A DNA stretch of 32,000 nt. It comes from an uncultured archaeon. Its GTDB lineage: Archaea > Iainarchaeota > Iainarchaeia > Iainarchaeales > DATDZZ01. Below the pieces are notes generated by a model. The model was not told the origin of the DNA, did no database searches, and worked only from the letters and a program-made list of their open reading frames with translations. A program made the translations under genes and the position numbers. Shown piece by piece: positions 1-32,000 of this stretch. Location of the stretch: contig CAYJVY010000004.1 of NCBI GenBank assembly GCA_964373795.1, forward strand, positions 30,001 through 62,000, read 5' to 3'. Numbering within the stretch: position 1 is the first letter of the stretch; each line of letters begins with the position of its first letter.

Positions 1-78
1 AAGATTGCAACAAAGGTTTTCACTAACGGAGAATTAATTGAAGTGAATGCCACAAAAGGAATAGTTAAAAGGCTTTGA
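1..78 (+). CDS. 3' end of a CDS cut by the window edge; C-terminus of a PEP-utilising-enzyme mobile (swivelling) domain protein
   Basis: Frame 1 reads KIATKVFTNGELIEVNATKGIVKRL then TGA at 76-78. This aligns with the C-terminus of the 24377..25864 product (KIATKILKDGDKVEVDAVKGIVKKL). It is absent from the ORF track because it is open-ended. Confidence 0.6.
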   Translation, partial: KIATKVFTNGELIEVNATKGIVKRL

Positions 79-136
79 TTAGGCAATTGCCGAATTTTTA
101 TAAAGGCTTTTAAGATTTATTTTTTCAAAAATCTGC

Positions 137-555
137 ATGGTGAAAAGATTTTATTTGGATACAAGTATTTGGAGAGACTATTTTGAAGACAGAGTTGACA
201 AGTTTAGGCCACTTGGTTTGTTTGCTTTTCAATTTTTGAATGAATGCAGGAATAAAGGCCACAAGGTTTTGTATTCTGATTTGATTTTGTTTGAGTTACG
301 AAAAGAATATTCAGAAGAAAGAATTAAGTCAATCCTTTCAGAGTTTCACAATATTCTAGAAAGAGTTGAATCTACAGACAAGCAAAAGTAGAGTCAAAGT
401 TATTAGAAAATAAGTTAGAAGAAGCACATAATCCAGATATATTGCATGCAATTATTTCTAGAGACAACAAGGCAGTAATTATTACAAGAGACAAAGGCTT
501 CGAAGAATTAAAACAAGTTGTCGAAGTTAAGAAACCAGAAGAAGTCACTTTTTAG
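137..555 (+). pseudogene. PIN-domain (VapC-like) ribonuclease toxin gene interrupted by a 1-nt frameshift
   Basis: The ORF 137..391 carries the first two acidic PIN motifs (FYLDTSIW, LILFELRKE) and stops at TAG 389-391. A second frame is open from 370 to 555 and encodes the rest of the domain (EEAHNPDILHAIISRDNKAVIITRDKGF, third and fourth acidic motifs). The joined length is about 139 aa, a normal PIN size. The frame change must occur within 370-391, which contains an A4 run at 384-387. Confidence 0.7.
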
Positions 556-835
556 ATTTTTCTTCCAATTCCCTAAAAAACTCTTCACTATATTTTCGCC
601 TGTTTTCCAGCCATTCTTCATCTGTTTTGGATTTACTCATGCCTTTCAAAGCGCCTCTAGCTGTAAAAAGTGCTTGCCAAGCCTTTTCTTTTCTGCGCTC
701 GACTTCAAGTTCTTTGAGTTTGCCTCTGATTGCATCTCTAATGAATTCAGTTTTCGTGCTGTATCTAAATTCATGCAAGACTTTTTCAATCTCTTTAGCA
801 AGAGAAGATTCAAGTTTAATGCTAATGCTTTCCAT
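545..835 (-). CDS. Ribbon-helix-helix (CopG/Arc/MetJ family) DNA-binding protein, possible antitoxin or regulator
   Basis: The N-terminus ISIKLESSLAKEIEKVL...YSTKTEFIRDAIRGKL shows the strand-helix-helix pattern of RHH proteins, followed by a charged helical tail. It is convergent with the PIN remnant, and the 3' ends overlap by 11 bp. Confidence 0.7.
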   Translation of the reverse strand: MESISIKLESSLAKEIEKVLHEFRYSTKTEFIRDAIRGKLKELEVERRKEKAWQALFTARGALKGMSKSKTDEEWLENRRKYSEEFFRELEEKSKK

Positions 836-910
836 ATTACTAAGTAATACATAGTAGTATTTAAAAAATTAATGCAAAAAAAGCTTTAGCTCTAAGTTAA
901 AAGAAAAAAA

Positions 911-1035
911 TGGGTTTAAGCTTAAACCCACTAAAAAAAGCCTATCCAATTTCCATTGAAATTAAAAAATATAAGTAAAAAATATAAGTAGTGGGACTTA
1001 GCCCACTTAATACTTAATCTTGGGCCTAACCAAGA
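911..1035. repeat. Three related GGG...CCC stem-loops in the divergent RHH/Lrp intergenic region
   Basis: H1 (911-930) is tgggtttaagcttaaaccca, a perfect 20-bp palindrome. H2 (991-1006) is gtggg-acttag-cccac. H3 (1018-1035) is tcttgg-gcctaa-ccaaga. All three lie upstream of both flanking genes, so they are not terminators for those genes. Confidence 0.6.
964..989. repeat. Perfect tandem duplication of a 13-bp TATA-like unit (aaaaaatataagt x2)
   Basis: Positions 964-976 and 977-989 are identical and sit between hairpins H1 and H2. Confidence 0.8.
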
Positions 1036-1192
1036 GTTTTAAAAAAAACTAATAATATATATGCATTAAATTATTTATATACATTTCTGCCATTTTATTA
1101 AACAAAACAACCATAAAAGCGTATAATTTTAAACATTTGTATACTAAAATATGAAATAATAAGCTCAAAGTAAACATTTATTTGGGGATTTT

Positions 1193-1636
1193 TTGGAATT
1201 AGACAAGCTTGATAGAGAGATTTTGAATATTTTGCTTGAAAACTCTAAACTTGCATATAGGAAAATTGCTGAAAGAGTTGGAGTTGTACCTGCAACTGTA
1301 ATGCATAGAATTAAGAGGCTTGAAAACGAGAAAATAATCAAGAGTTATACTATAGATGTTGATACTGTTAAGACAGGATATGAATTTGAAGTATTAATTG
1401 ACATGGTTATTGATAAAGGCCAAGACTATTTAGTTTCAAGCCGAATTATTGATAATCCTCAAATTGCTAGAATTTATAAAATCACTGGAGCAATGGATGT
1501 AGAATTGGTTGCAAAATTTAAAACAAGAAAAGAATTGGATAAATTTCTTCAAACAATTCAAGAAATGGAGTACGTGAATAGAACTGAAACAAAACTGGTT
1601 TTAAACACAATTAAAAAATCCGAAGTAATAATTTAG
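1193..1636 (+). CDS. Lrp/AsnC family transcriptional regulator
   Basis: LDKLDREILNILLENSKLAYRKIAERVGVVPATVMHRIKRLENEKIIKSYT is a winged HTH, followed by an RAM/ACT-like C-terminal domain. The start codon is TTG. The 3' end overlaps orc1/cdc6 by 4 bp (convergent). Confidence 0.85.
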   Translation: MELDKLDREILNILLENSKLAYRKIAERVGVVPATVMHRIKRLENEKIIKSYTIDVDTVKTGYEFEVLIDMVIDKGQDYLVSSRIIDNPQIARIYKITGAMDVELVAKFKTRKELDKFLQTIQEMEYVNRTETKLVLNTIKKSEVII

Positions 1637-2760
1637 TCTCTTAATTCATTTAACACTAATTCTTTTGAAATCTTTAAAGAAATCATTCGAGTTTTTCCTC
1701 TCAAGTTTTCATTTAAATCAGCTGAAACCAGGTTTAAAGTATTAAGTCTTGAAATCAAATCCCTTAAACGGCGTTCAGTTAATTGTTGTTTTGACAACTT
1801 GTTAAATTTCATGTATAACTCGCCTGCAGAAATTGGTTTGAATTCTTGTGAAAGAATTTTCAGTAAAAGTTTTTCTGAATCACTTAAATGTTTTAAAAAT
1901 TTTTTTGCAGGAATGAAATCAATTACTTCAAATGCTTTTCTTAAATGCTGTAATGAAACTTTTTCAGAGTTTTCTTTTTCCGCTAAACGCCCGGCCTTTA
2001 ATAATGATTCAATTGCAATTCTGCAATCTCCTCCAAGCTTGGCTGCATGCGCCGCAGCAACATTTATTACTTCTTTTTCTAAAACATTTTCTTGAAACGC
2101 GTATTCAACTCTTTCTCTTAAAATATCTTTTAATTGTTGAGGAGAATATGGTTCAAATAAAATTCTTTCTTCAGTGAAAGAGCTTTTAACTCGTTCATCT
2201 AAATTAAAATTCATGTTCAAGTCGTTTGAAATAATTATTAATCCAACTCTTGCTTTCTTGAATTGAAAAACTCTAAGCAAGTCATACAAAATTTTTGATC
2301 CATCCTCGGATTTAAGTAATTGATCAAATTCATCTAAAACAATTAATGGAATGAAATCAATTTTTTCAAGTGATTCAAGAAAAACTGAATAAATTTCATC
2401 AGTTCCAAGGCCTCTTCTAGGAATTGCTCTTCCAAGAAAAGAAGTGATTGCACTTAAAACTGAATTACGAGTAGAATATTCAAAGCAATTAATGTAAATG
2501 CTTTTCGCGCGATCAGTGTAATCCTCTAATTCTTTTAAAACAAATCTCACTGTACAGGTTTTGCCTGTCCCAGTAGAGCCAAACACTGCAACATTTACTG
2601 GTTTTTTTCCATTAATTGCAGGTTTAAAGGCAAAAACAAGTGAATCAATTTCTTTTTCTCTGTGAGGCAAGCGTTCAGGTAAAAACTCGGGATACAAGTA
2701 AGATTCATTTTTAAAAATTTCATGAATTAAAGAACTTTCTTCAAACAAGTTTTTCTTCAT
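1633..2760 (-). CDS. orc1: Orc1/Cdc6 replication initiator (AAA+ ATPase with C-terminal winged helix)
   Basis: The N-terminus has PEFLPERLPHREKEI. Walker A is FGSTGTGKTCTV and Walker B is LIVLDEFDQL. The C-terminal winged-helix region is typical of archaeal Orc1/Cdc6. Confidence 0.92.
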   Translation of the reverse strand: MKKNLFEESSLIHEIFKNESYLYPEFLPERLPHREKEIDSLVFAFKPAINGKKPVNVAVFGSTGTGKTCTVRFVLKELEDYTDRAKSIYINCFEYSTRNSVLSAITSFLGRAIPRRGLGTDEIYSVFLESLEKIDFIPLIVLDEFDQLLKSEDGSKILYDLLRVFQFKKARVGLIIISNDLNMNFNLDERVKSSFTEERILFEPYSPQQLKDILRERVEYAFQENVLEKEVINVAAAHAAKLGGDCRIAIESLLKAGRLAEKENSEKVSLQHLRKAFEVIDFIPAKKFLKHLSDSEKLLLKILSQEFKPISAGELYMKFNKLSKQQLTERRLRDLISRLNTLNLVSADLNENLRGKTRMISLKISKELVLNELRD

Positions 2761-2840
2761 TTAATACACTTAAAATAAATATAAAAGACTAGTATAAATT
2801 CATTTGGTTCAAAAACTTTTTGATTTAATGCATTAAAGTT

Positions 2841-2887
2841 TTTCCTGCGGGAATTTTCACCGGAAATTTACTCCTCCGAATTCTTTT
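2841..2887. promoter_or_regulatory. Three tandem GC-containing dyad boxes resembling mini-ORB (origin recognition box) cores, next to an AT-rich stretch
   Basis: The boxes are TTCCTGCGGGAA (2842-2853), TTTCACCGGAAA (2855-2866) and CTCCTCCGAATTC (2871-2883). The first two each match 9 of 12 positions of the TTCCAGTGGAAA-type dyad, which I recall from memory from characterised archaeal origins. They lie in the 153-bp gap directly upstream of orc1/cdc6. Confidence 0.35.
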
Positions 2888-2913
2888 AAAAGGCTGGAAA
2901 GCTTTTTTCTTTT

Positions 2914-4464
2914 ATGACTCCCTTAGCTCCCAATTTAAGTACAGTGTACTTAACTAGTGTAAAATATTTTCCGGAAAAAAAAGAAGTATTAATTGAGTAC
3001 TCTAATTTGAGGGAAAAAATTACTCAAAAGCAAGTGTTTTTCCCTAAATTTTATTTTTCTTTAAAAGACATAAATGAAAATCTTTTCATTGAATTGCTTT
3101 CATTATATGATTCAAGAAAAATTAGAATTGAAAAAATTAATGAAATAGTGAAGGTTACTGCAAAGGATTTCACTGAATTGAAAAAAATTGCTAATTTAAT
3201 TAATTTTTCTTTAAAAAAACAGCCATTAATTTTGGGCCCGGAACGACAGTTTTTAATTGAAAACAATTTAAGTTATTTTGACTCATTTGCTTTAGAAAAA
3301 AATGGTTTAAAAAAAATAGAGTCTTTAGCAATTCCTGAAATTAAATTAGAATTTTTAACTTCGCCTTTAAATGATTCAGTTAAAGAATTGCTTTCAATTA
3401 ATTCTGAGACAACTGAAAAACTCGTGAACTCAGTTATTTACTCTAATTTGTTGTGCATGCCAGTTAATGAATTGCCTTCAAAAAATTCTTTGTTAATTGA
3501 ATTGTTTTTGGAGAAAATGTTTTTCAAACACGAATTTGATTTAAGTAAAGAGGAAAAAAAAGAGTTTTATTCAAGCGAGTTTCCTAAAAATTTAAGGCTT
3601 GAAAAAGATTTAACTGAAATTGATTTTTCATTTGTTTGGCCAACGCTTTTAAGCAAGTCTTTTTACAATATTGGATTTGAATCAATTAACTGTAAATGCT
3701 GTAAAACAAGTGACTTCAATGCAGAAAATGTCTTGCCTAATTCTTTAATTGAAGTAGAATTTCTTTCAGAAGGAACCTATTTTGAATCAAATAACATTAA
3801 ATGGAGAAAAGAGTTCCATGAAAAGCGTTCAGGGAAAGAGGAAAGGCTTAGAATGCAGAAAGAGTTTTACTTAAACTCTATTCCTATAGGGCCATTCAAT
3901 AAAGGAGTGAAAGAATTAATTCCTTTAACTGATGTAAAAAATTTATTGAAGAAAAACCAAGTAAGAATTTTATCAAATCATGGGCTTTACTGGTTTTGCG
4001 AGAAACGTGAAGCATTTTTATCTAAAGAAATTAATTCATTAAATGCTTTGCTTGAAAAAGTTTCAATTAAATGCAGTGAATTTGAAGAACGTTTTTTAAA
4101 AGAATTTAATTTAATGTCTTCAAATAAATTGCTTGAAAACCCTGAATTCTTTTACTTGAAATGCTTGAAAGAAGTTTTAAGTGAATTAATTTGTTTTACT
4201 CCGACTCACTTGTTTTCAGTTAACTCTAAGTTTTATTCAACTCAATTAACTGAAATAATTAAAACAATTCAAATTCAAACAATTAAAGAATTCCAAGAAT
4301 TCAGTAAAATTAAGGGAGCGAAATTCATTAACTTTAACAATTACAAGACATTCATTAACTCGGATTCAACGCTTAAATTGTTGAAAAACTTTTCTTTAAA
4401 ACAAAACATTCCCTTGCCGAAAATCAAGTTCTTTAAAACCAAGACTCATAATCCAAGCCACTAG
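2914..4464 (+). CDS. B-family DNA polymerase homologue lacking the 3'-5' exonuclease domain and the motif C catalytic aspartates (predicted catalytically inactive)
   Basis: The protein shows collinear PolB landmarks. The N-terminal domain has FFPKFYFSL and LGPERQFLIENNL, followed by LIELFLEK. A YxGG-like EFYSSEF is at aa 217-223. Motif A EIDFSFVWPTLL (D237) matches DxxxLYPS. Motif B-like QKEFYLNSIPIG matches KxxxNSxYG. Motif C RILSNHGLYW (aa 351-360) has SNH where YxDTDG has DTD. The spacing from motif A to motif B is 84 aa, as in Pfu-type PolB. No ExoI/II/III motifs are present, and the protein is only 516 aa versus about 775. Confidence 0.6.
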   Translation: MTPLAPNLSTVYLTSVKYFPEKKEVLIEYSNLREKITQKQVFFPKFYFSLKDINENLFIELLSLYDSRKIRIEKINEIVKVTAKDFTELKKIANLINFSLKKQPLILGPERQFLIENNLSYFDSFALEKNGLKKIESLAIPEIKLEFLTSPLNDSVKELLSINSETTEKLVNSVIYSNLLCMPVNELPSKNSLLIELFLEKMFFKHEFDLSKEEKKEFYSSEFPKNLRLEKDLTEIDFSFVWPTLLSKSFYNIGFESINCKCCKTSDFNAENVLPNSLIEVEFLSEGTYFESNNIKWRKEFHEKRSGKEERLRMQKEFYLNSIPIGPFNKGVKELIPLTDVKNLLKKNQVRILSNHGLYWFCEKREAFLSKEINSLNALLEKVSIKCSEFEERFLKEFNLMSSNKLLENPEFFYLKCLKEVLSELICFTPTHLFSVNSKFYSTQLTEIIKTIQIQTIKEFQEFSKIKGAKFINFNNYKTFINSDSTLKLLKNFSLKQNIPLPKIKFFKTKTHNPSH

Positions 4465-4540
4465 ATTTAAATATTTTTCTTTGTGTTAATACGTATATCA
4501 TTGGAAGTTATATTGCTGTTTTTTATTCCGAGTGTTGTTA

Positions 4541-4747
4541 ATGGTTAAACTAACTAGATTTGAAGTCACTAGATTGATTAGTGCTAGAGCAGTTCAATTG
4601 GCATTGGGAGCGCCTCAATTAGTTCAAGCTGAAGGAAATATTTCAATGGAAGACATAGCTAAACTTGAATTAAAGGAAAAGGTTTTACCTTTATCTGTTT
4701 TAAGGCAGCTTCCAACTGGGCAAATTCAAAGAATTGAAGTAATGTAA
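4541..4747 (+). CDS. rpoK: DNA-directed RNA polymerase subunit K (Rpo6 / Rpb6 homologue)
   Basis: LTRFEVTRLISARAVQLALGAPQLV matches the conserved Rpb6/RpoK core. The ATG at 4541 is preferred over the track's GTG at 4532. Confidence 0.9.
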   Translation: MVKLTRFEVTRLISARAVQLALGAPQLVQAEGNISMEDIAKLELKEKVLPLSVLRQLPTGQIQRIEVM

Positions 4748-4756
4748 AGTGATTTA

Positions 4757-4948
4757 ATGGGTAAAGCAGTTCCAAAAATAATTAAAAGCCGTGCAGAGTA
4801 TTTATTAAAAAAATTTCCTGAAAAATTTTCTAAAGACTTTGCAAAAAACAAGTTATCTTTAACTGAATTACATTTACCTTTATCACCTGTTTCAAGAAAC
4901 ATTCTCGCAGCTTTTATTGGAAGACAAAAAGCAAAAGAACAAGTTTAA
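4757..4948 (+). CDS. rps17e: 30S ribosomal protein eS17 (S17e)
   Basis: MGKAVPKIIKSRAEYLLKKFPEKFSKDFAKNK...SRNILAAFIGR follows the archaeal S17e pattern, and the 63-aa size is typical. Confidence 0.85.
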   Translation: MGKAVPKIIKSRAEYLLKKFPEKFSKDFAKNKLSLTELHLPLSPVSRNILAAFIGRQKAKEQV

Positions 4949-4999
4949 CCTAATTTGAAAACATTTTTATTTTTCTTCAATTTTGAAGTGGATAAATAA

Positions 5000-5446
5000 A
5001 TGAGTAAATTAAAACTTTCAAGTCCTTTTTTTGCAAATAATGCAAGAATTCCAGACAAATTTACTTGTAAAGGAGTAAATGTAAATCCCTTGCTAGAAAT
5101 TGAAGGAGTTCCTGAAAACACTAAAAGTTTTGCATTAATTGTTGACGATCCAGATGCTCCAATGAAGACATGGGTTCACTGGGTTTTATGGAATATTTCT
5201 CCAAGCACTAAAAAAATTGAAGAAAACTCTGTTCCAAAAGAAGCAATGCAAGGGGTAACAGATTTTGGTGAAAACAGGTATGGCGGGCCATGTCCTCCAA
5301 GCGGAACTCACAGGTATTTCTTTAAATTATATGCATTAAATTCAACTCTAAATATTTCAAAGAATTCAAAAAAAGAAGATTTAGAAAAAGCAATGCAAAG
5401 CCATATTTTAGCTCAAACTCAATTAATTGGTTTATACAGCAAATAA
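5000..5446 (+). CDS. PEBP family protein (YbhB/YbcL-type phosphatidylethanolamine-binding protein)
   Basis: IVDDPDAP...WVHWVLWNI...YGGPCPPSGTHRYFFKLYAL is the PEBP signature. Confidence 0.9.
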   Translation: MSKLKLSSPFFANNARIPDKFTCKGVNVNPLLEIEGVPENTKSFALIVDDPDAPMKTWVHWVLWNISPSTKKIEENSVPKEAMQGVTDFGENRYGGPCPPSGTHRYFFKLYALNSTLNISKNSKKEDLEKAMQSHILAQTQLIGLYSK

Positions 5447-5555
5447 TTATTAAATTTTCAGTGCCTAAAAAAATGCCTTACAAAAACAAAACCTATTTAT
5501 AATTGACACAGTATTGTTTTTCTATGAACTTTGAATTGAAGTTATTTTCAATTGC

Positions 5556-5629
5556 CTTAATTTTTTTAATTACTTTACTTAAATCAATCAAAACAACAAT
5601 GCTCCAAATTTAATATTAGTAATACTATA
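5556..5629 (-). repeat. Inverted, non-functional copy of the cca promoter-proximal region plus the first 15 codons (copy A of a 74-bp inverted repeat)
   Basis: The reverse complement of 5556-5629 equals 11564-11637 at 73 of 74 positions. The single mismatch (5598 versus 11595) turns the ATG into ATT. Weaker similarity continues for about 20 nt further. Confidence 0.95.
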
Positions 5630-5964
5630 TTCCTAAATTTAAGTTTGAAACTTCTTCATTTATTTCAAAAATTCTTGCAAAAATGGGGATGCCTACAGCT
5701 TTTTCTGCTGAAGCAGATTTTTCTGGAATTGATGGATCAAAAAATCTTAGTATTAATGAAGTAATTCACAAAGCTTTTGTTGAAGTGAATGAGGAAGGAA
5801 CAGAAGCAGCTGCAGCAACTGCTGTTACAATTGGGATAACTTCTGTTGGCCCACCATTAAATGAATTTAGAGCAGATCATCCATTTATTTTCTTAATTCA
5901 AGAAAAAGAAACTGGAAGCATTTTGTTTTTAGGAAAAGTTGTTGACCCAACTCAAACCAATTAA
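5623..5964 (+). pseudogene. Serpin gene remnant: only the C-terminal ~113 codons, including the reactive-centre loop
   Basis: The frame opens at 5623 and reads IPKFKFETSSFISKILAKMGMPTAFSAEADFSGI...VIHKAFVEVNEEGTEAAAATAV...FRADHPFIFLIQEKETGSILFLGKVVDP. These are the serpin hinge/RCL and C-terminal signatures. About 270 N-terminal residues of a normal serpin are missing. The upstream sequence is the cca-derived repeat. Confidence 0.85.
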
Positions 5965-7688
5965 ATTAATTTTTTGCTTACGTAAACTCCGTCTTGAGTA
6001 TAACCAAATTTTTTATAGTATGCTCGAGCACCAATTCCTGAAATAATGCATAACTTTTTTGCATCAAATTTTTCTCTAGAAATTTTTTCAGCTTCTTCTA
6101 AAAGCTTTTGTCCAAAACCTTTATGTTGAACTGCATCAAAACTTTTTTCTCCTAAAGCAAGTGCTTGACCATAAACATGCAGTTCTCGAATTCCTAAAGT
6201 GTTTTCAGTTATTTCTTTCCTAAAAGGCTTGAATGGAATTCGCAATCTGCAGAAACCTAAAAGCAAGTCATTTACAGTATCTTCAACTGAAATAAAGATT
6301 TCTTCAGAATTATTTGCTTCAAAAGATTCACTTAATATTTTCACTGCATTGAAATCAATTTCTTTTCCTTTTGGTTCTCTGCATCTAATGCATTTACATT
6401 TAATTCCAAGCTCTTTTTGCTTTAATTCAACGAATTGCCTTAAATTAGTGTTTTCAACTCCTGCTTCTGTTTGATTAGTTGGGATATCTCGTTGAATTCT
6501 CATTACTCTGCAATATTTTGGAATAAATCTTTTTCCTTCAGCAATTATTTTAGCTGCTTGTTCAGTTGAAATTGGATTAAATAATCCTTTTTCCCATAAT
6601 TGATGTAACCCTGTTCCTTGTAAAACCATGCAAGGATAAATCTTTAACGAGTCAGGCTTGAAGTCAGGGTTTGAAAATAATTCTTTAAATTCTTGGACGT
6701 TTTTCTCAGGAGTGGAATCAGGCAAGCCAGGCATTAAATGATAACCTATTTTTAAAAACGAGTCACGCATTAATTGAGTTGCTTTAATTGAGTCTTCAAC
6801 TGAATGCCCTCTATTTGTTTTCTTCAAAATTTTGTTTTCAAGCGATTGAACCCCTATTTCAACTCTAGTAGTTCCTAATTCAAGCATTTCATTAATATGT
6901 TTTTCAAAGCAATTATCTGGCTTTGTTTCAATGCATAAAGCAACACATTTAATTCTGCTTTCAAATTCATTTCTTTTTTGCTCGAATTTTAAATCCGCTT
7001 CTCCTTTTAATGTTAAAAGCTTTGAATTAATTCTTTCATTTCTTTCCTTTGACTTAATGTCTTGAAAAGGCAATTCAAAGAATTCATTAAATTTTTTAAA
7101 ATCAATTTCATTTTTATTGTAAAAGGTTTCAGAAAAATCATTCAATGCTTTAAAAATGTTTGAAACAAATTCAATTTGATAAGTTCTAGACATTGCAGGA
7201 AAAGTTCCTCCTTGAATTATTACTTCAATTTTTTCAGGGCAATGCCCTAAAGCAGTATAAGTTTCTAATCTGTTCATTGCAATTAAATAAGAATCATAAT
7301 TATTGCGAATTGCTCTCATTGTTGAAGGTTCTTTTCCTGTATAACTTTGAGGTACGTCTCCAAACGGAGAATTCAATCCGCCTGGACAAAAAATGCAAGT
7401 GCCATGAGGACAATTAAATGGTTTTGTCATGCAAGCAATTGTTGCAACTCCTGAAATAGTTCGCACAGGTTTCATTAACAAGATTTCTTTAACCTTTTTT
7501 CCACTGCCTTCAGAAAAAGAAAAAATACTTGAATTAGTTGGAACTTTTTCAATTCCTATTTCAACACACAGAGTTCTTTTTCGTTTACTGAATTGATCTC
7601 TATTACTTATTTTTCCTTCTTGAATTTCTTTAATTATTTGTTCACTAAATTTTTTCAGTTTCAAGTCAAGCAATGCAATTGAAGTCAT
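5961..7688 (-). CDS. elp3: Elp3 homologue (radical SAM plus GNAT acetyltransferase; tRNA U34 carboxymethylation)
   Basis: The radical SAM cluster region is CPHGTCIFCPGG. The TIM-barrel core has VEIGVQS. The C-terminal GNAT domain has QHKGFGQKLLEEAEKI. The length is 575 aa. Confidence 0.92.
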   Translation of the reverse strand: MTSIALLDLKLKKFSEQIIKEIQEGKISNRDQFSKRKRTLCVEIGIEKVPTNSSIFSFSEGSGKKVKEILLMKPVRTISGVATIACMTKPFNCPHGTCIFCPGGLNSPFGDVPQSYTGKEPSTMRAIRNNYDSYLIAMNRLETYTALGHCPEKIEVIIQGGTFPAMSRTYQIEFVSNIFKALNDFSETFYNKNEIDFKKFNEFFELPFQDIKSKERNERINSKLLTLKGEADLKFEQKRNEFESRIKCVALCIETKPDNCFEKHINEMLELGTTRVEIGVQSLENKILKKTNRGHSVEDSIKATQLMRDSFLKIGYHLMPGLPDSTPEKNVQEFKELFSNPDFKPDSLKIYPCMVLQGTGLHQLWEKGLFNPISTEQAAKIIAEGKRFIPKYCRVMRIQRDIPTNQTEAGVENTNLRQFVELKQKELGIKCKCIRCREPKGKEIDFNAVKILSESFEANNSEEIFISVEDTVNDLLLGFCRLRIPFKPFRKEITENTLGIRELHVYGQALALGEKSFDAVQHKGFGQKLLEEAEKISREKFDAKKLCIISGIGARAYYKKFGYTQDGVYVSKKLI

Positions 7689-7709
7689 TCAAAACACAAC
7701 TAAATTTAG

Positions 7710-8522
7710 TTATTGAAATAAAAAACTTATAAAAGAATTAAATAAATAAAACGAAAGCATTGAAGGAGAAAAAACAGGCAATCCAGTCAAAGCTGCTTCG
7801 AATTTTTTCTTTAAAACTGGTTGAACAGTTAATTCAATTGGAATTAAATCAATTAATTCTCCATTTGAAACAGATTCAACTTTAAACTTGAATTGCTTTA
7901 ATCCATAAATTCTCGGATTAACTTTTAATTGAACTTCTTTTTTTTCACCTGCTTTTAATTCAAATTCTTTTTCTTCAAACCATAGTTTCTCTAAATCACT
8001 TGAAACCTTTAATTTGTGATCTGCAATTGAATTGTTAACTAAAGTTAAGTTAAAAGTTGTTTCCTCTCCTACAAAAGTTTTTTTCACTGTTTCAGGCAAG
8101 CTAATTGAAACCAATCCTTTTTTTACAGGAATTCTAATTTTAATTGATTCTGATTCAAGCAAGTTTTTTTCATCAACTGCTTTTACTTTAAACTCATATT
8201 CTTTGTTTGCTTCAGCATCTTTTGCAACAAGTACTTGCACTTCAAACACTTTTTGGTTTTTCTCTGAATCAATTGCTCTCCAATTTTTTGGAAGAGAATC
8301 TTTTTCAACAATTATTTGACTCCATTTAGTGTTAACAGTTGAAACCCCTGGATCGTTTGAAATTTTAAAAGAAAAAGTTTCTCCTGGTTGAACTGCATTC
8401 AATAAATGCCTTTCATTTGGTTGGTATGAAAATTTTTGAGTTTCAGTTATAACACTAATTAAGGCAAGGCCTTGCATTGAAAAAGCAAGCAAGAACACTA
8501 AAACTAAGAGTTTTTTTAACAT
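7710..8522 (-). CDS. Hypothetical cell-surface protein (signal peptide, beta-rich Ig/CARDB-like repeats, C-terminal hydrophobic anchor)
   Basis: The N-terminus is MLKKLLVLVFLLAFSMQGLA. The body is beta-rich with K/E/V-rich repeats. The C-terminal hydrophobic tail is LPVFSPSMLSFYLFNSFISFLF. Confidence 0.6.
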   Translation of the reverse strand: MLKKLLVLVFLLAFSMQGLALISVITETQKFSYQPNERHLLNAVQPGETFSFKISNDPGVSTVNTKWSQIIVEKDSLPKNWRAIDSEKNQKVFEVQVLVAKDAEANKEYEFKVKAVDEKNLLESESIKIRIPVKKGLVSISLPETVKKTFVGEETTFNLTLVNNSIADHKLKVSSDLEKLWFEEKEFELKAGEKKEVQLKVNPRIYGLKQFKFKVESVSNGELIDLIPIELTVQPVLKKKFEAALTGLPVFSPSMLSFYLFNSFISFLFQ

Positions 8523-8590
8523 TGTTATCCTACAATAATTTACTATAACAATACTTTTAAAGAATTACTGAAAAACAAAAAGTGATTTAA

Positions 8591-9190
8591 TTGACTAAAA
8601 ACATTGAAGAAATCAGGTTTGAAATGGTTAAAAAAAGGCATTCAGAAAGCCTTTCAAAAGCCATTAAAGAAGGAAAAGCAGATGAAAGAGTTATTCCTTT
8701 CCTGAAAAAAATTGCTGAAACACAAAATTTTTTTACTTCTTCTAGTTGTTGTGGAAGAATTTTATTACTCGGCTTGAAAGGAAAAGGATTAAAAAAAGAC
8801 TCTTATTTTCACTTCAAAAAACATAGAACTGTTTCATTCAAAGAAATTTGGGGTTCTCTTCAAAAAAAATCAATCGGAGTTTTATGGTTTAAAATAGAGC
8901 CATTCATTTTACACATTGGAGCAAAAAATTTAGAGAACACTGAAAGAATTTTAAAAGTAATGAAGGAAAGCGGAATAAAAAGAGGAGGAATAATTGTTAC
9001 AAAAAAAGGAAAATTCTTAACAGAATTACTTGGCACTCAAATGCTTTCAGTTCCAGTAAAAGAAAAAAACAAAATCTTAATTGAAAAAAAATTCTTAAAA
9101 TACTTAATTAAAATTGCAAACAAAAAATTAATTGAAAACTACAATTTATTGAAAAAATTTGAAGAACAATGCTTAAAAGAATTCGACTAA
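8591..9190 (+). CDS. taw3: tRNA wyosine-derivative methyltransferase Taw3/TYW3 family
   Basis: FFTSSSCCGRILLL matches the TYW3 family hallmark (T/S)SSC(S/C)GRI. The ~200-aa size is typical. The start codon is TTG. Confidence 0.75.
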   Translation: MTKNIEEIRFEMVKKRHSESLSKAIKEGKADERVIPFLKKIAETQNFFTSSSCCGRILLLGLKGKGLKKDSYFHFKKHRTVSFKEIWGSLQKKSIGVLWFKIEPFILHIGAKNLENTERILKVMKESGIKRGGIIVTKKGKFLTELLGTQMLSVPVKEKNKILIEKKFLKYLIKIANKKLIENYNLLKKFEEQCLKEFD

Positions 9191-9372
9191 CACGCCGTTC
9201 AGCCGGCGAGGCTGAGTCAAAAGCCGGCGAGGCTGAGTGTTCGTGTTGGCATCGCGCTTGCCGCGCAAGACGGCAGCTGAAAGTCGATGTCGGCCTCGTG
9301 TCGACGCACGAGACATCGCAGCCGACAAAGCTGAGGCAAGCGTCGAACGTGAAGCCGACGAAGCTGAACCCC
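9191..9372 (+). other. GC-rich (63%) repeat- and hairpin-dense intergenic island; candidate structured ncRNA or GC-cluster element of unknown class
   Basis: I counted 113 G/C in positions 9191-9370. There are four direct copies of AGCCGRCRARGCTGAR at 9201, 9222, 9320 and 9353. An interrupted hairpin spans 9285-9318 and a second hairpin spans 9257-9269. A closing helix pairs GTTCAGC (9197-9203) with GCTGAAC (9363-9369). The strand is assigned only because both neighbouring genes are on +. Confidence 0.5.
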
Positions 9373-9399
9373 TCATATGATTTGAGAAGTGAAACTTAA

Positions 9400-9921
9400 A
9401 TGAATAAAAGATTGTTTTTAGCAATTAATTTGCCTTTAGAATTAAAGGAAAAAATTTTTGAAACTTTTTCGAAAAAATTGCCAAAAGATTTAAAGATTGT
9501 GAAAAAAGAAAACATTCATTTAACACTGCTTTTTATAGGGTATTATCCTGAAGAAAAAATCGCAGAATTAAAGGAAAAACTTTCAGAAATCGAATTCAAT
9601 TCATTTGAATTAAAGTTAAACTCTCTTGGAACTTTTAATGGAAGAGTTATCTGGCTTGGAGCTGTAAAAGGAAAAGAAAAATTCAAGGAATTAAGTGAAA
9701 AAATTCAGGAAAAAATCGGAGTAAAAGATAATAGAATTTCCGCTCATTTAACTTTGGCTAGAAACAAGTTTTTGAAATTAAAAGAAATAAAAGAGTTGAT
9801 TTCAAAAATTAATGCAGGCTTTAATGAAACAATTTTAGTGAAAAGCTTTGAATTAATGGAATCCAAATTAACTCCTAAAGGATCAATTTATTTTATTGAA
9901 GCCAGTTTTAAGTTAACATAA
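9400..9921 (+). CDS. thpR: RNA 2',3'-cyclic phosphodiesterase / 2'-5' RNA ligase family (2H phosphoesterase, ThpR/LigT)
   Basis: Two HxT motifs are present at the canonical spacing: IHLTLLFIG and AHLTLAR. The length is 173 aa. Confidence 0.88.
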   Translation: MNKRLFLAINLPLELKEKIFETFSKKLPKDLKIVKKENIHLTLLFIGYYPEEKIAELKEKLSEIEFNSFELKLNSLGTFNGRVIWLGAVKGKEKFKELSEKIQEKIGVKDNRISAHLTLARNKFLKLKEIKELISKINAGFNETILVKSFELMESKLTPKGSIYFIEASFKLT

Positions 9922-11481
9922 TTAGGTTTTAGCAATTTTATCTAAAACTGCTTCTTCATTGAAATAGTATTCTTGAATTATTTTTTCAACATCTGGATCG
10001 AATGAAATGTTTTGTTGCTGCATCCATTCCAGAATGCGTTGCCTTATAACTATTTCATCTTTTAATGCCTTTTTATTTAACCCTGTTTTCTCGCTTAATT
10101 CTTGCATTACATGGCTTGGAACATCAGTTCTATAAATTGTTTCTTTTGCTGGATCAAATTCAAAAATATTTCCAAGTAAAACTTTTTCACCCATTCTGCT
10201 TACCTCTGTTACTTGACTAACTCTTCTAATCATTCCTTTTTCTCTGTCAAAAATTCTTTGAGTTACAACAATTAAGTCAAGCAAGGGAAGCATTTGTTCA
10301 GGAACATTCATTGGAGGATTTTTTAATCTAATAATCATTTCATTAGCATTATTAGAATGCAGTGTACCCATTATTCCTTTATGACCTGTATCCATTGCAA
10401 CAAACAATGTTTCAGCTTCTGAGCCTCGAACTTCTCCAACAATTATTCTATCAGGGCGCATTCTCAAAGAATTTTTTAACAAGTCATCCATGGTAACTTC
10501 AGGGATTTCTCTAGTAGGAGGGTGCGTTTCCATTTGAATCCAATTATCTCTTTCACCTAAACTTATTTCAATAGTGTCTTCAATTGAAATAATTCTCTCC
10601 CTATAAGGAATTAAAGTCGTTAACGCGTCAAGTAAAGTTGTTTTCCCTGAACCAGTTCCTCCAGTAATAATCATATTCATTGGCTCAATTCCTTTTCCTT
10701 CAACCATTAACCAAAGAAAAGCTGCTAACTCGCTTGAAATAGTTTTATTATTAATTAAATCAATAATTGAAATAGGTGAATAACTAAATTTTCTAATAGT
10801 TAAAGAAGTTCCAAAAGGAGTTATACTTGGATAAGTAGCATTTGCTCTAGAGCCATCTGGAAGCCTTGCATTCAATAAAGGATACTGAGAAGAAAATTTT
10901 CTACTAGAATAATTTGAAATCCTTATTGCAAGATCCAAAATTGCTCCATCGTGTTTTGGAACAAAAATATTTGTTTTACAAAAACCAAACTTTCTATGAT
11001 AAACAAAAATGTTTTTGTTTTCTCCATTCACCATTATTTCCTCTAACTGTGTTTCCCTCATTAAAGGAGATAAAACATCATACCCAATAGTGAAATCAAT
11101 TATTTTGTTTACAACTGTTGCAATATTTTTAATTGAATCTTTTTGACGAGTTAAAATCGGAAGTAAGTCAACCTTAAATTTTTTAACAAAATTCGAGGAA
11201 GGTAGTTTTTCAAATAATTTTTCTTCTTCAATTTTTTTAGAGGTTTCCTCTAACACTTTTTTTTCTTCAGAGTTAAGTTTGCCAAAATGTTTTTCAAGCT
11301 CAGTTAAAGAAGCCTTCTTAAGAAAAAAATCTTGCAATAATTTAACAACTTTTTCCTCTTGCTCTGAAATAACTGGATCAACTACTTCAAAAAAATTGTA
11401 AGGAAATCCTTCAAAGATATTTGATTCAGGGAAAGACTGCACTTTTTTTCCTTTAAAGAATTCAAACCTATTTTCAGTCAT
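9922..11481 (-). CDS. Type II/IV secretion-system ATPase (archaeal FlaI/ArlI-PilB-VirB11 family)
   Basis: Walker A is ITGGTGSGKTTLLDAL. The Asp box/Walker B region is RIISIEDTIE ... PDRIIVGEVRG. The His box is MGTLHSN. No FlaJ/TadC-like platform gene is adjacent. Confidence 0.9.
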   Translation of the reverse strand: MTENRFEFFKGKKVQSFPESNIFEGFPYNFFEVVDPVISEQEEKVVKLLQDFFLKKASLTELEKHFGKLNSEEKKVLEETSKKIEEEKLFEKLPSSNFVKKFKVDLLPILTRQKDSIKNIATVVNKIIDFTIGYDVLSPLMRETQLEEIMVNGENKNIFVYHRKFGFCKTNIFVPKHDGAILDLAIRISNYSSRKFSSQYPLLNARLPDGSRANATYPSITPFGTSLTIRKFSYSPISIIDLINNKTISSELAAFLWLMVEGKGIEPMNMIITGGTGSGKTTLLDALTTLIPYRERIISIEDTIEISLGERDNWIQMETHPPTREIPEVTMDDLLKNSLRMRPDRIIVGEVRGSEAETLFVAMDTGHKGIMGTLHSNNANEMIIRLKNPPMNVPEQMLPLLDLIVVTQRIFDREKGMIRRVSQVTEVSRMGEKVLLGNIFEFDPAKETIYRTDVPSHVMQELSEKTGLNKKALKDEIVIRQRILEWMQQQNISFDPDVEKIIQEYYFNEEAVLDKIAKT

Positions 11482-11563
11482 ACAATAAATTAATGAATTA
11501 ATAAATATTTAAACGTTGCTTTAAATTTGCTGCAAACAAGGAAAGAAAACTTAAATATAGTTC

Positions 11564-11637
11564 TATAGTATTACTAATATTAAATTTGGAGCATGGTTGT
11601 TTTGATTGATTTAAGTAAAGTAATTAAAAAAATTAAG
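11564..11637 (+). repeat. Copy B of the 74-bp inverted repeat (29 bp upstream of cca plus its first 45 nt)
   Basis: See the feature at 5556-5629. This copy contains a TATA-like tatagtatt, an SD-like ggag and the functional cca ATG at 11593. Confidence 0.95.
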
Positions 11638-12978
11638 CCAAGTGAATCAGAGTTAAAAGAAGAAAAAAAAATAGTAAAAGAATTAACTGAAAAAATTCGC
11701 TTAATTGAAGGCAAGCACTTAGACATTGTATTAGCTGGATCAATTAGTAGGGAAACTCATTTGAAGGGAGATAGAGACATTGACTTATTTATTTTATTTG
11801 ATAAAGCTTTATCCAGAGAAGAATTTGAAAAAGAAGGTTTAAGAATTGCGAAAACCGTTTTCAGAGGATTTAAATGGGAAAAAGCTTTTTCAGAACACCC
11901 ATACATTAGAGGAGAAATTAAAGGATTCAAAATCGAAATAGTTCCATCATATAAAATTTCCGATACAAGTGAATTACAATCAGCTGTTGATAGAACTCCT
12001 TTTCACACAAAATATTTATTACAACATTTAAGAGAAGAACAAAAAGACGAAGTCAGATTATTAAGACAATTCTTAAAAGGCATTAAATGCTATGGAGCTG
12101 ATTTAAAGACAAGCAGTTTTTCAGGATATATGACTGAATTAATTATTTTAAAGTATGGAAGTTTTTTGAATGCGTTAAAAGCTGCAAGTGAATGGAGTAA
12201 AGGAGAAGTAATTGATTTAGAAAACTTTTACTCTGCAGAAGAAGCTAGAAAAAAATTTAATTCTCATTTCATTGTATTAGATCCAACTGATAAAAATAGA
12301 AATGTTGCAGGAGCTCTAGCATTCAATCAATTTTGTAGACTTATTGCTGCTTCTCGCATGTTTTTAATCAAGCCTTCAGAAAAATTCTTTTTTGGATTAA
12401 AAGAAAAGTCTTTAAATGAAAAAAAAGTAAAACAGTTACTGGAAAAAGAAGACTTAATTGGAATTGAATTAGGTTATCCAAAAAAAGTTATTTCAGACGT
12501 TGTTTGGGGGCAAATTAAGAGGCTGAGAAAAAAAATTGAAAGCGAGTTAACTTTAAATGAGTTTCAAGTAATTAGAGCAGACGATTGGACTGATGAAAAA
12601 AAGCTTGTAGTTATTTTAATTGAAGTTGAAAATGAATTAATTCAACAAATTCATAAAAGAATTGGCCCAGAAATAACTGATAAAAAGAATTCTGAAATGT
12701 TTTTAAAAGCACATTTAAACCCTTTCACCGGGCCAAGAATTGAAAATGGTAGATGGGTTGTTGAAGTGAAAAGAAAATATTTTTCCTCGCAAAAATTACT
12801 TCAAGATTTGTTAAAAAATTATAAGAAAAACTCTAAAGAAACAATTAAAAAATCCTTAAACAAAAAAACAAGAATTTTATTCAAACAAGACATTATTTCA
12901 TTGTATAAAAAAAATAAAGAATTTCAAGAATATTTTACTAAATTCTTAAAAGGAAGAGAAGAATTTTTAGAGTACTAA
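11593..12978 (+). CDS. cca: CCA-adding enzyme (archaeal class I tRNA nucleotidyltransferase)
   Basis: LAGSISRETHLKGDRDIDLFILF is the class I nucleotidyltransferase motif. RTPFHT is also present. The 461-aa length and overall architecture are typical of archaeal Cca. Confidence 0.9.
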   Translation: MVVLIDLSKVIKKIKPSESELKEEKKIVKELTEKIRLIEGKHLDIVLAGSISRETHLKGDRDIDLFILFDKALSREEFEKEGLRIAKTVFRGFKWEKAFSEHPYIRGEIKGFKIEIVPSYKISDTSELQSAVDRTPFHTKYLLQHLREEQKDEVRLLRQFLKGIKCYGADLKTSSFSGYMTELIILKYGSFLNALKAASEWSKGEVIDLENFYSAEEARKKFNSHFIVLDPTDKNRNVAGALAFNQFCRLIAASRMFLIKPSEKFFFGLKEKSLNEKKVKQLLEKEDLIGIELGYPKKVISDVVWGQIKRLRKKIESELTLNEFQVIRADDWTDEKKLVVILIEVENELIQQIHKRIGPEITDKKNSEMFLKAHLNPFTGPRIENGRWVVEVKRKYFSSQKLLQDLLKNYKKNSKETIKKSLNKKTRILFKQDIISLYKKNKEFQEYFTKFLKGREEFLEY

Positions 12979-12988
12979 TTAAGAGTAC

Positions 12989-13597
12989 TTAATCGATTAC
13001 TGCAATTACTCTGCATGGAGCGCCATCAGCTTCTTCAATCTTTAAAGGCATAACATAACAAGTGAATTGCTTGCCTAAAAGTTGTTCTAAATTAACTAAG
13101 TTTTCTAGGATTAGTATGTTTTTTCTCATGAGAATTTTGTGTATTTCATAAGGTGGATTATCAGGAGAAAAAGAATCCATGCCAACAATTCTTACTTTTT
13201 TCTTCACAAGCTCTTCAGCAGTCTTCCTTGACAGTACTGGATTGTTTTCAAAAAAATCTTCAGAATATAGTTTCTTTGAATGATTTGTGCAAAACAAAAC
13301 AATGTCATCTTTTTTTATATTATTCAAATCTACTTTAATTTCTTTTTGTCCTCGTACATCTAATACAATTGCTTTTCCAATAAATGTTTTAATTGGAAAT
13401 TCATCAAGTTTCTTTCCCTCTGCCAGCATATGAAAAGGAGCATCAATATGAGTTGAAAAATGAGAATTAAATGAAATTCTTTTTTCATTCCAACCATCTT
13501 TTTCAATTGTTGCAAATTGCTTAATTTCTTGTTTTGGATCTTCTGGAAAAGAAGGAGTTCTATTATTTATTGGCATTGTTAAATCAAATATTTTCAT
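12989..13597 (-). CDS. Cyclase-family protein (kynurenine formamidase-like)
   Basis: HFSTHIDAPFHM matches the HxGTHxDxPxH metal-binding motif of the putative cyclase family. The length is 202 aa. Confidence 0.8.
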   Translation of the reverse strand: MKIFDLTMPINNRTPSFPEDPKQEIKQFATIEKDGWNEKRISFNSHFSTHIDAPFHMLAEGKKLDEFPIKTFIGKAIVLDVRGQKEIKVDLNNIKKDDIVLFCTNHSKKLYSEDFFENNPVLSRKTAEELVKKKVRIVGMDSFSPDNPPYEIHKILMRKNILILENLVNLEQLLGKQFTCYVMPLKIEEADGAPCRVIAVID

Positions 13598-13648
13598 AGT
13601 ATAACCAACTAATAAAATTTTTTAAAAATTTTGCGAACGACGTGCAAA

Positions 13649-13723
13649 CGAGCCTGGTGGGATTCGAACCCACGATCCCGTCGTCCGAAGCGACGTGCGA
13701 TATCCAGACTACGCTACAGGCCC
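13649..13723 (-). tRNA. tRNA-Arg (anticodon UCG); the 3' CCA is not encoded
   Basis: The minus-strand sequence folds as a cloverleaf. The acceptor stem is GGGCCTG/CAGGCTC with one G-U pair. The anticodon stem CGTCG/CGACG carries the loop CTTCGGA, giving anticodon TCG. The T arm is GTGGG-TTCGAAT-CCCAC. The discriminator is G, followed by TTTG rather than CCA. No intron is present. Confidence 0.9.
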
Positions 13724-13725
13724 AC

Positions 13726-13770
13726 AACTTTTTTAGCGTGTTTTTCTTTTTAGAAAAACACTAAAAAGTT
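13726..13770. other. Long imperfect hairpin or palindrome starting 3 nt upstream of the tRNA-Arg 5' end
   Basis: The inner perfect 10-bp stem is gtgtttttct (13738-13747) paired with agaaaaacac (13752-13761), with a tttt loop. The outer stem of about 9 bp is aactttttta (13726-13735) paired with taaaaagtt (13762-13770), with a bulge and an internal loop. Confidence 0.7.
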
Positions 13771-13820
13771 GACAAAAAATTTATAAAAATTTACAAAAAT
13801 TTATAAAAATTTATAAAAAA
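13771..13820. repeat. Five tandem 10-bp A-tract / TATA-like units (TTAYAAAAAT) in helical phase
   Basis: The units are gacaaaaaat, ttataaaaat, ttacaaaaat, ttataaaaat and ttataaaaaa. They lie between the divergent tRNA-Arg and Zn-ribbon/EF-1beta genes and are flanked by TTGACA hexamers at 13769 and 13825. Confidence 0.85.
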
Positions 13821-13947
13821 ATTCTTGACATTTTTTGGCGTTGAATGTTTGAAATTTAAATAAGTTATTGTTCCAAGAATTTAAAAACCTTTAAAAAACC
13901 TTGCCAAGCAATTTATTGTATTAAAACTCTTTTTATTGGAGATCAAA

Positions 13948-14103
13948 ATGAAAACATGCACTACATGCAATGTAGAAGTAACACATGAATATGTTGAATT
14001 TAAATGCCCTTCTTGTGGCAAAACACATATTCTGAGATGCGATCATTGCAGGGAAACAATTAAACCATATAAATGCAGTGAATGTGGTTTTGAAGGTCCT
14101 TAG
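13948..14103 (+). CDS. Small double zinc-ribbon protein (four CxxC), translation-associated family usually found upstream of aEF-1beta
   Basis: The 51-aa ORF is MKTCTTCNVEVTHEYVEFKCPSCGKTHILRCDHCRETIKPYKCSECGFEGP. It has an SD-like ggag 9 nt upstream. It is not in the supplied track because it is short. As I recall (COG2888-type, from memory), this family's linkage with EF-1beta is conserved. Confidence 0.75.
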   Translation: MKTCTTCNVEVTHEYVEFKCPSCGKTHILRCDHCRETIKPYKCSECGFEGP

Positions 14104-14114
14104 TTGGAATTTGT

Positions 14115-14375
14115 ATGGGAAAAATTTTAGTAATATATAAAATTAATGCAAAAGATTTAGACAAATTAGATGAAACAGTTAAAGCAGTTAAAGGAATTAA
14201 AAACGGAGAAGTAAAAGACGTTAAAAGAGAACCAATTGGTTTTGGAGTTGAAGTAATTAAAGCTGCAATACTAATTCCAGAAAAAGATGATGCAATTTTA
14301 AACAAAGTAACAGAAGAAATTAATTCACTAAAACTAGTTGAAGACGCTGAAGTAGAATTAATGACTCTACTTTAA
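14115..14375 (+). CDS. ef1b: Translation elongation factor aEF-1 beta
   Basis: At 86 aa, the sequence MGKILVIYKI...REPIGFGVEVIKAAILIPEKDD...VEDAEVELMTLL follows the aEF-1beta pattern. Confidence 0.85.
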   Translation: MGKILVIYKINAKDLDKLDETVKAVKGIKNGEVKDVKREPIGFGVEVIKAAILIPEKDDAILNKVTEEINSLKLVEDAEVELMTLL

Positions 14376-14377
14376 AG

Positions 14378-15091
14378 CTATTTCTTTTTCTTTGACATTT
14401 TCCACAAAAAATTAAACAAAGATAAATTGCTTTGAGTTACATCTTTATTTTCAATAACAATTCCAAAAGGAGGAGTAGTCCAAATAAAGAGGCTAGTCTT
14501 ATTTCCATAAGTCCAAGTAGAAATTTTTGAAATAAATTCTTTTGAGATAAATCTATATATTTCTGTTTTTGCAGTTACAAATTTTGCATCTTCATTACAA
14601 ATTAGTTTACCTTTTATACTTAATCTTTCCACTTGCTTAAGCCATTGTAGAATGTATGGATCTATTTCTGTGAAAAACTTTTCAACTTCTCCAATAAAAG
14701 TGTAAGGCTTTTTTTCTCTTAAAATATCTTTCATTATTGTTTTTAGGCCTTCTTTGCCTTTATACAATTCTATTTTTGATTCTTCTTTTGGCAAAGACAT
14801 TAGTTTTTCTAGTTCAGGCACGATTATTTCCGTTTGTTTTAGTTTTTCTTTTAGATCATCACAAAGCTTTGTAGGGTGTGCTGCGTTGAAATATGTTATA
14901 TTATTAGTTATAAAAGAGCTTACAAGACCTTTTTCTGTTAAAACAGCTAGAAACCTATAGGTTGTTGCCCTGTCAATATTTGTTTCAGAAGCAATTTTTG
15001 TAGCAGTTGATACGCCGAATCTAAGTAATACTAAATAAATTTTGATTTCCTGTTCAGATAAACCAATTTTTCTTAAAATAGTTGTATCCAT
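14378..15091 (-). CDS. TrmB family transcriptional regulator
   Basis: LGLSEQEIKIYLVLLRFGVSTATKIASETNIDRATTYRFLAVLTEKGLV is the TrmB-type winged HTH, followed by a TrmB-like C-terminal domain. Confidence 0.85.
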   Translation of the reverse strand: MDTTILRKIGLSEQEIKIYLVLLRFGVSTATKIASETNIDRATTYRFLAVLTEKGLVSSFITNNITYFNAAHPTKLCDDLKEKLKQTEIIVPELEKLMSLPKEESKIELYKGKEGLKTIMKDILREKKPYTFIGEVEKFFTEIDPYILQWLKQVERLSIKGKLICNEDAKFVTAKTEIYRFISKEFISKISTWTYGNKTSLFIWTTPPFGIVIENKDVTQSNLSLFNFLWKMSKKKK

Positions 15092-15172
15092 TGTAGTTCA
15101 TATTGAACAACAAATATATAAATCTTTTGAATGCGGCAATATGTATAGAATAAAATTGATGGAGGTAAAAAA

Positions 15173-15331
15173 ATGCCTAAGGGATTTAATGAAAAAGCAA
15201 TTCAAGGTTTTACTCAATATATGGAAGCAATTTTGAGTAAAACAGGTTTAAATAAAATAAAAATTAAAGATTCTGTTGAATCTACTGAAAAACTTTTAAG
15301 GAAAGGGTTTCCTCAAATAAGAAAATACTAA
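15173..15331 (+). CDS. Hypothetical small protein (52 aa) with a strong Shine-Dalgarno site
   Basis: GGAGGT at 15161-15166 lies 6 nt before the ATG. The ORF is MPKGFNEKAIQGFTQYMEAILSKTGLNKIKIKDSVESTEKLLRKGFPQIRKY. It is not in the track. It replaces the track ORF 15042..15236, which overlaps the trmB start and has no SD. Confidence 0.5.
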   Translation: MPKGFNEKAIQGFTQYMEAILSKTGLNKIKIKDSVESTEKLLRKGFPQIRKY

Positions 15332-15361
15332 TGTACGACTGCGCTTTATAGAGGTGATAAA

Positions 15362-15571
15362 ATGAGTATTCTTGAAACAGTTCCGATTAGTGAAACAAAT
15401 ATAAAAATTGGTAAAAAGTTTAATAAAGTTGCTTTAGAAGGATTACTTAATTTCTTGGAAGCACTTTACGAAGATCTATTGTTCGATATAAAAAATGGTT
15501 TATCGCCAGTAGATGCAATTAAGAGTGAATTGCAAGAAATTAAACGGTTGAAAAGTGTTTGGCTTAAATAG
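15362..15571 (+). CDS. Hypothetical small helical protein (69 aa) with a strong Shine-Dalgarno site
   Basis: GAGGTGAT at 15351-15358 is an 8-nt match to the expected anti-SD complement, 3 nt before the ATG. No family is recognised. Confidence 0.55.
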   Translation: MSILETVPISETNIKIGKKFNKVALEGLLNFLEALYEDLLFDIKNGLSPVDAIKSELQEIKRLKSVWLK

Positions 15572-15636
15572 CTTTTACTTTTAAGTTTAATGCCTTTGTC
15601 AAGCTAATTTAAAGATTTCTGCATTAAAATTGTTTA

Positions 15637-18036
15637 ATGATTAAAAGAATTGTTTTAGAGAACTGGAAAAGCCACAAGCATTCTGAATTCGAATTCGATA
15701 AAGGAACAAATATTTTAGTTGGAGCAATTGGAGCTGGAAAAAGCAGTATAATGGATGCTATTTGCTTTGCTTTATTCGGAACTTATCCAATGCTTAACTC
15801 TAAAAAAATTGCTTTAGAAGAAACCATAATGCGCAAGCCAAACGAATGCGAATACGCAAAAGTATTACTAGAATTTCAATTCAAAGAAAAAAATTATTCA
15901 ATTGAAAGAATTATTACCAAAGGAAAAGCAAATCAAGCAAAACTTTTTCAAACAGGACAATTCATGGTTGGCCCAAAACCAACAGACGTAACTGAAAAGG
16001 TTGAAGAAATACTTGAATTAAATTATGAATTGTTTTCCAGAGCAGTTTACTCTGAACAAAACCAAATAGACTTTTTTTTAAAATTAAATCCAAGTCAAAG
16101 AAAAGAAAAATTTGACGATTTACTTGAATTAAAAAAATATGAAAGAGTTCGAACAAATTCTGTAAGCGTTGCAAACAGATTAAAAAAAATAATTGAGGAT
16201 AGAAAAAAACTCTTAAAAGAAGAAGAACTAAAATTAAATGAAAACGAATTAAGTTCACTAGAAGAAAAAATATTAGAAAAAAATGACTTACTAAATAAAT
16301 TGATTGAAGAAATAAATGCAAACGAAAAAAAAGTAATTGTTTTAGAACAACAAGTAAAAGAATTAGAAGAAAAATCAATTGAATTCTTTTTCTTAAAAGA
16401 ATTAAAAATCAAAACCCAAACAAAAATAAGTGAATCAATTAAATTCATTCAAGCAATTGAATCGGAAACCAATAAAAAACTTGAAGAATTAGAAGAACTA
16501 AAACTAAGCGAGTTAAAAAAAGAATTAGAAGAACAAATCCAAATCCAGAGCGAAAAAAAAGAAGAATTAATTAAATCAAAAAACCAATTAGAGCTAATTA
16601 ATAATAAAATTTTATTTCATTTACAGGAAAAAAAAACAAAGCTAAAAGAAGTTCCAAAAGAAATTGATTCAATTGAAAAACTTTTAAAGTTTATTCAAGT
16701 TTTAGAGGCAAGTGAACTAGAATTAAAAGAGTTTTTAAAAGAATTAAAATCTTTAATTGAAGCAAAACAGCAATCCTTGAATGAATTAATTCAAGAGGAA
16801 AGCATTAGCAAAGCTCTTTTAACTGAGACAGAAAAGCATTTGCATTCATTAGAAAATGCCCATTCAAAATGCCCTACCTGTAAAAAAGACTTGGATTTTG
16901 AAAGCCAAAAACAATTAATTAAAGAAAGCATTGAATTAGTTCAACACTTGAATCGAAAAATTCAAAATGCATTTAATTCAAAAACAAAAAATGAAAAAGA
17001 GTTAAATGAGTTGAAGAAAACAATTGGATTAAAAGAAAACGAATTACTTGAATTAAAGGAAAAAATAAATAAAACAAAAAGCTTAAGCAAAGTCTTTGAC
17101 TTAATTGAATTAGTCAATGTAGAAGTAAAAAAGCTAAGTGAGTTAAAGGAAAGCCAAGAAATCTTGATTTTGGGATTAAAAAACGAATTCCGCGAAGAAG
17201 AGTTGAAGGCTAAACAAAAAGAATTAAATGGTTTTGAAAAACTATTTAATGCATTACAGAAAAACACAGAAGTACAAGAATTAGAAAAAGAATTAAATTC
17301 TATAGAGAGAAGAATTGTTGAATTAAATTTCGATGAAAAAAATTTGAATGAATTTAAAAAAATATTTATTGAAGAAAAGGAAAGAAAAAATTCTCTTGAA
17401 AAACAAGTTAATTCAATAAAAGAATTAATTCAAGAAATTGGAAAAAATATTTATTCTATTAAGGATAGAAAAAAACAGTTAATTGAATTAAAAGAAAAAA
17501 ACAATTCAATGGAGTTAATGACTAACAAATTGAATTTATTTACAAATTCCTTAAAAGCAACTCAAGCAGAGTTAAGAGAATTATTAATTGATTCAATTAA
17601 TCAAGCAATGCAAGATATTTGGCCAAGAATTTATCCATACAAGGATTTTGTTAACATAAAAATTGAAATTCAGGAAGGAGATTATGAAATACTTGTTGAA
17701 GAAAAAAATGGGAAATGGATTAGAGTTGAAGGAATTTTAAGTGGAGGAGAAAGATCTGCAGTGGCATTAACTATTAGGATTGCGGTTTCATTAGTGTTAG
17801 CTCAAAATCTTTCATGGTTGATATTAGATGAACCAACACATAACTTGGATTCAGCTGCTGTAACAGAGTTAAGTAATTTAATGCGAGAACACTTGCCTGA
17901 ATTAGTTGAACAAATATTTGTAATAACTCATGACAAAGAAATGGAAAAAGCAGCTACTGGTTCACTATACTTTTTAGACAGAAATAAAAACGAAGAAGGA
18001 ATAACCAAGCCATTATTAGAGCAAATGGAAGGATAA
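15637..18036 (+). CDS. rad50: Rad50 DNA double-strand-break repair ATPase
   Basis: Walker A is GAIGAGKSSIMDAI, and the Q-loop region is YSEQNQ. Long K/E-rich coiled coils carry a central zinc hook, CPTC. The signature motif is LSGGERSAVALTIRIA, Walker B/D-loop is LILDEPTHNLD, and the H-loop is VITHD. Confidence 0.9.
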   Translation: MIKRIVLENWKSHKHSEFEFDKGTNILVGAIGAGKSSIMDAICFALFGTYPMLNSKKIALEETIMRKPNECEYAKVLLEFQFKEKNYSIERIITKGKANQAKLFQTGQFMVGPKPTDVTEKVEEILELNYELFSRAVYSEQNQIDFFLKLNPSQRKEKFDDLLELKKYERVRTNSVSVANRLKKIIEDRKKLLKEEELKLNENELSSLEEKILEKNDLLNKLIEEINANEKKVIVLEQQVKELEEKSIEFFFLKELKIKTQTKISESIKFIQAIESETNKKLEELEELKLSELKKELEEQIQIQSEKKEELIKSKNQLELINNKILFHLQEKKTKLKEVPKEIDSIEKLLKFIQVLEASELELKEFLKELKSLIEAKQQSLNELIQEESISKALLTETEKHLHSLENAHSKCPTCKKDLDFESQKQLIKESIELVQHLNRKIQNAFNSKTKNEKELNELKKTIGLKENELLELKEKINKTKSLSKVFDLIELVNVEVKKLSELKESQEILILGLKNEFREEELKAKQKELNGFEKLFNALQKNTEVQELEKELNSIERRIVELNFDEKNLNEFKKIFIEEKERKNSLEKQVNSIKELIQEIGKNIYSIKDRKKQLIELKEKNNSMELMTNKLNLFTNSLKATQAELRELLIDSINQAMQDIWPRIYPYKDFVNIKIEIQEGDYEILVEEKNGKWIRVEGILSGGERSAVALTIRIAVSLVLAQNLSWLILDEPTHNLDSAAVTELSNLMREHLPELVEQIFVITHDKEMEKAATGSLYFLDRNKNEEGITKPLLEQMEG

Positions 18037-18038
18037 AA

Positions 18039-18461
18039 TTGAATAGAATTCAATTATCTGGTTGTGCAATAATTCAAGAAGAAAAAATTCTTGCATTATT
18101 TAAAACCTCAAGAAAATACTTTGAACTCCCAGGAGGAAAAGTAGAAGCAAACGAATCACTTGAAGAGACAGCTAAAAGAGAATGCTTTGAAGAACTTGGT
18201 TGTAAAATTAAGTTAAAAAAATATTTAGGTAATTGGAAGTTTTCAATAGGCAAACAAAGATTTGCTTCACATACTTTTTCAGCTTCTTTTGAAAAAAATT
18301 GTAAACCAAAATTAATGGAGCCACATAAATTCAGTGAATTGAAATGGATTAAAATAAAAGAATTTAAAAAATTTAAATTAGCTCCAAACCTAAAACAATT
18401 TTGTAAAGATTATTTAAGTGGAAAATTGAGGCCGCTGCTCGGCGAGCGAACGACAGTTTAG
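18039..18461 (+). CDS. NUDIX hydrolase
   Basis: The Nudix box is GGKVEANESLEETAKRECFEELG. The TTG start is 3 nt after the rad50 stop. The last ~10 codons (RPLLGERTTV) are encoded by a short GC-rich hairpin-forming cluster. Confidence 0.85.
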   Translation: MNRIQLSGCAIIQEEKILALFKTSRKYFELPGGKVEANESLEETAKRECFEELGCKIKLKKYLGNWKFSIGKQRFASHTFSASFEKNCKPKLMEPHKFSELKWIKIKEFKKFKLAPNLKQFCKDYLSGKLRPLLGERTTV

Positions 18462-18470
18462 AAGTCTGAG

Positions 18471-19460
18471 TTAATTTAATATTCTTATTTTATATCCTTT
18501 CTCTTTTTGAGCTCTGTATTCATTAAATTCTTCTCCAAATTTTGAATCTAAATCGCTTACTTGCATTATTTTTCCTTCTTGTAAAAATTTGGGGTTAACT
18601 GCTCTGAATTTGGAGAATGCATGAAAATCGAATTCTTTTTCATTGAATACACGAACTGCATTAAATCTTGGAGAAAGCATTTTAATTTTTTCAAGTATTA
18701 AGGAATTGTTTGACTTAAGTAATTTGTTTAAAACAAATTCATCTGTTTCAAATAAATCTTTTTCAGTTAAAACTTTTTTCTCTAAAGCTTCTTTAATTGC
18801 TTCTGCAAGTATGTGATAGGCTGCTTCAAAAATTGGGTTGCTCCAAAAACCTTTATCTAAAGCCATGTAATCTAAAGCAAATTCTTTTGCGGAATAAAAG
18901 TCTTTGAAAACAAATTCGTTTTCAAAAACAGTTAAACTTGAAATAAAGTTGTGAACTCTTTTAACGGGTTTTTGAATGTCATGAATAATTGAGTGAAAAG
19001 AGTAGTCAAGTCTATCTGCACATAAATCAGGTAGATTTCTTTCCAGTAAACCAAAATTTTTTTCATTCAAAATTTCTTTAACATTAAATCCATGTTTTTC
19101 TAAAATTAAAGGAATATCTGATTGAAAAACAATTTTTTCTTTAAAATTTTCATGGGAGTTATGGTTTTTGTTTTCAAACACTACGTCAATTACATGAGAG
19201 AAAGCTGTATGTGAAACGTCATGCAGTAATCCAGCTACTTGTTCTTCTAAAGATGCATTAAATTTCCTCAACAGACAAAAAACACCTAAGGAATGATCAA
19301 ATCTACTGAAATCAGGGATTGAAAGAAGGAAATGTTGCACGCCGTTTTGGTTTATTTTTTTAAGTCTTTGCAAGGCAGTTGTTTCAAGTAATTCTAAAAC
19401 AACTGGTTCACTAATTTTTTTAATGCCATAAATTTCTTCAGTTAAACTCATAAAAAACAC
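18471..19460 (-). CDS. HD-domain metal-dependent phosphohydrolase (COG1078-like)
   Basis: The sequence LQRLKKINQ...FSRFDHSLGVFCLL...LLHDVSHTAFSHV shows the HD motif and an N-terminal pattern typical of this HD subfamily (COG number from memory). Confidence 0.75.
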   Translation of the reverse strand: MFFMSLTEEIYGIKKISEPVVLELLETTALQRLKKINQNGVQHFLLSIPDFSRFDHSLGVFCLLRKFNASLEEQVAGLLHDVSHTAFSHVIDVVFENKNHNSHENFKEKIVFQSDIPLILEKHGFNVKEILNEKNFGLLERNLPDLCADRLDYSFHSIIHDIQKPVKRVHNFISSLTVFENEFVFKDFYSAKEFALDYMALDKGFWSNPIFEAAYHILAEAIKEALEKKVLTEKDLFETDEFVLNKLLKSNNSLILEKIKMLSPRFNAVRVFNEKEFDFHAFSKFRAVNPKFLQEGKIMQVSDLDSKFGEEFNEYRAQKEKGYKIRILN

Positions 19461-19574
19461 TTTTAAACACTTTTTTAATCTACATAACCAGATTCTATTA
19501 ATATATAATATATATAAAATTAATATATTAATATATTTTTAATTCAATATATTTAGATTTTTTGGAGTGAATTT

Positions 19575-19922
19575 ATGGCTAAAAATTTGATTGCAGTTTT
19601 AGGTCAGGGAAAGGGTACTTGGGGGCATGTTGGAAGATTAATTTCTGAAGAACAGTGGGAAAAAATTCTTTTAATTTCAAATGAATGGGGTAAAGAAAAC
19701 TTTAAACCAACTAAAGAGGTTGAATGGATTTTGGTTAATACTCGTTCAGGATTTGAATCAATTAAGGATGAAGTTAAAGGAAAACTTCCTGAAGGAGATT
19801 TAGCTGTAAACCTTGTTTCAGGCAGTGGAAAAGAACACATGGCTTTAATTATTGCATTAAAAGAATCTGAAAAAAGCTTTGAATTAGTTATTTTAACTGG
19901 TGATGGAACAAAGTATTATTAA
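19575..19922 (+). CDS. Hypothetical 115-aa alpha/beta protein (weak resemblance to Rossmann-like CARF-type sensor cores)
   Basis: An SD-like ggagtga is upstream. IAVLGQGKGTW and NLVSGSGKEHMAL loosely resemble the beta1-Gly loop and the DxTGGTK-like motif of CARF/DUF1887-type domains. This resemblance is very tentative. Confidence 0.45.
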   Translation: MAKNLIAVLGQGKGTWGHVGRLISEEQWEKILLISNEWGKENFKPTKEVEWILVNTRSGFESIKDEVKGKLPEGDLAVNLVSGSGKEHMALIIALKESEKSFELVILTGDGTKYY

Positions 19923-19961
19923 GAAGTTTATTGCATTTTGTATTTAGTTAACGTGAAAAAA

Positions 19962-21011
19962 ATGAAACATTTTATTTCATTAAGTATTTTGGTTTTATTT
20001 TCCTTATTTTTAACTAGTAATGTAATTGCACAGTCTCAACCAGTTGAATCTAAAAGTGTTACTTGCAGCAATAGTGTTTGTGAAAGAACTACTATTGATT
20101 TAAAAATTGGGGAGGAAAAAACAACTACTATTAATGGAACAGGTTATAGATTTAAACTTGACAGAATAGTTAAAGTCCCTCGGAAAAGTATTTTAATTGA
20201 TGAAAATGGTAGTGAGAGAACCGAAGAATACTTTTCATACGATGTTTATGTAAGTGTAAATGGCAAGCCAGCAATTCTATCAGACAAAGTAAGTGAAGAA
20301 CTTGGTTTTGATGTTTCAATTAACTATAATTATGAAGAAGGAAAGGATCCTTCAACTATTTCAATTTATATTAGTGAAGACAAGGTTTGCATGGTTCCAG
20401 ACTGTGGATTTAGAGTTGAACATCAATTTCAAGAAAAATGGAATTTAGTTCCAGGTTATTTTTTTGTTTCAGAAGAAAAATTATTTAATAAAGGAACTTG
20501 TAGAGTTTCAGATTTTAAAGTAATTTGGGGATATAATAATATGAAAAGAGAGTACACTAAAGTTTTTTCTGGGCTTACAGCAAATTACTCTGACTTTAAA
20601 AAAGCATTTGAAAACCTTCAATCACTTCCTGGAAAGGATTCAAAATTGCTTTATTTAACTCCTTTGAATTCTTATTGGGTTTATTCAAAAAATAAATGCA
20701 GTCTTGTCTCTGAACTTCCATCAGCGTATGAAAACTTTATTTCATATTTTTCTTCAATGAATTCATCTACAAATTATAGTTTGCTTTCTGGATGGAATTT
20801 TTGGTTTGGTGATCAAGCAAATAAAGGAAAGCCTTTAGAAGAAATTAAAGGAACTTGTGAAATTGAAAAAGCTTACAAGTTTAATGCTTCAAACCAGCAA
20901 TGGGAGAAAACTTCAAGTGTTCCAGGATTTGAAGAAGCATTGCTTTTTAAAGCAAAAAATTCTTGCATGTTAAAAGAAAAAGAAACAATTCCTCCTTCCT
21001 TGCCTGTTTAA
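19962..21011 (+). CDS. Hypothetical secreted cysteine-rich protein
   Basis: The ATG at 19962 gives the signal peptide MKHFISLSILVLFSLFLTSNVIAQS. The mature part has at least 10 Cys. No family is recognised. The track start at 19938 (TTG) is less likely. Confidence 0.6.
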   Translation: MKHFISLSILVLFSLFLTSNVIAQSQPVESKSVTCSNSVCERTTIDLKIGEEKTTTINGTGYRFKLDRIVKVPRKSILIDENGSERTEEYFSYDVYVSVNGKPAILSDKVSEELGFDVSINYNYEEGKDPSTISIYISEDKVCMVPDCGFRVEHQFQEKWNLVPGYFFVSEEKLFNKGTCRVSDFKVIWGYNNMKREYTKVFSGLTANYSDFKKAFENLQSLPGKDSKLLYLTPLNSYWVYSKNKCSLVSELPSAYENFISYFSSMNSSTNYSLLSGWNFWFGDQANKGKPLEEIKGTCEIEKAYKFNASNQQWEKTSSVPGFEEALLFKAKNSCMLKEKETIPPSLPV

Positions 21012-21049
21012 ACAAAACAATTAAATTAAACTAATTCTTTAATCAGTTA

Positions 21050-21424
21050 ATGCTTGAATTATTAATTGCTGTTTTGAGTTTAGTTATTGGCATTCTATTA
21101 ATTGCTTTAATTCTTTTATTCAAAAAACTCAAATTCTTGGAACAAAAATTCAGCGAATTAAGTTTTGAAAAATCAAGTCAATCAGTTAAGTATGGAAAGC
21201 TTACAGAGCAATGGATTCCTTTCACTGAAAAATTTCCTTTCAATCCACAAGACTTTCATTTTCTTGGCAATCCAATTGATGGAGTAGTGTTTGATGAAAA
21301 CAAAATTGTTTTCACTGAATTCAAAACCAATACTTCTCAGTTAAGTGAAAAACAAAAACACATTAAAGAATTAGTTAAAAACAAGCAAATTGAATGGCTG
21401 GAATTCAAAATTCGCGAACAATGA
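21050..21424 (+). CDS. Membrane-anchored endonuclease related to the archaeal Holliday-junction resolvase (PF10107/COG4741-like)
   Basis: The N-terminal TM helix is LLIAVLSLVIGILLIALILLF. The remainder, GKLTEQWIPFTEKFPFNPQDFHFLGNPIDGVVFDENKIVFTEFKTNTSQLSEKQKHIKELVKNKQIEW, matches the family pattern as I recall it from memory. Confidence 0.65.
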   Translation: MLELLIAVLSLVIGILLIALILLFKKLKFLEQKFSELSFEKSSQSVKYGKLTEQWIPFTEKFPFNPQDFHFLGNPIDGVVFDENKIVFTEFKTNTSQLSEKQKHIKELVKNKQIEWLEFKIREQ

Positions 21425-21439
21425 GCTTCTATACACAAG

Positions 21440-22495
21440 TTATTTAATTTTATATCTTAGAAAAGCTGCAATGCCGCTTAAATTATGTAATTGTTTTCCG
21501 GCTTCGTGTTCATGAGAAATAATGTGTATTTGGCCTTTCATTGATTCAACTGCATTCATTATTTTTTCTACTTCAACTCTGTTTTGTGAAAGAAATTTAT
21601 CAGTTACAAGCAATTCTTGAACTGCTCCGAATTCAACTGCTTTTTCCACTTCATTTAAACCATATTCAATTAATCCTGAATTTTTTCCAAGTTCTTGGAA
21701 AACTTTTTCAATTAACTTTGTTTCTTTAACTATTTCCATTTCTTGAATTGCTTTATCAGTTATTCCGCTTTTCAATAATTCATTTAAACCTGTTTCTCCA
21801 ACTGAATTAATTGATTCAAACAAGAAATTCAATTTCAAATGCGAAGCTTTTTTTTCCAGAAAATCTTTAAATTCGTCTTTAGTGAATCCGGGGCCTGCAA
21901 TAATTATTTTATTTAATTCAGTTCCTTTAATTTTTTCTAAAATTTCTTCAAAGAATTTTTGGCTTGGCTCGGATTTAAATCGTTTTCCTTGCTTGCCTGA
22001 AAAAATTGTTACTTTAGGTTCTAAGCCAAAATCACTTAAGTTAGCAATGTCTGCTTGTTCGTCATCTAAAACAATTACAAGCATTTTAGGTTTTTTCATT
22101 GAAGATTCAGCTTTTTTTAATCTATCAATTTGATATTGCCTTAATTCTTTTTTTTGAATAACTATTTTTTCTCCTAAATTCACTTGAATTGAGTGATGAG
22201 ACTTTAATTCAATTAATTCTTCTGGTTTTCCGCCAACAATTATTCCTGCTAAACGCATTAATCCATTAAATTTGCTGTAATTAATTTCTTTTAATTCAAT
22301 ATCTAAATACATTGAAATTTTTTCTGCTTGTTGGCCGACAGTTTTTGCTTTAATTTTTCTCTCAGTTTTCGCGCTAACAATGTCTCCTTTTTCAAGTATT
22401 TTTTCTAAATGCCATAAATCATCTAAAACTTGTGGCACTAAAATTAATTTGTTTTCTTTTTTATCAATTTTTAATATTTTCATTAACCAATTCAT
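21440..22495 (-). CDS. pelA: Pelota (aPelota/Dom34) ribosome-rescue factor
   Basis: MKILKIDKKENKLILVPQVLDDLWHLEKILEKGDIV is followed by central and eRF1-like C-terminal domains. The true start may be the second ATG at 22483. Confidence 0.9.
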   Translation of the reverse strand: MNWLMKILKIDKKENKLILVPQVLDDLWHLEKILEKGDIVSAKTERKIKAKTVGQQAEKISMYLDIELKEINYSKFNGLMRLAGIIVGGKPEELIELKSHHSIQVNLGEKIVIQKKELRQYQIDRLKKAESSMKKPKMLVIVLDDEQADIANLSDFGLEPKVTIFSGKQGKRFKSEPSQKFFEEILEKIKGTELNKIIIAGPGFTKDEFKDFLEKKASHLKLNFLFESINSVGETGLNELLKSGITDKAIQEMEIVKETKLIEKVFQELGKNSGLIEYGLNEVEKAVEFGAVQELLVTDKFLSQNRVEVEKIMNAVESMKGQIHIISHEHEAGKQLHNLSGIAAFLRYKIK

Positions 22496-22547
22496 GCGTT
22501 GAAACTTTTTTAAAGTGCTGTGAAACTAAAATATATTATCAATTGAA

Positions 22548-24353
22548 ATGGAGTTTAAAATGAGTTTACTTGTTTCAGCGAAAAAAAGAATTGCAGTAAT
22601 TGATTACGAGTTATGCAGGCCATTTGAATGCCATCCTCAAGGATATTTTTGTGAAAGGGTTTGCCCAGTTAATAGAACTGGAAAGGCATGCATTTCACAT
22701 GAAGAAGGCAAGCAACCAATTATTTCTGAAGAGCTTTGCATTGGCTGCAAGTTATGCGTTAAATGCCCTTTTAATGCAATTACAATAATTAACTTAGAAT
22801 TCGAACCAGGAGATCCAATTCATCAATACGGAGCAAATTCTTTTCGCTTGTATAGAATTCCTTTTCCAAGAAAGAAATCTATTATTGGATTAATTGGAGT
22901 AAACGGAATTGGAAAAACCACTGCATTAAATATTTTGTCAGGACAATTAACGCCAAATCTTGGAAACTATGAAGAAAAAGCTGATTACAGTAAAGTTATC
23001 CAAAAATTTAAGGGAAAAGAAATTCAAGGATTTTTTGAACAATTAAAAAACAAAGAAGTAAAGGTTTCATTAAAACCTCAACACATTGAATCCTTGTCAA
23101 AATCAGTGAAAGGAAAAGTTAAAGACTTGTTAAAAAAAGTTGACAAAAGAAACAAGTTTGAAGAAGTAGTGAAAGAATTAAATTTAAATGAAATTCTTGA
23201 AAGAGAAGTAAAAGATTTAAGTGGAGGGGAACTTCAAAGACTTGCAATAGCTGCTACTTCAATTAAAAAAGCAGATTTTTATTTTTTTGACGAGCCCACT
23301 TCTTATTTAGATGTAAAAGAAAGACTTAATGCAGCAAAATTTATTCGTTCGCTAGCTGAAGAAGAAAAATCTGTAATGGTTGTAGAACACGATTTAGCTG
23401 TACTAGATTATTTAACTGATTATGTGCACATCTTGCATGGCTTTGAATCAGCTTACGGAGTTGTATCAAACATTAAGCCTTCAAGAAATGGAATAAATGA
23501 ATTCTTGGAAGGATTCATTAAAGATGAAAAACTTAAATTCAGGGCAAAAGAAATAAAGTTTGAAGTTCGCCCTCCTTCTGCAGACGTTAAAAGAAAAACT
23601 TTAATGCAATATCCTTCAATGAGAAAATCTTTTAAAGAATTTTCTTTGGAAGTTCAAGCAGGAGAATTAAAGGAAGGAGAAGTAATAGGAATTTTAGGAG
23701 CAAACGCTATTGGAAAAACTACTTTTGTTAAAATGCTTGCAGGAATTATTGCTCCGGATGAAGGAGAACTTTCTTGGAATGCAAGAATTGCTTTCAAGCC
23801 TCAATACTTGGAAGCAAAAAAAGGAGTTTTAGTTAAAGAATTATTTGAATCAAATGAATTAGATAAAATTTATTTTGAAACAGAATTAAAAGAAAAATTA
23901 AGGATTCGAATGCTGGAAGAAAAAGAATTACAACACTTAAGTGGAGGAGAACTTCAAAGGGTTTCAATTGCTTTTGCTCTTGCAAGGCAATCAGATCTAG
24001 TTTTATTAGACGAGCCTTCAGCTTACTTGGATGTAGAACAAAGGCATTTAGTTGCAAAAGCGATTCGAGTTTTAGCTGAAAAAAAAGACAAATTAGTAAT
24101 GGTTGTAGATCATGATATAATGTTTCAAGACTATGTTTCCGATCGCTTACTAGTATTTGAAGGCCTTCCGGGAATTAAAGGATTTGCAGGACAAGCACTA
24201 GGAAAACGTGAAGGCATGAATAAATTTTTATCGCAATTAGGAGTGACATTTCGCCGCGACCCAGAATCTGGAAGAGCTCGCGCAAACAAACCAGGATCAG
24301 TTTTAGATCAAGAACAAAAACAAAAAGGAGAATACTATTATAATTTAGACTAG
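22548..24353 (+). CDS. abcE1: ABCE1 / RNase L inhibitor-type ribosome-recycling ATPase
   Basis: The N-terminal 4Fe-4S ferredoxin-type cysteine motifs (CPVNRTGKAC, CIGCKLCVKCP) precede two ABC cassettes. The first has GVNGIGKTT, LSGGELQRLAIA and FFDEPTSYLD. The second has GANAIGKTT, LSGGELQRVSIA and LLDEPSAYLD. Confidence 0.93.
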   Translation: MEFKMSLLVSAKKRIAVIDYELCRPFECHPQGYFCERVCPVNRTGKACISHEEGKQPIISEELCIGCKLCVKCPFNAITIINLEFEPGDPIHQYGANSFRLYRIPFPRKKSIIGLIGVNGIGKTTALNILSGQLTPNLGNYEEKADYSKVIQKFKGKEIQGFFEQLKNKEVKVSLKPQHIESLSKSVKGKVKDLLKKVDKRNKFEEVVKELNLNEILEREVKDLSGGELQRLAIAATSIKKADFYFFDEPTSYLDVKERLNAAKFIRSLAEEEKSVMVVEHDLAVLDYLTDYVHILHGFESAYGVVSNIKPSRNGINEFLEGFIKDEKLKFRAKEIKFEVRPPSADVKRKTLMQYPSMRKSFKEFSLEVQAGELKEGEVIGILGANAIGKTTFVKMLAGIIAPDEGELSWNARIAFKPQYLEAKKGVLVKELFESNELDKIYFETELKEKLRIRMLEEKELQHLSGGELQRVSIAFALARQSDLVLLDEPSAYLDVEQRHLVAKAIRVLAEKKDKLVMVVDHDIMFQDYVSDRLLVFEGLPGIKGFAGQALGKREGMNKFLSQLGVTFRRDPESGRARANKPGSVLDQEQKQKGEYYYNLD

Positions 24354-24376
24354 CCAATTGACAAAAAAATGAGAAC

Positions 24377-25864
24377 ATGATTGAAACAAAAAGAATTTTA
24401 GAAGAGTATTCTGTGAAACCGCCTTTTATTCATAAGGGTTTTCATGCACATTTTTATCCAATTGATTTTGTTCAACTAATTTGGAATAAATGGGGAGACT
24501 ATTCAGGTTTTTATTACAAGCTACATATTTCTGCTCTTCACAACGAGTATTGGGATTTATATTATTTTCCTGAAGAATTTACTGCACTTAGAAAACACTA
24601 TTTTGAAAAACTTGCAAAAAACAAAAACTATTTGAAAAAGCATTACAGAGATTGGAAAAATTATTGCAAAAAATTAGATAAAAAAATTATGAAATTAGAA
24701 AAAGCTATTCAAAAAAACAGTTTTGAAAAAATTTTACACTCTTATAAAATTTTTGTTAAAGAATACTTATTTGAATACGCTTTGGCCGCCCCAATTCAAG
24801 AAGCATGCGGATTCCAACCAGAGCAATGGATTAATCCAGAAATACAACAATACTGTGAAGAAAATTCCTTGAAATACAACCAAACACTGTCAATACTAAC
24901 TTCCCCTATTGTTAATTCTTTTATCACACAAGAAGAAATTGATTTACTGAAAATATCTATAGCCATAAAAGAAGGAAGGCAAGTTGACAAATTAGTAGAA
25001 AAACATGTAATGAAATGGTTTTGGGTTAAAAACAATTATGCAGACATTAAAGAACTTGATTCACTTTTCTTCAAAGAAAGAATTTCAGAATTAAAAAAAC
25101 ATTCAATAAAAGAGCTGCAAGCAAAAATAAAAGAATTAGAAGCGGCTCCAGAAAAAACTACAAGAAGGAAAAATAAGTTGTTCGAAAAATTTCCATTGCC
25201 AAAAAAGTTAAAGCTATTTGTTAAACTAACAGAGGTTTTCTCTGAAATGCAAGATGTTAGAAAATCATATGTATTAAAGGCAAATCATTATCACAAAATG
25301 TTTCTTCAAACAGTATGCAAAAAATTCTTGCAACCACTTGAATCATTATTTTATTACTCTTATTATGAGTTAATTAACTCAATAAAGACAGAGTCATTTT
25401 TGTCAAATGAGGAACTAAAAAAAAGAAAAGAATTTATTGTTTCTGTTGAAAGCAAAAAAGAAAAAATAATTCTATCAGGAGAAGAGGCTAAATATTTTTA
25501 CAATCATTTGCAAGAAAACATAGAATCAGTTGAAAGTTTTAAAGGAACTATTGCAAATCTAGGCAAAGCTGTAGGCATTGTAAAAATTGTTTTAAAAAGC
25601 CAGGATATTGAAAAAGTTTGTGAAGGGGACATTCTTGTTTCATCTATGACTAGGCCTGAAATGACTCCTGCAATGAAAAAAGCAGCAGCCTTTGTTACGG
25701 ATGAAGGAGGCATTACTAGTCATGCTGCAATAGTTGCACGCGAATTGAAAAAACCTTGCATTATTGGCACAAAAATTGCAACAAAAATACTCAAAGATGG
25801 AGACAAAGTGGAAGTGGACGCAGTAAAAGGAATTGTAAAAAAACTACAGGAACCTTTGTTTTAA
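24377..25864 (+). CDS. Protein with a C-terminal PEP-utilising-enzyme mobile domain (phosphohistidine swivel) and an uncharacterised N-terminal region
   Basis: The C-terminus GDILVSSMTRPEMTPAMKKAAAFVTDEGGITSHAAIVARELKKPCIIGT is the PPDK/PEP synthase swivelling domain with the catalytic His. The N-terminal ~390 aa have no recognised motifs. Confidence 0.75.
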   Translation: MIETKRILEEYSVKPPFIHKGFHAHFYPIDFVQLIWNKWGDYSGFYYKLHISALHNEYWDLYYFPEEFTALRKHYFEKLAKNKNYLKKHYRDWKNYCKKLDKKIMKLEKAIQKNSFEKILHSYKIFVKEYLFEYALAAPIQEACGFQPEQWINPEIQQYCEENSLKYNQTLSILTSPIVNSFITQEEIDLLKISIAIKEGRQVDKLVEKHVMKWFWVKNNYADIKELDSLFFKERISELKKHSIKELQAKIKELEAAPEKTTRRKNKLFEKFPLPKKLKLFVKLTEVFSEMQDVRKSYVLKANHYHKMFLQTVCKKFLQPLESLFYYSYYELINSIKTESFLSNEELKKRKEFIVSVESKKEKIILSGEEAKYFYNHLQENIESVESFKGTIANLGKAVGIVKIVLKSQDIEKVCEGDILVSSMTRPEMTPAMKKAAAFVTDEGGITSHAAIVARELKKPCIIGTKIATKILKDGDKVEVDAVKGIVKKLQEPLF

Positions 25865-25887
25865 ACTTTTCTGAATGAAATTCTTTT

Positions 25888-27336
25888 ATGTGTGGAATAA
25901 TTGGATTGCATTCAAGTTTAGGGGAAAACGTTTTCTCAGAATTAGTGGATGGATTGTTTCAATTAAAGCATCGCGGGAACGACTCTTTCGGAATTGCAGT
26001 GAAAAGCGACGCAGTGAAAGTGAAAAGAGTTAGAGAACTGCAAAACAAGTTCATTAAAGGCTTTCAAGGAATTGCCCATAATAGATTGGCAATTACTGGA
26101 CATGGCTTGCAACCATTTGTTGATGAAAAAACTGGAATTCAATTAGTGCATAATGGAGAAATATATAACTTTAAAGAATTAAAAGAAGAATTAAAAGAAT
26201 TTAATTTTTCTTCGGATACTGATTCAGAAGTAATACTGGCATTTCTGTCAAATGAATTAAAAAAAGGAAATCCAATTGAAAAAGCTGTGTTTGAATTCAT
26301 GAAAAAAGCAAATGGGGTTTATGCAGTGCTTTTTTTATTTAATGAATCAATTTATGCATTTCGAGACATTATTGGAGAAAAACCGTTATGGTTCGGATCA
26401 AATAACGCATTTACTGGAATTTGTTCAGAACCAAAGCCTTTAAGAAAATGGAATATTAATTTTCCCCAGCCTTTATTGCCTGGACACTTGTTAAAAGTTA
26501 ACGACAAAGTCGAAGTTAAAAAAATATTTAATTTAATGGATTTCAAAAACCTGGTGCCTAAAACTTCTTCTCTTGAAAAATTAAAAAACTCCTTGCTTGA
26601 CTCGGTTGCATTTCGTTGCAGAGAATTAAATCAAGTGGGAGTGTTTTTTTCTGCGGGAATTGATTCAACTTTAATTGCAAAGCTTGTTTCACATAAAGTT
26701 GAAAACACTAAATTAATTACTGTGGGATTAAAAGATTCTGAAGACGCTAAATTAAGTGAAAAAATTGCAAAAGAATTAGGCTTGGATTTAAGTTTAAGAC
26801 TGGTAGAAAAAAATGAATTGCCTTTTTATGTGAATAAAACTTTAGAACACTTGCCTTTCTTCGATCAACTTCAACTTCAAATAGGAGTAGTGGAACTAAT
26901 TGCTTCAGAGCAAGCAAAAAAAGAAAACATTAAAGTAGTTTTTTCAGGACAAGGATCTGATGAAGTTTTTTGTGGTTACAGTAACTTTAAAGATGTTTTA
27001 AAATCAAAAGGCTTTAATGGAGTGCAAGAAGAGATTTGGAATTCATTGGAAAATATTTGGAATAGAAACTTAATTAGAGAAGATTTAATGGCAATGGCTA
27101 ACACAATTGAATTACGCTTGCCTTTCCTTGATTTAGAGTTTTTAAAACATGCAATGACTTTACCAGTAAAAGAAAAAATTTTATCAGAAAAAGACGAGTT
27201 AAGAAAACATGTTTTAAGAAAATTAGGAAAAGAGATTGGATTGCCTCAAGAGGTATTGGATAGAAAAAAGAAAGCATTACAGTATGGTTCTGGAATTGGA
27301 AAAGAAGTGTTAAAACTATTTTCAAAACCAAATTAA
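25888..27336 (+). CDS. asnB: Asparagine synthase (glutamine-hydrolysing) family protein
   Basis: The N-terminal Ntn glutaminase has MCGIIG, HRGNDSFG, HNGEIYNF and SDTDSEVIL. The PP-loop is FFSAGIDSTLIA. Confidence 0.85.
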   Translation: MCGIIGLHSSLGENVFSELVDGLFQLKHRGNDSFGIAVKSDAVKVKRVRELQNKFIKGFQGIAHNRLAITGHGLQPFVDEKTGIQLVHNGEIYNFKELKEELKEFNFSSDTDSEVILAFLSNELKKGNPIEKAVFEFMKKANGVYAVLFLFNESIYAFRDIIGEKPLWFGSNNAFTGICSEPKPLRKWNINFPQPLLPGHLLKVNDKVEVKKIFNLMDFKNLVPKTSSLEKLKNSLLDSVAFRCRELNQVGVFFSAGIDSTLIAKLVSHKVENTKLITVGLKDSEDAKLSEKIAKELGLDLSLRLVEKNELPFYVNKTLEHLPFFDQLQLQIGVVELIASEQAKKENIKVVFSGQGSDEVFCGYSNFKDVLKSKGFNGVQEEIWNSLENIWNRNLIREDLMAMANTIELRLPFLDLEFLKHAMTLPVKEKILSEKDELRKHVLRKLGKEIGLPQEVLDRKKKALQYGSGIGKEVLKLFSKPN

Positions 27337-27338
27337 TT

Positions 27339-27893
27339 TTAAGCATTTGATTTATTTACGTCAACCAAATTAGAGTGAACATCAACTACTATTACTTCAC
27401 ATCCGCTTGCATGACCTGCATTTAATTGAATTTGTTTTTTTAATGGAAACACTCCTTGGGTTTTAGCTGAATAAGTTGTTTCTCCAGCGCTTCGAGAAAC
27501 GGTTTTATCGCAAACCATTTTAACTTCAAACTCTGAATCACTTGCAACAACTCCATTAATTATTGAATCACATGAAACACCTGTTTCATTTTTAATAAAT
27601 AATTCTAGTTCATCAAACTTTTTTTGAACTATTGCAGTTAAATCCAATCCAATTGCGTCACAGTTCCTTGTTGTTCGAAAATTTTCAATTACCTTTTCAG
27701 CAATTACATTACTTGAAGTTTTATCTAATAAAAATCTTGTTTTATCGAAAGTTCTTTTCACATCGCCTGCAACCTTTAAAGTTATTTGGCCTTTAACTGA
27801 ATCAGTTTTAGTTATTGCAGTAAAAGAACTAGCTACAACTAAAATAAAAACCATTAAAGCAATTAATGCAGTATAAGATCCTTTTGAATTCAT
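27339..27893 (-). CDS. Type IV pilin-like protein (class III signal peptide)
   Basis: From the ATG at 27893 the product starts MNSKG/SYTALIALMVFILVVASSF, that is, KG followed by a ~20-aa hydrophobic helix. The body has 4 Cys. The ATG lies 2 nt after the upstream gene's stop. The track's TTG start at 27911 is less likely. Confidence 0.7.
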   Translation of the reverse strand: MNSKGSYTALIALMVFILVVASSFTAITKTDSVKGQITLKVAGDVKRTFDKTRFLLDKTSSNVIAEKVIENFRTTRNCDAIGLDLTAIVQKKFDELELFIKNETGVSCDSIINGVVASDSEFEVKMVCDKTVSRSAGETTYSAKTQGVFPLKKQIQLNAGHASGCEVIVVDVHSNLVDVNKSNA

Positions 27894-27895
27894 TT

Positions 27896-28198
27896 TCAAG
27901 CCTCTGAACAAAACCTCTTAGTTGAAATACTTCCTGATTGTAAAATAAATATTTCTTCACATAAAACAAATCTCGAATCATTTGAAGACTTTGACTCAGT
28001 TAACCCCAATTGAGTAGCTGTTTGTCCATGATAAAATCCATTAAAAGATGCATCTGTTACTTTGAAACGCATCAATTCTTGTCCTTGAACTGCTCCTGAA
28101 GCGCTTTGAAAGTGAATTGAATAAATTGAAATAGTTGCTACAACAATTAAAGACAAAGCAAATAAAACATCTATACTAAAAATAAATCCTTTTCTCAT
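27896..28198 (-). CDS. Type IV pilin-like protein (class III signal peptide)
   Basis: MRKG/FIFSIDVLFALSLIVVATISIY has a basic N-terminus, Gly at -1, an acidic residue at +6 and a hydrophobic helix. Confidence 0.7.
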   Translation of the reverse strand: MRKGFIFSIDVLFALSLIVVATISIYSIHFQSASGAVQGQELMRFKVTDASFNGFYHGQTATQLGLTESKSSNDSRFVLCEEIFILQSGSISTKRFCSEA

Positions 28199-28202
28199 TA
28201 AA

Positions 28203-28721
28203 TCACTTCCAAATCACTATATCTAAGTTTGTTGAAGGATGGCTACAAGAGGAATTTCCGTCAATGCAAATCTGCAACTCTGACTTAAAAATATTTCCAG
28301 TTGAGGTAATAACTTTTCTTTGAATTGAAAAAAATTCTTTAAACGTTGAAGGAATTACTTCATTACAGCCAGACAAATTTGCCCCACTTAAAGAAATATT
28401 ACATTTAAACGTAGAAGGAATTCCTAAAGAATTTTTATTTGCAATTCCTGCGTTTCCAAATTTTTGTAAATCAATGCAATGAGATAAAAAAAATCCTTTC
28501 AATGCATTTCCATTTACATCTTTTACTTGACAGGAAACTAATTCACTTAACAATAAAGTTTCTGAAGCATTTTCTCCTAAAGAAGAAATAACTAGTTTTG
28601 CTTGAGACTCTTTTGCGTCAACTGAATTTAATTCAAATGCTTGTAACACTAATCCAATTGCAAAAAAAACTAATACTGCTGACAACAAAAAATCTAATGA
28701 AATTATTTGCCCTTTCTGCAT
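28203..28721 (-). CDS. Type IV pilin-like protein (class III signal peptide)
   Basis: MQKG/QIISLDFLLSAVLVFFAIGLVL resembles the QxSxD/E motif of euryarchaeal pilins. The mature part has 6 Cys. Confidence 0.72.
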   Translation of the reverse strand: MQKGQIISLDFLLSAVLVFFAIGLVLQAFELNSVDAKESQAKLVISSLGENASETLLLSELVSCQVKDVNGNALKGFFLSHCIDLQKFGNAGIANKNSLGIPSTFKCNISLSGANLSGCNEVIPSTFKEFFSIQRKVITSTGNIFKSELQICIDGNSSCSHPSTNLDIVIWK

Positions 28722-28733
28722 TTTAAAACCTTT

Positions 28734-29159
28734 TTAACATTCAATTGAAAGCTTTTCTCCACATTTAACTTCAATGCTTTGAGTTGAATTAAATTCAGGA
28801 ATACTTAATTCAACTGATTCATTTAAACCATTCTTCATTAAATGATTTACAACTATTTTCTTGTTATTTGATTCATTTACTTTTACAGTGCAATCACTTT
28901 TTCCTCCAATTTCGTGAATTAAAGGTAAAACTGTTTGAATTGACGGTTTAACTGAAGTAGAAGAATTTTGCAATAAATTGCATGCATTAATTGAATCTTT
29001 TACTTGAATAGCCATAGTCATTGCTTGATCTCTAACAATTACCTTGTTTTGATTTTCAAGTAAATCGCTTGTAAAAGCTGACATGAATTGAAGAAAAACC
29101 ATCAAAGCAATTAAGGAAAAAATTAAGTCAAAACTTATTTGTCCTTTACATTTATTCAT
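28734..29159 (-). CDS. Type IV pilin-like protein (class III signal peptide)
   Basis: MNKCKG/QISFDLIFSLIALMVFL has an acidic residue at +5 followed by a hydrophobic helix. The mature part has 4 Cys. Confidence 0.72.
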   Translation of the reverse strand: MNKCKGQISFDLIFSLIALMVFLQFMSAFTSDLLENQNKVIVRDQAMTMAIQVKDSINACNLLQNSSTSVKPSIQTVLPLIHEIGGKSDCTVKVNESNNKKIVVNHLMKNGLNESVELSIPEFNSTQSIEVKCGEKLSIEC

Positions 29160-29186
29160 TAAATCACTTATAATTGAATTGTTTAA

Positions 29187-30485
29187 TTAATTTTTGCCTT
29201 CTTTTTCAAGTTTGTCAAGTAAAGACATTACTTGAACTCCTTTTAAAACTTTTAAAGAACCATAGTTAAATTCCGAGAAAACTTTTTCTGAATCTGCTTT
29301 AATTCCTCTTCCTCTTAAAAGAATTGGCACTGGATCAGCTGAATGATTTTTTAATTCACAAGGAGTTGAATGATCTCCTGTAACTATAATTCGGTCATTG
29401 TTTAAATCCATTTCCTTCACAATCCATGAAAAAAAATCTTTATCAAGCAATTCAAGCATTTTAATTTTTTCTTCCACATATCCGTCGTGTCCACAAATAT
29501 CTACTTCTTTGAAATGCACGTAAAAACCATTAACTGAATTCCTTGATTTTTGAATAACTTTTTTTGCATTAATTATTTCTGTTTCAAGTTTTTTAAACAA
29601 GTTTTCATAAACTGATTCATTTTTCTGAATCTCTGGATAAGTAAAGGATTTAACCTTCATGCCACTTAACCCTGATAAAGCAATCTCTAGAGGCATTCCA
29701 GCAATTCCAATCCAATTATTTCTCTTCATTTCCTCAGGAAATTCAGGAATTTTTTCCCCTGCATCTCTTAACAAAACATAATTCGCTTTTGGCAAGCCTT
29801 GTAAAACTCTTTCAGCATTTGTTTTGCTTTCATTTAAAACCTTAAAAGCTTGTCTTGAAAATTCGTTAACTAATTCAGCTGAATACCTTGCTTCAATAGA
29901 ATTATCTAATGCAATGCATTCAGCTAATTCTTTTTTTGGATTTGCATTTACAACTCCTAATCCTTGAATTCTTTCATAAGCAGGATCAGTATTAGAAATA
30001 TTTGAAGACAAATTTTTTCCCTTCTTAATTATTAATACTCCTCTATGTTCAATTGTGTGAACAAATTCAAATTTTTCTTTTAACTTAATTTTTGAATTCA
30101 TTTCCTTTGAAAGCTTTCTTCCTTGAACAGTTGTAAGAACTCTTCCAACTCTTCTATCAATAACTATTTTGCAATTTTCATCAACTGTTGCAAAATTTGC
30201 TCTTAAAGCAAGGTCTCCATTTTTATATTCTGCTTTACAACCAATTGATTCTAATGGCCCTCTTCCTGTGTGATGCTTAAATGGATCAAATCCAAGCAAA
30301 GCAGTTACAGCTACATCTGATTCAGGAGCAATATCTTCTCTAACAGTTATAACTCTTCCATTAACTCCTTTACAAGCTAATTCATCTAAAGCAGGAGTAA
30401 AAGCTTTTTCCAAAGGAGTTTTATTTCCAATCGAGGAAATTTTTCTATCCCCTAATCCATCAATTATTACAAAAATGTTTACCAT
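29187..30485 (-). CDS. apgM: Cofactor-independent phosphoglycerate mutase, archaeal ApgM type (alkaline-phosphatase superfamily)
   Basis: IIDGLGD is at the N-terminus. DICGHDG and TGDHSTP are metal-binding motifs. The length is 432 aa. Confidence 0.85.
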   Translation of the reverse strand: MVNIFVIIDGLGDRKISSIGNKTPLEKAFTPALDELACKGVNGRVITVREDIAPESDVAVTALLGFDPFKHHTGRGPLESIGCKAEYKNGDLALRANFATVDENCKIVIDRRVGRVLTTVQGRKLSKEMNSKIKLKEKFEFVHTIEHRGVLIIKKGKNLSSNISNTDPAYERIQGLGVVNANPKKELAECIALDNSIEARYSAELVNEFSRQAFKVLNESKTNAERVLQGLPKANYVLLRDAGEKIPEFPEEMKRNNWIGIAGMPLEIALSGLSGMKVKSFTYPEIQKNESVYENLFKKLETEIINAKKVIQKSRNSVNGFYVHFKEVDICGHDGYVEEKIKMLELLDKDFFSWIVKEMDLNNDRIIVTGDHSTPCELKNHSADPVPILLRGRGIKADSEKVFSEFNYGSLKVLKGVQVMSLLDKLEKEGKN

Positions 30486-30542
30486 TTACTTAAACAAAAA
30501 AGAAAATTGTTTAAATAGTTAATTACAAAGCATTTTTCGAGT

Positions 30543-30908
30543 TTAAATAAGTTCGTACTTTAATTCAGTTCCCTTTGCATTCATTACTCTAAAAGAATTA
30601 TCAGTAAAAGGAAAAGCAATAATAATGTGAATTACTCCTAATCTTGAAAATAAATTCAAATCAGCATTTGAAGGAAGATTAATATAACTTGGATGAGAAT
30701 GAATTGATCCAATAATTGTTGAATCAAAAGGCATTAAATCCAATCTAATAGAAGAAAAATCCTCTCCAAAAGTTGCTGGCAAAACAACTAATTCTTCAAC
30801 TATTTTTTGATCTTCTTTTCCTCCTAATAATGAAATAAATTCATTTGGGTAAACACTTTTAGAAGCAGTTTTAATTGATTCAAATAAAGATTTTTTAATT
30901 TTCCACAT
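30543..30908 (-). CDS. JAB1/MPN/Mov34 (JAMM) metalloprotease domain protein
   Basis: NEFISLLGG contains the upstream Glu, and GSIHSHPSYINLPSNADL is the JAMM HxHx(n)SxxD motif. The length is 121 aa. Confidence 0.8.
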   Translation of the reverse strand: MWKIKKSLFESIKTASKSVYPNEFISLLGGKEDQKIVEELVVLPATFGEDFSSIRLDLMPFDSTIIGSIHSHPSYINLPSNADLNLFSRLGVIHIIIAFPFTDNSFRVMNAKGTELKYELI

Positions 30909-30967
30909 TTTCTCACTAACTCAAATTAATGCAATATTCTTAAATAAATTGATTCAAGGTTTTTCTA

Positions 30968-32000
30968 ATGAATTTATCAAATAAAAAAATTGCTTTAATA
31001 CTTTTTGCACTTGCATTAATCAGTTTAACTTCGCTTGGCTTTTTTTTCCGCGCAACATTTACTTACTGGTTCTTCACAGGAACAAGTATTGGAAAAACCT
31101 TTCTATTCTTTTTATTTGCAGGAATTGTTTACTTAACTCCTTGGGAAAAAATTAACTCCAACAAAATATGGATTTTCAATTCATTACATGTATTCATTGC
31201 CTCAATTTTCATTTTATACTTTTTAAGTACTTTTGGATTTTTTTTAACTTTAAATGAATACTCGATTGAAAAGATTTTCACAAATTCAAATAACACTTGG
31301 ATTTTATCTTACTATGAAGAATCATTTATTTCAATAAACTGGCTTGGATTAATTCACAATCATTATTTGAAGCCAATAATTTCTCCAATAACTTTTTTCT
31401 TAAAAGACTTTGCATTTGATTCTGCATTACCATTAGCATCATTAGTGAAAAAAGAAATTCTAATAGTTGCATTTCCATTTTTAATTCTTGCAATTATTGC
31501 TTTAATTAAATCTCTTAAAACAAAAAAAGAAGACAAGTTATTTTTTTTATACATTTTGAATGGCTTTGGATTGCTCACCTCAACCCTAGATGGAGGGCTA
31601 ATTTCAGCAATAACTCAAATAAATGTAACAATTTTTTTAATCCTCTTATTAAATGATTTTTTATCAAATAATAAAAATTTTCCAGTATTAATTAAAGAAC
31701 CAATTATTAGAGCCATAACGTTTTTACTTGCATCAATTATTTCTCTTCAAATATTTAAGTGGCTATCAATAACTTTTTTAGGAGAACCTCCCATTTTCCA
31801 TGAATTTGTTTTAATCCCAACAACATTTATTTCAATATTAATTGCCTCATTGGAAGAAAGCAAATTCAAATATTCAAAATATTTTCTCTTCATATTATCC
31901 TTGATAATAATTTTAATAGCGTTTTATAATTACAGTGAACTATTTAATTCAAATCAATTAATTGATTCAATTGAAAAAACTGAAATAACCGAAGCTTACT
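30968..32000 (+). CDS. Polytopic integral membrane protein, 5' part (open-ended at the window edge)
   Basis: I translated by hand from the ATG at 30968 to position 32000 and found no stop in 344 codons. The product starts MNLSNKKIALILFALALISLTS... and has at least 8 hydrophobic segments. It is absent from the track because it is open-ended. It makes the antisense track ORF 31363..31578 spurious. Confidence 0.7.
   Translation, partial: MNLSNKKIALILFALALISLTSLGFFFRATFTYWFFTGTSIGKTFLFFLFAGIVYLTPWEKINSNKIWIFNSLHVFIASIFILYFLSTFGFFLTLNEYSIEKIFTNSNNTWILSYYEESFISINWLGLIHNHYLKPIISPITFFLKDFAFDSALPLASLVKKEILIVAFPFLILAIIALIKSLKTKKEDKLFFLYILNGFGLLTSTLDGGLISAITQINVTIFLILLLNDFLSNNKNFPVLIKEPIIRAITFLLASIISLQIFKWLSITFLGEPPIFHEFVLIPTTFISILIASLEESKFKYSKYFLFILSLIIILIAFYNYSELFNSNQLIDSIEKTEITEAY

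What the first reader, a model, noticed from the sequence alone, without database searches (positions are those of the whole stretch)
2914..4464. Miniaturised PolB homologue without exonuclease domain or motif C aspartates, divergent from orc1/cdc6
Seen in the sequence: the 516-aa product shows collinear PolB landmarks at the right spacing. The N-terminal domain has FFPKFYFSL and LGPERQFLIENNL, followed by LIELFLEK. A YxGG-like EFYSSEF is present. Motif A is EIDFSFVWPTLL (D237, codon 3622-3624). Motif B-like is QKEFYLNSIPIG, 84 aa after motif A. Motif C is RILSNHGLYW, with SNH (3973-3981) where DTD should be. The roughly 170-aa region that should carry ExoI/II/III is absent: the sequence goes from the N-terminal domain at about aa 145 directly to the pre-palm region at about aa 180. 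Established knowledge: the second Asp of the DTD triad is essential for polymerisation. A family of inactivated archaeal PolBs that still retain a degenerate exonuclease domain has been described (Rogozin, Makarova, Pavlov and Koonin). Inference: this is a catalytically dead, exonuclease-less PolB derivative. It may have a structural or regulatory role at the replisome or origin, given its head-to-head position with orc1/cdc6 across a putative origin. It could represent an undescribed PolB-derived family in small-genome archaea.
Basis: partly seen in the sequence, partly recalled or inferred. Interest (0 to 1): 0.75.

Follow-up and report, generated by a model that had tools for sequence, protein, structure and literature searches.

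The report
Dead mini-PolB with GINS-like insert
This gene encodes a shrunken, catalytically dead relative of family B DNA polymerases, found throughout one group of tiny archaea (Iainarchaeota), that has lost its proofreading and thumb domains, gained a cysteine-clamped insert resembling a replication-helicase (GINS) docking domain, and so probably acts as a scaffold rather than an enzyme.

Summary
The 516-aa ORF (2914-4464, +) is real. It founds a conserved family of about 180 clusters, nearly all from Iainarchaeota/Diapherotrites, with no Pfam or NCBIfam model. An AlphaFold model (pLDDT 87) matches only family B polymerases (Foldseek E about 1e-10), and profile searches confirm this.

Its motif B and motif C are misplaced. 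Both lie inside a roughly 100-aa insertion. The true fingers are aa 363-433. The degenerate motif C hairpin is aa 469-483 (NNY replaces DTD). The protein ends about 30 residues later, so the thumb is missing too.

The best-conserved part is the insertion. It is clamped by four near-invariant cysteines (C260, C262, C263 and C362) at the palm hairpin where Pol epsilon carries its CysX Fe-S cluster and P-domain. Its core resembles a GINS B-domain.

The orc1 adjacency is not conserved (0 of 33 other species). The conserved order is nurA-herA-X-rpoK-rps17e, with rad50 convergent.

The most likely role is a non-catalytic scaffold in replication or repair. This is a new variant of the known "inactivated PolB" theme.

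The parts
2914..4464 (+). Whole ORF (516 aa plus stop): inactivated mini-PolB ('X')
   Evidence: ORF list. Homologues. AF2 pLDDT 86.9. Foldseek hits to PolBs only.
2914..3318 (+). aa 1-135: PolB N-terminal domain, containing invariant P44 (FFP) and the R111-Q112-F113-L114 motif
   Evidence: Beta-rich secondary structure. Low-confidence alternative hhalign alignment Q13-125 = Pfu 2-130 (P=0.22). Conservation.
3319..3597 (+). aa 136-228: short linker and helices replacing the roughly 196-aa exonuclease domain. It leads into the pre-palm helix LIELFLEK.
   Evidence: hhalign Q173-268 = Pfu 330-434. pLDDT<50 at 216-226. There is no room for ExoI/II.
3598..3690 (+). aa 229-259: motif A strand and helix (EIDFSFVWPTLL...N252-I-G254). 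The D237 codon is 3622-3624.
   Evidence: hhalign and HMMER alignments to Pfu and Pyrobaculum motif A. D237 is conserved in only 68/92 members.
3691..3999 (+). aa 260-362: insertion in the palm hairpin, clamped by C260, C262 and C263 (3691-3702) and C362 (3997-3999). This is the most conserved part of the family.
   Evidence: Each Cys is present in 91/92 members. C263 = Pfu C428. C362 = Pfu C442 in a low-confidence alignment and = human POLE C747. Stand-alone AF2 model pLDDT 93.
3859..3984 (+). aa 316-357: GINS B-domain-like core (IPIGPF...IPLTD..L...VRIL).
   Evidence: Foldseek of the insertion model: about 40 of the top 50 hits are GINS subunits, and the top hit is the Gins51 C-terminal domain 5ghr_B (prob 0.98, TMt 0.70, rmsd 2.0). 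hhalign vs PSF2 gives P=1.7e-4 to 4e-4. Pfam PSF2_N or Gins51_C weak hits in 8 members. HMMER hit to Psf2 6raw_L, E=1.1.
4000..4212 (+). aa 363-433: fingers, two long helices. The motif B position lacks K/N/Y-G.
   Evidence: Secondary structure H368-407 and H410-433. HMMER and hhalign alignments to the fingers/motif B of 5mdn, Pol alpha and Pol epsilon. K416 is present in 21/92 members.
4213..4317 (+). aa 434-468: palm helix (NSKFYS...), equivalent to ARWY..AESVTA of PolB
4318..4362 (+). aa 469-483: degenerate motif C hairpin AKFINFNNYKTFINS. N475-N476-Y477 replace DTD.
   Evidence: HMMER alignment to 5mdn VIYGDTDSLFV. No conserved acid in these columns. The hairpin is absent altogether in a roughly 425-430-aa subfamily.
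4363..4461 (+). aa 484-516: last palm helix and strand. The protein ends at the palm/thumb border, so there is no thumb.
   Evidence: Secondary structure. The low-confidence alternative alignment ends at about Pfu 590. Only about 33 residues remain after motif C.
1633..2760 (-). orc1/cdc6, divergent neighbour. This adjacency is specific to this genome.
   Evidence: Pfam Cdc6_lid/AAA_22/Cdc6_C. Orc1 is absent from all 37 related loci.
4532..4948 (+). rpoK (4532-4747) and rps17e (4757-4948): conserved downstream partners of X
   Evidence: Pfam. RpoK is downstream in 28/33 species loci, with a median gap of about 65 bp.
15637..18036 (+). rad50. In other Iainarchaeota it lies immediately after rps17e and convergent with it. 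Here it has been moved by an inversion.
   Evidence: Pfam. Synteny.

Best explanation
X is a family B DNA polymerase paralogue, specific to Iainarchaeota, that has been stripped down to a non-enzymatic scaffold.

Shown:
- It keeps the PolB N-terminal domain, the motif A part of the palm, the fingers helices and a degenerate motif C hairpin.
- It has lost the exonuclease core, the thumb and all conserved catalytic and dNTP-binding residues.
- A roughly 100-aa domain is inserted in the palm hairpin between motif A and the fingers.
- The ends of that insertion carry four near-invariant cysteines, three at one end and one at the other.
- The insertion is the most conserved part of the protein.

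Supported at modest significance: the core of the insertion has a GINS B-domain-like fold and sequence motif.

Inferred:
- The cysteines bind a metal (Zn or Fe-S) that staples the insertion. This is topologically like the CysX cluster at the base of the Pol epsilon P-domain, and like the C428-C442 disulfide of Thermococcales PolB.
- The protein works as an adaptor. The polymerase remnant provides a platform that possibly binds DNA. The GINS-B-like domain docks a partner of the kind that binds real GINS B-domains, either a RecJ/GAN (Cdc45-like) nuclease or the N-terminal domain of the PolD small subunit.
- This would tie X to the replisome or to replication-coupled repair, in the way the dead polymerase half of Pol epsilon serves the eukaryotic CMG helicase.
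For: - PolB fold: Foldseek PDB top hits are all archaeal PolBs (E=3e-10, prob 1.0), with 155 hits at E<1e-3. The viral library also returns only PolBs.
- Sequence support: the A2 profile vs PDB sequences gives Pyrobaculum PolB at E=9e-4 with two collinear stretches, followed by Pol alpha, Pol epsilon and KOD at the same region. hhalign vs Pfu gives P=5e-4. hhalign vs a Pol epsilon profile gives P=0.012.
- Inactivation: motif A Asp in 68/92 members, no conserved acid at motif C, motif B Lys in 21/92. A subfamily lacks the motif C hairpin entirely.
- Constraint on the insertion: C260, C262, C263 and C362 are each present in 91/92 members. G326 is in 92/92, P327 in 91, R311 in 89, W360 in 88 and D340 in 86.
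- GINS-B likeness.
- Known function of the closest structural match: Gins51C binds GAN and PolD DP1N simultaneously (PMC9023282).
[quoted passage not shown] C362 aligns to POLE C747.
- Housekeeping character: the gene is present in 33 species-level Iainarchaeal genomes in a conserved core-gene neighbourhood.
Against: - No partner has been identified, and no interaction could be modelled here.
- The GINS-B similarity is short (about 35-55 residues). The individual Foldseek E-values are above 0.1.
- No RecJ/GAN, GINS, MCM or PolD gene is linked to X. One DHH gene lies next to X in L037, but it is unique and looks like a small phosphoesterase.
- The conserved neighbours are nurA, herA and rad50 (repair) and rpoK and rps17e, not replisome genes.
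- Whether the Pol epsilon P-domain and this insertion are homologous is unproven (P=0.2).
Confidence: 0.5

Rival explanations
1. X is an accessory factor of the archaeal double-strand-break end-resection machinery (HerA-NurA with Rad50). For example, it could be an adaptor standing in the operon position normally held by Mre11, perhaps recruiting a nuclease through the GINS-B-like domain.
For: - The order nurA-herA-X on one strand is conserved: HerA is upstream in 29/33 species loci, with a gap of 42-95 bp in 7 of them.
- rad50 is convergent just downstream in 26/33 loci.
- No Metallophos/Mre11 gene is seen within about 10 kb in the Pfam-annotated loci. There is no phmmer hit to Pfu Mre11 even at E<=10.
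- The canonical archaeal cluster is herA-mre11-rad50-nurA (established knowledge).
Against: - X has a polymerase fold, not a phosphoesterase fold, and no nuclease-like conserved residue set.
- In about 20 loci unrelated genes (Na/Ca exchanger, HTH, VTT, glycosyltransferase), some on the opposite strand, sit between herA and X.
- In this window and in the L028/L030/L037 group the herA linkage is broken while X persists.
- The tightest linkage is with rpoK-rps17e.
- Synteny within one phylum may be inherited rather than functional.
- Mre11 may simply be encoded elsewhere. This could not be checked.
Confidence: 0.25
2. X acts at the replication origin together with Orc1/Cdc6.
For: - X is head-to-head with orc1 across 153 bp in this window.
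- The RFC large subunit lies about 5 kb further upstream.
Against: - Orc1 is next to X in 0 of 33 species loci and 0 of 4 metagenome loci.
- The window arrangement results from rearrangements at both flanks of the X-rpoK-rps17e unit.
- There are no ORB-like repeats in the intergenic region, and no clear skew switch.
Confidence: 0.04
3. X is still an enzyme, either a polymerase or primase-like nucleotidyl transferase using non-canonical residues, or a redox or other enzyme built around the Cys cluster.
For: - Primer-independent PolBs lack the first motif C Asp yet are active (PMC7544198).
- Several polar residues in and around the insertion are highly conserved: H302 (83/92), R311 (89/92), D340 (86/92), N252 and N272.
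Against: - No position equivalent to the metal-binding Asp residues is conserved.
- Motif A Asp is replaced by N, S, Q or P in a quarter of members.
- The motif C hairpin is dispensable in a subfamily.
- There is no thumb to hold the primer-template duplex.
Confidence: 0.06

Closest known systems
Archaeal family B DNA polymerases (B3/B1 type, e.g. Pyrococcus, Thermococcus, Pyrobaculum and Sulfolobus PolB)
   Same: The overall fold gives the best structural matches. The N-terminal domain is shared. The motif A region is recognisably similar in sequence. The fingers, palm helix and motif C hairpin are collinear. Family C263 and C362 sit where Pfu has the C428-C442 disulfide.
   Different: There is no exonuclease core and no thumb. 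There are no conserved motif A, B or C catalytic residues. A roughly 100-aa insertion replaces the 13-residue hairpin. The protein is about 510 aa rather than about 775. No member reaches the Pfam DNA_pol_B model even at E<=10.
Known inactivated PolB derivatives: archaeal PolB2 (Rogozin et al. 2008), the C-terminal half of Pol epsilon (Tahirov et al. 2009; Pfam DUF1744) and poxvirus F12
   Same: The same evolutionary theme applies: a PolB that has lost catalytic residues and is kept for another role. The essential role of the Pol epsilon C-half is as a structural component bound to CMG (PMC7544198). Two family members give weak DUF1744 hits (E about 0.02).
   Different: PolB2 and Pol epsilon-C retain (degenerate) exonuclease and thumb regions, whereas X has deleted both. 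X has a Cys-clamped GINS-B-like insertion that none of them is reported to have. X is restricted to Iainarchaeota. No significant sequence link to any of them was found.
Pol epsilon catalytic core: CysX [4Fe-4S] motif and P-domain
   Same: The insertion point is the same, the palm hairpin between motif A and the fingers. The arrangement of three Cys before and one Cys after the insertion is the same. C362 aligns with human POLE C747, the fourth CysX ligand.
   Different: The Cys spacing differs: C-x-C-C versus C-x2-C-x8-C. The inserted domain does not detectably match the P-domain (hhalign P=0.2, and there are no Pol epsilon hits among the top 50 Foldseek matches of the insertion). Pol epsilon is an active enzyme. 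The metal content of X is unknown.
GINS B-domains (Gins51 C-terminal domain, Psf2/Psf3 N-terminal domain, Psf1/Sld5 C-terminal domain)
   Same: The small beta-beta-alpha-beta fold and the G-P-F...G...P-L..A..L...I signature are shared. The best structural match is the Gins51 C-terminal domain from the GAN complex.
   Different: X has no GINS A-domain and is not a GINS subunit. The domain is embedded in a polymerase palm. The statistical support is modest.

Membership tests
Family B DNA polymerase (active enzyme) | PolB fold with N-terminal domain, palm and fingers | tested here: met
   Foldseek E=3e-10, prob 1.0, to many PolB structures. The viral library also returns only PolBs. HMMER and hhalign hits.
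Family B DNA polymerase (active enzyme) | 3'-5' exonuclease domain with ExoI/II/III | tested here: not met
   Only about 37 residues (136-172) lie between the N-terminal domain and the region aligned to Pfu 330 onward, against 196 in Pfu. No conserved DxE or Nx3FD motif is present.
Family B DNA polymerase (active enzyme) | Motif A catalytic Asp (DxxSLYPS) | tested here: not met
   The motif is recognisable, but the Asp is present in only 68/92 members (N 11, S 3, E 3, Q 3, P 2).
Family B DNA polymerase (active enzyme) | Motif B KxxxNSxYG in the fingers | tested here: not met
   At the aligned position, Lys is present in 21/92 members and there is no conserved N, S, Y or G.
Family B DNA polymerase (active enzyme) | Motif C DTD | tested here: not met
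   The aligned hairpin is FINF-NNY-KTFI. Acidic residues occur in at most 6/92 members at either Asp column. The hairpin is absent in a subfamily.
Family B DNA polymerase (active enzyme) | Thumb domain | tested here: not met
   The protein ends about 33 residues after motif C. The alignment ends at about Pfu 590, the palm/thumb border.
Inactivated archaeal PolB2 family (Rogozin et al. 2008) | Full-size PolB architecture with degenerate exonuclease domain and thumb, detectable as DNA_pol_B | tested here: not met
   There is no exonuclease core and no thumb. No Pfam DNA_pol_B hit appears in any of 92 members at E<=10. A direct comparison with PolB2 sequences was not run.
Pol epsilon-type CysX/P-domain | Three Cys before and one Cys after an insertion in the palm hairpin preceding the fingers | tested here: met
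   C260, C262 and C263 plus C362 are each present in 91/92 members. C362 = POLE C747. The topology matches that described in PMC6582351.
Pol epsilon-type CysX/P-domain | Inserted domain homologous to the P-domain | tested here: inconclusive
   hhalign P=0.2 against POLE and against a 65-sequence Pol epsilon profile. No Pol epsilon hit appears in the top 50 Foldseek matches.
Pol epsilon-type CysX/P-domain | Binds a [4Fe-4S] cluster | not testable with these tools
   This needs purified protein (UV-vis, EPR, ICP). Even the Cys-Cys distances in the model could not be read.
GINS subunit | B-domain fold and signature | tested here: met
   Foldseek top hits are Gins51C, Psf2, Gins23 and Psf1 (prob up to 0.98, but E>=0.26). 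hhalign P=1.7e-4. Pfam PSF2_N hits in 6 members and Gins51_C in 2. The significance is modest.
GINS subunit | Alpha-helical A-domain forming the tetramer | tested here: not met
   The helices after the insertion align to the PolB fingers and palm, not to a GINS A-domain. The long GINS alignments have rmsd 12-14 Å.
Mre11 | Calcineurin-like phosphoesterase domain with His/Asp metal motifs | tested here: not met
   No Metallophos Pfam hit. The fold is PolB. There is no phmmer similarity to Pfu Mre11.

The most novel reading that the evidence does not exclude
Iainarchaeota have independently evolved the Pol epsilon solution. In this reading, a dead family B polymerase module is kept as a structural replisome subunit, and it carries its own GINS-B-type docking domain, stapled by a metal (possibly Fe-S) cluster at exactly the palm position of the Pol epsilon CysX/P-domain. 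If the insertion and cluster are in fact homologous to those of Pol epsilon, then the CysX/P-domain architecture, currently regarded as unique to Pol epsilon orthologues, would have an archaeal counterpart outside Asgard.
Probability: 0.25. Interest if true: 0.8.

Novelty: new variant of a known kind. Interest (0 to 1): 0.62.

Why it matters
Inactivated polymerases reused as scaffolds are rare but important. The dead half of Pol epsilon is the essential part of that enzyme.

This family is the most reduced PolB derivative I could find evidence for, lacking both the exonuclease domain and the thumb. It is conserved across a whole DPANN lineage, and its selective constraint has moved from the active site to an inserted, cysteine-clamped, GINS-B-like domain.

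It offers three things:
- A tractable system for asking what a polymerase fold is good for once catalysis is gone.
- A possible missing component of the poorly known DPANN replisome or of the HerA-NurA-Rad50 repair machinery.
- A second, independent example of a metal-stapled insertion at the palm hairpin where Pol epsilon has its Fe-S cluster.

The gene is currently annotated only as a hypothetical protein and has no Pfam or NCBIfam model.

Tried and rejected
- Direct sequence searches of the protein against Pfam, NCBIfam and PDB sequences gave nothing meaningful: DtxR E=0.02, an aldolase E=0.03, and a Pol alpha C-terminal fragment E=1.1.
- My own first guess was that W360-F-C362 corresponds to the Pfu 'RWYCKEC' segment after motif B. 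This was rejected. HMMER and hhalign place WFC at the start of the fingers (Pfu HKFC442, POLE C747), and place 'NSKFYS' at the RWY position.
In addition, the 'SNH' hairpin tip carries a 22-aa insertion in some homologues.
- A profile of the insertion alone against PDB sequences found nothing.
- Homology of the insertion to the Pol epsilon P-domain is not supported (P=0.2).
- The search for related loci with the 92- and 16-sequence alignments failed because there was no conserved stretch. An 8-sequence alignment worked.
- I looked for Mre11 in the gene that sometimes sits between herA and X. That gene is a Na/Ca exchanger, an HTH protein, a VTT protein and so on, not Mre11.
- I looked for an alternative informative context in the divergent subgroup (L028, L037). 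I found only a unique DHH gene and an MBL gene.
- ORB-like origin repeats in the orc1-X spacer: none beyond AT-rich chance matches.
- The last large protein search (human PSF2) returned only vertebrate orthologues and improved the profile little.
- Supplementary tables on replisome gene counts per archaeal lineage were not available.
- I could not establish whether Iainarchaeota encode canonical PolB, PolD, GINS or Mre11. Nothing relevant lies within the window or about 5-8 kb beyond it, apart from the RFC large subunit.
Full report
**The observation**

The ORF 2914-4464 (+) exists and encodes 516 aa. It lies divergent to a bona fide orc1/cdc6 gene (1633-2760, minus strand; Pfam Cdc6_lid, AAA_22 and Cdc6_C). 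It is followed by rpoK (4532-4747) and rps17e (4757-4948). On its own the protein hits nothing in Pfam, NCBIfam or PDB sequences.

**A real, conserved family**

A word-indexed search found 16 homologues of about 500 aa at 30-46% identity. Those that carry names are labelled 'Candidatus Diapherotrites archaeon' hypothetical proteins.

An exhaustive profile search of 1.84 billion representatives found 183 hits. None of the 150 listed exceeds 546 aa.

A scan of one genome per GTDB species found 33 loci, almost all titled Candidatus Iainarchaeum. The gene is therefore a conserved component of Iainarchaeota (Diapherotrites, DPANN) and not a spurious ORF.

**It is a PolB derivative**

- An AlphaFold2 model built from the 16-sequence alignment is confident (pLDDT 86.9, pTM 0.84).
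- Foldseek against the PDB returns only family B polymerases at the top: Pyrococcus abyssi, KOD, Tgo, Pyrobaculum and Sulfolobus B1. E-values go down to 3e-10 with probability 1.0, and 155 hits have E<1e-3.
- The viral structure library also returns only PolBs.
- At the sequence level, a 92-member profile (A2) hits Pyrobaculum PolB (5mdn) at E=9e-4 through two collinear stretches. Pol alpha, Pol epsilon and KOD follow at the same region.
- hhalign against Pfu PolB gives P=5e-4 for residues 173-268 against Pfu 330-434.
- hhalign against a 65-sequence Pol epsilon profile gives P=0.012 for residues 355-468.

The N-terminal beta-rich domain is aa 1-135. It contains the invariant FFP and PERQFLIE motifs. 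It aligns to Pfu 2-130 only in a low-confidence alternative alignment (P=0.22), so its assignment rests mainly on the fold match.

Only about 37 residues separate this domain from the segment aligned to Pfu 330 onward, where Pfu has a 196-residue exonuclease domain.

LIELFLEK and motif A (EIDFSFVWPTLL...NIGFESIN) are correctly identified.

The 'YxGG-like' EFYSSEF lies in a variable loop with pLDDT below 50 and is not a conserved feature.

They lie inside an inserted domain. The alignments to 5mdn, Pol alpha, Pol epsilon and Pfu place the remaining elements as follows:

| Element | Residues | Notes |
|---|---|---|
| Fingers | 363-433 | Two long helices, 368-407 and 410-433 |
| Palm helix | 434-468 | 'NSKFYS..L' corresponds to 'ARWY..AESVTA' |
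| Motif C hairpin | 469-483 | AKFINF-NNY-KTFINS |

The protein ends about 33 residues after the hairpin, at the equivalent of about Pfu 590, which is the palm/thumb border.

**Catalytic residues**

Counts across 92 members:
- The motif A Asp is present in only 68. The others have N, S, E, Q or P.
- The two Asp columns of motif C hold acidic residues in at most 6 members each.
- The motif B Lys position is Lys in 21.

A subfamily of about 425-430 aa (for example loci L034-L036) lacks the motif C hairpin and everything after it. It still retains 100% of the insertion and the fingers. Polymerase activity is therefore very unlikely.

**The insertion, where the selective constraint sits**

In Pfu the segment between motif A and the fingers is a 13-residue hairpin closed by the C428-C442 disulfide (that disulfide is recalled from the Tgo/KOD structure literature, not tested here). 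X has about 100 residues at this position (aa 260-362).

The insertion starts with C260-x-C262-C263 and ends with W360-x-C362. Each of the four Cys is present in 91/92 sequences. Together with G326, P327, R311, W360 and D340 they are the best-conserved positions in the family.

In the alignments, C263 falls on Pfu C428. C362 falls on Pfu C442 in a low-confidence alignment. C362 also falls on human POLE C747. The POLE fragment and its numbering were verified against 7pfo_B.

C747 is the human equivalent of yeast C763, the fourth ligand of the Pol epsilon CysX [4Fe-4S] cluster. [quoted passage not shown] It is described as unique to Pol epsilon (PMC6582351; PMC7544198). X therefore shows the same 3+1 topology at the same insertion point.

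Homology of the inserted domain to the P-domain is not supported (hhalign P=0.2).

**The insertion looks like a GINS B-domain**

Four lines of evidence point the same way:
- Profile searches against PDB sequences repeatedly produced a weak hit to Psf2 (6raw_L, E=1.1) over GPF..G....PL..A..L.
- Scanning all 92 members against Pfam at E<=10 gave PSF2_N in 6 members (best E=0.0049) and Gins51_C in 2. The only other family seen in more than one member was DUF1744, in 2.
- hhalign of the insertion alignment (A4) against human PSF2 gave P=4.2e-4. The PSF2 sequence was verified against 2e9x_B. Against a vertebrate PSF2 profile it gave P=1.7e-4 with 34% identity over 35 columns, matching window aa 320-354 to PSF2 28-62.
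- A separate AF2 model of aa 228-375 (pLDDT 93.2) was searched with Foldseek. No hit reached E<1e-3. However, about 40 of the top 50 hits are GINS subunits. The top hit is the Gins51 C-terminal B-domain from the GAN complex (5ghr_B; probability 0.98, TMt 0.70, rmsd 2.0 Å). Psf2, Sulfolobus GINS chains (9moj_C/D), Tko Gins51 and Psf1 follow.

Each line is modest on its own, but they agree. X has no GINS A-domain and is not a GINS subunit.

**Genomic context**

Orc1 is absent from all 33 species loci and from 4 metagenome loci.

The conserved order is nurA(+), herA(+), sometimes one unrelated gene, X(+), rpoK(+), rps17e(+), rad50(-), EF1-beta(-), and further on CCA(-), T2SSE(+), LigT(-), TYW3(-) and Elp3.

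Counts among the 33 species loci:
- HerA upstream: 29
- RpoK downstream: 28, with a median gap of about 65 bp
- Rad50 convergent: 26

In the window the Rad50-to-Elp3 block is inverted, and nurA-herA are replaced upstream by Lrp-Orc1. The X-rpoK-rps17e trio has therefore survived rearrangements on both sides.

No Mre11 or Metallophos gene is present in these neighbourhoods. The genes that sometimes intervene between herA and X are unrelated. The 153-bp orc1-X spacer shows no ORB-like repeats.

**How it most likely works**

Shown: X is a PolB fold with the catalytic apparatus, exonuclease domain and thumb removed. Its constraint is concentrated on a Cys4-bounded GINS-B-like insertion. It is a phylum-wide, single-locus core gene.

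Inferred: the four cysteines bind Zn or an Fe-S cluster that staples the insertion to the palm. The protein acts as a non-catalytic adaptor.

[quoted passage not shown] That arrangement is conserved with Psf1C-Cdc45-Dpb2N in eukaryotes (PMC9023282). I therefore favour a model in which the insertion docks such a partner and the polymerase remnant supplies a platform that possibly binds DNA. This would be an archaeal analogue of the dead polymerase half of Pol epsilon.

My confidence levels are:
- About 0.9 that X is an inactive PolB without exonuclease domain or thumb.
- About 0.7 that the insertion is GINS-B-like.
- About 0.4 for the replisome-adaptor role.
- About 0.25 for the main rival, an accessory of the HerA-NurA/Rad50 end-resection machinery. 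It is favoured by synteny only.
- Low for the origin/Orc1 role and for residual enzymatic activity.

**Novelty**

Inactivated PolBs are already known: PolB2, Pol epsilon-C and poxvirus F12. The kind is therefore not new.

I found no description of this family in the library. The comprehensive PolB survey (PMC7544198), the 2014 archaeal polymerase review (PMC4104785) and a 2025 replisome survey (PMC12680538) do not mention an Iainarchaeal PolB without exonuclease domain or thumb. No Pfam or NCBIfam model covers it.

Its architecture (no exonuclease domain, no thumb, a metal-stapled GINS-B-like insertion at the Pol epsilon CysX/P-domain site) is a distinct new variant.

**Limits**

- Model coordinates could not be inspected, so Cys clustering is inferred from alignment and topology only.
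- No partner could be tested.
- The presence of canonical PolB, PolD, GINS and Mre11 in these genomes could not be checked.

Noticed in passing
window 4949-18461 compared with L005-L037: Relative to 30 or so other Iainarchaeota, the block rad50-EF1beta-...-CCA-T2SSE-LigT-TYW3-Elp3 is inverted in this genome. In addition, nurA-herA upstream of X are replaced by Lrp-orc1. The X-rpoK-rps17e unit is intact between the two breakpoints.
   Followed up: partly
window 5000-5964: A PEBP-family gene (5000-5446) and a 93-aa C-terminal serpin fragment (5683-5964; Pfam Serpin positions 283-370 of 370) sit exactly at the inversion breakpoint after rps17e. The serpin is truncated, because there is no room upstream for the remaining roughly 280 aa. 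It is probably a gene remnant.
   Followed up: partly
L001 6611-8932 and 12064-15711; also L006, L012, L013, L015, L026, L027 HerA: HerA and Rad50 in several related Iainarchaeal loci are greatly enlarged. In L001 they carry intein domains: Intein_splicing in both, plus LAGLIDADG_3 in Rad50 (1215 aa).
   Followed up: no
window 15637-18036; L001-L037: rad50 has no adjacent mre11 in this window or in any related locus. No Metallophos gene is seen within about 10 kb of the nurA-herA-X-rad50 neighbourhood. Whether Iainarchaeota have Mre11 elsewhere is unknown.
   Followed up: partly
L034-L036; P0114, P0123, P0126, P0129, P0131: A shorter subfamily of X (about 425-430 aa) ends after the palm helix and lacks the motif C hairpin and the C-terminal strand. 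It keeps the insertion and the fingers intact.
   Followed up: partly
L008 and L010: Two GTDB records titled 'Candidatus Falkowbacteria bacterium' and 'Thaumarchaeota archaeon' carry the typical Iainarchaeal herA-X-rpoK-rps17e synteny. They are probably mis-binned or mislabelled contigs.
   Followed up: no
A2 members: Two family members give weak Pfam hits (E about 0.02) to DUF1744, the domain of the inactive C-terminal half of Pol epsilon. This could be chance or a faint real signal.
   Followed up: no
L037 8802-9680 (minus strand): In one divergent locus a 293-aa DHH-family phosphoesterase lies divergent to X. The arrangement is unique among the loci, and the protein is too small for a typical GAN/RecJ.
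   Followed up: partly
window 19938-21424: A 357-aa ORF with no Pfam hit (19938-21011) lies directly upstream of a gene for an endonuclease related to the archaeal Holliday-junction resolvase (21050-21424), next to pelota (21440-22495).
   Followed up: no
L038 192-1619 (about 5 kb left of the window start): The RFC large subunit gene lies a few kb upstream of Lrp-orc1-X in this genome. Three replication-related genes (RFC-L, orc1, X) are therefore loosely clustered here, though not in the other Iainarchaeota examined.
   Followed up: no

Follow-up and report, generated by a model that had tools for sequence, protein, structure and literature searches.

Does a near-perfect inverted repeat around a multi-gene segment mark the two ends of an inversion, or can it arise while the enclosed genes stay in place? 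This question is raised by a stretch of 32,000 nucleotides from an uncultured archaeon of the Iainarchaeota (the whole stretch is called the window here), in which the promoter and 5' end of the cca gene recur in inverted orientation 5.9 kb from the native site. The initial annotation regarded the pair as the product of a recent rearrangement, either an inversion or a duplication, with breakpoints in the cca 5' end and inside a serpin gene. The comparisons described below point to another origin: the non-native copy (copy A) is probably a repair scar in the serpin gene, produced by a single deletion with an inverted templated insertion, and not the end of an inverted segment.

Extent and uniqueness of the inverted repeat

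The repeat and its parent gene comprise the following features:

5556 to 5629, minus strand: copy A, an inverted copy of the 29-nt cca 5' leader and cca codons 1-15, with ATG changed to ATT; 73/74 identity to the reverse complement of 11564-11637
11547 to 11646 (core 11564-11637), plus strand: copy B, the donor, i.e. the native cca promoter/leader and first 15 codons; recognized by the conserved cca N-terminus and the ATPase-cca adjacency
11593 to 12978, plus strand: cca, intact, encoding an archaeal CCA-adding enzyme of 461 aa (Pfam PF09249, PF21133, PF01909)

The near-identity reported for the two cores is correct, and their sole mismatch (5598 A versus 11595 G) is the one that replaces ATG by ATT on the strand of copy A. 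The weaker similarity that had been noticed past the repeat is also real, since the in-register alignment reaches 100 nt (5547-5646 versus 11547-11646) at 93% identity (blastn E = 4e-39), where it ends abruptly. Exact identity between the arms is confined to tracts of 42 and 31 nt, and the mismatches are concentrated at the edges, six of the seven lying within the outer 26 nt (P = 0.0017). The window has no other large repeat, the runner-up being an inverted repeat of 41 nt at 71%. A core 38-mer, searched with up to three mismatches, occurs in the window at two sites only, copies A and B, and matched in none of 100 shuffles. Additional copies of the repeat were found neither in the window nor in JGI metagenome contigs, IMG/VR or 128 fetched loci, and the fetched loci of relatives hold no comparable repeat. 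An RNA element in the arms was sought as well, with no Rfam match and folding z-scores that were not significant.

Copy B as the donor

Copy B consists, as originally described, of the 29 nt upstream of the cca ATG (11593) and the first 15 codons. Copying evidently proceeded from B to A, copy B being the untouched original, because relatives, with identities to the enzyme of up to 61%, have N-termini homologous to cca residues 9-16 (KVIKKIKP). The adjacency of the ATPase gene (minus strand) and cca (plus strand) recurs with similar spacing in 20 related loci. Copy A is a near-exact match to a sequence of the same replicon, with the donor cca intact and its neighbours ancestral. Translation of copy A gives IVVLIDLSKVIKKIK, and to the left of copy A the translated sequence has no cca homology beyond codon 15. 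Copy A had been credited with the TATA-like and SD-like parts of the promoter. The 74-nt core does not include the likely cca TATA box (11550-11559), but copy A together with its flank does hold TATA-like and GGAG elements, by chance.

Probable position of copy A within a disrupted serpin gene

Copy A, which had been labelled non-coding, is not a mere spacer and apparently sits within the remains of a serpin gene that extend from the ATG at 5524, its likely start, to the 3' part:

5494 to 5502, plus strand: TATA-like element (tatttataa), 22-30 nt upstream of the ATG at 5524, likely the original serpin promoter; spacing and sequence resemble other promoters in the window
5524 to 5555, plus strand: putative serpin 5' remnant of about 11 codons (MNFELKLFSIA) that reaches to the left junction and shares its reading frame with the 3' remnant
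5626 to 5964, plus strand: serpin 3' remnant of about 112 codons, among them those of the reactive-centre loop region; it matches positions 283-370 of the 370 of Pfam Serpin (E = 6e-32)

The 3' remnant keeps all 41 of the 41 invariant columns, with no frameshift or stop over its length. Its frame opens at 5623, as had been claimed, behind stops at 5611, 5617 and 5620, and its longest ORF starting with ATG (5683-5964) encodes 93 aa. Full-length serpins (398-431 aa) align only from residue ~287-321 onwards, nearly all of them starting at 5626. The gap from codon ~11 to residue ~305 amounts to approximately 290 serpin codons (~0.9 kb), and a tblastn search with nine full-length serpins did not detect the missing N-terminal part anywhere in the 32 kb. 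On these alignments the serpin has evidently lost its N-terminal part. A 326-aa ORF at 18471-19451 was considered as a candidate for this part and rejected; it encodes an HD-domain protein next to a NUDIX protein.

The TATA-like element in front of the 5' remnant matches, in sequence and spacing, those upstream of the Cdc6, TrmB, ATPase and PGM genes in the window. Nearly all of the ~60 full-length serpin relatives begin with a signal or anchor peptide, often with MN. Judged by this context, 5524-5555 is probably the serpin's own start, its 11 residues being too short for a proof by homology. The end of copy A, where the serpin frame opens, had been interpreted as an inversion breakpoint. This interpretation is not supported, since copy A apparently has serpin-like sequence to its left and to its right, in frame and collinear, an arrangement that fits an intragenic deletion with templated filler. 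The event looks recent, with one mismatch in 74 nt and an undecayed serpin remnant; the initial view of a recent, cca-derived duplication tied to the truncation of the serpin is retained.

Junctions and proposed course of the event

Short imperfect similarities to the surroundings of copy B adjoin both ends of copy A:

5547 to 5555, plus strand: left junction microhomeology, TTCAaTTGc versus TTCAcTTGg beside copy B, 7/9 in the alignment; P (at least 7/9 in register) = 0.005
5630 to 5646, plus strand: right junction microhomeology, serpin coding sequence for IPKFKF versus the reverse complement of the cca TATA region, 13/17; P = 2e-4

At the right junction, 13 of 14 positions match in register over 5633-5646, and a 4-nt TATA overlap is possible at 5626-5629. 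The PKFKFE motif is conserved among serpin relatives and identifies this edge as serpin coding sequence. The homeology at the junctions is evidently non-random. The bases adjoining the core are mismatched at both junctions (5555; 5630-5632), so that a perfectly paired 3' end acting as a simple primer would not have yielded exactly this sequence, and the model has to assume heteroduplex correction, mismatch extension or mutation at a later stage.

A plausible course of events can be proposed. A gene for a secreted serpin, located 3' of the PEBP gene and convergent with Elp3, would have been hit by a break or a collapsed replication fork and would have lost the ~290 codons (~0.9 kb) from codon ~11 to residue ~305. 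Through a short stretch of imperfect homology, a 3' end may then have paired with the promoter and 5' region of cca, located on the opposite strand at a distance of 5.9 kb, and ~74-90 nt would have been copied from this template. Finally, the new strand would have re-annealed to the other serpin end at the second short homeology and the TATA microhomology. The outcome would be a deletion bridged by an inverted templated insertion, as in SD-MMEJ or a template switch of the FoSTeS/MMBIR type; the donor ATPase-cca locus would be left unchanged and the 5.9-kb block between the copies would never have had to invert. The insert is flanked on its 3' side by serpin sequence from residue ~305 and on its 5' side by a likely promoter, followed by an ATG and 11 codons whose frame and orientation agree with the serpin part (too few to prove serpin origin), and both putative switch points carry microhomology (7/9 left, 13/17 right) that is imperfect and mismatched beside the core. 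Deletion and insertion would have formed one event, presumably with SD-MMEJ or FoSTeS/MMBIR-like enzymology; a multi-step history is also conceivable. In archaea, MMEJ is an experimentally shown break-repair route (PMC5435918, PMC12281630), and MMBIR is defined by template switches at microhomologies together with short templated segments (PMC2621351). For the Haloferax MMEJ products, no templated insertions are reported in PMC12281630.

An inverted cca copy of at least ~100 nt might alternatively have arisen apart from the serpin deletion, or an old core might have been kept identical by gene conversion. An identical core with decaying edges is also expected from gene conversion between short repeats, and the history is not datable from one genome. 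However, the conserved serpin motif IPKFKFE is encoded at the right edge (5630-5646), which is therefore not decayed cca, the similarity stops sharply at 100 nt, the undecayed serpin remnant argues against an old duplication, and it is less parsimonious to assume that one nucleotide was hit twice independently. Such a history is unlikely, though it deserves some weight.

Gene order and orientation of the enclosed block

The copies enclose a conserved set of genes, whose content in 5630-11563 was confirmed by Pfam as initially listed:

5961 to 11481, both strands: conserved syntenic block of Elp3 (minus), Ig-like surface protein (minus), TYW3 (plus), ThpR (plus) and T2SSE-family ATPase (minus); Pfam and synteny with relatives

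Eight related loci, one of which is cut at a contig end, show the same order and strands beside cca, and five more have the same order with only the ThpR match absent. As this arrangement is common to the 8 + 5 Iainarchaeota loci, the enclosed block is not inverted; by this comparison the 5.9-kb block is evidently in the ancestral orientation, with an order common to ~13 Iainarchaeota (DPANN) genomes. The inversion first suggested, with one of its breakpoints in the 5' end of cca, is contradicted by the ATPase-cca junction and by the order and orientation of the block, all of which are ancestral as in many relatives. The accompanying remark that a simple flip does not restore the serpin is correct. 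The synteny check suggested for the PEBP-serpin neighbourhood uncovered no conserved pairing: none of 80 serpin loci has a PEBP gene within 4 kb, and in 39 relatives neither a PEBP nor a serpin gene occurs within 10 kb of cca. A conserved PEBP-serpin gene pair was accordingly rejected, as it is missing from both the serpin-locus and the cca-locus neighbourhoods.

These data bear on a second alternative, in which breaks in the serpin gene and a 74-nt staggered break in cca would have inverted the 5.9-kb segment, with fill-in duplicating the arms. Fill-in of staggered breaks, duplicating the ends in inverted orientation, has been proposed for Drosophila inversions (PMC1885836). The predicted anatomy is present, in that both ends of the segment carry short inverted duplicates of a unique, non-repetitive sequence and one arm adjoins a disrupted gene. 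The segment between the duplicates, however, has the ancestral orientation, and the ATPase-cca junction is ancestral too. A later flip-back by recombination between the arms, followed by the ~0.9 kb serpin deletion beside copy A, would consequently be required, i.e. three events instead of one. Moreover, neither arm carries the serpin N-terminal part, and fill-in of staggered nicks does not predict the flanking in-register homeology. This account is therefore quite improbable.

On a larger scale, a ~13-kb block holding the repeat and the enclosed genes is inverted relative to its flanks in comparison with all relatives, and its breakpoints show no repeats above noise.

Assembly, mobile elements and function

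The window derives from a metagenome bin and the relatives are all MAGs, and a chimeric join or a collapsed repeat in the contig could in principle mimic such a structure. One internal base differs between the copies, however, the exact tracts (42/31 nt) do not reach the length of reads or of the final assembler k-mers, and each copy has unique flanks on either side. The outer flanks, with their continuation into the arms, recur in Logan contigs of two other sequencing runs: one (ERR4904391) equals 2747-5577 at 100% and the other (ERR3478686) equals 23597-11608 at 99.98%; both cover the outer flank-arm junctions only, which are identical in either orientation. The second contig ends exactly 30 nt into arm B (k-1, k = 31), as expected at a true repeat. 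The first ends at 5577, 8 nt before the expected k = 31 graph break; other Logan contigs also end within unique genes. An assembly artefact is very unlikely.

In agreement with the initial annotation, a Pfam scan of ORFs of at least 70 aa over the 32 kb detected no recombinase, transposase or integrase; the only nuclease-like gene of the window encodes a conserved Hjc-like resolvase homologue (21050-21424). An IS element or composite transposon was rejected, given the missing transposase, the two copies only in the window and a cargo of ancestral syntenic genes; a site-specific invertible switch gains no support from the Pfam scan, which revealed no invertase or recombinase gene in the 32 kb. 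A functional role, as an invertible switch of the 5.9-kb block or with copy A as a second cca-type promoter for an antisense or regulatory transcript over the serpin and the PEBP 3' region, would profit from the cca promoter-proximal sequence and start lying in arm B, which would survive a flip, and from the chance TATA-like and GGAG elements of copy A and its flank, but it is extremely improbable in view of the lack of invertase, integrase and transposase in the 32 kb, a cargo of six conserved housekeeping genes in ancestral synteny, arms without significant RNA structure or Rfam match, a repeat that is absent from relatives and exact identity tracts of just 42 and 31 nt.

Significance and comparison with known systems

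The main value of reading copy A as a repair scar is a correction: the repeat marks neither an inversion nor a switch, and the enclosed genes are ancestrally arranged. The 93-aa 'serpin' ORF is a remnant, which calls for caution among annotators. The scar looks like ordinary recent repair and leaves the current understanding of any system unchanged. It would be a clean, datable templated inverted filler in an archaeon whose genome is tiny and whose repair toolkit is reduced, and hints at template-switch repair there; inverted templated insertions are an outcome absent from the reports of archaeal MMEJ experiments (PMC12281630, PMC5435918). The repeat is also a potential recombination substrate around essential tRNA-modification genes. 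It is rather doubtful that the scar is both a natural record of long-range, MMBIR/SD-MMEJ-like template-switch repair in DPANN (Iainarchaeota) and the source of a 100-nt repeat that makes the six-gene housekeeping block flip in the population by homologous recombination.

The closest parallels are templated insertions at deletion junctions, as known from SD-MMEJ and FoSTeS/MMBIR (Hastings et al., 2009; PMC2621351). There, too, a short copy of a nearby locus (inverted in the present case) bridges a deletion, the donor is unchanged and both junctions carry microhomology or homeology. The present case differs in its host, a DPANN archaeon without Pol theta, in its fairly long insert (74-90 nt), in a template 5.9 kb away and in the mismatched bases adjacent to the core. 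The products of experimental archaeal MMEJ, in contrast, are described as plain deletions (PMC12281630, PMC5435918). Staggered-break inversions (Ranz et al., 2007; PMC1885836) likewise leave two short inverted copies of unique, non-mobile sequence around a multi-gene segment, one copy being the relic of a gene fragment, whereas the segment considered here retains its ancestral orientation and the donor junction is undisturbed on either side. Invertons of the Hin/Gin/Fim type share the inverted repeats flanking a DNA segment; here, however, a recombinase is missing, the start of a gene is the source of the arms, and conserved housekeeping genes form the cargo. In quasipalindrome mutations or short-range template switches (Ripley model), the nascent strand copies the opposite strand and generates an inverted repeat, the events spanning tens of bases inside one hairpin-prone site. 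The insertion described here, by contrast, would have used a template 5.9 kb away and been coupled to a 0.9-kb deletion.

The inverted repeat pair

Copy A (5556-5629, within a serpin remnant) and the reverse complement of copy B (11564-11637, at the cca 5' end), both read from the sequence and aligned in register, are identical at 73 of 74 positions; through the sole mismatch (5598 versus 11595), the copy A strand has ATT in place of ATG. The initial annotation had described this repeat correctly, together with the weaker similarity beyond the 74-nt core, which amounts to 7 of 9 positions on the left (5547-5555) and 13 of 17 on the right (5630-5646). Core and flanks form a 100-nt repeat of 93% identity (repeat search; blastn E = 4e-39), past which identity falls straight to background. 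The window has no other large repeat, the second-best inverted pair being 41 nt at 71%, and a 38-mer from the core matched only copies A and B, even with up to three mismatches allowed (shuffles with a match, 0 of 100). A search for additional copies found none in JGI metagenome contigs, IMG/VR or 128 fetched loci.

Genes of the region (coordinates, strand, feature; assigned by Pfam except the tRNA and where stated)
1633-2760, -, Cdc6/Orc1
2914-4464, +, 516-aa protein without Pfam family
4532-4747, +, Rpb6
4757-4948, +, S17e
5000-5446, +, PEBP
5683-5964, +, serpin C-terminal fragment (Pfam positions 283-370 of 370)
5961-7688, -, Elp3
7710-8522, -, Ig-like protein
8591-9190, +, TYW3
9400-9921, +, ThpR/LigT
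9922-11481, -, T2SSE-family ATPase
11593-12978, +, CCA-adding enzyme (cca)
12989-13597, -, cyclase
13648-13724, -, tRNA-Arg (TCG)
14115-14375, +, EF1B
14378-15091, -, TrmB
15637-18036, +, Rad50-like protein
18039-18461, +, NUDIX
18471-19451, -, HD-domain protein

The window has a G+C content of about 29%. Upstream of Orc1/Cdc6 lies an AT-rich intergenic region (to 2913), and a replication origin may be located a few kb from copy A. Between TYW3 and ThpR, genes spaced by only 10-20 nt in relatives, the window carries an island of about 200 nt with about 60% G+C (9191-9390), in which a motif like AGCCGRCGARGCTGA occurs four times. Its + strand folds at -81 kcal/mol (z = -2.5), without an Rfam match, and a Logan contig from another run (L128) ends exactly 30 nt inside it, which would fit a multi-copy element.

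The donor locus

The nearest cca relatives come from Iainarchaeota/DPANN metagenome bins, with protein identities of at most 61%. Because the first 16 CCA residues, MVVLIDLSKVIKKIKP, align with the relatives' N-termini, ...(E/K)ILKKI(K/T/S)P..., the cca part of the repeat is native cca sequence. The suggested synteny comparison unveiled the divergent ATPase(-)/cca(+) pair in 20 fetched loci, with a comparable intergenic distance. Copy B is thus the original and copy A the derived one.

The order Elp3(-), Ig-like(-), TYW3(+), ThpR(+), ATPase(-), cca(+) was recovered by tblastn of the window proteins in L002, L004, L008, L013, L015, L018 and L020, in L003 (same order and strands, Elp3 cut by the contig end) and, without a ThpR match, in L011, L014, L016, L017 and L030 (L016 also without an Ig-like match). 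Since order and strands agree, the 5.9-kb block between the arms retains its ancestral orientation relative to cca. Of the inversion or duplication initially proposed, the duplication, copied from cca, holds; the inversion does not, since a break at the cca 5' end would have separated the ATPase/cca pair, which is intact, and the block order is ancestral.

An inversion through staggered breaks, which leaves flanking inverted duplicates, predicts exactly this repeat anatomy (PMC1885836). It also predicts an inverted interior, whereas the 5.9-kb block is ancestral, and a broken donor junction, whereas ATPase and cca remain adjacent; to save the model, one would have to assume an inversion, its later reversal and a deletion at a precise place.

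The divergent pairing of a T2SSE/FlaI-like secretion ATPase with the CCA-adding enzyme gene (window 9922-12978; 20 loci, L002-L020, L029, L030, L034) extends across Iainarchaeota and some Micrarchaeota, and the strongly syntenic six-gene block has a high share of genes for tRNA modification and RNA repair (Elp3, TYW3, ThpR, cca). Two cca homologues, one with an in-frame stop near codon 33 (L003, about 4840) and one split over two frames (L030, 6044-6077), may represent pseudogenes or sequencing errors.

The recipient serpin gene

In full-length serpin relatives from metagenome contigs (398-431 aa), the residues before ~287-321 have no match in the window, and in 8 of 9 cases the alignment starts exactly at 5626. 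Serpin-derived sequence therefore begins inside the final bases of the core, and core and serpin possibly share a TATA at 5626-5629. The consensus at the remnant start is VDVY-x-PKFKFETKY, and the window reads YYIPKFKFETSS. Alignment and consensus together identify the 13/17 stretch (5630-5646) as genuine serpin coding sequence that resembles the reverse complement of the cca TATA region by coincidence. The remnant keeps about 112 codons without stop or frameshift and 41 of 41 invariant alignment columns; no trace of the N-terminal ~300 residues was found anywhere in the 32 kb when full-length relatives were aligned to it.

Copy A is preceded by what looks like a typical gene start for this genome: a TATA-like element, tatttataa (5494-5502), stands 22-30 nt ahead of an ATG at 5524, the same arrangement as at Cdc6, TrmB, ATPase and PGM in the window. 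The ORF from this ATG reads MNFELKLFSIA, runs into copy A, where it meets stops at 5611, 5617 and 5620, and shares its frame with the serpin 3' part. Nearly all full-length relatives have an N-terminal signal or anchor peptide, often beginning MN.... These observations are most simply read as a single serpin gene that has kept its two ends, collinear and in their original places, and in which about 290 codons (~0.9 kb) were replaced by ~70-74 nt of the cca 5' end, inverted.

Truncated serpins seem recurrent as C-terminal relics or mini-ORFs. 5'-truncated remnants lie inside long contigs of unrelated organisms (L041/L042 3950-4477, L045 3830-4546), their homology to a ~410-aa serpin setting in at residue ~239 or ~176, and one 158-aa truncated version recurs unchanged in contigs of four different sources.

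A larger inversion of about 13 kb

By tblastn, relatives (L004, L008, L020; small variations in L013-L017) show the order [ABCE1-like, eRF1/Pelota-like, Hjc-like, homologue of w19575 (the window gene near 19575)] [Elp3 ... cca, EF1B, Rad50-like] [S17e, Rpb6, 516-aa protein]. Relative to every one of these related Iainarchaeota loci, the central block of the window (about 5000/5961 to 18036, within 4949-19574) is inverted against both flanks: Elp3 now comes after the 516-aa protein, Rpb6 and S17e, and Rad50-like is followed by w19575, Hjc-like, eRF1-like and ABCE1. The inverted block probably also includes PEBP and serpin. Lineage-specific genes occupy both new junctions (PEBP and serpin remnant left, NUDIX and HD protein right). 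This inversion was treated as a separate event because no repeats mark its breakpoints and the cca 5' end lies mid-block, not at its ends.

At the right junction, the NUDIX ORF ends in a short G+C-rich patch, ggccgctgctcggcgagcgaacgacag (18430-18456), directly ahead of the HD gene, and the junction adjoins an AT-rich near-palindrome of tatata/aatata runs in the promoter region upstream of w19575 (19494-19557). Several other genes have no counterpart at the same positions in relatives and resemble lineage-specific insertions that interrupt the conserved gene order: cyclase and tRNA-Arg(TCG) (12989-13724) separate cca from EF1B, TrmB (14378-15091) separates EF1B from the Rad50-like gene, and a 349-aa ORF (19962-21011) separates w19575 from the Hjc-like gene.

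Probable origin of copy A

Mis-assembly is unlikely: the exact tracts are short (42 and 31 nt), the copies differ internally, and the outer flanks, up to and into the arms, recur in Logan contigs of other runs. L001 matches window 2747-5577 at 100% and L127 matches 23597-11608 at 99.98%, ending precisely 30 nt inside arm B, at k-1 for a graph with k=31; the flank-arm junctions that they cover are identical in either inner-block orientation, which they do not reveal. An invertible switch or transposon fails as an explanation, since Pfam found no recombinase, integrase or transposase among window ORFs of at least 70 aa, as the initial annotation had stated, the cargo consists of ancestral housekeeping genes and the repeat has no more copies in the collections searched. 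The inverted repeat is a possible substrate for homologous flipping. Nothing supports an RNA element in the arms, which have no Rfam match and no significant folding.

The feature is best read as an ordinary, probably recent repair scar that lies in a serpin pseudogene and was copied from the cca start. Chance does not account for the in-register similarity on the two flanks (P(>=13/17) = 2.2e-4 and P(>=7/9) = 5.5e-3, from random register pairs sampled from the window), and of the 7 mismatches within the 100 nt, 6 lie in the outermost 26 nt (P = 0.0017). The pattern is that of a freshly copied core between pre-existing imperfect homologies, the right-hand one being demonstrably recipient (serpin) sequence. 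The event looks recent, as first proposed, because the copies differ at one position in 74 and the serpin remnant is undecayed. That the sole mismatch destroys the copied ATG may be coincidence (3 of 74 positions) or reflect an error in copying.

Microhomology-guided template switching, as in the MMBIR model (PMC2621351), or synthesis-dependent end joining would be expected to leave this junction pattern; as a caveat, the bases adjoining the core (5555 and 5630-5632) are mismatched, so that the exact priming and annealing steps are not reconstructable. MMEJ has been demonstrated as an archaeal break-repair route (PMC5435918, PMC12281630); the Haloferax study reported deletions, not templated insertions (PMC12281630). 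Read in this way, the scar adds to a known mutation type a naturally occurring case from a DPANN archaeon, a templated insertion in inverted orientation, and is of modest interest for that reason.

Follow-up and report, generated by a model that had tools for sequence, protein, structure and literature searches.

A GC-rich repeat island inserted between taw3 and thpR in an uncultured Iainarchaeota archaeon, possibly a small mobile element or its relic

The window analysed here, a stretch of 32,000 nucleotides from an uncultured archaeon, carries two co-directional genes, taw3 and thpR, separated by a gap of 209 nt with a GC content of 58%. This gap holds a GC-rich island followed by a short AT-rich remainder. 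The features of the junction are as follows:

8591 to 9190, plus strand: taw3, encoding a TYW3 methyltransferase (Pfam PF02676, E 9e-36)
9169 to 9399, plus strand: 76-aa open reading frame bridging the end of taw3 and the start of thpR, without homologues and probably not a gene
9191 to 9372, no strand assigned: GC-rich insertion, 182 nt, 63% GC, recognised by its composition and its absence from all relatives
9373 to 9399, plus strand: AT-rich rest of the gap; GAAGTGA at 9386 to 9392 resembles a Shine-Dalgarno site
9400 to 9921, plus strand: thpR, encoding a LigT-like RNA 2',3'-cyclic phosphodiesterase (Pfam PF02834 LigT_PEase, E 3e-21)

A recount reproduced the contrast reported in the initial annotation, with 113 G/C in the 180 nt from 9191 to 9370 (62.8%) against flanking genes of about 30% GC, and the gene borders given there are right, the taw3 stop codon TAA lying at 9188 to 9190 and the thpR ATG at 9400. 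Outside the island, GC content is 29.0% in the remaining window, 26.7% in taw3 and 25.7% in thpR. The island is the sole GC peak of such size in the 32 kb, the runner-up being the tRNA-Arg gene at 13648 to 13724. For Taw3 the protein index contains the 188-aa version as called (P0001), with no exact record of a 199-aa form, and a 100% identical ThpR protein is on record (P0110).

We compared this junction with 51 loci from Diapherotrites/Iainarchaeota-like DPANN archaea in which thpR follows taw3. The estimated gap is at most 12 nt in 41 of the 51 loci and no gap is GC-rich (the largest non-gene gap measures 98 nt), which identifies the island as a lineage-specific insertion directly 3' of the taw3 stop codon. 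The closest relatives, with Taw3 proteins 58-60% identical, have gaps of 4 nt (L032, L033 and L113 to L115) or 76 nt (L112), free of GC-rich DNA. In L023 and L026 the synteny is that of the window (Elp3, a hypothetical protein, Taw3, ThpR, a T2SSE ATPase and a CCA enzyme), with a 4-nt overlap between taw3 and thpR. The C-terminus of Taw3 is native and full length, collinear with L032, L026, L023 and others in a C-terminal alignment; the insert therefore begins at or beside 9191. The pairing of taw3 with thpR is ancestral and tightly coupled, and the island intruded late. Its position between a tRNA-modification gene and an RNA-end-processing gene, which had been called suggestive, is explained by this ancestral pairing and late insertion. 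No second copy of the island was found in the 32-kb window or in 680 kb of related loci. The initial annotation had proposed related DPANN genomes as one place to look for homologues; the island is absent from the syntenic junction in the 51 loci and from the 680 kb of related DNA.

The right edge of the island is approximate and was placed at the change in composition. Compared with the short native spacers of relatives, such as TAA-GTGCTTAA-ATGAATAAAAGG in L064, the final 11-15 nt or more of 9373 to 9399 are probably native taw3-thpR spacer. We also weighed whether the reading 'EVKLK-stop' just before thpR might be left over from the end of taw3, but the likeness is confined to its last 9 nt, and we left it as native spacer.

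The left edge was placed at 9191 on the basis of where Logan contigs, which are assembled with k = 31, come to an end. In the Logan assemblies of two separate runs (ERR3478686 and ERR4904391), contigs are 100% identical to the window through taw3 and 30 nt into the island and are continuous for 1.3-1.9 kb upstream of the break, and both end at 9220, which is k-1 = 30 nt past 9190. The left junction is real: it is reproduced base for base in the two runs, and GC-rich DNA therefore truly follows taw3 in this organism. The breaks also suggest a second context for the island sequence in both metagenomes, since contigs would stop k-1 nucleotides in where the unique flank meets a 31-mer, here 9191 to 9221 (CACGCCGTTCAGCCGGCGAGGCTGAGTCAAA), with another graph predecessor; this suggestion is drawn from two contig ends rather than from reads or the graph.

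A short motif, AGCCGRCRARGCTGA, occurs four times in the window against 0.07 copies expected, always within the island, and none of 300 dinucleotide shuffles of the island reached four copies, so that the repeat is significant. The repeats and hairpins are:

9201 to 9217, plus strand: motif copy 1, AGCCGGCGAGGCTGAGT, forming with its flanks a 6-bp stem TCAGCC/GGCTGA
9222 to 9238, plus strand: motif copy 2, the same as copy 1 over 17 nt, in tandem with a 21-nt period
9320 to 9336, plus strand: motif copy 3, AGCCGACAAAGCTGAGG (read directly from the sequence), mini-hairpin broken
9353 to 9369, plus strand: motif copy 4, AGCCGACGAAGCTGAAC, 33 nt past copy 3, mini-hairpin broken
9187 to 9249, plus strand: 63-nt hairpin of motif copies 1 and 2 plus AACACG/CGTGTT, with the taw3 stop codon inside
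9257 to 9269, plus strand: small hairpin CTTGC-cgc-GCAAG, present, z = -1.34
9285 to 9318, plus strand: interrupted 6+6 bp hairpin CGATGT-cggc-CTCGTG-tcgacg-CACGAG-ACATCG, present, z = -1.38, chance level for the composition
9197 to 9203, plus strand: left arm GTTCAGC of a 7-bp terminal inverted repeat, partner 9363 to 9369
9363 to 9369, plus strand: right arm GCTGAAC of the same repeat, partner 9197 to 9203

The four 17-nt copies, including the identical pair, stand at the coordinates and in the number first reported, and the 34-nt hairpin, the CTTGC-cgc-GCAAG hairpin and the 7-bp pair were all found. The longest internal repeat of the island is 17 nt, with none of 20 nt or more. Inside the 16-nt motif, copies 3 and 4 differ from copy 1 by G-to-A changes only. 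The change at motif position 10 disrupts the C4-G10 pair in both copies, and there is no compensating change; the initial description of every copy as a mini-hairpin thus holds for copies 1 and 2 and fails for copies 3 and 4. Likewise, the hairpins that led to the island being called dense in such structures do exist, but they are mostly the chance yield of 63% GC. The hairpin at 9187 to 9249 is the only local structure better than shuffles (-30.6 kcal/mol, z = -3.85, 0 of 200 shuffles as stable; z = -2.67 on the minus strand), and its significance is an automatic result of a palindromic unit being duplicated in tandem. The terminal inverted repeat, only 7 bp long with arms set in by 6 and 3 nt from the borders of the GC-rich block, arises because the palindromic motif sits near both island ends.

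Wider searches returned no relative of the island. Among 185,579 GTDB species representatives, a set that does not contain the window's own genome, a two-motif pattern gave 20 matches, none of them in DPANN archaea and none island-related: acidic coding-type repeats account for 14, and the other 6 fall in short repeats, tandem or dispersed, outside such sequence. A 26-mer of the island 5' end had 0 matches in JGI metagenomes, seven patterns run against IMG/VR gave one coding repeat and one 22-nt chance match without extension but no homologue, and distant blastn against phages and plasmids yielded only chance matches of 22-32 nt. The six-frame translation of the island had no match at E <= 10 in a set of 5.8 billion proteins, Logan assemblies included. 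A search of papers for DPANN repeat elements gave nothing usable besides the REPIN papers discussed below.

Our best reading, with a probability of about 0.45, is that the island is a small non-autonomous mobile element, or the decaying relic of one, of the kinds known as MITEs, REP/BIME units and GC clusters. We favour it because of the repeat build and the sign of a second context in two metagenomes. About 182 bp of non-coding DNA of foreign composition was inserted right after the taw3 stop codon, splitting the taw3-thpR pair. The island consists of two tandem, partly palindromic units of 16-21 nt on the left and two near the right end, with a short terminal inverted repeat and a unique core. 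Copy differences limited to G-to-A are what would be expected from the decay of an imported GC-rich element under AT-biased mutation. Among the possibilities first raised for this locus, a selfish element of the GC-cluster type fits best: insertion, foreign composition and palindromic repeats speak for it, as does the apparent second context in two metagenomes, and we infer mobility and multi-copy status. Because the two genes are co-directional and a bacterial-type scan found no promoter or terminator between them, the island most probably forms an intercistronic spacer in a shared transcript, with thpR presumably translated from its own retained Shine-Dalgarno-like site. No part other than the 63-nt hairpin at the taw3 stop codon is likely to be active in RNA; this hairpin might protect the upstream mRNA or uncouple translation.

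Several observations count against a mobile element. Only one copy is available, the terminal inverted repeat measures just 7 bp, and the 24 annotated ORFs between 1193 and 27911 include no transposase, integrase, RAYT-like or other mobile-element gene and no Y1-transposase domain. No direct repeat flanks 9191 to 9372 as a target-site duplication would, TAA alone recurring (9188 to 9190 and 9397 to 9399). A 13-nt direct repeat (9168 to 9180 and 9399 to 9411) was ruled out in this role, since it belongs to the native coding sequence of taw3 and thpR and is shared with L032. Finally, the 21- and 33-nt spacings and a motif that elsewhere encodes acidic repeats of the ADEAE type leave room for an origin as a coding fragment. 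It is unlikely, in our estimate, that the island represents an undescribed GC-rich palindromic selfish family in this DPANN lineage or else a structured RNA in the transcript of a tRNA-modification/RNA-repair operon.

The main alternative, doubtful but tenable, is a one-off foreign fragment, captured by illegitimate recombination, decaying and not mobile. It may have come from a GC-richer host, neighbour, plasmid or virus, perhaps as the 3' end of a gene whose product has an acidic low-complexity tail. DPANN archaea live attached to hosts, and a donor in the same community would also account for the graph branch at 9191. The extreme contrast of 63% against 29% GC and the orphan status of the island in all searches are consistent with capture. 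So is the motif, a codon string for A-[GD]-[EK]-A-E with copy spacings that are multiples of 3 and with 14 of its 20 two-motif matches in the acidic coding-type repeats noted above. In frame +1 the island gives ...DIAADKAEASVEREADEAEPLI-stop, in frame +2 SAGEAESKAGEAE, and the second half of the island has a period-3 GC pattern of 0.84 / 0.57 / 0.42. However, joining the two halves requires an assumed frameshift, the period-3 signal is not significant over the whole island (p = 0.31), and in the repeat-bearing second half, the only part where it reaches significance, it is inflated by the repeat. The empty six-frame search also speaks against a coding fragment, and a motif near both ends together with a terminal inverted repeat would be unexpected for a random one.

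It is distinctly unlikely that the island is a lineage-specific structured RNA, whether a recently acquired gene for a small RNA, on one strand or the other, or an element acting in cis within the taw3-thpR transcript. GC peaks are said to predict structured RNAs in AT-rich archaea, a rule reportedly set out by Klein, Misulovin and Eddy in 2002, and in 447 kb of AT-rich relatives all other GC peaks bar one are tRNA. The stability of the 63-nt 5' hairpin and a GC content still high despite AT mutation pressure point in the same direction. Against this, the island contains no known RNA signature. The Rfam check proposed in the initial annotation, run as cmscan on both strands of 9050 to 9520 at E <= 10, gave three weak matches, all below their family thresholds: SAM-II at 18.3 bits and U4 at 14.2 bits (thresholds 44 and 46), both in the AT-rich thpR flank, and trypanosomatid mitochondrial LSU rRNA at 11.8 bits against 60 (9050 to 9289), driven by the AT-rich taw3 flank. 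Over the whole window, tRNA-Arg at 13649 to 13723 alone reaches an Rfam gathering threshold; ARAGORN likewise called only tRNA-Arg(TCG) at 13648 to 13724, with no tRNA, split tRNA or tmRNA in the island. No C box (RTGATGA, at most one mismatch) was found on either strand of 9150 to 9420, where the box D sequence CTGA occurs five times, always in or near the repeat. ARAGORN, Rfam and the C-box pattern hence agree with the earlier remark that tRNA and C/D-box signatures are absent.

The fold and the relatives argue further against an RNA. The whole island folds much as its shuffles do (z = -1.41 and -1.27 on the plus strand, -0.51 on the minus strand), and the one significant hairpin is a by-product of the tandem palindromic unit. 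The G-to-A change in copies 3 and 4 breaks a predicted pair that is left uncompensated. The element is missing from every syntenic relative at an otherwise highly conserved junction, which leaves no conservation and no homologues that could show covariation. The unclassified structured RNA first suggested for this site is therefore disfavoured, and the island does not look like a conserved RNA gene. A bulge-helix-bulge intron was also considered and rejected, since no helix forms outside the 7-bp pair.

We regard an assembly artefact, that is, a chimeric join or a wrong graph path in the MAG, as very unlikely. The island interior and the right junction are known from the MAG sequence only, the contigs of both Logan assemblies end after 30 nt of it, and the full-length ThpR protein is recorded from NCBI only and not from Logan. 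Yet both runs carry the taw3 stop followed by 30 nt of GC-rich DNA, thpR is next in the ancestral order behind a native-looking Shine-Dalgarno spacer, and the island holds no internal repeat long enough (20 nt or more) to mislead an assembler.

Barely plausible is a DNA-level array of protein-binding sites, in which AGCC-N5-GGCT dyads would serve as iterons or operators of an origin, partition or attachment site. The fourfold direct repetition of a 13-16-bp unit with dyad symmetry is in keeping with such an array, but copies 3 and 4 have a degraded dyad, the motif is absent elsewhere in the window, and the site lies between co-directional housekeeping genes, 6.4 kb from Orc1/Cdc6 (1633 to 2760), with no AT-rich unwinding element found and no integrase, Rep or Par gene among the 24 annotated ORFs. 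The iteron-plus-hairpin origin or att site proposed at first is accordingly unsupported at this conserved gene pair. Least plausible of all is a small basic 76-aa protein translationally coupled between taw3 and thpR: its frame does start within the taw3 3' end, stays open through the island and ends in a TAA that abuts the thpR ATG, but it has no Pfam domain and no homologue among 5.8 billion proteins, has as its sole matches in 1.84 billion representative proteins three spurious tandem-repeat ORFs, aligned through many weak stretches each, and is of a length (61 open codons) expected by chance in about 17% of frames at this composition, 3 of the 6 frames being open.

These results bear on how GC peaks are read. 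A GC peak in an AT-rich archaeal MAG is insufficient to call a structured RNA gene, and syntenic comparison tells conserved RNAs, here all tRNAs, from insertions. The island also offers an example of a translationally coupled gene pair tolerating a 180-nt intruder. Were the element mobile and multi-copy, it would offer an initial view of the small non-autonomous repeats of streamlined DPANN genomes and a natural case for the persistence of GC-rich DNA under strong AT mutation pressure. Should a selfish family exist, it would be an archaeal counterpart of mitochondrial GC clusters that inserts straight after stop codons in packed operons, and its mobility or gene conversion would have to outpace AT-biased decay to hold it more than 30 GC points above a 29% host.

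Compared with known systems, the island shares a sharp local GC peak and an intergenic position with the GC-rich structured RNA genes of AT-rich archaea. Those genes are conserved in relatives and fold better than chance, whereas the island is absent from relatives, matches no family and folds like shuffles except for the repeat-derived hairpin.

REP, BIME and REPIN elements are non-autonomous mosaics of short imperfect palindromes and linkers (Bertels and Rainey 2011, PMC3116915; PMC3337134). REP elements are extragenic, often lie just past the stop codon between co-directional operon genes and form stable mRNA hairpins, and REPINs consist of two inverted REP units mobilised by a RAYT transposase to tens to hundreds of copies (PMC3116915; PMC3337134). 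The island resembles REP/BIME units as a non-autonomous mosaic of palindromic units at a post-stop-codon site with a hairpin. It differs from REPINs in its direct-orientation units, its single known locus and its archaeal host, and no RAYT or IS200/IS605 gene was seen; it also exceeds the 30 GC points by which REPs at most differ from their own genome.

MITEs, archaeal ones included, are like the island in being 100-300 bp long, non-coding, capable of folding into long hairpins and intergenic; their families are lineage-specific, and they break short-k assemblies at their borders, as the island does. They have clear terminal inverted repeats, usually of at least 15 bp, with a target-site duplication, whereas the island has 7 bp and no visible duplication, and MITEs are normally of host composition, which the island is not. 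PATEs derived from IS200/IS605 share with the island the lack of a target-site duplication and same-orientation hairpin motifs near both ends. They insert 3' of a short specific sequence, which for the island would be CTAA; the island is unlike them in its stems of 3-6 bp, two of them decayed, and in having no TnpA/TnpB gene in the window.

Yeast mitochondrial GC clusters, which Weiller, Schueller and Schweyen reportedly treated in 1989, are said to be GC-rich palindromic selfish elements dispersed through a very AT-rich genome. They are mitochondrial, mostly 30-60 bp long and unrelated to the island in sequence, with defined sequence classes and characteristic target duplications; what the island has in common with them is insertion into an intergenic spacer and the possibility of tandem arrays.

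The interval between taw3 and thpR is as the initial annotation had described it: a recount gave 113 G/C in the 180 nt from 9191 to 9370 (62.8%), and a sequence check placed all four motif copies, the hairpins and the 7-bp pair where they had been reported. GC content is 29.0% in the window outside the island, 26.7% in taw3 and 25.7% in thpR. The island is the sole 150-nt bin above 45% GC across 32 kb, and with 80-nt windows the one further GC peak is a tRNA-Arg gene (13648-13724). The region comprises the following features:

8591-9190, + strand: taw3 (Pfam TYW3)
9191-9372: GC-rich island
9197-9203 with 9363-9369: GTTCAGC/GCTGAAC pair, 7 bp
9201-9217 and 9222-9238: motif copies 1 and 2, identical
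9257-9269: CTTGC/GCAAG hairpin
9285-9318: interrupted hairpin, 34 nt
9320-9336 and 9353-9369: motif copies 3 and 4
9400-9921, + strand: thpR (Pfam LigT_PEase / 2'-5' RNA ligase)

The island is built from significant repeats. All four copies of the motif AGCCGRCRARGCTGA fall within it, with 0.07 expected, and no 15-mer reached four copies in any of 300 dinucleotide-shuffled versions of the island. Differences between copies inside the 16-nt motif are G-to-A changes only.

Comparison with relatives gives the decisive result. The window Taw3 falls among DPANN archaea that sources label Diapherotrites or 'ainarchaeum', its nearest homologues being just 55-60% identical. Two loci from Logan, the public assemblies of sequencing runs, share the window's gene order (Elp3 / hypothetical / Taw3 / ThpR / T2SSE ATPase / CCA-adding enzyme); in both, L023 and L026, taw3 and thpR overlap by 4 nt, and in a further locus (L027) they lie 4 nt apart. 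Scanning JGI metagenomes with a Taw3 alignment yielded 80 loci, 51 of them with a same-strand thpR after taw3. The estimated gap is at most 12 nt in 41 of these 51, 23-98 nt in eight and gene-sized in two (600 nt in L024, 835 nt in L095). None of the 51 gaps is GC-rich relative to its own genome, versus 209 nt at 58% GC in the window. Among the closest relatives, the junction reads TGA-TTCA-ATG in L032 and L033, spans 4 nt in L113-115 and is a 76-nt AT-rich gap in L112. The C-terminus of the window Taw3 (...KKFEEQCLKEFD) is collinear with that of L032 (...KKFEKKCLKDLE) and ends at the same position, and the bases just before the thpR ATG (GAAGTGAAACTTAA) resemble the relatives' short SD-bearing spacers, for example GTGCTTAA-ATGAATAAAAGG in L064. 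These short gaps of ordinary composition, the native taw3 end and the native-like spacer together identify the GC-rich block as an insertion: lineage-specific, foreign in composition, apparently non-coding, and parting a gene pair whose translation is otherwise coupled. It lies right behind the taw3 stop codon and leaves the native ribosome-binding spacer on its downstream side.

Other irregularities occur at this junction. In L112 (ENA ERZ27254752 k141_27650, 800-900), the closest Taw3 relative at 60% identity, the thpR start ATGAACCTGCGATTGTTT is present twice, 5 nt past the taw3 stop and at the real start, with some 55 nt of AT-rich sequence between the two copies, an independent duplication or insertion event at the island's position. 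Between the two genes, L024 (GCA_028713935.1, Candidatus Ainarchaeum sp., 1904-2500) carries a minus-strand ORF of 148 aa for which no Pfam match is on record, and the L095 interval occupies 5206-6040. The taw3-thpR junction appears to have been struck by inserts repeatedly in this lineage. At its other end, the start of taw3 seems ambiguous: TTG at 8591 gives 199 aa, the public call of 188 aa (P0001) starts at ATG 8624, and homologues align from about residue 9.

P0001 is encoded on two Logan contigs from separate runs (ERR3478686 and ERR4904391), which match the window at 100% identity for 1864 and 1290 nt. They begin at 7357 and 7931, yet both stop at window position 9220. Because both include the taw3 stop and 30 nt of the island beyond it, reads from two runs contain the left junction. 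Logan assembly uses k = 31, and a contig passing from a unique flank into shared sequence stops k-1 = 30 nt inside the shared part. With both contigs ending at 9220, the shared sequence begins at 9191, precisely where the stop codon gives way to the GC-rich block. Neither a chance polymorphism nor a gap in coverage would be expected to hit that base in both runs. We infer that in both samples the 31-mer starting at 9191 is probably also preceded by a second, different sequence, whether in another copy within the genome, in a relative carrying a copy, or in a donor. The island interior and right junction come from the MAG alone, and full-length thpR is on record from NCBI only.

The evidence best fits a small non-autonomous mobile element, or a relic of one. 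Of the three readings first proposed, the selfish element is the strongest, though it remains unproven. In its favor are palindromic units near both ends, a terminal inverted repeat, though short, the breaking of short-k assemblies exactly at the island border, and the absence of any coding homologue. Copies 3 and 4 also diverge by G-to-A changes alone, a pattern that resembles AT-biased decay of imported GC-rich sequence. Against it stand the single known copy, the absence of a target-site duplication, and the absence of a transposase among the 24 annotated ORFs (1193-27911). Functionally, the island most likely rides as a spacer in the taw3-thpR transcript. In the island itself, a bacterial-type scan, whose scope excludes archaeal promoters, detected neither promoter-like sites nor + strand terminator-like sites. 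The hairpin at the taw3 stop codon (9187-9249) is the only candidate for an effect at the RNA level.

Chief among the alternatives is the one-off capture of a fragment, possibly the 3' end of a gene that encodes an acidic tail. As codons, the motif spells A-[GD]-[EK]-A-E, the copy spacings of 21 and 33 nt are divisible by three, and the second half of the island has period-3 GC. Homologue searches for the island all came back empty. Translated in six frames, it matched nothing at E <= 10 among 5.8 billion proteins, and a 76-aa ORF bridging taw3 and thpR matched only three spurious ORFs of tandem-repeat DNA, each via 5-7 weak stretches. A two-motif pattern found 20 matches in 185,579 GTDB genomes, none from DPANN; 14 are coding-type acidic repeats of the ADEAE or ADKAE kind, and six are short tandem or dispersed repeats not of this kind, from three actinomycetes and one MAG each of Acetobacteraceae, Limnocylindrales and Shapirobacteria. 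Searches of 680 kb of related loci by blastn (word size 7) and nhmmer matched the taw3/thpR flanks only. JGI metagenomes had no match to the island's 5' 26-mer, seven patterns run on IMG/VR returned no homologue (one coding repeat and one non-extending 22-nt match), and the phage and plasmid matches, 22-32 nt long, were due to chance. A Candidatus Shapirobacteria locus (L013, 1250-1340; 41% GC) carries two ACCCGTCTAGCCGACGAGGCTGAT copies 43 nt apart in an AT-rich, apparently intergenic stretch of this CPR bacterium; the motif core it has in common with the island is probably coincidence.

An unclassified structured RNA, also proposed initially, finds no support. Rfam cmscan of 9050-9520 at E <= 10 gave just three weak matches: two fall in AT-rich sequence on the thpR side, and the score of the third, to a trypanosomatid mitochondrial LSU rRNA model, derives from the AT-rich taw3 side. 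Over the whole window, gathering thresholds returned one tRNA and nothing else, as did ARAGORN, and neither strand of the island has a box C, even allowing one mismatch. It is mostly not structured beyond chance: against dinucleotide shuffles, z is -1.3 to -1.4 for the + strand and -0.5 for the - strand, and the central hairpin (-1.4), small hairpin (-1.3) and 3' third (+0.2) are unremarkable. Only a 63-nt hairpin at 9187-9249 stands out (-30.6 kcal/mol, z = -3.85, 0/200 shuffles); it is formed by the two tandem copies of a palindromic unit and hence comes with the duplication. The four motif copies provide an internal check on the mini-hairpin: in copies 3 and 4 the C4-G10 pair has become C-A at motif position 10 with no compensating change, so the mini-hairpin is not being conserved. 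The island is also absent from relatives.

The origin- or att-like reading is not supported. Elsewhere in the window, an Orc1/Cdc6 gene (1633-2760, - strand; Cdc6_lid, AAA_22 and Cdc6_C domains) adjoins an Lrp/AsnC regulator (1193-1636). A 153-nt gap lies upstream of it (2761-2913) and, farther on, a 535-nt AT-rich non-coding gap rich in short repeats (4465-4999); these flanks are candidate replication-origin surroundings, around which no clear ORB repeats were seen.

Overall, the island is an orphan. We scanned 447 kb of related loci with at most 42% GC for 80-nt windows exceeding the locus mean by 0.25. The peaks were four tRNAs and one contig end, that of L033. One of the four tRNAs (L102, 14030-14117, - strand, in a 27% GC relative; 88 nt, Rfam 41 bits) was detected by Rfam and missed by ARAGORN; it probably contains an intron. 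The L033 contig (JGI C687J35174_10090415; 35% GC) ends in a 60% GC stretch (2721-2849) that begins within a FAD-dependent oxidoreductase-like ORF and in which a 34-nt unit, GAAAAGATTCGGCGG(C/N)GATCTGCACGATCTTCGCT, occurs twice. The stretch has no sequence in common with the island and may represent a further GC-rich insert at which assembly broke off, or else a chimeric end of the contig. As the GC peaks in relatives are tRNAs apart from the L033 end, the Klein-Eddy rule, by which such peaks predict structured RNA genes in AT-rich archaea, works in this lineage, and the island is the exception to it.
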